The notes beneath the pieces are model-generated. The model worked only from the letters and a program-made list of their open reading frames with translations, was not told where the DNA came from and made no database searches. From assembly GCA_026936335.1 (NCBI GenBank), contig JAPMXV010000020.1:186001-250000 (forward strand): a stretch of 64,000 nt of DNA. The letters are read 5' to 3'. Below are positions 1 to 64,000 of this stretch, one piece after another; position 1 is the stretch's first letter, and each line of letters opens with the position of its first letter. Source of the stretch: Mantamonas sphyraenae STR306. Its lineage: Eukaryota; Protista; CRuMs. The translations under genes were made by a program, and so were the position numbers.

Positions 1-1561
1 TCATGAGGTCTGGGGTGAGGCTGTCGCCCATTTTGGTGACGAGCTGGATGGCAATCTCGACCTCATCGAGGTGGTCGAGGAAGGTGTTGAATTCGTGGAA
101 CTGGCGAAAGTTGATGCGGTACTCGTTGCCGTTGAGGCGCTCCTTGATGTTGAGCATGAGGCGCGGGAGGTCACGCATGCGTGCGTAGCCGACGGTGGAG
201 CGCATAAAGTCCTGCACCGAGATGGTGCCTGTACCCTCGGGATCAAAGTGGTCAAACTCGCGCTGCAACACCTCTTCACGAAGGCCGTTGAGGAACTTGA
301 GAAAGGTGGGCAGATCCAGCTTGCCCTGGCCCTTTTCGCCAAAGAAGTGGAGCACCAGACCCGAGTTGGCCTTGAGCGTGCTGTGCATCTTGCTGTGCTT
401 GTCGCGTCGCGAGAACCCAATCATGACCTGGTTGAACTCGGTGCGATCGATGACCCCGTTGCCGTCGAGGTCAAACATACGAAAGGCAATTTCAAAGAAT
501 TGGGGCGGGGCTGGGAGGAGGAGGGTCGCGGGGAGCGGATTGGGCAACGGGTTAGTGGGTGATCGGCGGTCGGAGGGACCCCACAACTGGGGCGTGCGAC
601 AACATACTGCGCAGCAGGGTGAGGAAGAACATGTACTCGTCAAAGTCAATGAGACCGTCACCGTCGGTGTCGGCCATGGCAATGTAGGAGGTCTTGCCGG
701 TCTTGCCTTGCTGGGAAAAGGATTTCTGTGCGCGAGAGGGTCGTCAGCGCGAGTGGGGAATGCGAGCATGGCAGCGGGAGCTTGGTAGGGGGCGGGGTGC
801 ACATGTGTGTGTGTGTGTGTCGGTTGGGTGTGGCGTGGGGCACACGTACCTTGTCGAGGAGAGTGCTTGCAGTGTCGCTGTGATACTCAAACGGGGTGAT
901 GGAGCGCATAAAGTCGTCCACGGTCATGAAGTACTTGCCGCCCTTCTTCTTGCTGGCAAAGTACTCAAACACCTTTTCAAAGTTGCTGTTCTGGCGAATG
1001 CGATTCTCGTAGTTGCCTGCCACCTTGTCCTTGTAGCCCATGCTCTGCAAATGAATGGCGCGTGTGCGTGTGAGCGAGCGGGCAGCTGGGGAGGGGAATC
1101 GTGGGCAGGCGCACGAACGAGCTCTTTTAGGCGCCAGGGAAGGGAAGGGCAGGCTGGGCAGCAGTTGCACATAAGCTCAATGGATATGCAAAGAGGCACG
1201 GAGCAACGTGGAAGGCACTCACCTCCATTTCATAGGGGCCCGAGGTGGAGAGGAGCTGGGTGGCAAAGACAATTGCCGCGCCCGAGCACACGAGCGTGCG
1301 AAGGTCCAGGAGGCTGGCGAGACCCTCGTGAGAAGACTGTTGGTGCGAATGTTGCTCGTACTGACGAGTGGCCTGCCTGACTACCTGTTGGCGACCTGTC
1401 TGCTGGCCATGGTGGCCCAGGACAGGCGGCTGTGTGTGAAGGGATCGCAGGGCACGAAGGCCGCCCACGGCACGCACATGCTGAGTCTGCTGTGTCTGTA
1501 CCGTGCCTGCCGTGCGTCCCACGACCTTGCAGAGCTGCTTGCTACGTCCTCGGGCAAACAT
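1..1561 (-). CDS. MICU1: Mitochondrial calcium uptake protein (MICU family, EF-hand); multi-exon, 3' end beyond the window
   Basis: ATG at 1561 begins a basic presequence-like N-terminus (MFARGRSKQL). Exon ~850-1044 has the MICU signature 'YENRIRQNSNFEKVFEYFAS'. Downstream exons encode EF-hands 'DTDGDGLIDFDEY' and 'FDLDGNGVIDRTEF'. Introns are GT-AG. Confidence 0.9.
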
Positions 1562-1643
1562 CCAGGTGGGAGGGAAGGGAAATGGTGGGGGTGGGAGCGC
1601 TGGAGGATTCATTGCTTGGAATCATTCAATGCCACCCTATGGC

Positions 1644-2993
1644 CTACACAAGGGTGCCGTCCAGAAGATCGCCACGCAGTTCGCTGTACTGCTTGGAGGC
1701 GTAGCGCATGCCGAGGGCGAGGACGATGACGGCGCCGAGGAAGCCAAAGAGCTCGCCATCGGAGGTGGTGGGCAGGGCGAGGAGAAAGTCGTAGGCACCG
1801 TGGATGAGGACAGGCACAGAGAGGAGCTTGACCACGCCAATGCTCTCTTTGAAAAAGTCACGGCGGGCCATGCCAACGCCAATGATGACGCCGTCGAGGG
1901 TGTGCAGAGGGACGGCCATGAGGGCGCGGAAGATGGCGACAGGCACAGTCCAGGTGACGGAGGTGCTGATGACGTAACCCACGTTCTCGAGGGTTGCAAA
2001 GCCAAGGGCCGCCGAGACGGCATAAATAACAGCGCCGATGGCGTCGTCGTACTCGGGCCTGGAGCTGATCCACTGAACGGCAAGGTACTTGGACAGCTCC
2101 TCGACGACCGCAACGATGAGGAAGTACTGCACAGCAGTGATGATGACTGTGATTGTGACGTCAGGGCAATGCAGGCGCATCCATGCAGTAGGGATATGTG
2201 TGTCAGTGGCTGGGCACAGGGGCCAAACAAAAAAGGGCGTGTGGGCGAGTTCGATGATGGGAGGGCTCACGCACTCTTGACAACGGTGGAGACGCTCTGG
2301 AGCCATTTGGGCAGCAGGAGGTCAAAGGCCATTTCGACGAGGGCGGCAGGGATGGCACAGAGGGCGCCTGTGACAAAGCAAATGACGACAAAGCGCAGCT
2401 GGGCACGAGAACGGTCGTTGCGCCAGTAGAAGAAGTACATGAGGAGGAAGCCAGGGATGATGCCAAGGACAGCCTGGAGGCCCCAGAGCGGCTGTGCAGA
2501 TGAATTGGGCGGAGTTGGCGGAGCGGAGGTTTGCGGGTAGATAGGGAGAGAGGGAGGTGTGGGCGGAGGGTGTGAGCGGCGTTGTGGTTGTTGGGGCAAC
2601 TGACGTGGTGACGGGGAAGAGAGGGGGGGAACACACATGAAGCGTCTCAAACCCGAGCAGAGTGACGGTGCCGAGAGCGAGAACAAGTACAGTGAAGAAA
2701 CAAGGCACGACGCAGTACATCTGCGTCCAGTATTCCTTGCTCATGACTGGAGGCGTCTCTTGGGCCGCGGACGAAGTTGCGCCGAGAGCAGCTGGTCGCG
2801 TCGCAGAGCCGCCCGAGCTGCCCGAGGATCCCAGGTTGAACCCAGATTCTTGGGAGTAGGCACCACGCGACGAGTCGACGAGACGGTCCGTCATGCGGAT
2901 GCCGTCTTCGAACGGGTCGTCGTCGTCGTCATAGCCCTGATCAAACATCGAGCCTCCGTCGAAGCCGCCCAGGATCACATCGTCGCGAGACAT
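1644..2993 (-). CDS. PrsW-family intramembrane protease; multi-exon
   Basis: Motifs 'VVEELSKY', 'ALGFATLEN', 'AVPLH' and 'LIHGAYD' occur in PrsW order among several TM helices. ATG at 2993 (MSRDDVIL) begins an acidic tail. Confidence 0.82.
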
Positions 2994-3136
2994 TTTCGGT
3001 GGTTCTGGGTGCGCAGGGTGGTTGTTGATTGTGGGGTGGGTCTGGCAGACGAACAAAGGGTGAGTGAAGTCGGTTCAGCATGTCAATTGCCTGATTCGGC
3101 TGCGCCCGAACCGGCACCAAAAACGCAGAATAGCGG

Positions 3137-4985
3137 ATGTCCACGGCAGCGACAGTATTTCCGACATTTGCATCGAATGCAGTGGTGAACTGGCTGAACC
3201 CGACGGCGGGCACGTGGGTGCCGCAAGGTAGGTGTGCAGAGGGGTACGCATGGGCGTTTACGGGACGTGTGTTCATTCCAGTGACGCTTTTTTTGCAGCG
3301 ATTTCTGAACACGGAATCTTTCGTGCCACTGACATGGAGTTGCATGGACACCGGACACGTCAGGGTCGAGCATGTGTGTAGTGACGGTGGCAGTGGATGT
3401 GGAGACCCTGACCTGGAAACTATATGCCAGGGACGGGCAGGGCGTGGTAAGTTATTTTTGTTGAAGCGGCCTTTTTTTGCTCAGCCGGAGTTCGCGACCA
3501 GCGCAGCGTTTTCGCGCCTGGCACAGCGCATGCATGTGTGCAGGGAGAAGAGGGTGCGGTGACACGTGAGCGAGGCTGTGAAGATGCGAGGGAGCAAATT
3601 TGCGGGATGTTTGCGTGGGCTGGGCAGTGTGCAGAGGAGCTGACACGGGAGCGGTGGGCCATGTGGCAAATTTCCCTCTGCGTGGTTCGTGCTTGCTGCA
3701 ACCTCAGGGAGTGGCCGTGACGGACATCGACGCTGCGTTTCAGTATGACATGGGCAACCCGCAGTTCCACCAATTTCAGGATGCACTGAAGCATGTGTGG
3801 GGACTGTCGTTTGTCTCCAAGGAGGAGGCTGAGCGTTTCGGCGCCATGGTGACCATTGCACAAACGTGTGTGGCCAACCCGTCGCAAGCTCGCACGACTG
3901 TGGACACCATTGTGTCGCAGGTGCGTGAGGCCCTGCCAGACTCTGACGGGGTGGCGCACGAGTTTGATAGTACGCCACCCAAGCAGCAGCCGCTGCCCAA
4001 GGAAAGCACGGGCAATTCGGCAGGCGCAAGCAAACCTGTGGAAGTGGAGGCCGAGAAGGTGGTGGAGATCGCACCGGAGCCGCAGGCCCAGGCCAAGCAG
4101 AAGGAGGAGGCCCCGTTGACGTTTACGCCGCCGCCGTTGGAGGAGGAAGAGCCGCCCGCGGCAGCCAGCAGCACGACAACCACCAGCACTACGTCCACAA
4201 GCGCAAGCGACAATGCGAGCAGTACAACCAGCACAACATCGACGAGCAGCACGAGCGGAGGGCTGAGCGAAGACAACAGCGGGTCGAACAGCCCCGGGTC
4301 GGAGAGTCCTGTAGCCAGCCCTAGGGGCAGCAAGATCAACGATATTGCATCTCGCTTTGCTATGCAGGAGGAAAAGGCAAACAAGAGCAACAACCGCCTG
4401 TCCAAGAAACTGGACAAGAGTGCGTTTGCTCACCTGGAGGGAATGGGCATGATGGGCATGGGAGGACCCATGGGCGGAGGCCCCAAGGGCAAAAAGAGCA
4501 ACCTTTCGCGTACAGAGAGCATGGACAGCGAGGACAGCCTCGGGGAGGCGTCGTTCGATGAGGTGCGCAAGCAAGGCGTGCTGATGAAGATGGGCAAGAA
4601 CGTGTTTTCCAAGTGGAAGCAGCGCTTCTGTGTGCTGACCGACTACGAACTGAGGTACTTTGAGCGCGAGGGAGACACAGAGATGCTGGGCAAGATCCCG
4701 CTGAGCACCGCCGAGTTTTCCGTGGACACAGAGACAGACAAGAAGAACTGCTTCAAGGTGAGCGCTTCGAGCAAGGACTACTTTTTCTACGCCAGCTCTG
4801 CAGTGGAGCGTGGCGCGTGGCTGAACGAAATCGAAAGCTGCAAGACACGTGTGGCCAACGCGTCGTCGGGTGGAGGGAGCAAGAAGAAGAGCAGCGGTGG
4901 CAACAAGCAGTGGCGCAACACATACGACGCCATGGGCTTGAGTGAGGAGGACATGAGCAAGCTCAACAGCGGGTTGAAGAAGTGA
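3137..4985 (+). CDS. EVH1/WH1 plus PH domain protein; 3 exons
   Basis: The spliced N-terminus reads 'W..PTAGTWVPQ...FHQFQDALKHVWGLSFVSKEEAERF' (EVH1-like). A S/T-rich linker follows, then a PH domain 'KQGVLMKMGKNVFSKWKQRFCVL...ERGAWLNEI'. Confidence 0.75.
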
Positions 4986-5069
4986 TGAGGCAGGCGTGGG
5001 GGGGTGTGTTGTGTGGCGCTACGGAAGCCACCGGAATCCCCACAAAGGAAAACCACATTCAAATTCATC

Positions 5070-6933
5070 ATGAGCGTTGAGATCTACACTTACCCCAACT
5101 CCATCCGCACGGCCAAGGCTGCCATCACTGCCCTGTACAACGGCGTGAACATCAGCTACCCCGAGTTCAAGATGGGTGTGGACAACAAGTCCAAGGTACG
5201 TGTGTTACACTTTGCCATTCTGGGGACGCATGTGCGGCATGCAGACTGGCGTCGTCCACACATAGGCCTCCACCTGTGCGGTGTGCGGTCGTGACAACCG
5301 CACAGAGAGAGAGAGAGAGAGGAGTTGCAAAAATCCTGCGAAATTGTGTTTGCTGACGCCTTCCGCGCTGGGCGCTGTTGGGTCCGCTTTCTCGCGCACG
5401 TGTATACCCACAGGACTTTCTGTCGTGGAACCCGTTCGGCAAGGTGCCCACCGCCATGACCAAGGACGGACCTCTGTTCGAGTCGACCGCCATCATGAAG
5501 TACGGTACGTTTAGAGGGAGTTTGCGCGCATGCAGAAACGAGGGATTTTCCCGTGTGGCCTGGGCACAGCGACAGGGACGCACACACGAGAGAGACTGAC
5601 CCACATTTGCACCCGCAGTGGCTTCCGTCGGTGAGGATGTCGGTCTCAACGGCAAGGACGAGTACGAGCAGGCCAGCATCGACCAGTGGCTGTGCTTCGT
5701 GGACGGCGACCTGCGTTTGCCGGGCTCGGCCTGGATCAACCCGATCCTGGGCTACGCCGCCCCGAACAAGGAGGCCACCGCCGCCGCTCAGGAGGACATC
5801 AAGAAGCTGCTGCAGGGCCTGAACAAGTACCTGCAGTTCCGCACCTACCTGGTGGGCGACCGCGTGACGCTGGCCGACATCGCCATGGTGTGCAGCCTGT
5901 CCACCATGTACCGTCTGGTGCTCGACACCAAGTTCCGCAAGAACTTCAAGAACGTCAACCGCTACTTTGAGCTGATCGCCAACCAGAAGAACGTGGTGGC
6001 TGTGCTGGGCGAGCCCGTGATGTGCGAGAAGATGGCCGTGGCTGCCGAGCCCAAGAAGGAGGAGAGCTCCCAGTCGCAGGAGGAGGCCCCCAAGAAGGAG
6101 AAGAAGGGCAAGAACCCGCTGGATCTGCTGCCGGAGTCGAGCTTTGTGCTGGACGACTTTAAGCGTCTGTACCAGAACAAGAGCAACACCCGCAAGGACG
6201 TGCTGCCCACCTTCTGGGAGACCTTTGACGCCGAGGGATACTCGCTGTACCACATCGAGTACGACGACCCGGCTGCCCTCGAGGGCCAGGCCGACTTCCA
6301 GGTGGCCAACCTGGTCAACGGCTTCTTCCAGGTGAGTTTTCTTTTTTCCGCCCCGCTTGCGACGACGACGACGACGACGACTGAGCTTTTCCCCTTGTTC
6401 CCATTTTCCCTTTTCTTCTGTGCTGCTGTTGTTGCTGGTGTGCGCGCCGTGTCGTCCGGCCATGAGGATCGATATAGTTATCCCTGTCTGAAGATTTAAC
6501 TTTTCATTTTCTAAAAATGTGGAAGCCTACAACTATGCTGAGCCAGCAAGCAGCCGCCGCAGCAGAAGCAACAGCAGCAGCAGCACGCGAGCGAGTGCGG
6601 TGATCTGTGGTGTCTTTGTGCCTCGCGGAAAGCTCACACATAACCCTCCCCGGGCAAACACAAACGCAGCGTCTGGACCGCCTGCGCAAGTACGGCTTTG
6701 GCATCATGCTGATCTTTGGCGAGAAGAAGAAGCACACCCTGTCCGGTGTGTGGATCTTCCGCGGTGACGGCATCCCGGCCGAGATGTCCACTTGCGACGA
6801 CAGCGAGCTGTACATCTTCAAGCGCCTGAACCCGCAGGACGACGCCGACAAGGAGCTGTTCAGCGACTACATGGCCTGGGACGGAAACCTCGGTGGCCGT
6901 GGCGAGGCTCTGGACGGCAAGGTGTTTGTCTAA
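5070..6933 (+). CDS. EEF1G: Elongation factor 1B gamma; exons ~5070-5195, 5414-5504, 5619-6331, 6670-6933
   Basis: GST-N ('NPFGKVP...LFESTAI'), GST-C ('TYLVGDRVTLADI') and EF1G domain ('KNPLDLLPESSFVLDDFKRLY', 'GVWIFRG') are present. Splice sites are canonical and codons are strongly C/G-ending. Confidence 0.96.
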
Positions 6934-7064
6934 GTTGCTGGAAACAACAAAAACCCGCTGCGTGAGGCCAGCGGATCCCGTGCTGGTTCTCTCCAGTGCA
7001 TTTCCCAAAACGAATTCTCTCTCTGCATTGGTGTTTGTGTTTGCTGTGTGTCTTGTCCAGGAGG

Positions 7065-9775
7065 TCACCTGCTGTTGCTGCTGCTGGTGCTGGATGTGGC
7101 TGCGAGGTGGAGAGCGAGGGTGCCGCGTGTGACGACGCCCGAGTCGCTCCGAGTCCGTGTGGACGGCCCAAGCCTGGCAATGGGTTTGAGCCCCACAGGT
7201 GCGACGCCGGGAGTGACAAAGGGCTGGCTGGCGCGTTGCAGATCCAGAAGAATGTCGTCGGGAGTGGCCGGTGCAAACTGTCGTGGTTTGGATGGTGGTG
7301 GCGTGCTGCCTACGGGTGGATGGTTGATGACACGCACGTCGTCGTCCTCATCCGTCTCTTCACCATCCAACTCCTCGTCGCTGTCCCGTCGCGGATGTTG
7401 CTGTGGCCGTCGTTGCTGCTGCTCGTCCTCTGTGTCTGTGCTGGCTCGTGGCGACTTTCCCAACCGTTGCAGCACCTTGCGCTTTGTTGTGGGCGTGTGT
7501 GCAGGCGACTGGCTGCCCGACGCTACGCTGCTGGGCGAGCCTGTGCGCGCTGCATTGACCAGGGCGAGCGCAGCGGTGGCTGACGTGTTGGCCACCAGTT
7601 GCGGGCGTGTGGGCGTTCGTGGCGTATCAATGGTAGTGTTGCCTGTGGGTGTCGAGGTGCGCGAGGCAGTGGGTGTCGAGGTGCGCGGGGTGGTTGCAAC
7701 CGACTTTGCCGGATCGCGGGTGGCCGAGGCTGGCTGACTGTGTGCGCCTGCACCCAGATGTTCCACATCGTGCTTGCCAGCGGGCGTGGCATGGCCAGGC
7801 AGCTTCACGTACCAGGTGCTGGTGTCCACACGGCCAGTCGCATCGAGGTAGTGGAGGACGGCCATGGCTACCAAAAGGAGTGCCCAGAGAATGTACATGG
7901 CGGTTTGGGCGGGTTCCTTGGATTGGGGTTGGTCCACGATGGCAATGCCCATGAGGGAGGCCAGGGCACTGGCAAACTGTGCAGTGGCACGCCAGTAGTC
8001 CCAGATGGATTGCGAAGGCCGTGTGAGCGCACAGTAGACGGCCAGCACAAGCAGGAAGCAGAACTGGATGCACATGCGCGCCAATGGGTAGTTGTTGAGC
8101 AGCCAGGAAAACACAGTGATGACAAAGCCCAGGTTGTTGCTAAGCAGGTGGAAACTAGGCGTCCAGCGGATGTCCAGCTCCATGTCGCGCTCTTCCCACA
8201 GTGGCGTGCCCAACACGGCCATGGGATAGTACAGAGCCAACGTTAGCAGGCCAAACCAGACCATGGCAAAGTGGGAGGCATCCCAACAGGCCACAGCAGG
8301 GTCGCGGTACAAGACGGCTGTGTTGCCGGCCGCTGAATAGTTGCAGAAGAGCACCGAGACCATTTGGTTGATGAGAGGCACGTACAAAAGGCTGGAGACA
8401 CCGGACAGGTACTCCAGGGCATTGAAGTGGACGTCGATGCCTCGCAGAGATAGCCACCCCTGCCATCGGGGAGCCTCGAGGAGGAGCCGCATGACGACCG
8501 AGATGACGACCGAGAGGGCAAACAGCACAGCAGGCTGGCGCAAGTTGAATTGCAGAGAGGTGAACGTGGCACGGAGCCAGGGATGCCAGGGCACAGTGGG
8601 GGTGTTGAAGGAAAAGGCGCTGAGCTGGACAAACTCCCAAAAGATGGAAAAAATGGTGAGGTAGTTTGCTGTGTTGCGTCGAATGTGGGAGGAGGAGGGT
8701 GTGCTCGTGGCTTGTGAGCGCACGCCGCAGTACGTGGTCAAGCCCAGCAGGAGGGCGAGGATGAGCACGAGGACGGTGTCGACGGCCGCTCCGCCGTCAC
8801 CGAGAGATGGATAGTCGCCGTTGGCCACGGCCCCACCAACGCCCATGACCACAATGACCAGCACCAGGAGTAGGACATCGATGGCCCACTGGATCTGTCG
8901 CGGGATAGGTTCGTTGAGAAACCAGAGTGGTACGGAGAGGGAGCCCACAAGCGGGTTGTGTGCAATGTCCATAAACTGCACACGCAGACACAGTAGCGTG
9001 GGTGGGCAGAGTGAGCCAGGATGCACGTGAGGGATTGCGGGAGGGAGGCCGGGCGCGGTTGAAACGTTACCTGCAAACGCTGCAAAAGGCCAATCTCCGG
9101 GATGAGTGAGGAGAGGCGGTTGGAACTGACGTCGAGGAGACGCAGACGTTCCATGCCCGACACTGTGGTGGGCAGAGTGGTGAGCTGGTTGTTGTTGGCG
9201 CGGAGGACCTCAAGTTTGTCCAAGCGGCCGATTTCCCGCGGTAGCTGTGGACAAGGATGGGCCGCAGGAGAGGGCGGGTGCACACAGGGTGAGCGGAAAG
9301 GGTGCAGAAACGAGGGGTTGGGGCATTGGGCGTTCTGGGGTCAAACTCACAAGAGTCAGCTGGTTGTAGCCGAGGTCGAGGTGCTTGAGGCTGACCAACG
9401 CGCCAATCTCGGCGGGCAGAAAGAGAAGGCCATTGTGGCTGACGTCGAGGGTGTGCAGGTTTGTGAGGGCACCCAGCTCGGGTGGAAGGCTCATGAGTTT
9501 GAGGGCACGGCATTGCAGAGTCTCCAGCTGGACGAGATTGCCTGCAACGGGGAAGGGGTTAGCACTGACACAACCAAGACACGGGGAGGCCTGGGGGCAC
9601 ACGAACCGATGACGGGATCGAGCTCAGTAAGCATGTTTTCGTTCAGGTCGAGCTCTTTGAGGTGTGTGAGCGTACCCAGCGATGCAGGCAGCTCTGTGAG
9701 AGCAATGAGGCCGGCTTTGAGCGAGCGCGCCTGGTCTTCACGACACTCGCGGATGGCCTCTTCAAAGAGCTCCAT
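7065..9775 (-). CDS. LRR plus multi-pass membrane protein with a disordered C-terminal tail; multi-exon
   Basis: ATG at 9775 (MELFEEAI). LRRs ('LTELPASLGTLTHLKELDLNENML') run across several short exons, followed by about 9 hydrophobic segments including 'SVLFCNY...LYRDPAVACW'. Confidence 0.75.
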
Positions 9776-9865
9776 GGGGTTGCGCTGTCCGAGGCAGGGC
9801 AACGAGGAGCACAACCAACTTTTACAGACAAGCACACATCCACACTCACCGGCGCCACAAACATC

Positions 9866-10228
9866 ATGAACCAAGCACGCAGTAGTTCGATCCAGGCGCC
9901 GAATCCGCCGCAGAAAGGGTCGTTCCCGTTGGATCACGACGGCGAGTGCACCGAATCGATGGCGCAGTACATGGAATGTCTGCAACAGCACAGCAACAAG
10001 ATTGTGGAGTGCAAGAGCCTGGCCAAGGTGTATCTGGAGTGCAGAATGAAGCGGTGAGTTCAAGCGGTGCGGCGGAAAGGAGTCGGACGAATTTCGCGTG
10101 CGGCGCACACGACTCACATGCCTGCGCTACACAGAGGTCTGATGATGGAAGAGCCCATGAGCAACCTGGGCTTCCAGGAGGAAGAGGGTGGCGAGGACAC
10201 AGACGGGAAACAGGAGAGGCAGGAGTGA
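9866..10228 (+). CDS. COX19: Cytochrome c oxidase assembly protein COX19 (twin CX9C); intron 10054-10134
   Basis: Reads 'PPQKGSFPLDHDGEC...YMECL...CKSLAKVYLECRM', then spliced 'GLMMEEPMSNLGF'. Confidence 0.95.
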
Positions 10229-10263
10229 GACGAGCGCGCGCGGCTGGGCAGGCAAACTACAGC

Positions 10264-11537
10264 ATGGACGTGGAGCTGCTGAGCAATGCGAGGAGGCTGC
10301 GGCAGGAGGCATTGGATGTAAATGAAGCGTTGAGAACGACAGAGGCAGGGGCAGTGAGCCAGGTGGATTTGCGGCGCTCGGCTCTTGCGGACGAGGAGCG
10401 GAGCAAGCTGCAGGAGCTGGAGATGCTGGAGGGGGAGATTGCAGACATGAAGAAGCAGTTGCGGGAGTTGGAAAAGGCACAGGCACAGTCAAAGAAGCTG
10501 GGCAGCTCGGTAGAGTGGGTTGTACAGCGTGGACGTGTGGACGTGTGGTGGATTGTGGATTGGCGCGCGCGTTGCTGACACGTCGGGCGCACGCAGAGAG
10601 CACCTGGACGTGGCGTCGAAGCAGATGTACAACACGATGTTGGCAGATGATGATGCTCTGTTTTCACAGGCGCAGGAAGACGAGATCCTGCAACAGGTGG
10701 GTTGCAGAACGGGGTGCCGATTTGGGTGATGGCGGGAAAGCGCGGGAAGCGTCTGGATTTTTTGTGTGTGGATGGGGCTGACACACGGCACGGGGTGTTT
10801 TGCACGGTGTGTGTTGCGTGTTGCAGATTGGTGAGCAGAGGGCGTTGGGCATTGAGATTACACGTGCACACCAGCACGTGCTGAGTGGCAAGGAGCAGGA
10901 ACAGATCGACGTGCCCACAACGAGGCGTGCGCGGAACCGTGGAAGGGGCAAGGCAAGGACGACAAGTGTGCGTAGGTACAAGGTGGAAGGGCACAGCTGG
11001 GGCAACACATTCGGAATGGAGTTTCTGGTAAAGGAAAGCAGTGAGCTGACGGTGTTTGGGCTGGAGGTGGAGGTGTGCGAGGCTCTGCAGGAGCCGTTGA
11101 GGCCGTTTGTGGCCAAGTGTGAGAAAGACAATTCGGTGCAGGGCTTCCTGAGTGGGCTGGCCGGCTATTGCAACGTGGCGGCGCGGCGGCAAGGAGTGTA
11201 CAGAGCGTTTGCGCAGGAGTATGGCCAGGAGGTGGAGTACGTGGAGAGTGTGGCGTGCACACAGATGACGTATATGGATGGCACGCAAGGGGTGGGTTTG
11301 ACCATGGACTGGACGGCAGAGTGGAACGAGGAGAGCAACGGGTGGGACGAGGTCGTGGACTGCTGGATGGTGAGCACAGAAACGTACCAGGCCCAAGTGG
11401 GGCAGAGGCTGATGGAGCAGCTGAGCGCAGGCTGGAACCAGATGTTTAGGGATGTGATGGTCCAGTGTGAGGGCGATGTGTTGACCGCGCTTCGCTTCCT
11501 TGTGGAGAGTGTGCGTGGTGAACGGTTCGATGAATGA
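10264..11537 (+). CDS. CENP-P/Ctf19-like kinetochore protein (coiled coil plus RWD-like region); 3 exons
   Basis: After an N-terminal coiled coil, 'RRYKVEGHSWGNTFGMEFLV...LRPFVAKCEKDNSVQGFLSGL...RRQGVYRAFAQEY' resembles the CENP-P core as I recall it. Confidence 0.55.
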
Positions 11538-11658
11538 GGGAGGAGAAATGAAAGGAAGAGTGTGTTTTGGGATGCGAATCATGTTGAGAGTGGGTGGAGA
11601 CAGACAGAGGACGGGAGGTCGGACGCGGAGGCCACCAAACAAAAAAACAACAGCCAAC

Positions 11659-12773
11659 ATGGACGCGGGTGCATCCGCGGGAATTGTCCTTGCGATCATC
11701 GTGGTTTTGGTGTTGATTTATATCAATTACTCACTGATCATTGTGCACCAGGCTGAGGGTGAGTCGTGGGGAGGGGCGCATGGATTTCCCATTGACGACG
11801 CAAACTCACGCTGCGGGCTGGGACTGGCACAGGCATGGTGATTGAGCGGTTCGGCAAGTTCCAGCGCGTTCTAAAAAGCGGGCTAAACTGGATCACGCCG
11901 TTTGTGGACACGCCGCGCTCGTTCAACTGGACGCGTACGTCGCTGCTGCCGTCGGGAGCGATCGAGGACACACGGTGAGTTTGACTTTGCGCATGGTTTT
12001 TCGGGTTGCGGGGTTGCCTTGGGCCGTACAGCTGACACCACAGGGACACACGGGGCACACACAGCACTACGGACTCGCGCATCGACCTGCGTGAGAGCGT
12101 GTTCAACTTTATGCGCCAGGAGGTGTACACCAAGGTGGGTTAGCGCGGGGCGAAGAGAACGGGCGGTGTTGATGGAGTTTGGCGGGTGCGCACAGGTGCA
12201 CGGAGGGACTGACACACGACGCACTGGGGTGCGCTTGAAACATGTACAGGACACTGTGCTGGTCACAGTGAACGCACTGATGTACTACCGCATCTTTGAC
12301 ATCAAGAAGGCGGTGTACGAGGTGGACGATCTGGAGTCGGCGTTGAGCAACACGGCTCAGACTCAGCTCAAGGAGGTGTTTGGAAACGTATGTGGCGTGA
12401 ATGGGGCGAGAGAGTGGAAGGAGCAACAGTGAGATGGGGCGTCCATGGGGCACACACGTGGCAGAGGTGATCGGAATGTTGCAAGCGGCAAGAGAGAGAC
12501 GCACAGAGAGAGAGGCGCCACACAATTTCCCTCTTGACTCACATTGGTCGATGCGGGCAAACGCAACACACACACCACAGATGTCGTTCTCCGAGGCGCT
12601 GCAGTCGCAGGCTGCGATCAACAAGCACCTTGGCGCAGAGTTTGCCAAGCTCTTCTATGCCTGGGGCATCAGCGTGGTGCGTTGTGGGCAAATTGAAGGG
12701 GGAGAAAGCCGGGTTCCCACCAGGCATGATCGCAAACTCCAGACTCGGTCGACTGACACGGCGATGGCGACAC

Positions 12774-12804
<31 letters not shown>

Positions 12805-13321
12805 GGAACGTATGGAACTGCTGGAGTTGACGCCGCGCGGCAACATCTCGGACTCGATGAAGAAGCAGATGGTGGCTGAGCGTCAGCGACGAGGAGAGTT
12901 TATCCGCTCGGAGGGTGCCAAGAGCGCCATGCGTCTGACGGCCGAAGGAAACAAGATGGTGTCTGTGAACATGGGTCTTGCCGAGCAAGAGGCGACCAAG
13001 AAGCGCTCGGAGGGCGAGGCTGGTGCCAAGATCGAGCTTGCCCAGGCCGAGTCGAACGCGCTGGAAACGGTGGCCCAGGCCCTGAAGACGGACGGAACGG
13101 CCCAGTCGCAGTACATGCTGTCGCAGCGTTACCTGGACATGTTCCGCTCCATGAACGCCAACGTGGATAACAAGAACATCTACCTGCCGTACGAGGTGTT
13201 TAACATCTCCGGCCTGGTCGGCACGCTGCCCGATTCGTTCGGCCTCAACTCGAGCTTCTCTGCCGCAGGAGTGCCCGAGAACGCTGGTGGTGATGACGAT
13301 GAGTTTGACGATCTGTCGTAA
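11659..13321 (+). CDS. SPFH/Band 7 stomatin-like (paraslipin/QmcA-type) protein; multi-exon
   Basis: An N-terminal TM is followed by 'IVHQAEGMVIERFGKFQRVLKSGLNWITPFVD', 'RIDLRESV', 'TKDTVLVTVNALMYYRIFD' and 'MKKQMVAERQRR'. Confidence 0.9.
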
Positions 13322-13432
13322 GGAGGGTCTGACCCTGAGATGATGAAACACTGGAATTTGGGACCAGAGAGTGCTGAATTCATTGTCTTGGACGTTCCTT
13401 CCGTCGTTGTCGCCTTCCAGCGTCGTCTTTGG

Positions 13433-14942
13433 TCACCCTCTGTCCATGCTCGAGTTGATGGCGTCGAGAATGCCGACAATGGGAGACGGCGTGTCGCCGT
13501 GTTGATCGTTCTTGCCGTCGTTGGTTTCCTTCGACGCGTCGTCCGAGTCCTCCGAGTCCTCCGAGTCCTCCGTTAGCTGCCGGTGGGGTACAGGCACAAT
13601 CAAAATGCGAGTCGGGGGTGTTTCTGCGCCACGGCCTTCGCCATCCTCCTCCGACGTGTCGGTGGTCCACGACGGTGTGTCGGAACGCAGGGTATTTACA
13701 ACAAGCCGCTGCGTTGCGATGCGTGCGGCAGCAGAGGAAGACGAGGAGGATGAGGAGGAGGATGACGACGGCACCGCGTCGACGTCGCTATCGCTAGTAC
13801 TGCTCTGGTCGAGCAGAAGCTGCTCGGCATCTGCGCTGGCAATGGTGGCATACTCCTCCTGGGCGCCTATGTACAGGGAGAGGTCCTCAAGAAGAAGAGG
13901 TTTGTGCACACCGAGGAGGGAGGCATGTGCGAGGTGGAGCAGGTTGGGCAGGGTGGCGTTGACACGTTCAACAGTGACCCCAAAGCGGGTGCACAGATAA
14001 TACACGTTCTGGTTGAGCAGCATGACGGCACGCTCGGCCTCGTCACGAGTACATGTTTCAAAGTGAAGGGGGAGCCGAGTGTGTGATAAGGGCTGCAGAA
14101 TAGACGAGGCCGAGCCAGCATGGCGCAACGGGTAGGGCAGGAGAACATCCAGGTACCGGCCCAACAGCTGTGTGAGACGCACGAGATAGCCCATGGCTGT
14201 GGAGATGAGCTCAACGGGCTCGAGCGTGTGAAGGCCTCCTGCGTCTGGAAGGTGAAGGTTGAGGATGCGGCAGCTGTCCTCGTCGTGGGTGTTGGAACGA
14301 GCGTGGCGCACAAGGAAGAGCCGCATCAGGTTCTGGACGTGGTATCTGCGCAACAGAGCCACTTGGTGGTTGATGCGTGCACTGTGGATGGCCAAAGTGC
14401 GCAGCTGGGCTGGAAACGAGACATCCAACTGCCTCTGCCGGCGATCCAACAGGGCTCGTGTGCGCGCCAGCTTCTCCCGCTGCTCGTCGTTGTGTTTCCG
14501 CAGCAGCCACACCGCTTCTCGATCTGTGGGCCACCCGAGGGCACGAGGTATGGCATCGAGACACGTGTCAGCTGCGTGGGAAAGAGAAATGGGACACAGA
14601 TGCACCGGAGGGCGGAGCCAAAGGCAGGCGGCCGAAAACGGAGGGTGGAGATTCCGGACCTTCAATCAAGGCGTCGAGTTTGTCGGTGATGAGTGAGACC
14701 AGGTGCTGTTTGCGCGCGCGAGCAGCTCGTCGCATGGCGGACTGGTGTTTGGCGCGCAGCTTGAGGTGCATGAGGTCATGGACGAGGTTGTGGACGTGCT
14801 GGGCGTCTGCGGTGGCCTGTTCGAGGCGTGCCTTGCGTGGTGCCACCACACGGCTGGCCACGCACTCGGGACAGGAAAAGTAGGGACTCTTCCTTCGACA
14901 GGCCACGCAGACGTAGGAACCAGACGGAATGTGGACCTTGAT
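13433..14942 (-). CDS. ATG14/UVRAG (Vps38)-like PI3K complex subunit; one intron; start codon uncertain
   Basis: Has N-terminal CxxC-x7-CxxC ('CVACRRKSPYFSCPEC'), a coiled coil, and 'ISTAMGYLVRLTQLLGRYLDVLLPYPL...GSASSI...AVMLLNQNV...TLPNL'. Confidence 0.78.
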
Positions 14943-14989
14943 GGTGCCGGAACGCGAGCGGGTTGCTTTGGCTGCGGCGACGCAGGCAG

Positions 14990-16768
14990 ATGGACCGCAT
15001 TCGAGTGGACGTGCTGGACAGCTCTGTGCATGAGCTGACAGGCAGACACGGCGCGTGTGTGGCCTTGTGTGGTGGCGGACGAGTGGTGTTGGGCATGGGA
15101 AGCGATGGCGCAGGACGGTTGTTGGACTCGTGGGTGGAGCTGAGTCAGGACAGCAGCCGCAGCAGCAGCAACAGCAGAGGCGGAGGCGGACATGGAAGCA
15201 GCGGCGATGATGATGATGACGATGGAGGGTATGGAAGCAAGCGCATGACAGTGCGTACGTTGGCCAGAAGTGCTCGTGGGAGGGTGCACGCCGGAGCAGC
15301 GTTGGTGGAGGAGCGGTGGCTCGTCGTGTTTGGGGGCATGGACAGTGCCAATGAACCACTGGGCGACCTGGCCATCCTGGACACAGAAGGTGGCCAATGG
15401 CTGGAGTTGCACAAAGAGTGGATGGTGCACAACAACGTCAGCTTCTCGGCACACCAGGAGCAGTACCTGCGCGACGACGGGTCGCCGTGTCCTCGTATGG
15501 GTCACGCCATGGTTTCCAGCCAGCACGAGGCGGCATTGTACATAAGCGGAGGCAGCACAGGCGTGCAAAGGATGGATGTGTGTCTGGACGACCTGTGGCG
15601 GCTGGCGAAAGGCGACTCGGGTTGGCACTGGCAAAAGATCACCGCCGTGCGAGGGCAGCCGCCACAGGCACGGTGCCACCATGCCATGTGCCTCTCTCAG
15701 GGCATCCCAAAGGCCATGGCTATGTTGTTGGACATGGACACACGATACACGGGCGACGGGACCGTGGTGTTTGTGCACGGCGGACGTCTCCACCACTCGG
15801 GCAAGGCCCAGGGCGATTTGCACATGTACCACAGGTCCACGGGCCAATGGGTGAATGTGGGTATTCATGCGCGCAACAAGGAAGCAGCCCCGCCTGCATT
15901 GGCCGGCCATTGCATGTGGTTGGCCGAGTCGCCCGCACGACTCGTGCTCTGGGGAGGCCAACAGGCCAATCAGGAGATCAACGATGGCTTCTTTGTGTTG
16001 GATCTGGCCACACTCGTGTGGCAGGACGATGTGCAAGTGGAACAGGGGGATGCACGTGGAATGTTGCGTCTGCCAGGCCTGAGTCACGCGGCAACGGCTC
16101 AGGCTCCTGGCGGGTCGTGGGCGCTTGTGTTTGGTGGCCAGGACAGCAAGCGAGCAACACGTGCTTTGATGGCTGTGGTGCACATGGAACACTCAGGCAA
16201 CGGGGGCAGCGACATGGAGGAGGAAAACGACTGGACTCGAGATGCAAAGGACGAAGCAGACACGCAGTCCTGGGATGCATTTGCAGGTGGGACGCAGACG
16301 ACATCACTACTGACACACACAAGCACAGGACGGGGACATGCGTCGTGGTCAACGCAAACGAGAGACAACGAGTCGATGCTGGTGAAACATCTGTGCGAAC
16401 AGCTGGACAGCAAACATGAACAGCTGATGCGCACTCGAGCAGACCTGTCTCGCATCCTCCAGAGCAAACAGGCACTCGTCGACTCTGTGGGCGATCTGCG
16501 TCGCAGACTCAGCGAGCGTGTGCAACAGGTGGGGCGTCTCAAGGCTGAGCTGGAGGGTGGAGGTGCAGCCATCGACGCCTCGGTGTCTCCTTGGATGCGT
16601 CGCAGGCATGCACCGCCTCCACTCGACGACGACAGGCCTGTTTTCGCATCCAAGGCTGTTCAAACAGAACCCCTGCGTCACCCATGGGTCGACTGGATGC
16701 CAAGTTTACTTCTGGTCGCTGTGGTGGCGTTGCTGCTTCTGCTGCTCTTTCGTGCAGGGGGAAGGTGA
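14990..16768 (+). CDS. Kelch-repeat protein with coiled coil and C-terminal TM anchor
   Basis: Repeated 'R.GH...VFGG/HGG...DLW' kelch motifs are followed by a coiled coil and the hydrophobic tail 'LLLVAVVALLLLLLF'. Confidence 0.8.
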   Translation: MDRIRVDVLDSSVHELTGRHGACVALCGGGRVVLGMGSDGAGRLLDSWVELSQDSSRSSSNSRGGGGHGSSGDDDDDDGGYGSKRMTVRTLARSARGRVHAGAALVEERWLVVFGGMDSANEPLGDLAILDTEGGQWLELHKEWMVHNNVSFSAHQEQYLRDDGSPCPRMGHAMVSSQHEAALYISGGSTGVQRMDVCLDDLWRLAKGDSGWHWQKITAVRGQPPQARCHHAMCLSQGIPKAMAMLLDMDTRYTGDGTVVFVHGGRLHHSGKAQGDLHMYHRSTGQWVNVGIHARNKEAAPPALAGHCMWLAESPARLVLWGGQQANQEINDGFFVLDLATLVWQDDVQVEQGDARGMLRLPGLSHAATAQAPGGSWALVFGGQDSKRATRALMAVVHMEHSGNGGSDMEEENDWTRDAKDEADTQSWDAFAGGTQTTSLLTHTSTGRGHASWSTQTRDNESMLVKHLCEQLDSKHEQLMRTRADLSRILQSKQALVDSVGDLRRRLSERVQQVGRLKAELEGGGAAIDASVSPWMRRRHAPPPLDDDRPVFASKAVQTEPLRHPWVDWMPSLLLVAVVALLLLLLFRAGGR

Positions 16769-16823
16769 ATTGAAATGAGAATGGATTGGTTGATTCGGTG
16801 TTGGTTGGTTGACGCTCAGACGC

Positions 16824-18343
16824 TTACAAACCGGTGATCCCCTTGAGCTTCTTGAGGTCGTCGATCTGCTGCTCGAGGGCTTCGACGTCGGCAATGAGCT
16901 GCTCGCGCTCCTCCAGGTCGAGGCCGTTGCTGTCGTAAAGCTTGTGGGCACGGCGGTGCTGCACAACCTCGCGGAAATTTTCGTAGCCGTACTCACGCTT
17001 GCTCATGGTGAAGTACCAGTAGCCGACGAGGGCGGAACCGGTGCCGATGAAGTACGTGATAGGTTCCATGATATCCCAGGAGAACTCCCACCAGGTGAGG
17101 CGGGCCAGGAAGCCAAACTCGACGCCCAGGAAGGCAAGGCCACCCCACATGACGCGGTTGGAGTAACTTGCAGCCTGTGTGTCCAGGTCCAGCTTGAGCT
17201 TGTTCAGTGGCTCGAGCTCGCCGTGCTTCTCTTCCAGCGCTGTGTACAACTGCTCGAGCTTGGCGTCCGAGTGGTGGCCCTTGATGTCCATGGCCTCCAT
17301 GGCGGCGTCAATGACCAGCTGGGGCTTGAGCACGACTGTGTTGGCCAACAGCGGGTCCTTGGAGTCCGGGAAGTGCATGATCAGACCCAGGTGGTGGAGG
17401 TAGCGTGCCACACGGCGGGCTTCGATCTGATCGACGCCCTCATCACTGGCAATGGTCAAAAACTCGTCCAGGGAGATCTGCTGGCGCGGATCGCCAATGA
17501 CACGCTGGCGAAGGCGGTTGATGTCCACGCGTGCCAGCACGCCCTTGAGGCCCGGGATGTCGTCCACGTTGGTGGCCGAGTCCCACGTTGACGGCGGCAC
17601 CACACGCACCGTCTCGCCGTCGATGTTGACGTTGAAGTCCGTGTGCAGCAGGTGGCGTACGGGCGTGCGCAGCGAAATCAGCGCGTCGTTGTTGTCCGTC
17701 ACGCTCACGTTCTGGATGCCCTTGGTTTGTGCTGTGGCATCGAGGAAGGCCGTGGGAGAGGGGATCGTGTCAGAGGGTGTGTGGCGGGTTGCATGCACGT
17801 TGCTCGTTCCGCCGGCGCGACGGTTGACGTCGGGAGGGTTTCCTTACACAGCATCTCCTGCACAAAGTGCTCCACCTCGCTGTCGCGATCCAGAAAGAAG
17901 ACGCGATCCTGGCCGTTGAGACCCAAGGTGAGTTTGCCCACGCCGTTGACGTCTTCCATTTGCACGACTCGGATGGCTGTGTGTGTGTGTGTGTGGAGGG
18001 AGAGACGCGCGCGGACGAGAGGGCGCCAAGAGGGCCCCGTTGCGCGAGACAAGAAGGCTGCGTCAGCTTGGGCACAAAGGCAGAAGGCGGGCGGCACAGG
18101 GTGGCCCTGGGTGCATATGTACACGATTGCCTGTGGTAGAAAGGGAGGTGGCATGGAGCAGAGGGCGGCTTGGATGGCAAAGGGACGGCGTGTGGGGTGG
18201 GTTTGTGTGCTGAGCGTACCTTTGCCCGACGGCTTGTCCTTGTCAGAAGCAGCGAGTGTGGGGCCCGTGTGCAGGCATCGCTGGACATGTGCGCCAGACA
18301 CCCAAGCGGTGGGGCGTGCGTGTTTGGTGGCTCGCACAAACAT
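16824..18343 (-). CDS. MCU: Mitochondrial calcium uniporter pore subunit; multi-exon
   Basis: Two TM helices flank the selectivity filter 'WWEFSWDIMEPITYF', with coiled coils on either side. The N-terminus from ATG 18343 (MFVRATKHAR) is presequence-like. Confidence 0.95.
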
Positions 18344-18443
18344 TCGCTTTGGGAGGGTGCGGAGTGGGTGCCACAGCGCCGACGGGGGCAAAACCCTTCG
18401 CTCTGCTCTCGGAATGCGAGTCATTCAGTTGCAATCGACAGAA

Positions 18444-21400
18444 ATGGACACGGCCGAAGACCCGTACTACGTGGATGCCGTGTGGGAGACAGAGGGATCG
18501 GTGGCGCAGGGCGGTATCGCCATGACCTCGGCTGGCTCCACAGCAAGCGCAAGCCGCGGGTCGTCGCCGAGCCCGGGCCACCACTCGCCCAACCCGGCCA
18601 GCAATGACTCGGTGCACGGTGGCGACTCGGCCAGGGTGTCTCTGGATGACAAGATGTTGCGCTCCAATCACAGTGCCCTCGACTTTGCCGGCTCCTGGGT
18701 GCGTGAGTCGACACTCGCGCGCAAGTTGTTCCTCTGGTGGTACCACATCACACTCAACCCCATGCTGCGCGGCAGTGAGACCTTTGTCAGCGAGCGCATC
18801 CGCCTGTGCAACTCGCTCAACCTCACCCTCTTTCTCATCAACATGCTTCTGTGGCTGGCGTTCATGTACGTTGTCCCGCACGCCCACGCGCTCCTCGCCA
18901 GACGTCCAGCACTTTCTTCTATTTCCGCAACTTTCCACAAGCCACTTTCGCTGCACCGTGCACGTCACCACCTGCCCATCGCCACGTGCGCACTCCCACT
19001 GCACCCAGGCACACCTTGTTTGCACACACTCACACACTCCTGCTTCCATGTGCACACACAATCTGGGCAGCCCACTGTCTCAGGGCTGGTCTCCAGGAAG
19101 AATCACTTGGCTTCTCTACTCCCTGGCCTCCGGAGTTGCGTTTCTCGTCGGCCGCACGCGCCACTGGCACCGTGGCGTCATGCTGTACCTGATTTTCATC
19201 GGAGCCATGATCCTCGTGCTGCTGGCGCTGCCCAACACGGCCATCAACATTCCACAGCAGTTCCTCTTTCTGCTCCTGCCTGTGGTGATCAGCTCGCTTG
19301 TACTGTCGGCGACCGAGATGGCTTACATGCTCATGTGCTTTCTGTTTCTGGCGCTGCTGTTGCCGCTGGTCAACACGTCGCTGAACTATGGCACGCTGAC
19401 GAGCTCGCTGGTGTTCCTCGGGTTGCACTTTCTCATCAGCGTCTCCAAGGTCACCAACTATCAACGTGAAATCACCACCATGCGTAACGCGGCCATGGTG
19501 CTGCGCAAGTCGGAGAAGCGCTACCGGTCGCTGTTCACGGCAACGTTTGAGGGAGTGGCGATCTTTGACCAAGGTGGACTGCTGCTGGACGCCAACCCGC
19601 GCTTTCTGGACATGTTTGGACACACGATGGAGAATGTGCTGGGCAAACACATCTCGTTCATTCTGCCCACCAACAATCACAGCATGCACAAGCTGACCAG
19701 CGTGTTTGCAAGCCACGGCTCCCTCGAGGGGTACGCCAAGCACAGCGACGGCTCCAAAATCGCGGTGGAGATGTTTTGCAAGCGTCATTCGTACGAAAAT
19801 GTCAGCCACGCCTACGTGGTGGCTGTGCGTGACGTGAGCGCACAGCGCATGGCCACGAAAAAGTCGGCCGAAAGCGAAAGCAAAACCAACTTTCTGGCCA
19901 TGGCCTCACACGAGCTGCGCAACCCTCTGAACGTCGTATACGGCTTTGCGGAGAAGCTGATGGCGGCGCGAGAGGAGCTGCCGCCACGCTTCCGCGATCT
20001 GGTGCGCTTGATGAGCGAGGAGGCTCGCAGTTTGCGGCAGCTGATCGACGACCTCATCGACTTGGCGCGCATCGAGAGCAACCGGGTGGAGTTTCACAAT
20101 GAGCCCTTCTCCGTGCGCAAGCTCATCTACGACCTGCTGGAGGTGCAGAGCGTCCACTGGAAGGCAAAGAGTCTGCGTGTCATCCCCACCGTCAACGTAC
20201 CGGAGCTGGTGCTGGGCGACTCGCATCGTGTGGCACAGGTGCTGCGCAATCTGGTGTCCAACGCGATCAAGTTTACGCAGGCGCGGGGCCTGCTGAGCGT
20301 GAGTGCAACGATGGCGCCGGACGAACTTCGTACGCCCAACGGCCTGGTGCAGTCGCGTGGCATGTTGCACTTTGTCATTGCCGATGGAGGCAAGGGCATT
20401 GCCACCAATGAGGTGTCGCAGCTGTTCCAGCTGTTTTCGCAGGCAGAGAGTGGTCAAAAGCAGGCCGGCAGCGGGCTGGGTTTGTACATATGCAAGCATC
20501 TGGTCGAACAGATGGGCGGGCAGATCTGGGTGCGCTCGAAGCTGAATGTGGGCACGACGTTCAGCTTTGTGCTGCCGCTCAAGGTGATTGAGGAGAACGA
20601 CGGACGATACACGCGGTTGTCGAGCTTGCCCTCTGGCCTGGACCACTTGCTGCCCGAGTCCCTGGAAGACAGCGAAGGCACGCTGGCACAGTCTGTGCTC
20701 AGTGCCCAGGCGGAGCATCAGCGCAGCAGAGACACGAGCCAGTTGCATCCGATCCTTGTGGCAGAAGACTTGGTGAACAACCGCACCGTGCTGTCCATCT
20801 TGCTGGAAGACATGCCGTACGACATCACCTACGCCATCGACGGCTACGAGGCGGTGGAAACGGTCAAGGCCAACCCGAACAAGTTCAAGGTCATCCTGAT
20901 GGACGTGGGCATGCCGCGCATGGACGGCTACCAGGCCACCAAGGTGATTCGTGCGTGGGAACAGCAGACCAACGGCAAGCGACACCCCATTGTGTTTTGC
21001 ACTGCGCATGCCTCCAAGGCACACATCCAGGAGGCCGAAGCAGCAGGTGGCGATGGGTACGTCACCAAACCCATCGACATCAAGGACCTGCTGGCTGTAC
21101 TGGAGAAGCACTGTGGGGAAGCTGAAGAGGTGGAGGTGCAGGACGACAAGGGCAAGGGCAAGGGCAAAGTGAATGCTCCCGGTGGTGGGCTGAGTTCTGG
21201 CAACGATCACACGGCGGACACGCAGCAGGCCGAGGTGGAAGAGGTGGAAGTTGTGGTGGTGGATGGTGGTGCAGAGGAGGGCATGTTGGAGGGCACGTTG
21301 ATATTGGCAGAGGGGGAGGAGGACGAAGAGGAGGAAGAGGCGGATGAGGAGGAGGAGGAGGACGCAATTGTGGCGTGGGTGCCACCAAAGATGCTCAATT

Positions 21401-21732
21401 TTGCGCCTGTGTTTCTGGACAGCATCAAATCGGAAATCAAAAAGTTCCACAAGCAGGCAAAGAAGGTGCCTGTGGACAATGTGGTGGCCTCGACGCCCGA
21501 GGAGGAGGACACAGAGGAAACGGCTGCACAACGAAAGGTGCTGAACAAACTGAAAAAGATGGGCCACGGGTGGAAGGGCAGTGGCAAGACAGTGGGCATG
21601 CCCGAGGTGACAACGTACGGCAAGGCTGTGGAGGATGCGGGCAAAGAGTACGACCTGGCCGGGATGCTCTCCTGGGTGGAGAAGCTGGAATACTATGTGG
21701 AGCATGTGCAGATACGGGAGCAAAGGAGTTGA
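18444..21732 (+). CDS. Hybrid sensor histidine kinase: multi-TM, PAS, HisKA, HATPase, REC, HPt; intron 18866-19083
   Basis: H-box 'ASHELRNPL', N-box 'NLVSNAIKFT', G-boxes 'DGGKGI' and 'GSGLGL', receiver 'LMDVGMPRMDG...TKP' and HPt 'GHGWKGSG..VG' are all present. Confidence 0.92.
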
Positions 21733-21797
21733 GAGGATCAGGGAAGGGGGTGGGTACAGGGTTGAGTCGACGAATGAATGGTGTGCGAGCGTCCGCG

Positions 21798-23363
21798 ATG
21801 ACGTCAACACGAGAATTTTTTGCGTGGATGGCCATCGACCGCACAGAGGTGCTGGAGCACCTGAAGCACCTGTTCACGATTGCGTGGCCGGTGATTGTGG
21901 GATTCTTTTGCCAAAACATGCTGATGATCCTGGGCATCATGTTTGTGGGCCACCTCGGGGCAACGGAGTTGGCCGGGATTGCCCTGGGCTCCTTCTTCAC
22001 GAATGTCACGGGCTTTGCGACGTCGAGCGGCATGCTAACAGCTCTGGACACGCTTGCGGCACAGGCGATGGGATTGAAACAGATGAAGCTGGTCGGAGTG
22101 CTGCTGCAGCGCATGCTGGTGATCCAAGCCGGCATGTGGGTTCTGATTTCCATCATCTGGCTGAACACAGAGAGCATCCTGTTGGCTCTGGGTCAGGACC
22201 CTGAGGTCTGTGTGTATGCAGGACAGTTTGCGTCTGTGTCTGTGCTTGCGCTGCCGTTCTTCATGCTGTACGAGTGCGTCCGTCGATACCTGTCCGCGCA
22301 AGAGATTACCAAGCCGGCATTCTACGTGACGCTTGCAGCAGTGCCGTTTTGTGCGCTGTACAACTGGCTTTTGGTGAGTGTGCTTGGACTGGGCTTTGTG
22401 GGCAGCCCCGTGGCCCTTGTGCTTGTGTATGCGCAGCTTGCGTTGTCGCTTGTGGCGTACTGCAAGTGGCAGGGACTTCACACAGCGACGTGGGGAGGGT
22501 GGACACGTGCGGCACTGTCTGGTCTGAAACCAATGATCAAGCTGGGCAGCTTTGGTGTGCTGCAACTGAGTGCAGAGTGGTGGGCGTTTGAAATCAACGC
22601 AATCTTTGCGGGTCTGCTGGGCACGGTGGAGTTGGCGTCGCAGAGTGTGATCATGACGAGCACGGCGCTGTTGTTCATGGTTCCTTTGGGCATCTCGGTG
22701 GCAGTGTCGGTGGTGGTGGGCAATTTCCTGGGCAGCGGCCAGGTGCGCAAAGCAAAGGTGGTCAGCGCGGTGGCGACGGGAGTGACTGCCGCGTGCATGA
22801 TGGTGCAGGGTCTGCTGTTGTTTGCCCTGCGCGATGTGTGGGGTTGGATCTTTAGCAACGACCAGCGGGTGGTGCTGATGGTGGCGCACGTGCTGCCTGT
22901 GCTGTGCCTGTTTACGACTCTGGACGGCCTGCAGGGCACAATGAGCGGTGTGCTGCGAGGCTCGGGACGCCAAAACATCGGTGGGTATTTTAACCTGTTT
23001 TCCTACTGGATGGTGTCGTTGCCGCTGGGCCAGGTGCTCGTCTTTGTGACGAATCCAGAGCTGGGGATTATGGGGTTCTGGATCTCGCTCAGCGTGGGCC
23101 TTTTGATCAATTGCACGTTGCTGGGCACGGCGCTGTACCGCACAGACTGGGACAAGGAGAGCGAAAAGGCAGTGGCGCGCGTGGAGGAGCAGGAAGAGGC
23201 AGCAGAGGCGGCCGGGGCGGTGGGGCTGGACTCGATTTCCCTGCGCGAACACGAAGGTGGTGACAGTGACGAGGAGGGGGGAGAGGAGGGAGAGGAGGGA
23301 GAGAAGGGAGAGGAGGGAGAGGAGGGAGAGAAGGGAGAGGGAGAGAAAGACGAGACGGTGTGA
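21798..23363 (+). CDS. MATE-family efflux transporter
   Basis: About 12 TMs, with 'MFVGHLGATELAGIALG', 'ALDTLAAQAMG', 'AEWWAFE' and 'GVLRGSGRQNIG'. Confidence 0.93.
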   Translation: MTSTREFFAWMAIDRTEVLEHLKHLFTIAWPVIVGFFCQNMLMILGIMFVGHLGATELAGIALGSFFTNVTGFATSSGMLTALDTLAAQAMGLKQMKLVGVLLQRMLVIQAGMWVLISIIWLNTESILLALGQDPEVCVYAGQFASVSVLALPFFMLYECVRRYLSAQEITKPAFYVTLAAVPFCALYNWLLVSVLGLGFVGSPVALVLVYAQLALSLVAYCKWQGLHTATWGGWTRAALSGLKPMIKLGSFGVLQLSAEWWAFEINAIFAGLLGTVELASQSVIMTSTALLFMVPLGISVAVSVVVGNFLGSGQVRKAKVVSAVATGVTAACMMVQGLLLFALRDVWGWIFSNDQRVVLMVAHVLPVLCLFTTLDGLQGTMSGVLRGSGRQNIGGYFNLFSYWMVSLPLGQVLVFVTNPELGIMGFWISLSVGLLINCTLLGTALYRTDWDKESEKAVARVEEQEEAAEAAGAVGLDSISLREHEGGDSDEEGGEEGEEGEKGEEGEEGEKGEGEKDETV

Positions 23364-23457
23364 GGTGGTGGGGTGAGGAGGGAGAGGAGGGAGAGGAGGG
23401 AGAGGAGGGAGAGAAGGGAGAGAAGGGAGAGGGAGAGAAAGACGAGACGGTGTGAGG
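23275..23457 (+). repeat. Purine-only 9-bp repeat (GGAGAGGAG/GGAGAGAAG) with a local duplication of the MATE 3' end
   Basis: 'gagggagagaaagacgagacggtgtgagg' occurs twice (~23337 and ~23429), each preceded by the 9-mer array. Confidence 0.85.
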
Positions 23458-23493
23458 GGGTGGGGTGTGTTTTCAATGTGCTGTTCATTGGCT

Positions 23494-25187
23494 TCAGGCG
23501 ACCTGAGCAAAGCCCATGCGGTGGTTCTCGGCGTCAAAGAGCGAGTAGTACTTGCGGATAAAGACATCGCCGAGGATGTAGAGCTCACCAATCTGCGGGG
23601 GCAGCTTGATGCCGAGGAAGCCGCTGAGGCACTCCTCTTGGCCGGCGGCGCCGATCTTGAGGATGTAGTCGTTGGGGGTCAGGGTAAAGTCCTTGCCGGC
23701 GAGGGTGATGGTGACGTCGGGCATGTGGGGGATCTGGCTGCAGTTGACGATGTACTCGTTGGTCGGGTTGGGGAGCTCGTCGCAGACCTTCTCCAGCTGG
23801 GCCTCGATCTGAGCCTCGGTACGGTTGTTGCCGAGGGCCTTGTCGAGGAGGGTGATGACAGCCTCGCACAGGGCGCAGCTGGTGCCGCCGACGTTGTTGC
23901 CGTCGAGGGAGTAGGTGCGTGCCTTGGGGCAGAGGCCGAGGTTGGTGCAGATGGTCTTGGGGTCGAGCTTCTGCAGGAGCATCTGGACGAGCTCAGGCTC
24001 GTACTTCTGGACAAAGGCGTCGCACTCCTCAGCAAGGAGACCCGTGGCGCCGATGAGCTTGTTGATCTGGTCCATGACCTCGACGGGGCCAGCGAGCAGG
24101 GACGTGCCTGTGTCGGCGATGGCCTTGCAGGGCTTGCTGGAGGAGCAGAAGTTCTGGTTGCCGGCGGCGAATCCGTCCATGGCAAACATCCAGTAGTTCT
24201 CCTCGATGAGGGGCACGTAGGTGAGGTCGCCGGTGAAGTGGCTGGTGTCGACGCCGCCGAGAGTGATCTCGCCGTTCTCGCCGCTCTTCGGGGAGAGGTA
24301 GTAGCCAAAGAGGGCCTTTTCGATCTTGCCCTCGGCAACGGCGTTCTTCCACCACGGGGTCACGTTGTCCACAGAGATGCTCTGGTAGGCCATGCCCATG
24401 ATGCCGTCAAACTTGGCGGCGACAAAGGCCAGACCGGGCTCGCTGGTGGCCTCGCCAAAGACCTGGTCACCGACGACGACGTTGCCCACACCGACGGCGT
24501 CCTGGGAAAGGAAGCCCGTGCAGGCGCCGCTGCCGTACTGGATGCTGAAGGCCTTGCCGTTGGCGACGTAGGTGTGGGACTTGGAAGAGTCGTACTTGTG
24601 GTGCAGGTCACAGGCAATGTCGGTGAACTTGCACTTCTTGGACGGGATCCACAGGTTGGAGGAACCCTGTAGGAGAGGGTGCAGGTGGTGGGGTGGGGTG
24701 GGGTGTGTGTGTCAGAGGCGGGGGCGCGTGCGTTTTCGGGAAGAAGCTGGCCAAAGAAAAAAATCCACGCGGAATGCGCGTGCATTTGCGCGCGTGGGCA
24801 GGGTGGAGAGGGAGATGGGAAGGCGTGGGAGGGTTGTGGGGATGGGGCCGTAGTGTGGAAAAGAGTACGTACGGTGTCCGGGACGACAAGGAAGTCCTGG
24901 GCCGGGTTGCCGATGGTGATGGCAATGTAGTACTGGGCATCTTCAAAGTTGGAGATGGGCACGTTGGAGGTGGAGACCTCGGCGCCGTACTTCTGGAGCA
25001 GGTTCTTGGCGATGCGCTGGCGCTGCTCGGCGACGTAGCGCAGGTTGGCGGCATGGAAGTTTGTGCCCGAGGCGTGCATGGCCTGGCGGACAGTGGTGTC
25101 CATGCGATGAAGCTGGACGCGCTCCATGGCCAGGGCAGCGTGGCTGAGAGCAATCACAACGAGAAGACAAGCAAGAGTCTTGTTCAT
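23494..25187 (-). CDS. Cathepsin D/phytepsin-like A1 aspartic protease with saposin-like insert; intron 24667-24872
   Basis: Has a signal peptide, propeptide, catalytic 'PDT|GSSNLW' and 'AIADTGTS', and 'ILGDVF'. A ~100-aa six-Cys insert sits in the C-lobe. Confidence 0.93.
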
Positions 25188-25272
25188 GGTGTGTGGGTTG
25201 CACAGAATGGGGTTTGGTTGCTGCGGCTGGGGCAGGAGCGTTCGTGCGGCAAACGTTTTCCTTCCACACGAG

Positions 25273-28200
25273 ATGCAGTGGCAGCAGCAGCAGCAGAAGG
25301 CGCAGGGAGGCAGCACGGGAACCAACACGGGAGGCTCGGGCAACACGGGCAGCATGAGCCCCGTGGTGGGCGGGGTTCAGCATGGAGGAAGCAGTGGAAA
25401 CGGAGGCGGGAGCAGCAGTGGCGGCAGCTTCGGCGGCGTCTCGGGAGGGAGTGGAGGAAACAGCGTGCAGAGCGGCGGAGGACAAGTGATGATGGGTGGA
25501 ACGGGCTCGAACGGAAGCGAAATGGGTGGGGGTTGGCAGGGAGGCTCTGTGGGCATGGGTTCAAGTGGAGGTGTAAGCGGAAGCGCGTTTGGAGGCGGCC
25601 CTCCCAATGGAGGAGTAGCATTCGGCTCGGTCGGCGGCAGCGGAAGCAGCATGAGCAGCAGTGGGAGCAGCACGGGCGGAGGCGGAGGTGGAGGTGGGTA
25701 CGGAGGTGGGTATGTAAACCCGTACGCAAACAGCTACGGGGGTGGGGGCGGGGGAGGAAGCAGCAGCGGAGGGTCGAGTTCGACGACGACAACGACGTCA
25801 TCGTCTGTGTCTGGGTCGGGAGCGGGCTCGGGAGGGCCGGCCAAGGTTGGAGGAGCGAGCTACGGAGGGCAAATGAGCGGAGGAAACACAGGGGCGGGCA
25901 ACACGGCCAGCAGTAACCAGTCAAACAGTGGGAGCGGGAGCGAGGTGCCGTTCTACATTCGGCAGCAGCAGGAGATGGCTGCGAAGCAGGCGGCGGCACG
26001 TGCGGCAGCGGCAGAGGCAAGCAGCTCGAGCACGACGCGACTGCAGTACACCAATGTGGCAGAAGACCAGTACCAGGCGCTGTCGCTGGGTACTCTGGAT
26101 AGCACGAGTTCGACGGGCGGACTGAGCGAAGATGCCGGTAGCAGCAGCCTGGGCGGGAGTGGAGGAGTGGTGAACCCATACAGCAAGGGCAGTGCAGGAG
26201 GAAGCAACACAGGAGGGTATGCGTATCCGAGCAGCGGTGCCATGGCAATGGGGGGAACCAACATGAGCAGCAACAGCGGGACAAACGCGAACAGTGCGAG
26301 CGGGAACCAACAGGACGGGAGCAAGGGTGGAGACGACGCAGGCAAGCAAGGTAGGAGCAAGAGTGGAAAGAAAAAGTCGCGCATCGATCCGAAGCAGATT
26401 CCGTCGCCGGCGGCAAACAAGGAAAACACGCGTGCATACTACGCGGCCCAGGTGAGCGGAACCAAGTATTTGCCGCCTGCACCGACGGCGCCGCAGGTGA
26501 TTGAGGACAAGGGCAACTGCTCTAGTCGGTTTGTGCGCTCGTCTGTGTACAACGTACCTGTGAACGCGGAGCTGCTGGGCAACAGCAACCTTCCGTTTGG
26601 GCTTGTGGTGCAACCGTTTGCAGAGACGGACATTGGGGAAGAGCGAGTGGCAGTTGTATCGACAGGGCAGGAGGGGCCGATCCGGTGCCGGCGGTGCCGC
26701 GGGTACATCAACTGCAGCGCACGATTTGTGGAAGGCGGGCGGTCGTGGGTGTGCCCTCTGTGCGATTGCAGCAACGAGGTGCCGAGGGACTACTTTAGCA
26801 ACCTGGACGCCAACGGGAACCGTTTGGATTTGGAATCGCGGCCGGAGCTGCAGCGGGGGAGCGTGGACTTTGAGGTGTTCCACGCGGACTACCTGAAGGA
26901 GTACGACGGGAAGGAGCCCGAGGCTATGGCGTATGTGTTTGTGATTGACGTGAGCCCCGGTGCAATGAGTAGCGGGATGGTGGGCGTGGCGGCGGCAGCG
27001 ATCCGGGAACAGCTGGACGAGCTGCCGGCTGGAGACGCGGCGCGCGTGGCATTCATCACGTACGACACGAGCGTCCACTTTTACGACGTGAGCGAGCGGC
27101 AGTCGAGCCCTGCGATGCATGTGGTGTCGGAGGTGGACGACATGTACGTGCCGCTGCCGCACGGGTCTGTGGTGACGCTGGGAGAGTCGCGTGGGCTTGT
27201 GGAGGAACTGCTGACGACGCTGGAGTCGCCGAGCATGTTTGGGCAGGGCAAGAGCAGCGGGAGCGCGTTTGGAGCAGCGATGCAAGCGGCGAGGCTTGCA
27301 CTGAGCGAGAGCCACGGAGGGCGTGTGCTTGCGTTTGTGGCAAACATGCCGTCGTACGGCCCGGGAGCCATGAGTGGGCGCAAGAACCGACGGGTGTACG
27401 GAACGGAGCAGGAAAAGACACTGTTTCTGCCGCAGGGCAACTTTTATCCGACTCTGGGGGCGGAACTGAGCGAAGCCGGTGTGGCGGTGGACCTGTTCCT
27501 GTGTGCGAGCAGCTTCATGGACGTAGCGAGCCTGAGCGCGGTGAGCCGGCTGACGGGCGGGCAGGTGCAGTATTACAGCAAGTTTATGGGCGAAGGAAGC
27601 AGCGGGGCCAAGCTTGCGCTGGACGTGGGGCGTGCAATGCGCCGAGAAAGCGGATACGACGGCCTGATGCGAGTGCGCACAAGCACGGGAGTGACAGCGG
27701 TGGCACACTACGGCCACTTTCTGCCAAAGAGCGCCACAGACATGCGCATGGCGGGCGTGGACGCAGACCTGACGTTTGCAGTGGAGCTTGCGCTGGAGAA
27801 GGAGCTGGAGGACAAGAGCATGGCGTGTGTGCAGGTTGCAATCCTGTACACGGCAGCTGATGGGACACGGCGCATCCGTGTGCACACGTGGAGCGGACGT
27901 GTGACGTCGAACCTTGGCAACGTGTACAAGTATGCAGACCTGTACACAGTGGCGGGCCTGCTGACGCAAAAGGCGCTTGCCCAGGCGGAGCAGAACAGCA
28001 CCAACGCGGCACGGCAAGAGATCAACAAGGCGTGCGTGGACATGCTGTACACGTACCGGAAGTTTTGTGCAAACTCGAGCGAGCCGGGCCAACTGATTCT
28101 TCCCGAGTCGCTGAAGCTGCTGCCTGTGTTTACGCTGGGCATGACCAAGACGGCGGCATTCAACTCAAACACAAGCGTGGTGCTGGACGCACGCGTGGCG

Positions 28201-28719
28201 GACATGAACGCGCTTCGACGCATGCCGCTGCAGCAGCTGACTCTGTACGTGTACCCGCGCATGTATGCGTTGCACGCGTTGCACGAAAAGGCGGGGCTGG
28301 CTGTGGAAGGGGAAACCAACATTGTTGCGATGCCAAAGGCGGCGAGCCTGAGCAGCGAGCACCTGACAAACGACGGAGTGTTTCTGCTGGACAACGGCCA
28401 GGACTTTCTGGTGTGGGTGGGAAGCAACGTGGAGGAAAGCGTGCTGGACCGTCTGTTTGACGTGATGGAGGTGCGTGCGCTCGGCAAAGAACCGCAGTGG
28501 AGGGAGCTGGACAACGACTACAACCGACGTGTGTGCGCCATGATGGAGTACCTGCGCGAGACAAGGAGCAGCAACCCGATGGTGAGCGTGGTCACGCGTG
28601 GCAGTGCGATGGAGCCGTGGTTCCTGTCGTTCTTGTTTGAAGACCGCAGCGTCGGTGCGATGAGCTACGTCGACCACCTGTGCTCTATCCACAGGCAGAT
28701 TCAGAGGCGATTGGCGTGA
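25273..28719 (+). CDS. SEC24: COPII coat subunit Sec24 (C/D-like), apparently intronless
   Basis: Zn finger 'RCRRCRGYIN...WVCPLC', trunk 'YVFVIDVS', 'RRIRVHT', 'GQLILPESLKLLP', a gelsolin-like domain and C-terminal 'SYVDHLCSIHRQI'. Confidence 0.95.
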   Translation: MQWQQQQQKAQGGSTGTNTGGSGNTGSMSPVVGGVQHGGSSGNGGGSSSGGSFGGVSGGSGGNSVQSGGGQVMMGGTGSNGSEMGGGWQGGSVGMGSSGGVSGSAFGGGPPNGGVAFGSVGGSGSSMSSSGSSTGGGGGGGGYGGGYVNPYANSYGGGGGGGSSSGGSSSTTTTTSSSVSGSGAGSGGPAKVGGASYGGQMSGGNTGAGNTASSNQSNSGSGSEVPFYIRQQQEMAAKQAAARAAAAEASSSSTTRLQYTNVAEDQYQALSLGTLDSTSSTGGLSEDAGSSSLGGSGGVVNPYSKGSAGGSNTGGYAYPSSGAMAMGGTNMSSNSGTNANSASGNQQDGSKGGDDAGKQGRSKSGKKKSRIDPKQIPSPAANKENTRAYYAAQVSGTKYLPPAPTAPQVIEDKGNCSSRFVRSSVYNVPVNAELLGNSNLPFGLVVQPFAETDIGEERVAVVSTGQEGPIRCRRCRGYINCSARFVEGGRSWVCPLCDCSNEVPRDYFSNLDANGNRLDLESRPELQRGSVDFEVFHADYLKEYDGKEPEAMAYVFVIDVSPGAMSSGMVGVAAAAIREQLDELPAGDAARVAFITYDTSVHFYDVSERQSSPAMHVVSEVDDMYVPLPHGSVVTLGESRGLVEELLTTLESPSMFGQGKSSGSAFGAAMQAARLALSESHGGRVLAFVANMPSYGPGAMSGRKNRRVYGTEQEKTLFLPQGNFYPTLGAELSEAGVAVDLFLCASSFMDVASLSAVSRLTGGQVQYYSKFMGEGSSGAKLALDVGRAMRRESGYDGLMRVRTSTGVTAVAHYGHFLPKSATDMRMAGVDADLTFAVELALEKELEDKSMACVQVAILYTAADGTRRIRVHTWSGRVTSNLGNVYKYADLYTVAGLLTQKALAQAEQNSTNAARQEINKACVDMLYTYRKFCANSSEPGQLILPESLKLLPVFTLGMTKTAAFNSNTSVVLDARVADMNALRRMPLQQLTLYVYPRMYALHALHEKAGLAVEGETNIVAMPKAASLSSEHLTNDGVFLLDNGQDFLVWVGSNVEESVLDRLFDVMEVRALGKEPQWRELDNDYNRRVCAMMEYLRETRSSNPMVSVVTRGSAMEPWFLSFLFEDRSVGAMSYVDHLCSIHRQIQRRLA

Positions 28720-28768
28720 GGGATGAGAATGTAGGAGACGGGAATTTGCCTTCATTGCGTTTGTTGGT

Positions 28769-30902
28769 TCAGGACCAGTAGGTGGGAACGATTTGGGTGA
28801 CGTCTGCGCGGCAGATGGGACACTGGCGCAAGGGGAACTGCTGGGTGCACTCTAGGCAGACGCACTGATGGCCGCAACGCAGGAGCACCGTGTCGATGGC
28901 GTTGTCCATGCAGACCTTGCAGAGGTGCATGTCGTTGAAGCGGTCGATGAGGTTCTTTTGTGCGGTGACGAGGATCTGCTGCTGGTCGATGCGTTCTTGC
29001 TGCATGCGCATGGCGGCAAGGGCCATGTTGTCTTTCCATAGCCTGATGAGGGCCTTGGGGTCGCGCGGGGCGGGTGGGGAGGGAGAGGTGGCGGACGGGG
29101 AGGCAGTGGAGGTGGTGGAAGAGGTTGTGGTAGAGGTGGAGGTCATGATGGTGGTACTCTCGGGTGGGGAGGAGGAGGAGGCGGATGAGGAGTCTGTGTG
29201 GGCACGCGTGGTAGCTTCGAGAAGGAGCTCGACAATGGTTTCGTAGCCGTGGTCGAGGGCGGTTTCGAGAGGCATCTTGCCACGTACGTCGGGGATGTCG
29301 AGGCGTGCGTCGCGGTTGACGAGTTCGAGACAGCCGAGGTAGTTGCCAAAGCTGGCGGCAATGTGGAGGGCAGTCTCGCCTGTGTTTTTGTTGGCGGCGT
29401 CGATGTCGACGTGTGCGTCGAGGAGCACTTTGAGGGTGTCGATGATGGCCTCGTTCTGTGCAGCTATGTGAAGGAGGGTGTTTCCGGCGTCGTCGACAAT
29501 GGAGCCGATCTCCGGGTAGGCCTTGAGGGAGGCAGTGAGCTTTTGGATGCTGCCTCGCTTGACGAGAGCAAACATCTTTGCGTTGGAGCGACGCTTGACC
29601 GGCTGGTCGTCGTCGTTGGAGGCGGACGTGGTTGCTTGGGAAAGGTTTGCGACGGTGGCTTCTTCGGCGTCGCGCTCTTGTTGGGAGAGGGGTTGCAGGG
29701 CGAGTTTGTACAGGGTGTCCATGAGATCTTTGTGGGAATCCTGTGGGAGGGCGGGGGTGAGCGTGTGCTGTTGGGCGTGTGGTGGGCGTGTGGTGGTTTC
29801 CGTACCCAGTATTTCGCAGCGAGCTGAGGCTTGACGGTGAGCATGTTGATGTCAAAGATGGTGTCTGCGTTCTTGAGAAAGGGTTGAAGGTCTTTGGTGT
29901 GTGGGGGTGTGGGTGGGTGTGAGCGGACGGGTTGGAAGGGGTTCGCGAAGGGAAACGGGCGAGAAACGGACCGGGAACCGAGGCGAACCAGGCGAGGAGG
30001 TCCTCGTGGGTGGAGAGAAGGGTGGCAACACGTTGTCCCTTGTGTTTGGCAACTCTGTGGGCGGGAGTGTTGGTGCTCTTGGTGATGGCCTTGGCCTTGG
30101 CGTTGGAGGAAGAGGAGGTGGAAGAATAAGATCCGCGGTCGGAAAGGGGCGAGTAGCCAGCGCGAGGGGACGGGGTGGACATGGCATACTCGATGGTGTC
30201 ACGGTGGGAGGGGACGTCGTAGTCGATGTGAGCGGCGAGACGTTCCTCGAGGGCTCGCTGGAGGAGCTGGGCCCGAATGGCAAGGACCTGGTTCACGTTG
30301 TCGCGTGCGTAGGTACGATGTGAGCGATGGACGTGGTCCATGTCATCGTCGAGATCATCGTCTTCATCGTCTTGGTCGTGGTCGCTAATGATGTCCAGAT
30401 CATCGTCGCGGTCCACAAAGTCCATCGAGTAGGCGTAAGGGTTGCGGAAGGGGTTCTCATGGATGGGCGTGTACGATGAGATGGATTGGGCGGTGGAGCC
30501 AACTTCGTAGGAAGAGCGTGCAGAGCGTGAGCGAGGCATGCTGCGTGTGGACGGCGGGGTGTTGTTGGAATTGGCCGTGCGAGAGGAGGAGGAGGCTGAG
30601 GAGGCTGAGGATGAGGAAGAGGAGGAGGAGGAGGAGGAGGAGGAGGTTGTGGTGGTGGTGGACGACGACAAAGGCACGGCGGTGGTTGAAGGCGTGCGCT
30701 CGTCGTCTGTGGAGGGTATGCCCGTGGAGAAGGAGAAGGAGGCGCGACGGCGGCGTGGTTGTTGCGGAGCGTTGTTTGCGTTTGCGTTTGTCTGGGCCTG
30801 TGGGCTGTGGTTGCTGCGGGAACTGATTGTGGTGTTGCGTCTCTTTGGCGCGGACGTGTTGGATGTGGAAGAACGCACAAGGCGTGTTTCCTGATTGCCC
30901 AT
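28769..30902 (-). CDS. Ankyrin-repeat plus C3HC4 RING protein (putative E3 ligase); multi-exon; possibly N-myristoylated
   Basis: Starts MGNQET. Ankyrin motifs are 'GNTLLHIAA' and 'GETALHIAA', and the RING is 'CKVCMD...LRCGHQCVCLEC...CPICR'. Confidence 0.85.
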
Positions 30903-30985
30903 GGCGTGGAGGGATTGCTTTGGGTCGGCGCGAGGAGAACCAAGCAATTTTCTTTTCTCATTTTTAATAATCCGATCCCAGAAGC

Positions 30986-32648
30986 ATGGTTGGGAACAAG
31001 TCGTCGTTTGCTTGGCTGGCTGTAGTGGCGCTGTGTGTGTGCGCGCTTGCAGGGTTGGCCGAGGGCAGCAGGCTGCACGTGCCTACGCTGTCGGAGAAGG
31101 ACTTTTGTCCGCTTTGCTTGGAGGAACTGCCCAAGGTGCTGAAGGACCTTGAGGACAACGCCACGCAGCACGAGATCGAGGCTGTGTTGTTCAAGGCATG
31201 CGAGATTGTGTCTGGATCACTGCGACAGAAGTGCGAGGACGGGGTCAAGGCGCTGGTGACGGCGCTGGGGATGGGCGTTCAGCCGCTGACGCAGCGGTAC
31301 TCGACGTACGCCACATGCAGCATCCTGGGTCTTTGCGAGGTGGACTGCTGCGAACATCCTGTCCTCCCAGAACAGGTGGTAGGTGCTTGGTGAGATTGGA
31401 GACAGGGTGGAGAGGAGGAAGGCAAAGTGTGTGTGGGGGCGGGGGAAATTCGCTGACTCGCTTACTTTTTGCGTGAATGTGTGCGCTTGCGTTTCGGGCG
31501 CGGTGTAGCACATTTCGATCACAAACGTGCCTTCGGAGATGCGCGTGACGTGGGTGACGCTGACAAACCCGACAGGAGTGAACGTGCAGGTGTCGCAGAG
31601 CCCGTTTGGGGCAACGAGCGAACCGTTTGAGCAGGCGGAGCAGGCGGCGTGTTCCACAGACACGTACACGAACGGCGGATGGACAGGATTCATCCACACG
31701 TGTCTGATGACTGGTCTGGCACCGAAAACGCGCTACTTTTACCGTGTGGGCAGCAGCAAGGCGGTGTCGCAGACGATGCTGCAGTTCACGACGCGCGACC
31801 CTGCGGCGAAGCAGCTGAACGTGGCCGTGCTGGCGGACATGGGTGCCACGGACGTGTCGGACCCGACCATCATGCAGCTGTTGCTGGAACGTCCGGAGCT
31901 GGACCTGGTGGTGCACAACGGCGACAGCAGCTACGCGGACCTGGACCAGACGCTGTGGGACTCGTTCTTTCGCAAGATCGAACCGATTGCAGGGTATGTG
32001 CCGTACATGACGTGTGCAGGCAACCACGAGAGCCTGGAGAACTTTGCGGCGTACTCGCATCGATTCTTGAACCCGAACAACAGCTCGGACCTGTACTACT
32101 CGTTCGACTACGGGATGGTGCACTTTTTGGCGATCAACACCGAGGCGTCGGATGACTTGATTGCAGATCTGAGCCCAAACACGGCGCAGTACGCGTTTGT
32201 GGAGAAGGACCTGGCAGCGGCGGCGGCCAAGTCGACGTGGATCATTGTGTTTGCGCACAGGCCGTTTTACTGCTCGAACCACCACAGCATCGACTGCATG
32301 GGCAACGCAGACACGTTCCGTCAGCACATGGAGCCTCTGTTTAAGAAGTACGGCGTGGACCTTGTGATTACGGGTCACAAGCACAACTACGAACGGACGG
32401 CGCGCGTGTACCAGCAGACGCTGGACAACGACGCACCGGTGTACCTGGTCAACGGATGCGCAGGCAACAAGGAACACCTGATGAACAGCTTTCAGGATCC
32501 GCAGCCTGAATGGTCCAAGGTGCGCTTTGGCAAGTACGGCGCGGCGAGGATGAACATCACCGAAGACTCGCTGCAGTTTACGTTTGTGCAAGACGAGACG
32601 AACATGGTGCTGGACCACTTTGAAATCGAGCCACGCAAGAAGGTGTGA
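30986..32648 (+). CDS. Secreted purple acid phosphatase with N-terminal saposin-B domain; intron 31379-31508
   Basis: A signal peptide is followed by the saposin Cys pattern 'CPLC...C...C...C..LGLC', spliced 'PEQV|HIS', and metal motifs DMG, GDSSY, GNHE, VFAH and GHKH. Confidence 0.9.
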
Positions 32649-32674
32649 GAGGATGGGGGGTTTGTCCGGTCAAT

Positions 32675-35398
32675 TCATTCATCAAAGAGCAATTCGCGGA
32701 TCTCGAGTTCGAGGGAGGAGAGGTGGAGGGGAGAGGCGGAGGAGGAGGCGTCTTGTGGAGCAGTGCGTTGTTGGGAGGTGGATGAAGATGGGGTGACGAG
32801 GTGCTGCTTGGCGTTGCGTAGCTGCCTGGCCTCGTTGAGACGTTGTTGAAGATCGCGGATGCGCTGATGAGCGAGGGCCTGCTCGCGTGCAGCCTGGTTG
32901 AGACGCAGCACCTCTGCTTGGAGGCGTTTGTTGACACTGCGCTGCTGGGCGAGTTCGTGTTTGCAGTCGCGAAGGGTGCGGAGCTCGAGCTGGGCCTCGA
33001 CAAGCTGCTGGTGGCTGGCCTTTGCCTCGAGGGCTTTGGACTCTGCATAGGCGAGCTGTTCTCGCATGGCACGCATGCGTCCCTCGCAGTTTGCATGCTC
33101 TTGGACACGTTCTTGCATGAGACGGACCTGTGCTGCGGTTTCGCGAATGGTGGAGGTGCTGCGTGCGAGTTTGTCGCGGAGATCCGCTTGTTCGCGGCGT
33201 GCTGTGGATTGGACGTGCTCAAGCTCGGCCTGGGAGGCAGACAGCTTAGTGACGAGCTCGCCGACCTTTGCTTCGAGTTTGTGTGCGGCATCCTTGGCCG
33301 CGGAGAGTTCGGCGTGTGTTTGGCGTCGTTCGCCACGCAGGAGCTCGTTGTCGGCCTTGAGCTGGGAACGCTGTTCGAGGAGATCGTCGACACGTGCCTG
33401 TAGGGATTGGATTTGTACAGAGGAGGCGGAGGAGGAGGAGGCGGAGGAGGAGGAGGCAGGTTTGGCGGGCGTGGACGTGGCCATGTGTTCGAGATGGACG
33501 TCGCCGTCCCAGTGGATGACGGCACTGACGAGAGCCTCTGTGGTGGAGACGCCAGTGAGGAGAGAGGTGTCAAGGAGTTGTTTGTGGACGCGTAGGTCCT
33601 GAAAGAGCTTGGGTACGGCAGGGGAGTCGGCGGCAACGTTTGCCTCGAGAGCCTCGAGGGTGGCGGTGAGCGTGTAGAGCTGTTGGCGAGCCTGGGTGGC
33701 GTTGTTAAAGAGCACCTGGGCGAGGGAACGGAGGGAGTCTTCTGTGCCGGAGGCGGAGGCGGAGGCGGAGGCGAGAGGAAGTGGGGCAAGCGGGGCGGAT
33801 TGCTGTTGGGTGAGGGCGGCGATCTGTTTGCGAAGAGCACGGAGTTCGTGGTGGACGGTTTTGTTCTCGCGGTGGACTTTGTCCATGGAGGAGCGGAGGT
33901 GGTCGACTTGAGCAGCGGCCTGGCGTGCCTCGGCGCGGGTTTCGCGCAGTTGGCGGGTGCGCTTGTTCATCTTTTCCTTGAGGCGGTCAATTTGTACATC
34001 GTAGTGGGCCGGAGAGGTGGAGGAGGCTGGTGGGGAGCGGGCGGGGGAGGGTTCGCGAGCGGTGAGGACGGCTGCAAACGGGTCAGATGCCTTTGGAGTC
34101 CAGGAGGTGGAGGGATTTGATGGTGCAGGGCTTGTGGATGGTTTGTGGGCGTTCTTGGCGGCTGCGAGTGCGCCAAGGTTGATGTGGGGCACGGTGACCT
34201 GTGTGTGGGAAGGAGAGGACCCGGTGGGTTCGGAAGTGGGGTGGGATGCGCCGCCGACACGGCGGATGGAGCGGTGTGTGACGATGTCCATGTTGTCTGT
34301 GGCATCGCTCATGCTGCTGGAGCGTCGTTGTGCGGAGTGAACATCCTCAAAGTGGACGGGCACGCGTGGGGTTGTGGGAGGATCTGCAGCGGAGAAGCTG
34401 TGGCGCTTCTGGTTTGCAGGGTGGCGGAGACGTGTGCTGGGGTGAGTGCCATGGTGTTGGTCGTCGTCGTCGTCGTCTTGGGAGGAGAGACCGAGACTGA
34501 GGGCTCGGAGTTCGGGCATCTTGTCGCGGTAGTGTTCCATAAGGCCGTCGACGATGTCACGGCCGGTGTCACGGTCAGAGGGCGGGTCAGACTCTGAGTT
34601 GCTGTCTCCATGGGCAAGCTCTGCGCTGAGGGAGTGTGTCATGGTCTTTGCTGGTTGTTTGGGCTTGCGTTTCTTCTTGCGCTTCTTGGGCGGGTCGATG
34701 GTGGCGGCAAGGGCGGCAGTGATGTGTGTGGTGGGATTGCGCTTGCGGGAAGCAGCAGCCTTTTTGGTACGGTGGCCCGTCTTGTGTTTGGGCTTGTGGG
34801 TCTTGCGCGCCAATTTGCTTTTCCCTTGTGAGCCGTTTGCAACGCCGCGTGCGCGGCGGAGGGTGGAGGCCTCTTCAGAGTCGGAGGGGTGGTCGACAGG
34901 GTCTTCGTTGCGTGTGCGTGCGGGGGAGGAGGATGTTGTGGTGGTGGCTGTGGTGGAGGTTGTGGCGGCGGCAGTGCGCTGGGCTGCGTGGTGGTCGACA
35001 AGATTGTCAAGTCGTCGGGCGGAGAGTTTGGCGAGGCCTGTGCGAGGTTTGGGCAGACCGTGGTCGTCTTTGATGACGACCGAGCCTGAGCGCTGACGCT
35101 GAGGGGAGGTGGAGTGGATGGAGGGCTGGTCAGAGGCGACGCTGACGCCAGCGTCGGATTCACGGTCGGGTTCGGGGGCATCCATGCCGTCGGAAGACTG
35201 GGAGGTTGGGTGAGTGTCGTGTGGAGAGGGTTCGACGAGCCAGCGGGGCGTGGTGGATGGAGAGGTCGGGGATGATGGCGAGCGGGGGCCCTTTGCGGCG
35301 GCGTCCTTTGCGGCGACCTCGGCGACCATGGACGCAAAGAGGCCCATGTCGGAGAGGGTGCGTTTGCGTGGTTTGGCCAAGTCCAACTTTGCAGGCAT
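32675..35398 (-). CDS. Uncharacterised protein with a disordered basic/Ser-rich N-half and a long C-terminal coiled coil
   Basis: ~907-aa ORF from ATG 35398 with a heptad-rich C-half and the NLS-like stretch 'PPKKRKKKRK'. Confidence 0.7.
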   Translation of the reverse strand: MPAKLDLAKPRKRTLSDMGLFASMVAEVAAKDAAAKGPRSPSSPTSPSTTPRWLVEPSPHDTHPTSQSSDGMDAPEPDRESDAGVSVASDQPSIHSTSPQRQRSGSVVIKDDHGLPKPRTGLAKLSARRLDNLVDHHAAQRTAAATTSTTATTTTSSSPARTRNEDPVDHPSDSEEASTLRRARGVANGSQGKSKLARKTHKPKHKTGHRTKKAAASRKRNPTTHITAALAATIDPPKKRKKKRKPKQPAKTMTHSLSAELAHGDSNSESDPPSDRDTGRDIVDGLMEHYRDKMPELRALSLGLSSQDDDDDDQHHGTHPSTRLRHPANQKRHSFSAADPPTTPRVPVHFEDVHSAQRRSSSMSDATDNMDIVTHRSIRRVGGASHPTSEPTGSSPSHTQVTVPHINLGALAAAKNAHKPSTSPAPSNPSTSWTPKASDPFAAVLTAREPSPARSPPASSTSPAHYDVQIDRLKEKMNKRTRQLRETRAEARQAAAQVDHLRSSMDKVHRENKTVHHELRALRKQIAALTQQQSAPLAPLPLASASASASGTEDSLRSLAQVLFNNATQARQQLYTLTATLEALEANVAADSPAVPKLFQDLRVHKQLLDTSLLTGVSTTEALVSAVIHWDGDVHLEHMATSTPAKPASSSSASSSSASSVQIQSLQARVDDLLEQRSQLKADNELLRGERRQTHAELSAAKDAAHKLEAKVGELVTKLSASQAELEHVQSTARREQADLRDKLARSTSTIRETAAQVRLMQERVQEHANCEGRMRAMREQLAYAESKALEAKASHQQLVEAQLELRTLRDCKHELAQQRSVNKRLQAEVLRLNQAAREQALAHQRIRDLQQRLNEARQLRNAKQHLVTPSSSTSQQRTAPQDASSSASPLHLSSLELEIRELLFDE

Positions 35399-35440
35399 AA
35401 TGGGAGGGCGTGGGGGGGAGGGGGAGTTGATTTGCATTGG

Positions 35441-36421
35441 CTAGAGCGGGTCGGAGGCGAGGTGCTGGACGACTCGGAGAAGGAGCTCGTCTGGAAGCGT
35501 GCTGTACAGGTGAGAGGGCGTGTAGGCGTCCATGGAGCCTGCGTCAAAGAGAAGATCGCGCTCGGTGGTGTTGAGGAGGAGAAGGGTCTCCAGGGCCGTG
35601 TCGAGGGGGTCGGGAAAGAGTGGGTGCGTGCTGGTGGACCACGGGAGGGTGCGTGCAAGGTCTGCGGCACTTGTTTGGGAGTTGATGGGTTTGAGGTGAG
35701 GATCAGCGCCACGTTCAAGGAGGATTTGGATGGCGTCGAGGGAAGAGGCAGCGACAGCGGCCATGAGCGGGTCTGTGCTTGTGTCCGGAGAGGCGTGGAC
35801 GGGCACACCGAGGTCGAGGAGGGTCAGAAGTGTGTGAGTGTCATCTTGAGTGGCAGCTTGGATGAGGGCCTGGGCATCGGCGATGTTGCGTCCGACCGTC
35901 GGGTGTGGATTGAGGCTGATGCCGAGCTTGAGGAGAGCGCGGTTGTTTTGGAGGGCGTCGTCGAGAAGGTGGTGTTTGAAGGGTTGGGAAAAGTCGTTTT
36001 CGTAAAGGTGAATGTACAGGAGGGTGGTGTTGTGTGTGATGAGATCGGCAAGAGCCGGGAGCGAAGCGTCGGAAAGGTGGTTCTTCCAGAGGCCCAAGGA
36101 GAGGACGGGCGGGGCAGAGTCAGACGAGAGGAGGTCTGCGAGTGCAATGAAGCCGGCGTCGCCTATATGGGAGCCGCTGAGGTCGAGCTCTGTGACGGAG
36201 AGGTTTGTGTGGAGGGCGTCGACAAGGGTTGGGATTGCGAGGCAGTTGAAGCGCTCGAAGCGAAGGGAGACAGAGTGGGGGGAGGGTTGATCAAGAAGGA
36301 TGGCGGCCGAGTCGGCGTCACCTGCGTTGAGGGCAAGGAGAAGCGGAGCGGGCTCCTTGCGGAAAGCCAGCATGGGGACGGGGTTGGGTGGGCCCGCGTG
36401 GGTGCACAGAAACTTTGACAT
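35441..36421 (-). CDS. RI-like LRR plus ankyrin protein with a C-terminal F-box/SOCS-like helix (short paralogue)
   Basis: LRRs ('LDLSGSHIGDAGFIALADLL'), an ankyrin-like 'PLMAAV...AIQILLERGADP' and C-terminal 'LPDELLLRVVQHL'. The start could also be ATG 36373. Confidence 0.8.
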   Translation of the reverse strand: MSKFLCTHAGPPNPVPMLAFRKEPAPLLLALNAGDADSAAILLDQPSPHSVSLRFERFNCLAIPTLVDALHTNLSVTELDLSGSHIGDAGFIALADLLSSDSAPPVLSLGLWKNHLSDASLPALADLITHNTTLLYIHLYENDFSQPFKHHLLDDALQNNRALLKLGISLNPHPTVGRNIADAQALIQAATQDDTHTLLTLLDLGVPVHASPDTSTDPLMAAVAASSLDAIQILLERGADPHLKPINSQTSAADLARTLPWSTSTHPLFPDPLDTALETLLLLNTTERDLLFDAGSMDAYTPSHLYSTLPDELLLRVVQHLASDPL

Positions 36422-36561
36422 GGCTGTGCATCCGAAGCAATACAACTACTGTGGACGCAGCCTGGGATTTTGTAGGTGGTGGAGGGGGATGATGAGGAAA
36501 AGGGCCGGGAGAAAAGCGACAGAGAACATCGCTGACGCAAGGTTCGTGTGCAGTTCTGTGT

Positions 36562-39500
36562 TTGGCCACAGTGGTATGTTGTGTGCAGGAGGAAGGAAGG
36601 GAGGGATCTGCGGGCGATGGTTGGGTGTGGTTGTCGAGGCTAACACGAGAGGGGGGGGCGTGCGCGGGTCAGCTTGCGGTGTTGGGATCTCTGACGTTGC
36701 TTGTGTTTGTCAACTCTGTGGATTCGGGTGTTACGAGGCTTTCGAGCACGGAGGCACACGCACACACTCTGGAAGGGTGTCAAATTGTGTACAGGCGTGG
36801 CGGATTGCCAGGGCTGCCGCTGCTGGCGCGTGTGGAACATTCACCGTGGCATGTGCCCGAAATTCGTGCGTCGCCAACAGGCTTTTTCGTGCGGGACACG
36901 CGTCCGCGAGTGTCTGCGAGCATGGATGTGTTTCTGTGTCGACTGGTGATCACGGTGCCGCCCGGCGCTGTGGTGCCGGCAACGACGATTGCGCAGGAGA
37001 AGCACAACGTGTCTGTGCCTGCGTCGGGCATGTCGTTTGAGTCGCTGACGCTGGAGGGCTCGTTTACGGCGACCCGGCTGCAAAATTTGCACACGGTGTC
37101 GTCTCTGACGCTGCGTTTGAGTGACTCGAACGTGGAATTGACAAACACGTCGTTTGGGAGTCTGTCGATGGACGTGACGGGGAGCACGGTGCGGCTGAGC
37201 ACGAGGCAGTCGATTGCGGTGTCGTTTGTGCGTTTGGACCCTGCACAGGTATGCCTGTCGTCGTCTGTGGCGACGCCGTCTCTGCAGGAGTGCATTGTGG
37301 AAGCAAACAGCACCAACTGCACAGCAAGTGCATCGATGGTGGGACCTGATGCGACGGTGCGCGTGGTGAACGCAACGGTGCGATCGTCGTCGTTGTCGAT
37401 CTCGTCGCAGCCTCTTGTTGCGACGACAGGGTCGCTGAAAAGGGTGCAGTCTGCCAACACGGTGGGCCAGCGCGCAGGGGTTGATTTCACGCCTGGGGAG
37501 CGATCGAGCCTGGTGAATCTTTTTGGCAGGGTGCGAGACGGGAGTGCACAGGTGGACCTGGTGATGTTTGATGTGCCCGGAGCAACGCCAAACGTGACGT
37601 GGATGTGGTCGCGCAAGCCAATCTTTCTGGAGCTGGACTCTGCGTTTCTGTATCTGACTTCGGCGTCGCTTCTTGCGCCGCAGTCACGTGTCATCGACGC
37701 GTCGACACTTCCGTCTGTGTGTGCTCCTCCTCAGACGGCAGCGGACGGCTTGGCCAGTCGGCGGGCAGTGTACGAAGCGATTTCCGCGGTGGTTGGATCG
37801 CAGAGCGAGGGCACGATTGCATACTTCAACGGAACAGGCAGGCCGATTGGCATGTTCCGGGACGAGACTACAAATGAGCTGGTGGAGCGGGAGATGGACA
37901 TCTGGACAGACACGTTTCTGTTCCTGACGGTGCTGTTTGCGGCGTTTCTGGCGTTTGTGATCTCGCTGCTGGTGACGCTGAGCGTGGCGAGGCGGGTGCG
38001 AGACAGTGCGCGATCGCAGGACCTGCACTCGTTCTTTGCGTGGTTCGACGTGTCGCTGGACAAGATCATCAACGCAGAGAAGCGAAAGAGGCACGCGGCG
38101 GCAGCGGTGGAGGCCGACGTTCAGCAGTCGTCGTCGCTGCTGGATGACGACGGCTCGTGGCGCAGTGCGCTTGGGGCAAACTGGTTGGATGCAAGCATTG
38201 ATCAGGGCAACTGGAGAGATCACTTTCAGGAAGTGCGGCTCGGGTTCTATGCAGGGTTTTTCCCGCTGCCGCTTGTGCTTGCGCTGGTGATGCCTTCGAC
38301 GTTGTTGTCGATTGCGTATGGGTAAGTGTGTGGGTGGGTGGGTGTGGGGGTGTGGGGGGGTGTGTGTGGGGGGGGGGTGGGGGGAGGGGCGTGTACTGAG
38401 AGGGTGGAACTGACAAGTGTTGTGCCTCGTGGTGTTCAGGTACGTGCCGACGTTTCTCAACCAGTTCTCGATTTTTGCATACATTGTGATCGGGCTCGGG
38501 GTGCTGTTTACGTTTGTGGCGACGGTGGAGTATGTGTTGCATCTGACGCATTTGCAGATGCGCAAGTTTACGATGTTTTTCCACTTGATGCTGGTGGTGA
38601 ACTCGTCGCTGTCGCTGTTCTTTTTGATCAATGTGGCGCTGTGGGTGATCCTGGGGGTGATTATCAAACCGGACGTGGCGTTGCCATACGCAGCGGCGGT
38701 GGTTGTGTTTTTCACGCAGGGAGTGATGACTTCGCGGCGGCTGAAGGAAATGCGTGCCAAGGTTGTCAAGTCGCTGCGAGACGCGCTGTCGCGCTTCAAC
38801 TTGCCCGTGGTGGACTCACTGACGGATGCAGTGGACTCTGCGGTGGAGGTGTCACGTCAACACCTGCAAGGGGAAGAGGGAAACAAGTCGCAGACGGCTG
38901 TGTCGTCGCTGATGGCGAAAGCAAACCTGGCCATCAGTGGAGTGGAACAGTTTTCGCGTGCGGCACAGGGCCAACACAAGCTGCTGTCGAAGATTCTGCA
39001 GATTACAAAGCAGGCGACGCGCACAGACACACACAAGTTTGACACGGTGCACACGCTGGCACGTGAGATCCTGCCACTTGTGTTGGAGGGGCACGTGGAG
39101 CCCGTGAAGGAGTCCATGCACGGGATGCTGCAGGAGCTGTTTCAGGACGCGCTCCCAGATGCAGGGTCGATCAATGTGGAGCACAAGGCGCGGCATTTTG
39201 TGCACGGTGCACTGATGCCGCGGATTGCGCGTGTGCTGCATGAGCATGCGACGCCGTTTGCGCAACAGGTGCTTCTGGCTGTGCACGAGCTGCCAGACAG
39301 TGCGTTGAAGAACGTGGTGGTGTCGCGCACGGACACGGTACTGGCAAGCAACTTTCCGGCGACCCTGACCGCGGATATTGCCAAGGCGCTGGAGCAGCAG
39401 GTGCGTGAGCAGGGCGACTACAAAGCCTTGGTGGCGCAGGCCGAGAGGATGTGGAAGGCGATGCAGCAAGGCGAAAGCCTGCGGCCGCTGGCTATGGGCT

Positions 39501-42500
39501 ATGTGTTGGAGCTGTTGTCCAACGCGTCGAGCAAGGCGTGGCGCACGGTGTTCAACAGCGTGCTGCTGCCGGATAGCCTGGCGCAACAAGTGCTGCTGCA
39601 AGCGACCACTAGCATCCTGCCGGAGCACGTGCTGTCCAAGTTTTCAAAGGAGGCGCGTTCTGAGCTGGCAACGCGTGCGCTGGAGATTGTGTTTCGCTGC
39701 TACAAGCACGACGAGAGCGAAGGCAAGGTGGTTGCGTCTGCGCCTCTGAAGGCAATGTTGCCTGCGCTGAAAGCAGGCAACACGGCGCGGTTCCCTGGGT
39801 GCTGGGCAAAGCTGGTGACGGTGTTGGTGTCGAGTGAATCGATCCCGGGGCCCGTGCGTGGCATCCTCAACAGCCGGACGTCGGTGGATGCACCGATGCC
39901 TGTGCAGCTGCTGTGTGACATGCATGATGTGTTGGTGCAGAACAAGGCCAAGGTTGTGGAGGACGTGGCGTCGGACAAGGAGGCGACGCTGAACCTGATC
40001 CAACACATGCTCACGTCGGCAATCATGACGGCGTCAACGATTTCGTCGGCACGGTCGGCGGACCACCTGTTTCCGCCTGAGCTGGCCAAGGCGATTGTGC
40101 GGAGCGCATGTGAACGGTCTATGGAGCAGATCTTTTCGCTTGTGCTGGAACCACTGCTGCAGGGAGCAGAGTTGCGGCCTGTGCTTGCGTCGCTGGTGCG
40201 CGCGACGATCGGTCACCCGAGCATGCGCAGCGAGATGATGGATGCGTTGTCGGCCAAGCTGGACAAATGCGCAGGTGTGTTTCGTGAGGAATTGGTGTCG
40301 ACGATTGACGCGCGTATGGGCAACATTGTGGTGGAAGACTCGATCTGGAGGGCCCTGATTGGCGTGTGCGGCAAGCCGCCATCTTCGAGTGGGATCTCTG
40401 GAATGTTTTCGTCGTCGTCGTCGTCGTCGAGCAATACGATCGCGATGGACGATTTGTCTGGGCCGGAACCGAGTGCGCCGGCAGCGCGTGCGTCATTGAA
40501 GGCGTACCTGAAGATTAAGAGCAAGGGCAAGGACCTGCTGCGGGAGTTGGTGGTTGCTTTGGCTCAGGAGTTGCTCGGGGCCATTGATGCACAGACACTG
40601 CTGCGGGTGTTTCTGCAGGATGCGGCGGAGGCTGAGTCGCTGGACCGATCGTCGGTGTCGTTGGTGACGCGCATCATGCAGCTGTTTGAGCCGGACGAAC
40701 AGCAGCAAACACGTGCGCAGAAGCTGATGGGCGACACGAGCTCGCAGCCGCAGGCGCCGTCGCGCTCGCTGCAGGATGTGTTTGGTGCGGCGCTGCAGAG
40801 CGCGTTTGGAAAGGGACCTCCGTCGCCGCCGGATGAGGAGGCGGTGAAGGCGCTGGTGGTGGCAGTGATCCCTGTGGTGACGCATGGAAGACAGGGGATT
40901 GTGGAAGCTGCTGTGAACAGTGTGCTGCCACACATGGAGCCTCCGGCGGAGGTGAGTGTGGACTGGGCCGGGTTGATGGCGGAGTTGGTGAGCGCGATCG
41001 ACTCGCAGCGTCTGCTGGACAAGTTTAACCTGACGGTTTTGCTGCAAGAGCGGCTGCAGAACGACGATGCGCTTGGCGGAGTGATCCACAAGCGGCTTGC
41101 GAACAAGCTGTTTGCGCTTGTGGAGCTTGCTGACCCAGCGGCGAAAGTTCAGTTTGCGCTGGCAGTGCTGGAACACAAGCACAGATACGTGGCGCAAGTT
41201 GTGGAATTGCTGGAGCCGCACTCAGTGGTGCTGGACTTTGGGCGGACGTTGGCGACGCAGGCTCTGTTTTGGAACAAGTCTGTGAAGCGGATCATGGGCC
41301 CGGAAAACACGGCGTTGTCGGCGTCGCAGCTGTTGCAATCGTTTGACAAGGCGTTCCGTGCGCATTTCAACGCACAGCTGAAACAGTGGCAGAAACTGGA
41401 CGCGGTGGCGTACCTGCAGCACGGGTTCAGTGCGCTGAGCCAGCAGACTCTTGCGTCGAATCTGAACCACGTGCTGTCGCAGTTCCTCGTGCAAACGGCA
41501 GTGCAGCAGCTGGAACGGACGGTGACCGAGTCTGGGAATGGCAAGGCGACGCAAGTGGCGCAGCGGGTGTGGCAGGCGTTGAGTGAGCCGTTGCTCTCGA
41601 CACCGCTGGGCGGGATGGTGACGTTTATCGACACGGCCAAGTCTCAGCTTGTGGGCGACGAGCGATTCTTCAAAGAGCTGCTGCAGGCGCTGTTTGAGGC
41701 GCTTGGAGAGCAGATGAGCACGGACAACGAGGGCATGGGGGAAGTGCCGCAAGGAAACATCGGGGAACACATCCAGACGCTTCTGTCGCAGCACCTGCAG
41801 AGTTTGGACGCGACGAAGCTGCTGACGCGTTTGGTGATGCGTATGCTGTCGATGGTGTTTCCTCTGAAAGTGCTGCACTCGATCATGGAGCTGCCCGTGG
41901 TGGTGCGCAACGACCCGGTGAATTTTGTGCCTGTGGCGATGCGGACGGTGCTTGAGGTTGTGGATGTGGAATCGATGGCCACGCGACTGCTGTCACCACT
42001 GGCGACGGAGATGCTTGTGTCGAATTTGGGCACGGCGTCGCAGAAGCACTTTCGGGCCAACCTGGCACAGCACGCGGTCGCGTTCCGCGGCCACCTGGGC
42101 CAGGTGGTGGCGACGATCAGCCAGAAGCAGCTGTCGACACAGGCAATGAGTCGGTTGGTGGCAGATATGCGGGAGCGTGCACAGCGGACTGCGGGCGTGC
42201 GGATGTTTGAGGGCACTCTTGCGTTGCTGCAGGAGCAGGCCGAGGCTGTGTATGCGGCAGAGCAGCATGCAGAGAACAAAAAGGAAGTGAAGAGCGAGGC
42301 GGGAGCGGGCGAGGTGGCTGGGTTGGAGAGCGGGGCAGCGCCTGTGGAGGGGCCGATCACGCGCTCGCTTGTGGAGGCGTTTATTACGGCCGAGTTTGGG
42401 GCGCAGTTTGCGGAGATTGCGGCGCGTGTGGACCCTGCACGTCTGTTGGGTGGACAAGTGCACTCTGTGGAGGAGCTGTCGCAACACGTGGTGCAGACGG

Positions 42501-45500
42501 TGGTGCACAGCGTGACGGGGGAGGACTGGGCGCGTTTTGGTGCACAGAGCATGCGTTCGATGGCGAAGCGTGCGACACACGGACAGCTTCAGCTTCTGAT
42601 TCAGGTGCTGCCGCCTGTGGCGGACCTTGTCAAGGCGAACGAGGAGGCGCTGAAGGAGAAAAGCACGTGGCATTTTGCAAAGCACCACACACAAACGGTG
42701 TACAAGGCGTTCTTGGACGACACGGCGCGGCTGCAGCCTCTGATGGAACTGTTTGCGGAGCCTGCCAATGCCCAGAGCATCAGCGCGGGATTGAACTCGT
42801 TCTTTGCGGCAGAAATGCCTGAATTCGCGGCGCAGCTTCGATTGAACACGAATTTTGACGCGGAACTGAGCGCACAACACAGCGCAGAGATGGTAGAGGC
42901 GCTGCACAATGCATGCAAGGCGGTGGAGGTCGTGCAAAAGGTGATCAAGGCAGCTGCACGCGGATCTGGGCAGATGCCGATGGAGCGCTGGAACGCGGTG
43001 GTAGACGCAGCGGCAAAGAACACCAATGCATCTGCGCTGCTGCACACGTTGGCAGACACGGTGCTGTCGCACACGGGCGCGGTGCACGACCAGATTTTGG
43101 AGCGTGTCGAGGCAGCACGTGCGGCGACGGCGAGGGAGTTTGTGAAACAGCGGGAGACGCTGCAACATGCAGTGTTGCCGCTGTTGCCGCTGCTGCACGA
43201 GGTGGCAGCGACTCAGGTGCGCAAGGACATTGATGAGAGGTTTACTCTGAACGAAGAGGTTGCGACAGAGTACGTGCAAGCGGCTCTGGAGTACGTGCAG
43301 GTGGGAGCCAAGCTGCAGCACATTTTGCCGCGGGTGAACTTTGGAGAGATTGACGACGTGCGATACATTGTGCAGGTGACACTCGAGTCTGTGTCTGCGG
43401 CGTTCCGCAAGCACGCAGAGGAGCCGGAATGGAACGCAGTGGAGTGGATGGCGGAAGCAGTTTCGCTGAGCGGGAAGCCGCTGAGTAGTGCGCGTCTGAT
43501 GGGCGTGGCGAAGGAGATGTCACATGTGTTGGCGTGGGAGGTGCAGCGAGACGTGGTGGCCGAGTCGCTGACGGCATTGCTGCGTGTACTGCAGTCGAGC
43601 AACAGCATGGTGCGTCTGTCAAAGGCGATCATGGAGGACGTGAAGGAGTTTGTGGCTGGGCAAACGTCTGCCATCAGCCGATTGACGTTTGAGCGTCGCT
43701 TTGCGCAACAGGAGTTTGTGCCGATTGTGGCTCGGCACATCATCGGGGCGCTGGGGGAGAGCCAGCACCAGCTTGTGTGTGAGTGGGCGCTGGCGTGCGT
43801 GTCTGTGACGACGGACGCGCGGGTGGAACTGGTGACGGCGGACATGCTGGGATACCTTGGGCCGACACTTGCGGAGCTGTTGCCTCGCACGCAAGGGGCG
43901 CTTGGACAGCACATGCGAGACACGCTTGTGTCTGAAGAACCAGAGGATATGTTGGTGCGTGCGTTGGGTTCCGTGGGCGAGGCGATGCAGACACAGCTGT
44001 ACGCGGTGTTTATGCACATGGACGAGATCAAAGCGGGCTTTGTGCGTGAGCTTGTTCACCACTTCCGCAAGGATGTGTTTGCGGCGATCGAGTATGGGGA
44101 CGACCACTCGCTGTGCACGTGGTTGTCAGGGATCACGGGCGTGGCGGTTGGCCCCGATGGAATCATTGAGCGTGCAGATGTGGCGGCAGCGGACGAGGAA
44201 GCAGAGGAGGAGGAGGAGGAGGAGCAGGGTGAGGGTGACTGGGCGCCGCTACGTGGTGTGATTACGGTGCTTCGTGCGCACAACTCGCTGTATGGGTTGG
44301 AAACGCGCAACGACAGGCAAGAGATTTTGCGGGCGCTGCTGACGGGATTGTGCGAGGCGTACGTGGAGGAGGAGGAGAATCTGCGGGACATTGAGCCGCT
44401 GCTGTTTAGCAACAAGAAGCACAAGGGCGGCCTGTTCCACCGAGAGTTTGTGCGCACGCTTGTGTCTCGCGTGGATGCGATGCGTGTGGTGGAGGTGTTT
44501 GCGCGTGCAGTTGTGAGCAAGCTGGGAGCCAACTCGGGCGAACCCGGACGTGCGGCGTCGAGGCAAGTGCGCAACACGATGGCTGTGGGCGACCCGTCGC
44601 TTACACTGACGGCGTCGTATGTGAGGTCGTGGAACCCGTCGTGTGGAGCAATGGTGGAGGCGGTGGCAAGCGCCGTGGAGGAACAGTTGGACGACGGGGA
44701 GAAGGAGGCGTTGGTGCAGACCGTGCTGAGCGCCCTGTCGACACTGAAGTACCCTGTGGCGGGCGGGAAGCGACGCACAGTGACGGAAGAGGCGCAGGTG
44801 TTGGAGTACGCCGTGGCAGGGGCAGCGGAAAACCGGGGTGTGACGCGAGACTTGACGCGGTCACTGGTGTCTGTGCTTCGCAGCGTGGCGTCTGCATCTG
44901 AGGATGACGAGTTGATTGCGGCGACAGGGGCATTGTCCGAAGAGTTGACGCCTGCGTACGAGGCGGTGCTCGCTCTGGAGGCATTGCGCAGCGTGCAGGC
45001 ACACGTTGAGGTGCTCGTGGTGGATGTTGGGGCAGAGGCGGAGGGCCATAGGCTGGTTGATTGCAAAGTGGACGGCGTGTCGGAAGGAAGGGTTGTGAGT
45101 GTGGTTGTGAAGGAGGGAGAGGAGGGCCAATTGCTGCAGCAGCTTGCGAGGAACGCTGTGCAAGTGCTGTCGCTTCCTGGAATGGCGGTACAGCTGCTCG
45201 TGAGTGCCAAGTTGGATGCACAACAGCTGTATGTGCAGACGGAGAAGTTGTGGAGCAGCCCTGTGGGCGACGCGATGATTGATGGGACGGCGGAGTTGGC
45301 GGGTGGTGGTCGTGTGGATGAGGTGGAGGAAGTGGAAGTGGCCGCAGAGGAGGAGGGAGAGGGGGAGGAGGAGGAGGAGGAAGATGAGTGGGGCTTCTTC
45401 CAGCAGCAGTTTGAGCAGCAGGATGTGGGTGCGCTTGCAAAGGCGGCGGTGCGTGTCGTGCCTCTGATTGAGAGATACGCGCTGCGTGTGGTGCCGCAAG

Positions 45501-48500
45501 AGATGGCTGCGTTTGTGCAGGAACAGCCTCTGCCGGAGGGGTGCGTGCGTGAGCTGCTGACGCGGCTGGTGGACGAGCTTGAGGCGTCGCCGCTGTCGTT
45601 TGTGGGAGCACAAATGCGAGAGCAGATGAAGTCGCTGGAACAGGTGCTGAGCAGTCCGTCTATGCACAAATCGATTCGTGCGACGGTGGTGGACAAGGTG
45701 TTGTTGGGAGTGGCGAATGTGACGAACGGAGACGAGGTGATTGTGCGTGTGCTGGGTGGATTGAGGGGATCGACGTCGATCCTGGACGCATCTGTGTTGC
45801 AGAGGGTGTTTGCGAAAATGCTGTCGTCGGTGGACACGATGAAGATCCTGCAGGAGCTGTTTGTGGAAATGGCGTCGTCGGTGGTTCCGTTTGCGCTGCT
45901 TGCGCGCATGTTTGACTTGCTGGACAGTGGACACACACGTGTGGCGGAGGCAGAGGGAGGAAACGGATGCTTTGGATCGTGGTGCGGCGGTGCAACGGTG
46001 CAGGAGGCAGAGGGGGCGCCGGCGGAGATGGACGAACAGTCGATGAAGGAGTTTGCCAAGCTGCTGGCGACGACGGCGCTGAAGGTGATGCAGGTGGACC
46101 CGCAGCTTGTGGTGCGTCAGACGGTGGGCGACCTGGCAGCGATCCTGCCTGTGGACACTGTGCTCTCGGACGTGCGGTCACGTATGCGCAACTCAAGCCG
46201 GCACTTTTTCGCAAACCTGAAGGTCATGGCGACGCGTGCGCTGCACGAGATCCCGAGCGAGGAGCCGTTGGCAAAGTGCCGCCGATTGCTTGTGGCAGTG
46301 ATGTCTGCAAACGGGGACGGTGCGGCAGCGGAGGAGCTGAGCCGGGACCAGCTGATGCGCGTGTGTGAGGCCATGGTGGAACGAGTGTTTGAGGCGTTGC
46401 GCAACGTGTCTGGAAGCCGAATGGTGCTTGTGGAAGCACTGGGAGAAGGGAAGGTGCAAGAGGTTGTGGAGCGAGCGATGGAAATGGTGGACGCAAAGGC
46501 ACTTGTGCGTGGGGCGGTTGCGGACGCGTGGGAAACGCTGCTTGCGCCGGTTCTGGAGGAGAGGGAAGAGATGAGCGAGATTGTGGAGGAGGTTGTGCGC
46601 TGGTGGCCGCATATCCAACAGCTGGAGATGAACTACGTGCGCAGCATGCCGCGTGGGGTGAGCGGGGGAGCGGCGGTGGAGCTTGTGCAAGCGACGGTTG
46701 TGGACACGAGGGACGTGATGCTGCAGATGGCGCTGGACGAGATACACGGCAGCGACTTGCCAATTCCGAGTGACAGCGAGGAGGAGGAAGAAGAGGAGGT
46801 GGAGGTGGAGGTGGACGAGGTGGCTGTGGGTGTGGACGAAGCGAGTGAGGAGTTTGCGGCGGAGGACGTCCAGGCAGTGATGAGGCAGTGTGTATGCGGC
46901 GCAGATGTTGCTGGACGCCTGTTGAAGGCGCATGGAGGAGAGGTGGAGGCGGCGGTTGCGGGTGTGCCTGTGCTGAAGGCGGAGGAGGTGCCGTACGCGA
47001 TGAATGTGGAGGGCCTGCAGGAGAGTGTGATGGAGGACCTGAAGGTACAGCTGTTTGCATGCATGTCGGATGCGTGGATGGTGCCGAGCTCGTTGGTGGA
47101 CGTGTTTGAACGGTTTTGGGAGGTGTTTGCACGTGCGGTGGACGAGGGGGCGGTTATGGAAGAGGTGAGCCGTGCTGTGACGGCCGGGGTGGTGAGTCCG
47201 ACGGGGTGGAGTGTGGATGCGGCCAAGGGCACGGTGCACACGTGTGTGGTGAAGATGTACGAGCAGGTGTTTGACGTGCGGCGGGTTGTGGAGAATGCGT
47301 CGGAAGATGAGGTGGAACAGCTGGTGCCGTACCTGGGAGCGGTGTTTGTGGAAGAACGGCTGGAGACGGCGCTGTCTGTGGTGGCGATGCCGACAGGGAG
47401 CGGAAACGCGACGAATCTTGTGCATGGGGTGTTTGCGGCGGTGGGAGACACGGTGTCGAAGGAGACGATGGAGAGTGCGGTGGAGCAGCTGATGGAGAAT
47501 CTGGGGATGTCGATGCTCACGGATGTGGTTGCGCCGGTGGACGAGTCGATGCGGTCGGAGAAGTACGGAGCGGCTGTGTCGCAGCTGTTTGTGGAGCAAG
47601 TGAACAGGCTGCGACGTGGGCTGGAAGGCGGGCCGCTGCACTTTTTGAGCGAGGCTCTGGGGACGGAGGAGGTGCAGGGACAACTGGAGCAGGTTGTGCC
47701 TGCGGTGCTGAGCCGAGTGATGACGACGGCGGTGGGGCTGCTGTCGAAGCCGGAGGCGTACGAATTTGTGCGGAGCAAGGTGCTGGGAGTGGGAAGTGCA
47801 TCGCGTCTGGACAGCGTGAGCTTCACGGAAGCGCTGTTGCGTGTGGTGCCGCCGGAGGAGCTTATGCACGAGTTTATCCGCTCGCTTTTTGTGATGGTGT
47901 CGTCACCGCTGGAGATGATTGCGCATCAGAAGCTTGCGCCCGTGCTGGCGTCGCTGAACGAACGCCGCGTGCGCAAGGACCTTGTGCGGCGCGTGCACCA
48001 GACGCAGGAGCAGCTGACGGCAAACCTGTTTGCAAAGTTGGAGGAGCTGCGTGGGATTGTGCCAAGCAGCGAGGCGAGCGTGGACGAAAAGACACTGCCT
48101 GGCCCGCTGCAACGTGTGTGGGGCCTTGTGCCGTGGGACGTGATGGACGCTGAGCTTCGGGGACGTGCTGTGAAGAGCATGCACGAAGGGCTGATGGATG
48201 CGGTGATGACAAAGGAGAACGCACACACGGCGTTGCGCGGGGCAAAGGGGGGCCTGCCGGGGGTGGTTCGAGCAGCGGCGATGGCAGAGCCGTTGCACAT
48301 GTGGGGGCGTATTGTGAAAGAGGCGGTGGTGCCTGTGTTGGAGCAGGGTCTGGAGTCGGAGGCATGGATGAGTGCGCTCGGGGCAGAGTGGGCACGGCTG
48401 GCGGACGAACTGGACTCGGAGAACAAGCGAAAGTACAAGGCTCGGCGACAGTTGCGCTCGACAAAGACGTCGCACAACCTGAACCGCAGGAGCCGAGGGG

Positions 48501-50551
48501 ACTCGCTGGAGAAGGAGCGCAAGAAGGCCAAGGTTGTGTATCGGGAGACGATTATGGCGCGCACTGTGTCTCTGCTGGACACGCTTGCTCGCAAAGCCGG
48601 GCTGGCTGCGCTGGAAAACATCGAGATGGGAGAGGAGGCTGTGGAGGAGATGCGTGTGGAGGTGGCCGGGATCGTGGAGGGGCTGTTTGAGGAAGTGGGT
48701 GCAGAGTACCTGCGTGCGCGCAGCGACGGATACGGTTGGCTGTATGCGCTGTACCGTCTGGAAGCGGACCAACAACAGACGCTGGGCCGTCAGCTGGCCG
48801 GTGTGCTTGCGTCGTTGCCTGTGTTGGGGGAGCGCATTGCGGATTTGGTTGAGCGGGACGTGTGCGACCCATCGGACGTGCTGTGGGCGTTGCTTGGCGA
48901 AACGTGGCACGCAAGCATGAGTGTGCCGTTTGACGAAGAGACGGGCTACATCGAGAGCGGGTTTGTGCTGCCTGTGCTGACGCACGATCGTTTGTGGAGC
49001 GGAGTGGAGAGCGTGGTGGAGATGGTTGCCGGGAAACTGTGCGGGATGGACTCGTTGGAGCCGACGCTGAAGCGATTCTGCAGGTACGTGGCGGGCGGAG
49101 CAGGTGCAGTGCAGCTGACGGAGCAGGACATCTTTTGGGAGGAGAGCGATGACTTTGTCGAGGACATGGAGCGGTGGTACACGAGGAAGTTTGCACACGG
49201 AGGAGTGAACGAGGAGATGCGAGAGACGATGCGTGGTCTGGCTGTGAGGAGGCAGGAACAGGTGCTGAGCGACCGAGATGAGATGGATGGGTGGGCAAAG
49301 GAGTACGGGGTGCGTGACCCGGAGGTGGGTGTGTGCCTGCACTATCTGGATGAGACGCTGAAGGGGATGTGGGGGCTGTGCAGCAAGGCGGAGCTGATCG
49401 AGTGGATTGCGGAGGATGCGCTTCATGCGCTGCAGACGCCGAGCAGCAACGGGCCGGGAGCGGTGGAGTATGCGCACGAGATGTGGAAGAGCATGGAGAG
49501 CGGGATGGCCGACTGGCTGCGTCGTGCAAACACACAGTTTTGGGAGGTTGCGTGCGCAGAGGTGGAGGCGAGGCTGCAGCAGCTGGGACAAGAGGTAACG
49601 CAGCTGTTGGCGGTGCAGGGGATCCGTGCGGAAGAGTTGCAACTCGAGAGGCTGATGCAAGGATGGCTGGGGCAGGCTGACCTGCGGGGACTGTGCGTGG
49701 CGATGCTACAGCGGTCGTCGTATGCGCTTGTGCAGCAGACGCTGTTGGGAAGCGGCCCGGCACTGGTGGGTGCGGTGAAGGCGACGCTGACGGCGCCGGC
49801 AGACGGGGAAGTGGACCAGAACATGGTGCAGCACGCGTGGGAGATGATCAAATCGAACAAGAAGGCGATGGGAGAGATGTTGATCAAGGGTAGCCGGGAA
49901 CTGCTGAGCAGGTACGCGGCGGAGAGCCAGGGGATGGTGCGTGGGATGGTTGCACAGAGCAAGCTGTCGATGCAAGCGGTGGCACAGATTCTGGGACCGG
50001 AAGCGAGTGGCCTGCTGGACGGCGTGCAGAGCAACCCGTATGTGAAGATGGTTGCGCGGCTGCTGGTGGACGTGAAGCGAAAGCTGGGCAATCCGCCGAT
50101 TGCAGATGCGCAGTTGCGGGTCAAGGTGGCGGAGGTTGTGTTTAAGCGGCTGCTGAAGCGTGTGGAGGAGATCTTTGGGGTCAGCCAGGGGCAGATCGTG
50201 AAGACGATGTTTGTGGCGCTGGGCACGCTGAGTGGGGTGTTTGTGTTTATCTTTTTCGGGATCTCTGCGGTGAGCGGGCCCGGGACGGTGTTTGCCGTGG
50301 TCAACACGGCCATTGTGGGTGTGGCAGGCTTTGCAAACAACATGAAGGACAAGAAGGGGGACGACGACCAGCTGACGGTGAGTGACGGGGATGTGCAGAG
50401 TGGTGGCGGTGGGGTTCTCATGCAGATGGTGCAGAATGCGATGGAGGGCTTGGTGGAGGAGGGAGGGGTGGTGTGGAATGGGATCGTCGATGAGATCTGC
50501 GCTGCGGTGAGGGAGGACGACGAGATGCGGGGGTTGTTGGGCGGAGTTTAG
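36562..50551 (+). CDS. Giant (~4600 aa) uncharacterised multi-pass membrane protein; intron 38322-38439; 5' end uncertain
   Basis: ORFs 36562-38325 and 38417-50551 join in frame through a GTAAGT...CAG intron (YG|YVP). The second exon is 12.1 kb. TM clusters lie near the N-terminus and at the C-terminus. Confidence 0.8.
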
Positions 50552-52602
50552 GGGTTTGGCTGAATGAAGGATAGGATGCGATGGATGAGCTCGTCTGGGA
50601 GGGTCATCCACAGGGCTGTGGGTGTGTAGGCGTCCATGGAGCCGACGGTGAACATGATGTCGCGCTCGGTGGTGTTGATGAGGAGGGCGAGTTCGATGGC
50701 GGCGTCGGTGGCGTCGTTGTGCACAAGCCAGTGCGTGGAGTGGGACCAGTGGTGGGATCGTGCGCAGGAGATGGCTTGTGGGGATGGGCGAGCTCCCCAT
50801 TCGCGCAAGAGATCGATCGCTGCGTTGCTGTGGTTGTCGACAGCTGCGTGCAATGGAGACGGATCAGTGCGCGCGTTTGCAGAGACGCCCCAGTCGTGGA
50901 GTGTGTGCATGGAGGATGTGTCGTTTCGGGAGCAGGCTTGCACAAAGAGAGTGGCTTGGGAGAGATTGCGCTGGACGAGCTGCTGGACATCGTCGTTGGC
51001 GATGCCCAAGAAAAGGCAGGTGCGGTTGGATTCAAGGGCTTGAAGCAGTTTCGCAATGCCTGGCTTGCCGATGTGTGCCCTGTGTCGGTCTAGACGCAGC
51101 TCCTGGAGCGTGGTGTTTGAGACAAGGACCGAGGCCCACGCTGCGGCCAGGTCGTTGTCGATGCGGACCCCTTGCAGGGCAAGAACTTCCAATGTTGTGT
51201 TTTGAGTGAGAGCATCGGCTATGGAGGAGACGCCATCAGCACCAAGGTCGTTCTCGTCCAACAAAAGCTTGCGCAAAGAGGTATTGTGAACGAGGGCCGC
51301 CGCCAGGGCCTGTGCGCCCATGTCGTGGATGTGGTTGCGGTCCAATCGGAGCGTGTGCAGGGTGTGGCGATGTTGGATGACGTGTGCAATGGCCTCTGCA
51401 CCGCAGGGAGAGAGATTTGTTTGGCCCATGTCGAGGATTCGTACGGAGTTGTTTTCGAGCAACCCGTCGGCCAGAGCGCACACATCGTCATCGTCGAGAG
51501 GGCAGTGGCGGAGATGTAGTGATGTGAGCGAGGTGACTTGCTTCAGCGCGGAAGCAAGCTGGAAGCAGAGAGTGCCGGAAATGGGGAGTCTGTTTGCAGC
51601 AAGGGAAGAGAGCGTGGAGCCAAGGAGCAGCGAGTGCAGTTGCGGCATCTCGATAGGGTTACCGCTTAACATGAGGCTCTTCAGCGTGGTGTTGTTCTCG
51701 AGAGCCGCTGCCAGTTGGGATTTGTCGTCGGAGAAGGAGTTCCAGCCCAGGTCGAGCTCGGTGAGGGAAGAGTTGTCCTGCAGGGCGTTCAAGATGAGCC
51801 CTGCGCCTTCACAAAGCTGATTGGCACTGAGGTGAAGGGTTTGAAGGGATGTGTTTTGGGTGAGGACCTGCGCAAAGGCTGGGGCGCATGTGGCGCCGGC
51901 TTCGTTGACGTTTAGATCCAATGAAAGGAGTGTGTGGTTGTGCGTGAGTGCGTCTGCAAGTGCCATTGCGCCTGTGGATTTGATGCGGTTGAGCTGGAGG
52001 TGGAGAGAGCGGAGAGTGTAGTTTTCGCGTAGGGCAGCGGCGAGAATGGTGGCCCCTTTGTCGCCGATGCCAAGAGAGGACAGGTAAAGGTGCCGGAGAG
52101 TGGTGTTTGCGGAAAGCTGGATGGCCCACGCCTGTGCGGCGGCTGTGCGACCGAGATTTGCGCCGAGATCGATCGTTTCCACAGACGGAGCGAGCAACGG
52201 GGCCAAAGCGGCGACTGTGTCTTCGGACAACATGTTGCTGCATAGGGAGATGTGGGTGATGGTGTGTTTGGATGTGGACAGGGCTTCGGCGAGACGGAGG
52301 ACGGCGTTGTCTCCCGGCGTTGTGCCGACAAGATCCAGGTGCTGGGGATGCAAGGTGAGATGTGAGAGAGGGGAAGGGGGAGGGGAAGGGGGAGGGGAAC
52401 GGCAGGGGTAGCGGGTTACCTTGTTTGTGGTGGACTCGAGGGCAGTGCGCAAGTCGGCAAGGCTCGTGTTGGGTTGCCCTAGCAAAGACTGAATGGAGTC
52501 CTGGAGGGACTTGGGGAGGGGGGGGTGGGGGGGTAAGGAGATGGGGAAATGGGGGGGGGGGGGGGGGCGGGGGGGGAGGGGAAGGGTGGGCAGACTGACC
52601 AT
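50548..52602 (-). CDS. RI-like (NLRC3-type) LRR plus ankyrin protein with a C-terminal F-box/SOCS-like helix (long paralogue); probably two 5' introns
   Basis: Many 28-aa LRRs ('NTTLRHLYLSSLGIGDKGATILAAAL'), 'SPLHAAV' and C-terminal 'LPDELIHRILSF'. Probable donors are ATG|GTCAGT and AAG|GTAACC. Confidence 0.82.
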   Translation of the reverse strand: MVSLPTLPLPPRPPPPPHFPISLPPHPPLPKSLQDSIQSLLGQPNTSLADLRTALESTTNKVTRYPCRSPPPSPPPSPLSHLTLHPQHLDLVGTTPGDNAVLRLAEALSTSKHTITHISLCSNMLSEDTVAALAPLLAPSVETIDLGANLGRTAAAQAWAIQLSANTTLRHLYLSSLGIGDKGATILAAALRENYTLRSLHLQLNRIKSTGAMALADALTHNHTLLSLDLNVNEAGATCAPAFAQVLTQNTSLQTLHLSANQLCEGAGLILNALQDNSSLTELDLGWNSFSDDKSQLAAALENNTTLKSLMLSGNPIEMPQLHSLLLGSTLSSLAANRLPISGTLCFQLASALKQVTSLTSLHLRHCPLDDDDVCALADGLLENNSVRILDMGQTNLSPCGAEAIAHVIQHRHTLHTLRLDRNHIHDMGAQALAAALVHNTSLRKLLLDENDLGADGVSSIADALTQNTTLEVLALQGVRIDNDLAAAWASVLVSNTTLQELRLDRHRAHIGKPGIAKLLQALESNRTCLFLGIANDDVQQLVQRNLSQATLFVQACSRNDTSSMHTLHDWGVSANARTDPSPLHAAVDNHSNAAIDLLREWGARPSPQAISCARSHHWSHSTHWLVHNDATDAAIELALLINTTERDIMFTVGSMDAYTPTALWMTLPDELIHRILSFIQPNP

Positions 52603-52752
52603 GGGTGGGGGGAGGTGGTGGTGTGGTTGGGGCAGCGGGTGGAGGCAGCGGGGTGATGAATGGCGTTGTTGGGAAATACGATGTGGCTTGTGGTGCTCTG
52701 TTGACACGTGTGGATGCAGGGTGACGGTGGTGGTGGTCGTGGGGGGTGCGCA

Positions 52753-55700
52753 ATGGGGTTCAAGAAAATTATGTGGGCGCGGCAGGTTGTTGGGGTGGTT
52801 GTCGTCGCTCTCGTGGTGTGTTGCGCACGCGTGTCGGCGTCGTGTGAGCAGGAGAAACAGATGGCGGCAGTCGCACGTGCCCTGGGCCTCCCGGCGCTCG
52901 CGGAAGGCACGTGCTTTTGCACGTTTGGGCCGTGGGAAACGACACTGGCCTGCTCGGGGAAGTACAACGCCTCAGACGCGTGTTGCGGTACCACCGAACC
53001 GTCATTGGCTATTACTCTACGCACAGTGAACATCAGCAAGTCGGGTATTGACGCGCTACAGGCTCTCCCGCGCGTGGAAACGCTCTCGTTGCTGGGCCGT
53101 TCCGTCAACGCACTCCCAGAGTGGCTTTGTGAGCTTGGCAACCTCACCACGCTGATAGTCCGAACCACAGACATCTCGTATATCGCGGATTGTGTCGGAA
53201 AGGACATGCCGCTTCTGTCAACACTCACTTTGTACGACGCAAGGCTGAGCACAATCCCAGAGCCGCTGACCAAAGCCAGCAAGCTGCAATCACTGGACAT
53301 GAGCTTCAATCAGCTCCAGAGTATTCCAGGCACCATTTCGGGGATGTCGTCTTTATCCAGCCTCGTTCTTTCCGAGAACCAGATCGACACTCTGCCGCTG
53401 TCGCTTCGAAATCTCACGTCGCTGACAAGCTTGTACGCGGACAACAACCATTTTACTATGGTGCCAAAGGTCATCTCCTATATGCCGTTTCTTCAGACGC
53501 TGGATTTCTCGACGAATCACATCACGTCACTGGAGAACTTGGCCGTCAATCCGGAAACATCCACACTGCGTTTGCCCTCCAACCAGCTGTCGAAGATTCC
53601 AGAGGTTCTGTGCACATGGTCCAAACTTCAATATTTGGACATCAGTCAGAATGCCATCCAGGATCTACCTTTATGTGCGAGCATGTGGTCGGCCATACAA
53701 ATCCTGAATCTCGACAGGAACAAGTTTGCTCGTGTGCCCGACGTCATGCGCACCCTACGCAATCTGACAGAGTTCAACATGGACACGAATTCTCTCCTGG
53801 AGCTTCCGACCTGGATAGGTGAATTCACAGAGTTGAAATCGCTGTCGGTCGTGGACAATCGAATCACCACTTTACCGGGCGAGTTTTCCGGGTTGAAGAA
53901 GCTACGCACGATTGCTGTGGCGAACAACAGACTTTTTGGCCTACCGGACTCGATTTGCATGTTGCCGAGTCTGTGGTCGATGGACGTGTCTCAGAACAGG
54001 CTCTCGTCCTGGCCAGCGCACTGCTTCGACCATACGCCCGTGCTGCAGTTCCTCATCGCGAACAACAACCATTTCACAGAGCTGCCTGCGAGCATGGCCA
54101 ACGCGAGCAGGCTCACAAGCATCACCTTCTCCCACAACCAGGCACGCGAGTTGCCCGAGTTTTTGGCGCAGCTGCCACTTTCGTACTTGGACGTCGGGTA
54201 CAACCAACTGCGCGAGCTTCCGCCTTGGCTCGCAAACTTGACATCCATGCAGTATCTGGACGTCTCATTCAACCCGATTGAGGGCGGTGTGCCCGAGTCG
54301 TGGGCTGCTCTGACACAGATCACGACCCTGGGGTTGTCGGGCCTCGGGTTGGAAGCATTGCCTGGTTTTGTGACAGAGCTATCCATCGTGAGAGAACTGT
54401 TTGTGTCATCCAACAGGTTGACCTCTCTGCCTGACCAGCTGGGTGACCTCGCACAGCTTTCCACCGTCGTCGCTGAAAACAACCGGCTGACCTCAATTCC
54501 CACGTCACTGGTCAATCTCAAGCTGCTGTTTCGTCTGGATGTGAGCAACAACTCGCTTTCGGCGTTGCCCAAGTTCACACTGCTGCAGTACCTCCTGTTC
54601 CTTGATTTGTCCCAGAACTGCTTTCGCGAGTTGCCCGCCGACCTCGGGGTGGTCATGCCCAATATGGACATGTTGGATGTGTCCAAGAACAAGCTGACTG
54701 TGCTCCCAGATTCGCTGTCAAGGATGTGGCGCCTGAAGAAGCTGATTGTCACCGACAACATGCTGAAGGATCTGCCAGATCTGTCCTCGCTGACCTTCCT
54801 GGATTCACTGTGGTTCAGCAACAACAATATCAAGGAACTCCCACGTCTCTCGACAGAATCTGTGCTCCAAGCGCTCTTTGCGTCGAACAATCAGCTGCAA
54901 GTGCTGCCAAACTCGCTTTGGACCGTCAAGGCGATCACCACGGTGCATCTGGACGGAAACGAGCTCACTGGACTTCCAGAACACATTGAGCGGGCAACCC
55001 AACTGCGTACCTTGCATGTACAGCGCAACAACTTGACAGCGCTGCCACCCGGATTGTGCAACGCCACAAACTTGGTGAACCTGGATGCATCGTTCAACAC
55101 GATTGCCGCGTTGCACGGTGATTGGTCATCCATGACCAAGCTGCAGCAGCTGGCGTTGAACAACAATGTGCTGGGCACAGACGTTGTGGCGCGTCTGATG
55201 CGCATTCCGTCGCTCATCTCGCTCGACCTGAGCCACAACAGGCTGCGTGGAGTCATGCCGGCACTTCCGGAACACAGTTTCCCGGCGCTCTCTTCTCTGG
55301 CCTTGAACGACAATGGGCTATCTGGGCCCGTACCGGGCGAGTGGCTGCAGCTGCCGTCGCTGCGGTCGCTGCAACTTGAGCGCAATCAGCTCAGCAGCGT
55401 CTTGGCAACTACTGTGTTTGTCTACAACGAATACGTGACACAGTCGCGTCTGGAGAGGCTGGTTATGCATCATAACGCGCTCACGGCGATGCCAGACGGC
55501 CTGCGGTCGTGGGAGACGCTCACTCACCTTGACCTCCATGCGAACCAGATTCGGGGCGCGGTTGACTTTTCAAGTTTGCCGCCCAATCTGGTGTACTTGG
55601 ATGCGTCGCAGAATGCAGTGAGCTCGGTGGCGCTGGATAGCGTGCTGGGCACACGCACGCTGGCGCTCGAGTTCATTGATTTGTCGCAAAACGAAAACAT

Positions 55701-57660
55701 GGTCGGCTCCGTTTCGGACGCCGAGTTTCCGTCGCTGGAGCAGTTTCTCGTGTACGACACGCGCGTGAGCGGAACGATGGACTCGTGGAAATCGGTCGGC
55801 CGACTTCAGCGCTTGGACATTCACAACACACACGTGTCTGGCGGCTTTCCACACACGTTTCGGGAGACCACAAACCTGTGGTATGTGGATGTTCGCAACA
55901 CGGACATGGACTTGTCGCGCGGGGAGACAAGCTTTCTGCAGGCGTCACCGACGCAGAGTATTGCGTTTGGCAACGTGTCATGCCCGGTGTTGCTGACGCA
56001 GAACAGGCCGCTGCACTTTTTCTACCTGCCGAGCAACTGGATCGAGCAGTGCCGGTGCGCAAATGGGTTCTTTGGGCGCAAGGAGCGTTGTTTGCCGTGT
56101 GCAGAAGACTTTGCCGACTGTCAATGCAAGCAAGGACGCATCCGTGGTTGCCGTGTGGTGGCTGCGCCCAATGCCACGCAAGACTTTCTGGCTGTGCTTC
56201 CATGCCCTGTGCCGGCAGCTTGCTCGGACATCCAGCAAGACAACACCCCTGGCGCGGTAGACCAGGCATTGGCATGTGGCCAGGGCTATGCCAACGGCTC
56301 TCGTCTGTGCAGCGAATGTGCACAGGGATTCTTCAAGTCGGGGCGCGTGTGTGAAGAGTGCCCAGGCCCGGTGGAGATTGCGCTCACGGTGCTGCTGTAC
56401 GCAGTCCTTCTCGGAATGTTTGGCATAACCGTGTATCAACGGAAACTGTACCGTGGTGGCGAAGAGGCGACGATGAAGATTGTGCTCTTCTTCTGGCAGA
56501 TCCTGGCCACAATCGAGCAGTCGTCGATCAGCTTGAAGACGGCATTGCACCGTGTGCACACACAGCAGCATGCGTCGTGGTTGCACGTGGTTGTCTCTCA
56601 AGCCATGGTACTTGTGCATCGCGTGGCTTCGAGCATCAACCTGTCCATCGCTGCGGTGCAATGTCTTTTTGCGCCTCCTGCAGGCTTCAGCGAGCGATGG
56701 GAGGCCGAGTTTTACACAAGCAACACCATGATTGTGCCTGTGGTTGTGATTGTGGGAGTTGGGTCCCTGTGTTGGAGAGCATGGCACCGATACAGGCGAC
56801 GTGGGCACCACTTGCTGCAAGAAGAGGACGAGGTTGTGGCCACGCGCCTGCAGACTCTGGCAGGCATGCTGCTGTTTGCACTTCATGTGGCCTATGGACC
56901 CATTTTGCTGCAGTCACTGAGCTTTTTGGCGTGCACAGACTCGATCACCGGAGTTGGGAACGAACAGGGATGGGTCTACCTCAACCAGTTTCCGTTCCTG
57001 TTGTGCCACGGCGGAGAATCGCGGGAACTACTGGGTGTGCAGAGCACCGCGTGGGTTTTGCTTGTTGTGGTGGGTCTGGGTCTGCCCTTGCTGGACGCGG
57101 TGGCCTTGTGGTGGATAGGGCGACAAGACGCAGCGGATGAACCGTGGGCGCAGACCGTGTTTGGCTTCCTCTACGCGTCGTACAAGCGCGACTATATGGC
57201 GTACGAACTGGTGGTCATGCTTCGGCGCGCTCTCGTGACCGTGCTCGTCACAGCCGTGCCGTTCTACGCGCAGCTGACCTTCTTTGTGCTGTTGTTCCTG
57301 GTGCTCGTTTCATCCACCTGGTTCCACTCGCGCTCCCAACCATTTGTTCGTGACTTGGACAACCGCATGGAAACCTTGAGTCTGTACACGCTGCAGACGG
57401 TGTTTGTGACGGGCGCTGCAGTGACATTGAGTCGCACACGGTTTGACAATGCCGCGGTGGACGTGCTCGCGCTGGGCGTGGTGTTGATAACAGCGGCGGT
57501 GGGGATGTTGCTGTTGGTGGCCATGGCATCCAAGGCAGTGTCGAAGGCTGGGGATCGTTTGGCCGGAGCTGCACGGACCGCCTGGAGGGGATTCCAGAGC
57601 GAGGGACGTGGACGCGGGGTGAAGATGGGGAATCTGAAAAACTCGTTGTTGGGGAGGTGA
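52753..57660 (+). CDS. Large LRR receptor-like protein: signal peptide, >30 LRRs, Cys-rich repeats, multi-TM C-terminal domain
   Basis: Intronless ORF with an LxxLxLxxNxL array, 'CRCANGFFG...C', 'CGQGY...LCSECAQGFFK' and a TM region 'FGFLYASYKRDYMAYELVVMLRR...QPF...DNRME'. Confidence 0.88.
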   Translation: MGFKKIMWARQVVGVVVVALVVCCARVSASCEQEKQMAAVARALGLPALAEGTCFCTFGPWETTLACSGKYNASDACCGTTEPSLAITLRTVNISKSGIDALQALPRVETLSLLGRSVNALPEWLCELGNLTTLIVRTTDISYIADCVGKDMPLLSTLTLYDARLSTIPEPLTKASKLQSLDMSFNQLQSIPGTISGMSSLSSLVLSENQIDTLPLSLRNLTSLTSLYADNNHFTMVPKVISYMPFLQTLDFSTNHITSLENLAVNPETSTLRLPSNQLSKIPEVLCTWSKLQYLDISQNAIQDLPLCASMWSAIQILNLDRNKFARVPDVMRTLRNLTEFNMDTNSLLELPTWIGEFTELKSLSVVDNRITTLPGEFSGLKKLRTIAVANNRLFGLPDSICMLPSLWSMDVSQNRLSSWPAHCFDHTPVLQFLIANNNHFTELPASMANASRLTSITFSHNQARELPEFLAQLPLSYLDVGYNQLRELPPWLANLTSMQYLDVSFNPIEGGVPESWAALTQITTLGLSGLGLEALPGFVTELSIVRELFVSSNRLTSLPDQLGDLAQLSTVVAENNRLTSIPTSLVNLKLLFRLDVSNNSLSALPKFTLLQYLLFLDLSQNCFRELPADLGVVMPNMDMLDVSKNKLTVLPDSLSRMWRLKKLIVTDNMLKDLPDLSSLTFLDSLWFSNNNIKELPRLSTESVLQALFASNNQLQVLPNSLWTVKAITTVHLDGNELTGLPEHIERATQLRTLHVQRNNLTALPPGLCNATNLVNLDASFNTIAALHGDWSSMTKLQQLALNNNVLGTDVVARLMRIPSLISLDLSHNRLRGVMPALPEHSFPALSSLALNDNGLSGPVPGEWLQLPSLRSLQLERNQLSSVLATTVFVYNEYVTQSRLERLVMHHNALTAMPDGLRSWETLTHLDLHANQIRGAVDFSSLPPNLVYLDASQNAVSSVALDSVLGTRTLALEFIDLSQNENMVGSVSDAEFPSLEQFLVYDTRVSGTMDSWKSVGRLQRLDIHNTHVSGGFPHTFRETTNLWYVDVRNTDMDLSRGETSFLQASPTQSIAFGNVSCPVLLTQNRPLHFFYLPSNWIEQCRCANGFFGRKERCLPCAEDFADCQCKQGRIRGCRVVAAPNATQDFLAVLPCPVPAACSDIQQDNTPGAVDQALACGQGYANGSRLCSECAQGFFKSGRVCEECPGPVEIALTVLLYAVLLGMFGITVYQRKLYRGGEEATMKIVLFFWQILATIEQSSISLKTALHRVHTQQHASWLHVVVSQAMVLVHRVASSINLSIAAVQCLFAPPAGFSERWEAEFYTSNTMIVPVVVIVGVGSLCWRAWHRYRRRGHHLLQEEDEVVATRLQTLAGMLLFALHVAYGPILLQSLSFLACTDSITGVGNEQGWVYLNQFPFLLCHGGESRELLGVQSTAWVLLVVVGLGLPLLDAVALWWIGRQDAADEPWAQTVFGFLYASYKRDYMAYELVVMLRRALVTVLVTAVPFYAQLTFFVLLFLVLVSSTWFHSRSQPFVRDLDNRMETLSLYTLQTVFVTGAAVTLSRTRFDNAAVDVLALGVVLITAAVGMLLLVAMASKAVSKAGDRLAGAARTAWRGFQSEGRGRGVKMGNLKNSLLGR

Positions 57661-57708
57661 GAGTGGAGTGGTTGGGTGAGGGTTCGGGTGCGGGAATGAA
57701 ACGGTTCA

Positions 57709-58165
57709 TTCATTCGAGGCGCTGGCGTTTGGAGGAGGAGGAGGAGGAGGAGGAGGAGGAAGGGGCTTTGCGCTTGGGCAGGGTGAAGGAGGGGATGGGG
57801 TAGGCGTTGACGAGTGCGGAGGTGGTCGGACGGGTGGTGGTGTGGGGTGTGATGCGGTCGATGAGGGTGTGGAGGAGGGTGTGCAGTGTGGCGTCGCTGG
57901 GTTTGGGGTTGTCGAGCCAGGCGATCTTGAGGGAGAGGGAGGTGACGCCGCGGGCGAGTGTGTTCTTGATGGTACCTTGCACCTGCTTGTAGGTGAGGCG
58001 TGGTCTGAGGAGGCGGAGAAAGAAGGCCAGGTCGACAGGCGGCACGCCAACGTTGCCCAGCGCCAGGATGATGTGTCGCACCAGGGAATTCAGGCTGCCG
58101 TTGTTGATCAGCTCACGCAGTGCCTGGTGCTCGTGTGAATGCTGATGGCGAGGGTGCATGGCTGC
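57709..58165. repeat. Direct repeat copy 1 (~450 bp); matches 62159-62606 and partly ~63400-63734
   Basis: Nucleotide similarity is visible from 'ttcattc(g/a)aggcg' through 'gctgatggcgagggtgc(a/t)tggctgc'. Confidence 0.92.
57710..58159 (-). CDS. Short single-domain copy of the repeat-domain gene at 62160-64000; intact small gene or 5'-truncated remnant
   Basis: Near-identical to the last ~150 aa of the 62160 ORF. It has ATG at 58159 where the other copies have AAG, and ends 'PKRKAPSSSSSSSSSKRQRLE'. Confidence 0.5.
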   Translation of the reverse strand: MHPRHQHSHEHQALRELINNGSLNSLVRHIILALGNVGVPPVDLAFFLRLLRPRLTYKQVQGTIKNTLARGVTSLSLKIAWLDNPKPSDATLHTLLHTLIDRITPHTTTRPTTSALVNAYPIPSFTLPKRKAPSSSSSSSSSSKRQRLE

Positions 58166-58209
58166 ACAAGGGCAGCACCCTTGCATCAGCTGAACAAATT
58201 GTCCCCATT

Positions 58210-61200
58210 TCATTCAACCTCCACCACCACCACCTCCTCATCATATTCTTCACGCGAGGGTGCCCCCCGGAAACTGGCAGATGACCCAACATCGGAATGC
58301 TCATCGTTCCCTGTCACCGGAAACTCGATGTTGGACAGAGGTCCCAACGCATTGTCACCAAAGAATCCCCTCAACTGCTCGTACCCGACCACAAACAGAC
58401 CGCACATCTTGACTGTCACTCCCCCCTGCACCACCGCCGTGTGCTGCCACTCCGCCAACTCTTTCTGCAGATCCCGATGGATGTGGTTCATCCCCATGTT
58501 GGCCACGAGTGGTTTGTGTCGGGGTTCTGTGTTCAGAGCCATCACAGCATCCATCATCGCCATTTTCAGAGCCTCTCCAAACGAGAGTGCTTGGTGTTTC
58601 CCGGTTGTCGTCACAATGCCCAGAACAACGCTGATCTGCGTTGCCCCCATGCGACGTCCAAGCTGCGCAATCTGCTCCCTGGCCGAGTCCACCTTGAGAA
58701 ACTCATCCCAACAGTGGAGCTCATTCAATGAAGTGCTCTGTGCGTAGTGCTTGCACTGGATACACTCCATCAGCAGATGGTCCTGGTCTCCAGCAACTTG
58801 AAAAAACGTGAAAACATCTGCAAAGGGCGCACCCCTTCCGTTGATGTACACACGATTGACTTGCGGCTGTGTAGATTTGAACGCATCTTTGACATACCTT
58901 GTTTCACCTTCTTTCATCTTTTTCAGACTGGCTTTCATCTTGTCAATGTGAATATCGTCGACCTCAGCTTCCATCTTGTCGACCTCGGCTTCCATCTTGT
59001 CGACCTCGGCTTCCATCTTGTCGACCTCGATTTGCTTCGTGTCATAATCGCTGCCCCGAGGGAATCGGTGCTTCATCGCCACCGGGATGAGGTAATCGCC
59101 ACCCAGATTCGTTCTGATTTGAAAATCAGCCGTTCTGAGTGGCACGCTTGCCCCGCTATTCCAAATTTTCCAGTACGGCATTGTCCCGTTCTCATTGCAC
59201 CGGTACTGACCCAGGTACAGCTTGAGGGCCACAAACTTGGCACAAAATTCTTCAAACCCGGGCCCGTCACGGAGCACAACAGAGTCCATGTGCCAAGTGC
59301 GTGTCCAGTCGGTCGTCAACGCCACCAAGGTCCCGTCCACACTGAAACAGCCACCTCGCTTGGTGACAAGCCCATTGTTTTCAGCATCTGGGTGCTCTTT
59401 CTCCAGCTCATTCAGGGGCAGGTTGAACAGCTCCCCGGAAAGCAGTTTGTTTGAGTTGTCTTCGTCGAAGGATGAGTGCCACTTCCTGGCGAGACTTTTG
59501 ATGGCATCTTGCGCCAATCTCCGGAGGTCATCATGCTGATCACGTTCCAGAGCTTCCTTGAACTCGGCGTTGTTCTTCTTTGCCCGATTGCAAAATCGAA
59601 TCATTGCCAGCGGAGACCCACCAAGCATGACGGACAGGCGGTTGCACTTATCCAAATCGATGTCAATGCTGAGAGCTGTGGCCAACTGCTGGAACATGGC
59701 ACCAGTGAACCACTTCATGTGGAAAGGGAAATCCCCTCCTCCGCTTGATTTCACAGCCTGCTGCTTGGCAGCATGCACCAAGCCAGCGACTGCAAAAACA
59801 AGCCTGTAGTTCAATACTTGGTGGACGCCCGAAAGCTTGTCCGTGATGATCTTCAGTGCATGTTCCTTTTCCTGTCCAACTTTCGTCTCGCGCAGTTCCT
59901 GGCTCTCGTCAATGGTCACCAGCACCCACGCGTCCTCGACACCTAGTTTCTCCAAACCCACGGTGACGACATCTTCAATGCAGATCCGGTACTGCTGCAG
60001 CACCTTGTTCGCAAGTGAACTCGTGAGCACCTTGGTGGTTGTCCAGCCCATGAGCATTCGCAGGGCAAAAATCGTCTCCAGCTCATCTATGGATCGGTTG
60101 CTTTCGGTTGTGGCACTGTTTCCGCAGTTGTACGTCACGTGGAACACAAGCACGGACTTCTTCAGCACAGTCTCAAGCACCGACGGAAGCTCAAGCAGAA
60201 GTCGCGTTTTCCCCGATCCAGGCACAGTGACCGCAGAAAACACACCCATCCGCGGTTCCCGCAGGTCATTCTTATTCATGCTCAGGAAGTGGCGGAACTG
60301 CCTCTCGTAGTCATCCCGCCCAATCCACTCCTTGGTAGGCGATTCCAGCAGTCCGAGAGTCCCTGCCCATGGGCGAACAAAATCATCACGCAATTCCATT
60401 CCCAGTTCCTCCAACATGCGTTTCATGTCCACGAACGTGGTCAGTACTGTGCGCTCTGTTCATGTGGAATGTGCAATCAGCAAGAAGACGCAGGGCCGGT
60501 GTGAGCGCTCCTGCGCTGACGTGCCTGGCGTGACACCCTCCCACGACCACCACACACTCACCTCCCCATTTCTCTTGTGCGTTGCTCGCCCCTCGCCCAG
60601 TTTCTGTAGCCGTGGTGAGTGGTAGTGGCGTGTGAGTGGGCCGGGGACTGCACCAGCAAAGGATGCTGACGCGTGCTGGATGAGTGGGTCCCACGCACGA
60701 CCTACCTGGTCGTTTCCCATTGCCACCTTCAGTGAAACGTGTTGATGGCCCTTCTGTGTGCGTGGAGTGCATCAGAACCGGTGTGAGCGTGTGGGTGATC
60801 ACGCTTCCGGGCCAATTCCGCCCAATTCGCTGACGTGACACCCTCCTACACCCACCACACACTCACCTCCCCAATCCCCTTGTACGTTGCTCGCTCCTCG
60901 TCCAGCTCCTGTGGCCGTGGTGGGTCGTGGCGGCGTGTGAGAGGGCCGGGATAGTGCTGGGCACAGGGAAAATGGAACTCACCTGGTGCGGTATGATGCT
61001 GGCTCTGGGGAGTGTTTCCCAGTTGGTGCTTGTGTACCCTCTTCCTCAGATCATTCACGATCCCGGAAATGGTCAGCACTTCTTGTGCTGCGGCGTTCGC
61101 CAGCGTTTCTGCCCTCGTGCATGCATTCTCTGCACGTTTCACACGACCTTGCAGTCTCTGCTCATTTGGAGACTCCTCCAGGGCAGTGTACGCATTGTTC

Positions 61201-62021
61201 AGCTCCGTCTCAGCACTCGCCAGCTTCGTCTCAGCACTCGCCAGCTCCGTCTTGGCACTTGCCAGCATCGTCTCACCTTTCAGCAACTCATCTCTCTCTC
61301 CATCGTTTGTGTTGTTCGCCCCTCGCCCAGTTTCTGTGTTCGGGGTGGGTCATCATGGCGTGTGAGAGGGGCGGAAGGTGCTCGTTTACGTAGCAAGGGA
61401 TGACTGGGTCCCTCGCACGACCTACCTGCTCCTTTCCCTTGCTGAGACTCAGTGGAACCCGTTGAAGACCCCACTGTGTGCGTGGAGAGCATCAGAACCG
61501 GTGTGACGGGTGAGTGATCACGCTTCCCGCCAATTCGGCCCATTCCGCTGACGTGTCTGACGTGACGCCCTCCCACGACCACCACACACTCACCTCCACC
61601 TCCATCTTGTGTGTTGTTCGCCCCTCGCCTAGTTCCTGTGTTCGGGGTGGGTCATGATGGCGTGTGAGAGGCTGGGCGGATTCGAGCAATCAGGAAAACT
61701 CGGCAATCAGGAAACTCAGCAATCATCAGGAAAACCGCAATCAGGAAAACTCGGCCAACGAGGCCCGAACAACGTACTGATGGCATCAAAGGGCTCGCCT
61801 TCTTGGATGAGAGATGCACTTTGCAACTTCTCAACTGTGGTGTCGTTGGCCAGGAAAATCTCTTGCCATTCCAACCTGACCAATTCCACCTCTTCGCCCG
61901 TTTCCACCTTGTACATTTGGGCCACAGATTTCAGAATGTGCCCCACCGTCATTCCCTTCACCGTCGACACCTCGAAGAAGCGGTCCTCGACTTTGACACT
62001 GACGACGGCAGGCATCGACAT
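58210..62021 (-). CDS. Crinkler (CR)-like effector: Ubl-like header, mini-exon linker with coiled coil, P-loop NTPase, REase-like domain. Exons 61778-62021, 61594-61635, 61426-61473, 60983-61333, 60867-60908, 60706-60753, 60562-60603, 58210-60446 (~1017 aa)
   Basis: All seven introns are GT-AG and phase 1, and the joined frame is open. Walker A is 'PGSGKT', followed by 'VTYN' and Walker B 'LVTIDESQ'. The nuclease-like motif is 'NGRGAPFADVF...IQCKH'. Confidence 0.78.
58955..59030 (-). repeat. In-frame 21-bp tandem repeat encoding (EVDKMEA)x3+
   Basis: 'cttccatcttgtcgacctcgg' is repeated. Confidence 0.9.
60520..61670 (-). repeat. Tandemly duplicated exon-intron modules (four 42-nt type-A units and two 48-nt type-B exons with homologous introns)
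   Basis: 'ccaccacacactcacctcc', 'cacgacctacctg', 'catcagaaccggtgtga' and 'gcgtgtgag' recur on the plus strand. Confidence 0.88.
61685..61754. repeat. Short degenerate tandem repeat (~17 bp, gcaatcaggaaaactc, x4) in intron 1 of the CR-like gene
   Basis: Read directly from the sequence. Confidence 0.8.
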
Positions 62022-62159
62022 AGTAGGTCTGTGCACGCAGGCGCAACGACCCGATTGTCGTTGTTGTCGGCGGGGCGAAGAAGATGGACTTGATCGGAGG
62101 TGGGAAGGTTGGGTGGGGAGGGGAGGGTGGGCTGGAGGCTTTGCATGTGAATGGGTGGT

Positions 62160-64000
62160 TCATTCAAGGCGTTGGCGTTTGGAGGAGGAGGAGGAGGAGG
62201 AAGGGTCTTTGCGCTTGGGCAGGGTGAACGAGGGGATGGGGTAGGCGTTGACGGCATCGACGGTGGTGGGACGGGTGGTGATGTGGGGTGTGATGCGGTC
62301 GATGAGGGTGTGGAGGAGGGTGTGCAGTGTGGCGTCGCTGGGTTGGGGGTTGTCGAGCCAGGCGATCTTGAGGGAGAGGGAGGTGACGCCGCGGGTGAGG
62401 GTGGCGCTGATGGCACCAACCACCTGCTTGTAGGTGAGGCGTGGCCTGAGGAGGCGGACAAAGAAGGCCAGGTCGACAGGCGGCACGCTAATGTTGCCCA
62501 GCGCCAGGATGATGTGTCGCACCAGGGAGTTCAGATTGCCGGTGTTGATCAGCTCATGCAGTGCCTGGAGCTCGTGTGTGTGCTGATGGCGAGGGTGCTT
62601 GGCTGCGCGTGTCTTCATGTGTGCCAGCAGCGTCTGGAACTCCCGCGCCGTGCAGCTGCTACGCTCGTCGCCGTGATTAGCAATGTTCCAGCCGCTGCGC
62701 ACGGACTCAGGGTGCCAATTGTCCACCATGGTGGTGGTGAGTTGGTGGTCGTAGTCGCATTGTGTCCAGTGTGGGTCGCTGTCGTTGTCAGCAGGGCGTC
62801 GTGCTTTCTGCAGCCACAGCTGGGTCTCCTTGTGCTCCTTCCAGGTGGTGGGATGGGGCCTGGCACCCAGAGTGTCCATCTCTGTGATCAGCAGGTGGAG
62901 GAGGGCGTAGTTGGGGTCGCCGTGGTCGTGTGGTTCCTCCAGCCAGCACACCTTCGACCCAGCCTTCGTCACACCCATGGCCAGACCAGCGTTACTGATG
63001 GATTTTCTGCACTCCTGTTGATCCACTTCACGGCCGAGGAGGGTGAGGCAGAAGGCCATGTCGCCCTGGGAGAGGGGAATGTTGCCCAGAACGAGCTGAA
63101 TCTGTCGGACCAGCGTGTTCAGGGTGCCATGGCAGATCACAACACGCGCCTGCAGGCTCATGAGGTCAGGGATGTCGTCGATGGGATGCTCGTTGGCCAG
63201 GTTGTGCATGTGGTTCAGCAGTTCCGTGTGCTCCTTCTTGTTGCTGTGACTGCGCTCGCTCTTGCGCCAGGACGTCCAGCCACTGCGCATAACGCCATCT
63301 GGCAGTCCATCCTCCACAGCCAGCATCTCCTCCTCTGTAGGCTCGTGCAGAACAAGCTCGGGGATGTCGAGGGTGTTGACGGCGTCGCATGTGATGGGAC
63401 GGGTGGTGATGTGGGGTGTGATGCGGTCGATGAGGGTGTGGAGGAGGGTGTGCAGTGTGGCGTCGCTGGGTTTGGGGTTGTCGAGCCAGGTGATCTTGAG
63501 GGAAAGGGAGGTGACGCCACGAGTGAGGGTGGCGCTGATGGCAGTCACGACCTGCAGGTAGGTGATGTGTGGCCTGAGGAGGCGGACAAAGAAGGCCAGG
63601 TCGACAGGCGGCACGCCAACGTTGCCCAGCGCCAGGATGATGTGTCGCACCAGGGAATTCATGCTGCCGTTTTTGACCAGTTCACGCAGTGCCTGGTGCT
63701 CGTGTGAGTGCTGATGGCGAGGGTGCTTGGCTGCGCGTGCCTTCATGTGTGCCAGCAGCGTCCGGAACTCCCGCGTCGTGCAGCTGCCACGCTCGTCGTT
63801 GGGATTGTGCGTTGCCCAGCCACTGCGCACAGATTCAGAATGCCACGCGTCCACCTTGTTGGTGGTGAGGTGGTGGTCGTAGTCGCATTGTGTCCAGTGT
63901 GGGTCGCTGTCGTTGTCAGCAGGGCGTCGTGCTTTCTGCAGCCACAGCTGAGTTTTCTCGTGCTCCTTCCAGGTGGTGGGATGAGGTCTGTTGCCGAGAG
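62160..64000 (-). CDS. Uncharacterised tandem repeat-domain protein with a 1128-bp/376-aa period made of two homologous ~190-aa domains; 5' end beyond the window
   Basis: The frame is open to the window edge. 62283 matches 63411 and 62761 matches 63889 (offset 1128). The C-terminus is NLS-like: 'PKRK...KRQRLE'. Confidence 0.75.
   Translation of the reverse strand, partial: LGNRPHPTTWKEHEKTQLWLQKARRPADNDSDPHWTQCDYDHHLTTNKVDAWHSESVRSGWATHNPNDERGSCTTREFRTLLAHMKARAAKHPRHQHSHEHQALRELVKNGSMNSLVRHIILALGNVGVPPVDLAFFVRLLRPHITYLQVVTAISATLTRGVTSLSLKITWLDNPKPSDATLHTLLHTLIDRITPHITTRPITCDAVNTLDIPELVLHEPTEEEMLAVEDGLPDGVMRSGWTSWRKSERSHSNKKEHTELLNHMHNLANEHPIDDIPDLMSLQARVVICHGTLNTLVRQIQLVLGNIPLSQGDMAFCLTLLGREVDQQECRKSISNAGLAMGVTKAGSKVCWLEEPHDHGDPNYALLHLLITEMDTLGARPHPTTWKEHKETQLWLQKARRPADNDSDPHWTQCDYDHQLTTTMVDNWHPESVRSGWNIANHGDERSSCTAREFQTLLAHMKTRAAKHPRHQHTHELQALHELINTGNLNSLVRHIILALGNISVPPVDLAFFVRLLRPRLTYKQVVGAISATLTRGVTSLSLKIAWLDNPQPSDATLHTLLHTLIDRITPHITTRPTTVDAVNAYPIPSFTLPKRKDPSSSSSSSKRQRLE

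What the first reader, a model, noticed from the sequence alone, without database searches (positions are those of the whole stretch)
57709..64000. Crinkler-like NTPase-nuclease effector bracketed by direct-repeat copies of an unknown nuclear repeat-domain gene
Seen: three co-oriented minus-strand genes packed closely, namely a long repeat gene (X), the CR-like gene and a short copy of X. The ~450-bp 3' ends of the two X copies are direct repeats that enclose the CR-like gene. That gene is visibly more A/T-balanced than its neighbours. Known: CR/CRN effectors pair a Ubl header with NTPase+REase modules and are thought to derive from transposons. Inference: X and CR may form a co-duplicated or mobile cassette, possibly a toxin with a nuclear partner or antidote. 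I do not recognise this pairing from described systems.
Basis: partly seen in the sequence, partly recalled or inferred. Interest (0 to 1): 0.8.

Follow-up and report, generated by a model that had tools for sequence, protein, structure and literature searches.

The report
Crinkler-like nuclease riding multicopy gene family
A spliced gene predicted to encode a Crinkler-type ATPase-nuclease sits between a long gene and a short fragment of an unknown gene family that has dozens or more copies in this eukaryote, so it is likely a recently arrived passenger copied along with that family rather than one half of a dedicated toxin-antidote pair.

Summary
The anatomy is real. Three minus-strand ORFs are present, and 457-bp direct repeats (90% identical) bracket the middle gene. 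Contigs of one run skip seven GT-AG introns, giving an intact 8-exon, 1018-aa gene (CR) with P-loop NTPase and restriction-endonuclease-type motifs. Its only full-length relatives found are Mantamonas plastica proteins (24-26%), one of which the Atlas places near Crinkler-family clusters.

The runs change the reading. CR has about 3 copies, whereas the A unit of X has roughly 50 copies at the least, and X has no homologue in any search. At least two CR variants share the CR-to-X-fragment junction, so CR is tied to X, but most X is not tied to CR. CR is the only one of 19 ORFs whose strand skew opposes the region's, which suggests recent arrival. No terminal inverted repeats, LTR ends or transposase were found.

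Best reading (0.6): CR replaced the 5' part of an X gene in an X cluster and was then copied by recombination between X repeats. Toxin-antidote pairing is untested and not excluded (0.12). A weak model suggests X is a tandem helix-turn-helix or winged-helix nuclear protein.

The parts
62160..63998 (-). X, long copy, open at the window end: B tail, A1, B, A2 units of about 188 aa (1128-bp A+B period), ending in an NLS-like KRK...KRQR tail
   Evidence: ORF; 63360-63990 vs 62232-62862 89.6%; A vs B about 35% aa, score 176 vs best of 500 shuffles 53; no homologues
62159..62606 (-). upstream arm of the direct repeat (3' end of the long X gene)
61778..62015 (-). CR exon 1, 79 codons; candidate header domain (Ubl fold not confirmed); no signal-peptide-like hydrophobic stretch
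   Evidence: X4 joint; no significant Pfam or PDB hit; max hydropathy 1.04
61426..61635 (-). CR micro-exons 2 (42 nt, 61635-61594) and 3 (48 nt, 61473-61426), Gly/Ser/Thr-rich linker
60983..61333 (-). CR exon 4 (351 nt), predicted coiled coil with a 21-nt repeat at 61200-61275
   Evidence: (weak coiled-coil-type hits only)
60562..60908 (-). CR micro-exons 5-7 (42, 48, 42 nt); a duplicated intron-exon block, 75% identical to 61308-61671
   Evidence: (D7, D8, D14)
58210..60455 (-). CR exon 8 (2246 nt): Walker A GSGKT at 60219, Walker B LVTIDE at 59922, REase-type FADVF at 58824 and ECIQCKH at 58767; 21-nt repeat at 58957-59029
58166..58209 (-). 44-nt linker between the CR stop and the start of X similarity; holds an in-frame ATG (58186) and a short hairpin
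   Evidence: bridged by contigs in X1-X4 (table 8)
57710..58165 (-). X fragment (downstream arm of the repeat): 5'-truncated A unit, open frame, in-frame ATG at 58159, NLS-like tail
52705..57660 (+). neighbour, not part of the unit: single-copy LRR and membrane protein gene ending 49 bp from the X fragment; used as the depth yardstick

Best explanation
A spliced gene predicted to encode a Crinkler/RHS-type ATPase plus restriction-like nuclease likely landed recently inside a cluster of a high-copy, lineage-specific gene family (X), replacing the 5' part of one X gene, and was then likely copied to about three places by recombination between X repeats. Shown: gene structure, motifs, the repeats, the real junction, spliced contigs, and copy asymmetry (CR about 3, X unit A about 50 or more). 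Inferred: (1) recent arrival, from reversed strand skew; (2) the bracket is a by-product, a whole X 3' end upstream and the leftover 3' part of the next X gene downstream; (3) copying by unequal or ectopic exchange between X copies, tandem or dispersed; (4) the protein works as other CR proteins are proposed to, with the nuclease cutting nucleic acid under NTPase control, against intracellular invaders or other cells; (5) X is a nuclear tandem helix-turn-helix or winged-helix-like family reshuffled by gene conversion, with no special tie to CR.
For: Copy asymmetry. In X1 the single-copy neighbour has depth 57.2; CR contigs have 95-169 (1.7-3.0x; X2 2.2-3.5x); X site 58018 sums to 97,953, which is about 55 copies even after dividing by 31 for overlapping contigs (X2: 49). 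At 58414-58633 one contig with 17 differences in 220 nt has depth 48, beside about 105 for the window type, so two variants and about 3 copies. The junction is bridged by a variant form in X1, X2 and X3 (13, 13 and 19 differences) and by the window form in X4 (0 differences), while the X-fragment-to-LRR side is single copy. CR exon 8 is 1 of 19 ORFs tested with negative plus-strand skew at four-fold sites (-0.25; the other 18 lie at +0.16 to +0.86; X fragment +0.63, X +0.37). The X fragment is a mosaic of A1-like then A2-like sites, and dN/dS among A units is 0.92-1.30. No TIR of 9 bp or more was found between the two ends of the insert, and no transposase hit. Both halves of CR match Mantamonas proteins above all 300 shuffles (z 10-19). 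Precedent: RHS genes of Trypanosoma cruzi spread by unequal crossing-over, ectopic recombination and gene conversion (PMC7563717, abstract).
Confidence: 0.6

Rival explanations
1. Toxin-antidote pair. CR is a nuclease toxin, and the adjacent X or the 149-167-aa X fragment is made from the same locus and neutralises it, as CifA does for the REase toxin CifB; the many unlinked X copies would be a bank of orphan immunity-like genes.
For: Two CR variants share the X junction. The fragment is open, has an ATG at 58159 in a GCAGCCATG context that the two other A units in the window lack, keeps the NLS-like tail, and is bridged to CR in the spliced run X4. CR-type REases underlie CifB and Tribolium Medea1 (PMC11342252, passages).
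Against: X outnumbers CR at least about 15-fold. The linkage is one event copied, since CR copies are 92-99.7% alike. The fragment shows no purifying signal (dN/dS 0.97-1.30). The stop-start overlap ATGA occurs at 4 of 19 ORF ends, including both X ends, so it is not special.
Confidence: 0.12
2. X is itself a mobile element of an unrecognised class, or its non-autonomous part, and two X copies mobilise what lies between them like a composite transposon.
For: Very high copy number and many variants; dN/dS near 1 and a 5'-truncated copy; an all-helical, possibly DNA-binding unit. Crinkler-like AACRNL genes of fish spread with flanking transposons (PMC12957317, abstract and passages).
Against: No transposase, integrase or reverse transcriptase similarity in the 612 aa seen. 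No TIR between the insert ends, and the arms do not read TG...CA. The upstream arm is simply the end of a longer ORF. X has the local strand skew of a long-term resident.
Confidence: 0.15
3. CR is still a self-mobile NTPase-REase element that inserts into X genes as a preferred target.
For: Reversed skew and lower GC. A 9-bp direct repeat lies at the X stop (62167) and the CR stop (58217). NTPase+REase modules are linked to transposons (PMC5289972, section 11).
Against: Seven introns and a header. Only about 3 copies, with the same breakpoint at 58165. The 9-mer is the longest match found between a 155-nt and a 111-nt stretch, both ORFs end in Glu-stop, and 44 nt of non-X sequence lie outside it.
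Confidence: 0.08
4. The extra CR depth reflects alleles or a collapsed assembly, not separate loci.
For: Depth ratios range from 1.7 to 3.5. At 59889-59914 the only contig in each of 4 runs differs from the window at 4 sites.
Against: The neighbour lies on one 3.7-kb stretch with 0 differences at depth 57.2 (X1) and 38.5 (X2), and a CR variant at depth 48 and 46.6 comes on top of the window type.
Confidence: 0.05

Closest known systems
CR (Crinkler-RHS-type) proteins with NTPase+REase C-termini (Zhang et al. 2016, seen only through the review PMC5289972, section 11)
   Same: N-terminal small domain, P-loop NTPase motifs, helical linker, REase-type D...QxK motif; eukaryotic; reported also in free-living eukaryotes; no signal peptide.
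   Different: No LxLFLAK or HVLV motif in exon 1; PF20147 not hit by the gene itself; a coiled coil and five duplicated micro-exons between header and NTPase; flanked by an unrelated high-copy family.
Mantamonas plastica proteins P0003 and P0005 (EukProt)
   Same: Collinear NTPase and REase halves with the Walker A GxGKT, Walker B DE and FADV...MECxQCK motifs.
   Different: Only 24-26% identical; genomic context unknown; no coiled-coil exon seen.
Trypanosoma RHS multigene family (PMC7563717, abstract)
   Same: CR-type proteins, and a multicopy nuclear family shaped by unequal crossing-over and gene conversion.
   Different: There the CR-type gene is the high-copy family; here it is the rare passenger and the high-copy family is X.
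Wolbachia CifA/CifB and Tribolium Medea1 (PMC11342252, passages)
   Same: REase related to CR effectors; in Cif a non-enzymatic helical repeat protein is encoded beside the nuclease.
   Different: Cif genes are a conserved bacterial two-gene unit with tested rescue. Here X is far in excess, has no detected HEAT similarity and no tested interaction.
AACRNL of teleosts (PMC12957317, abstract and passages)
   Same: Crinkler-like gene in a free-living eukaryote copied with neighbouring repeats.
   Different: ADP-ribosyltransferase toxin carried by hAT or mariner elements with TIRs; here an NTPase-REase with no TIRs found.

Membership tests
CR (Crinkler-RHS-type) NTPase+REase proteins | P-loop NTPase domain | tested here: met
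   GSGKT and LVTIDE kept in relatives; N-half z 10-13 vs shuffles; relatives hit AAA_16 and AAA_19 weakly, below cut-off
CR (Crinkler-RHS-type) NTPase+REase proteins | C-terminal REase-fold nuclease with D...(E/Q)xK core | tested here: inconclusive
   FADVF and ECIQCK are conserved with relatives, but there is no profile or structure hit and the model failed; the motif label is from my recall of the PD-(D/E)xK fold
CR (Crinkler-RHS-type) NTPase+REase proteins | N-terminal header (Ubl or helical) | tested here: inconclusive
   79-codon exon 1 is spliced to the NTPase exon; no significant Pfam or PDB hit; not folded
CR (Crinkler-RHS-type) NTPase+REase proteins | Sequence kinship to recognised CR proteins | tested here: inconclusive
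   Indirect: relative P0005 scores 0.94 to a 'Crinkler family protein' cluster (PF20147 on 45% of 483 members) and 0.98 to unnamed eukaryotic clusters; the window protein itself could not be read by the Atlas
Oomycete/fungal CRN effectors in the strict sense | LxLFLAK and HVLVxxP motifs, PF20147 header | tested here: not met
   Motifs absent from exon 1; no PF20147 hit
Oomycete/fungal CRN effectors in the strict sense | Delivery into host cells and cell death | not testable with these tools
   needs experiment
Toxin-antidote dyad (CifA/CifB-like) | Conserved, recurrent two-gene linkage across independent loci or species | tested here: inconclusive
   Linked in at least 2 of about 3 near-identical CR copies only; most X copies cannot be CR-linked; no related loci found
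Toxin-antidote dyad (CifA/CifB-like) | Partner binds and rescues the toxin | not tested
   no complex prediction or experiment was run
LTR element or TIR composite transposon | TG...CA LTR ends or terminal inverted repeats with target-site duplication, and a transposase or integrase | tested here: not met
   Longest inverted match between the insert ends is 8 bp of low-complexity sequence; arms are coding sequence at 90% identity; no transposase hit. The 5' part of X is outside the window
Winged-helix / HTH domains (for the X unit) | Three-helix core followed by a beta-hairpin wing | tested here: inconclusive

The most novel reading that the evidence does not exclude
A eukaryotic selfish nuclease cassette: a CR-type nuclease toxin captured a truncated member of a large winged-helix-like nuclear family as its linked antidote, made from the tail of the toxin's own locus, and the pair spreads by recombining into that family's many copies.
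Probability: 0.1. Interest if true: 0.8.

Novelty: new member of a known kind. Interest (0 to 1): 0.4.

Why it matters
At the likely reading it adds a divergent, spliced CR-type NTPase-nuclease gene from a poorly sampled eukaryote and catches it, it seems, soon after arrival, hitchhiking on a repeat family. The less ordinary part is X: a family with no detectable homologue that seems to have 50 or more unit copies and is present as many variants in the spliced run. If the fragment proved to be an antidote, it would help explain how free-living eukaryotes tolerate their own CR nucleases and would give a protist counterpart to Medea and Cif systems.

Tried and rejected
No whole genome is held, so linkage could be read only from contig depth and junctions. 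No run is on record as RNA; X4 is taken as cDNA only because it alone shows all 7 GT-AG joints, and an intronless DNA copy is the alternative. X4 has no cover in bin 62040-62199 between X and CR, which proves nothing.

X homologue searches were all blank: 207-660 aa proteins, 330-2000 aa with an alignment, ESM Atlas, viral contigs, metagenomes, PDB sequences, Pfam, NCBIfam and PHROGs, Foldseek PDB and viral, VIA second look. X was not run against the 1.84-billion representative library, because that one job went to CR. A blank is no proof of novelty.

CR searches: word-based search blank; viral and metagenome loci blank; PDB profile blank; single-sequence model unusable. Two of the 4 hits (P0004, P0006) match only the short VDKMEAE repeat and were dropped. 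X and CR profiles are unrelated. No Rfam match in 50000-64000.

Rejected as special: the ATGA stop-start overlap (4 of 19 ORF ends); the 'no room for a promoter' argument (gaps of 3 and 41 bp occur between co-oriented ORFs); the junction hairpin as a Helitron end (short stems are common, 102 perfect 6-bp stems in the window, and no CTRR follows it on the gene strand); contig joints between the repeat arms in X2 and X3 as an empty-site allele (short sides, explained by other X copies). No complex prediction was run, since neighbourhood alone does not justify it and both alignments are shallow.

Earlier scan findings: 4 answered look-ups, nothing. Zhang et al. 2016 is not held; its alignments and supplements would bear on the REase and header calls. 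Paper searches listed no paper whose title or abstract start describes a CR NTPase-REase gene with an adjacent partner gene; the library lacks most subscription papers.

Full report
The window is eukaryotic (a Sec24 orthologue) and gene-dense. No whole genome is held, so I used four public runs of one study (X1-X4), which may include the window's own source.

Observation. The three minus-strand ORFs exist. The 3' end of X (62159-62606) and the short copy (57709-58165) align over 457 columns at 90.2%. X is built of alternating A and B units of about 188 aa with a 1128-bp period; A and B are about 35% identical. The short copy is the 3' two-thirds of an A unit plus the basic tail. CR is 53.5-53.9% GC against 61.5-63.1% for X.

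The CR gene. Contigs of X4, and of none of X1-X3, skip seven GT-AG introns. The eight exons give 1018 codons without a stop; all introns are phase 1. The layout is a 79-codon first exon, two micro-exons, a coiled-coil-like exon, three more micro-exons from a duplicated block, and a long exon with Walker A, Walker B and a D...QCK motif. HMMER over 1.84 billion proteins gave 4 hits. Two match only a short repeat; two are Mantamonas plastica proteins, 24-26% identical, with the motifs kept and both halves above 300 of 300 shuffles. The Atlas neighbours of one relative are eukaryotic clusters, among them a Crinkler-family cluster at 0.94. No family library names the gene, its model failed, and the Ubl header was not confirmed. 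So it works like a CR NTPase-REase protein by inference, and membership is likely but indirect. [quoted passage not shown]

Copy number. The single-copy LRR neighbour has contig depth 57.2 in X1 and 38.5 in X2. CR contigs run 1.7-3.0x and 2.2-3.5x, and at 58414-58633 a variant with 17 differences in 220 nt sits at about one copy beside about two of the window type. X is different in kind: 834-3115 contigs per run were laid on 57560-62330, nearly all the depth on the X arms, with a summed depth of 97,953 at site 58018 in X1. Summed depth is inflated by overlapping contigs; dividing by the largest overlap I could argue for (31) leaves about 55 copies of unit A in X1 and 49 in X2. The true number may be much larger. 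Some divergent sites show far less (1,908-4,490), so this is a rough bound.

Linkage. The CR-to-fragment junction is bridged in 4 of 4 runs: a variant form in X1-X3 and the window form in X4. About two copies share the spacer back to an X stop. The fragment-to-LRR side is single copy. CR is thus tied to X, while most X cannot be tied to CR. Because the CR copies are 92-99.7% alike, this is one junction copied, not independent pairing.

Direction of events. The whole window has a G-rich plus strand. At four-fold sites 18 of 19 ORFs, on either strand, follow it, including both X ORFs; CR alone is reversed. I infer that CR is the newcomer and X the resident. No TIR was found between the insert ends, and a 9-bp direct repeat at the two stop codons is probably chance. 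The fragment is a patchwork of A1-like and A2-like sites with dN/dS near 1, as gene conversion among many copies would give. The simplest history is that CR replaced the 5' part of an X gene that lay downstream of another X gene, and the unit was later copied by exchange between X repeats. RHS genes of trypanosomes spread in this way (PMC7563717, abstract only).

Against my reading. The fragment keeps an open frame and three in-frame ATGs, one created by a change absent from the two other A units in the window. Gaps of 3 and 41 bp between co-oriented ORFs occur in this window, so the fragment may be a gene. REases related to CR effectors act in Cif and Medea systems (PMC11342252, passages), and fish AACRNL genes spread with flanking transposons (PMC12957317, abstract and passages). 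PMC6131194 (passages) served only to confirm the CR-REase and NTPase class names. Binding or rescue was not tested. The ATGA overlap is common here (4 of 19); papers on termination-reinitiation were seen as a search listing only.

Verdict. A real and intact CR-like gene, a new member of a known kind, whose bracket is most likely a by-product of sitting in a large unknown gene family. Interest 0.4, carried mostly by X and by the roughly one-in-ten chance of a linked antidote.

Noticed in passing
window 1-64000: Strong G-over-C skew on the plus strand across almost the whole window, seen at four-fold sites of genes on both strands (up to +0.86); may reflect replication direction or a nearby chromosome end.
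   Followed up: partly
window 62160-64000 and beyond: Family X itself: about 50 or more unit copies, many variants also in the spliced run X4, no homologues found, weak winged-helix hint. Worth its own study.
   Followed up: partly
window 60456-61777: Five micro-exons of 42-48 nt, all in phase 1, made by duplication of intron-exon blocks, encode a Gly/Ser/Thr linker around a coiled coil.
   Followed up: yes
window 38558-50551 (+): A 3997-aa open frame with no Pfam hit at E 0.1, with hydrophobic ends and an acidic helical interior; its stop overlaps the stop of the convergent LRR gene.
   Followed up: no
window 35441-36421 and 50548-52971 (-): Two paralogous LRR genes with ankyrin-like tails (label recalled), sharing a 130-nt repeat at 73% (D13).
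   Followed up: no
window 21732/21774, 35437/35441, 32648/32675: Very tight gene packing: 41 and 3 bp between co-oriented ORFs, 26 bp between convergent ones.
   Followed up: no
window 56060-56299: Contigs in X1, X2 and X4 join across a 238-bp skip inside the LRR-membrane gene (short side 25), perhaps from a paralogue.
   Followed up: no
window 57899-57902: Single contigs in X2, X3 and X4 leave the X unit here into long unrelated sequence, hinting at other truncated or interrupted X copies.
   Followed up: no
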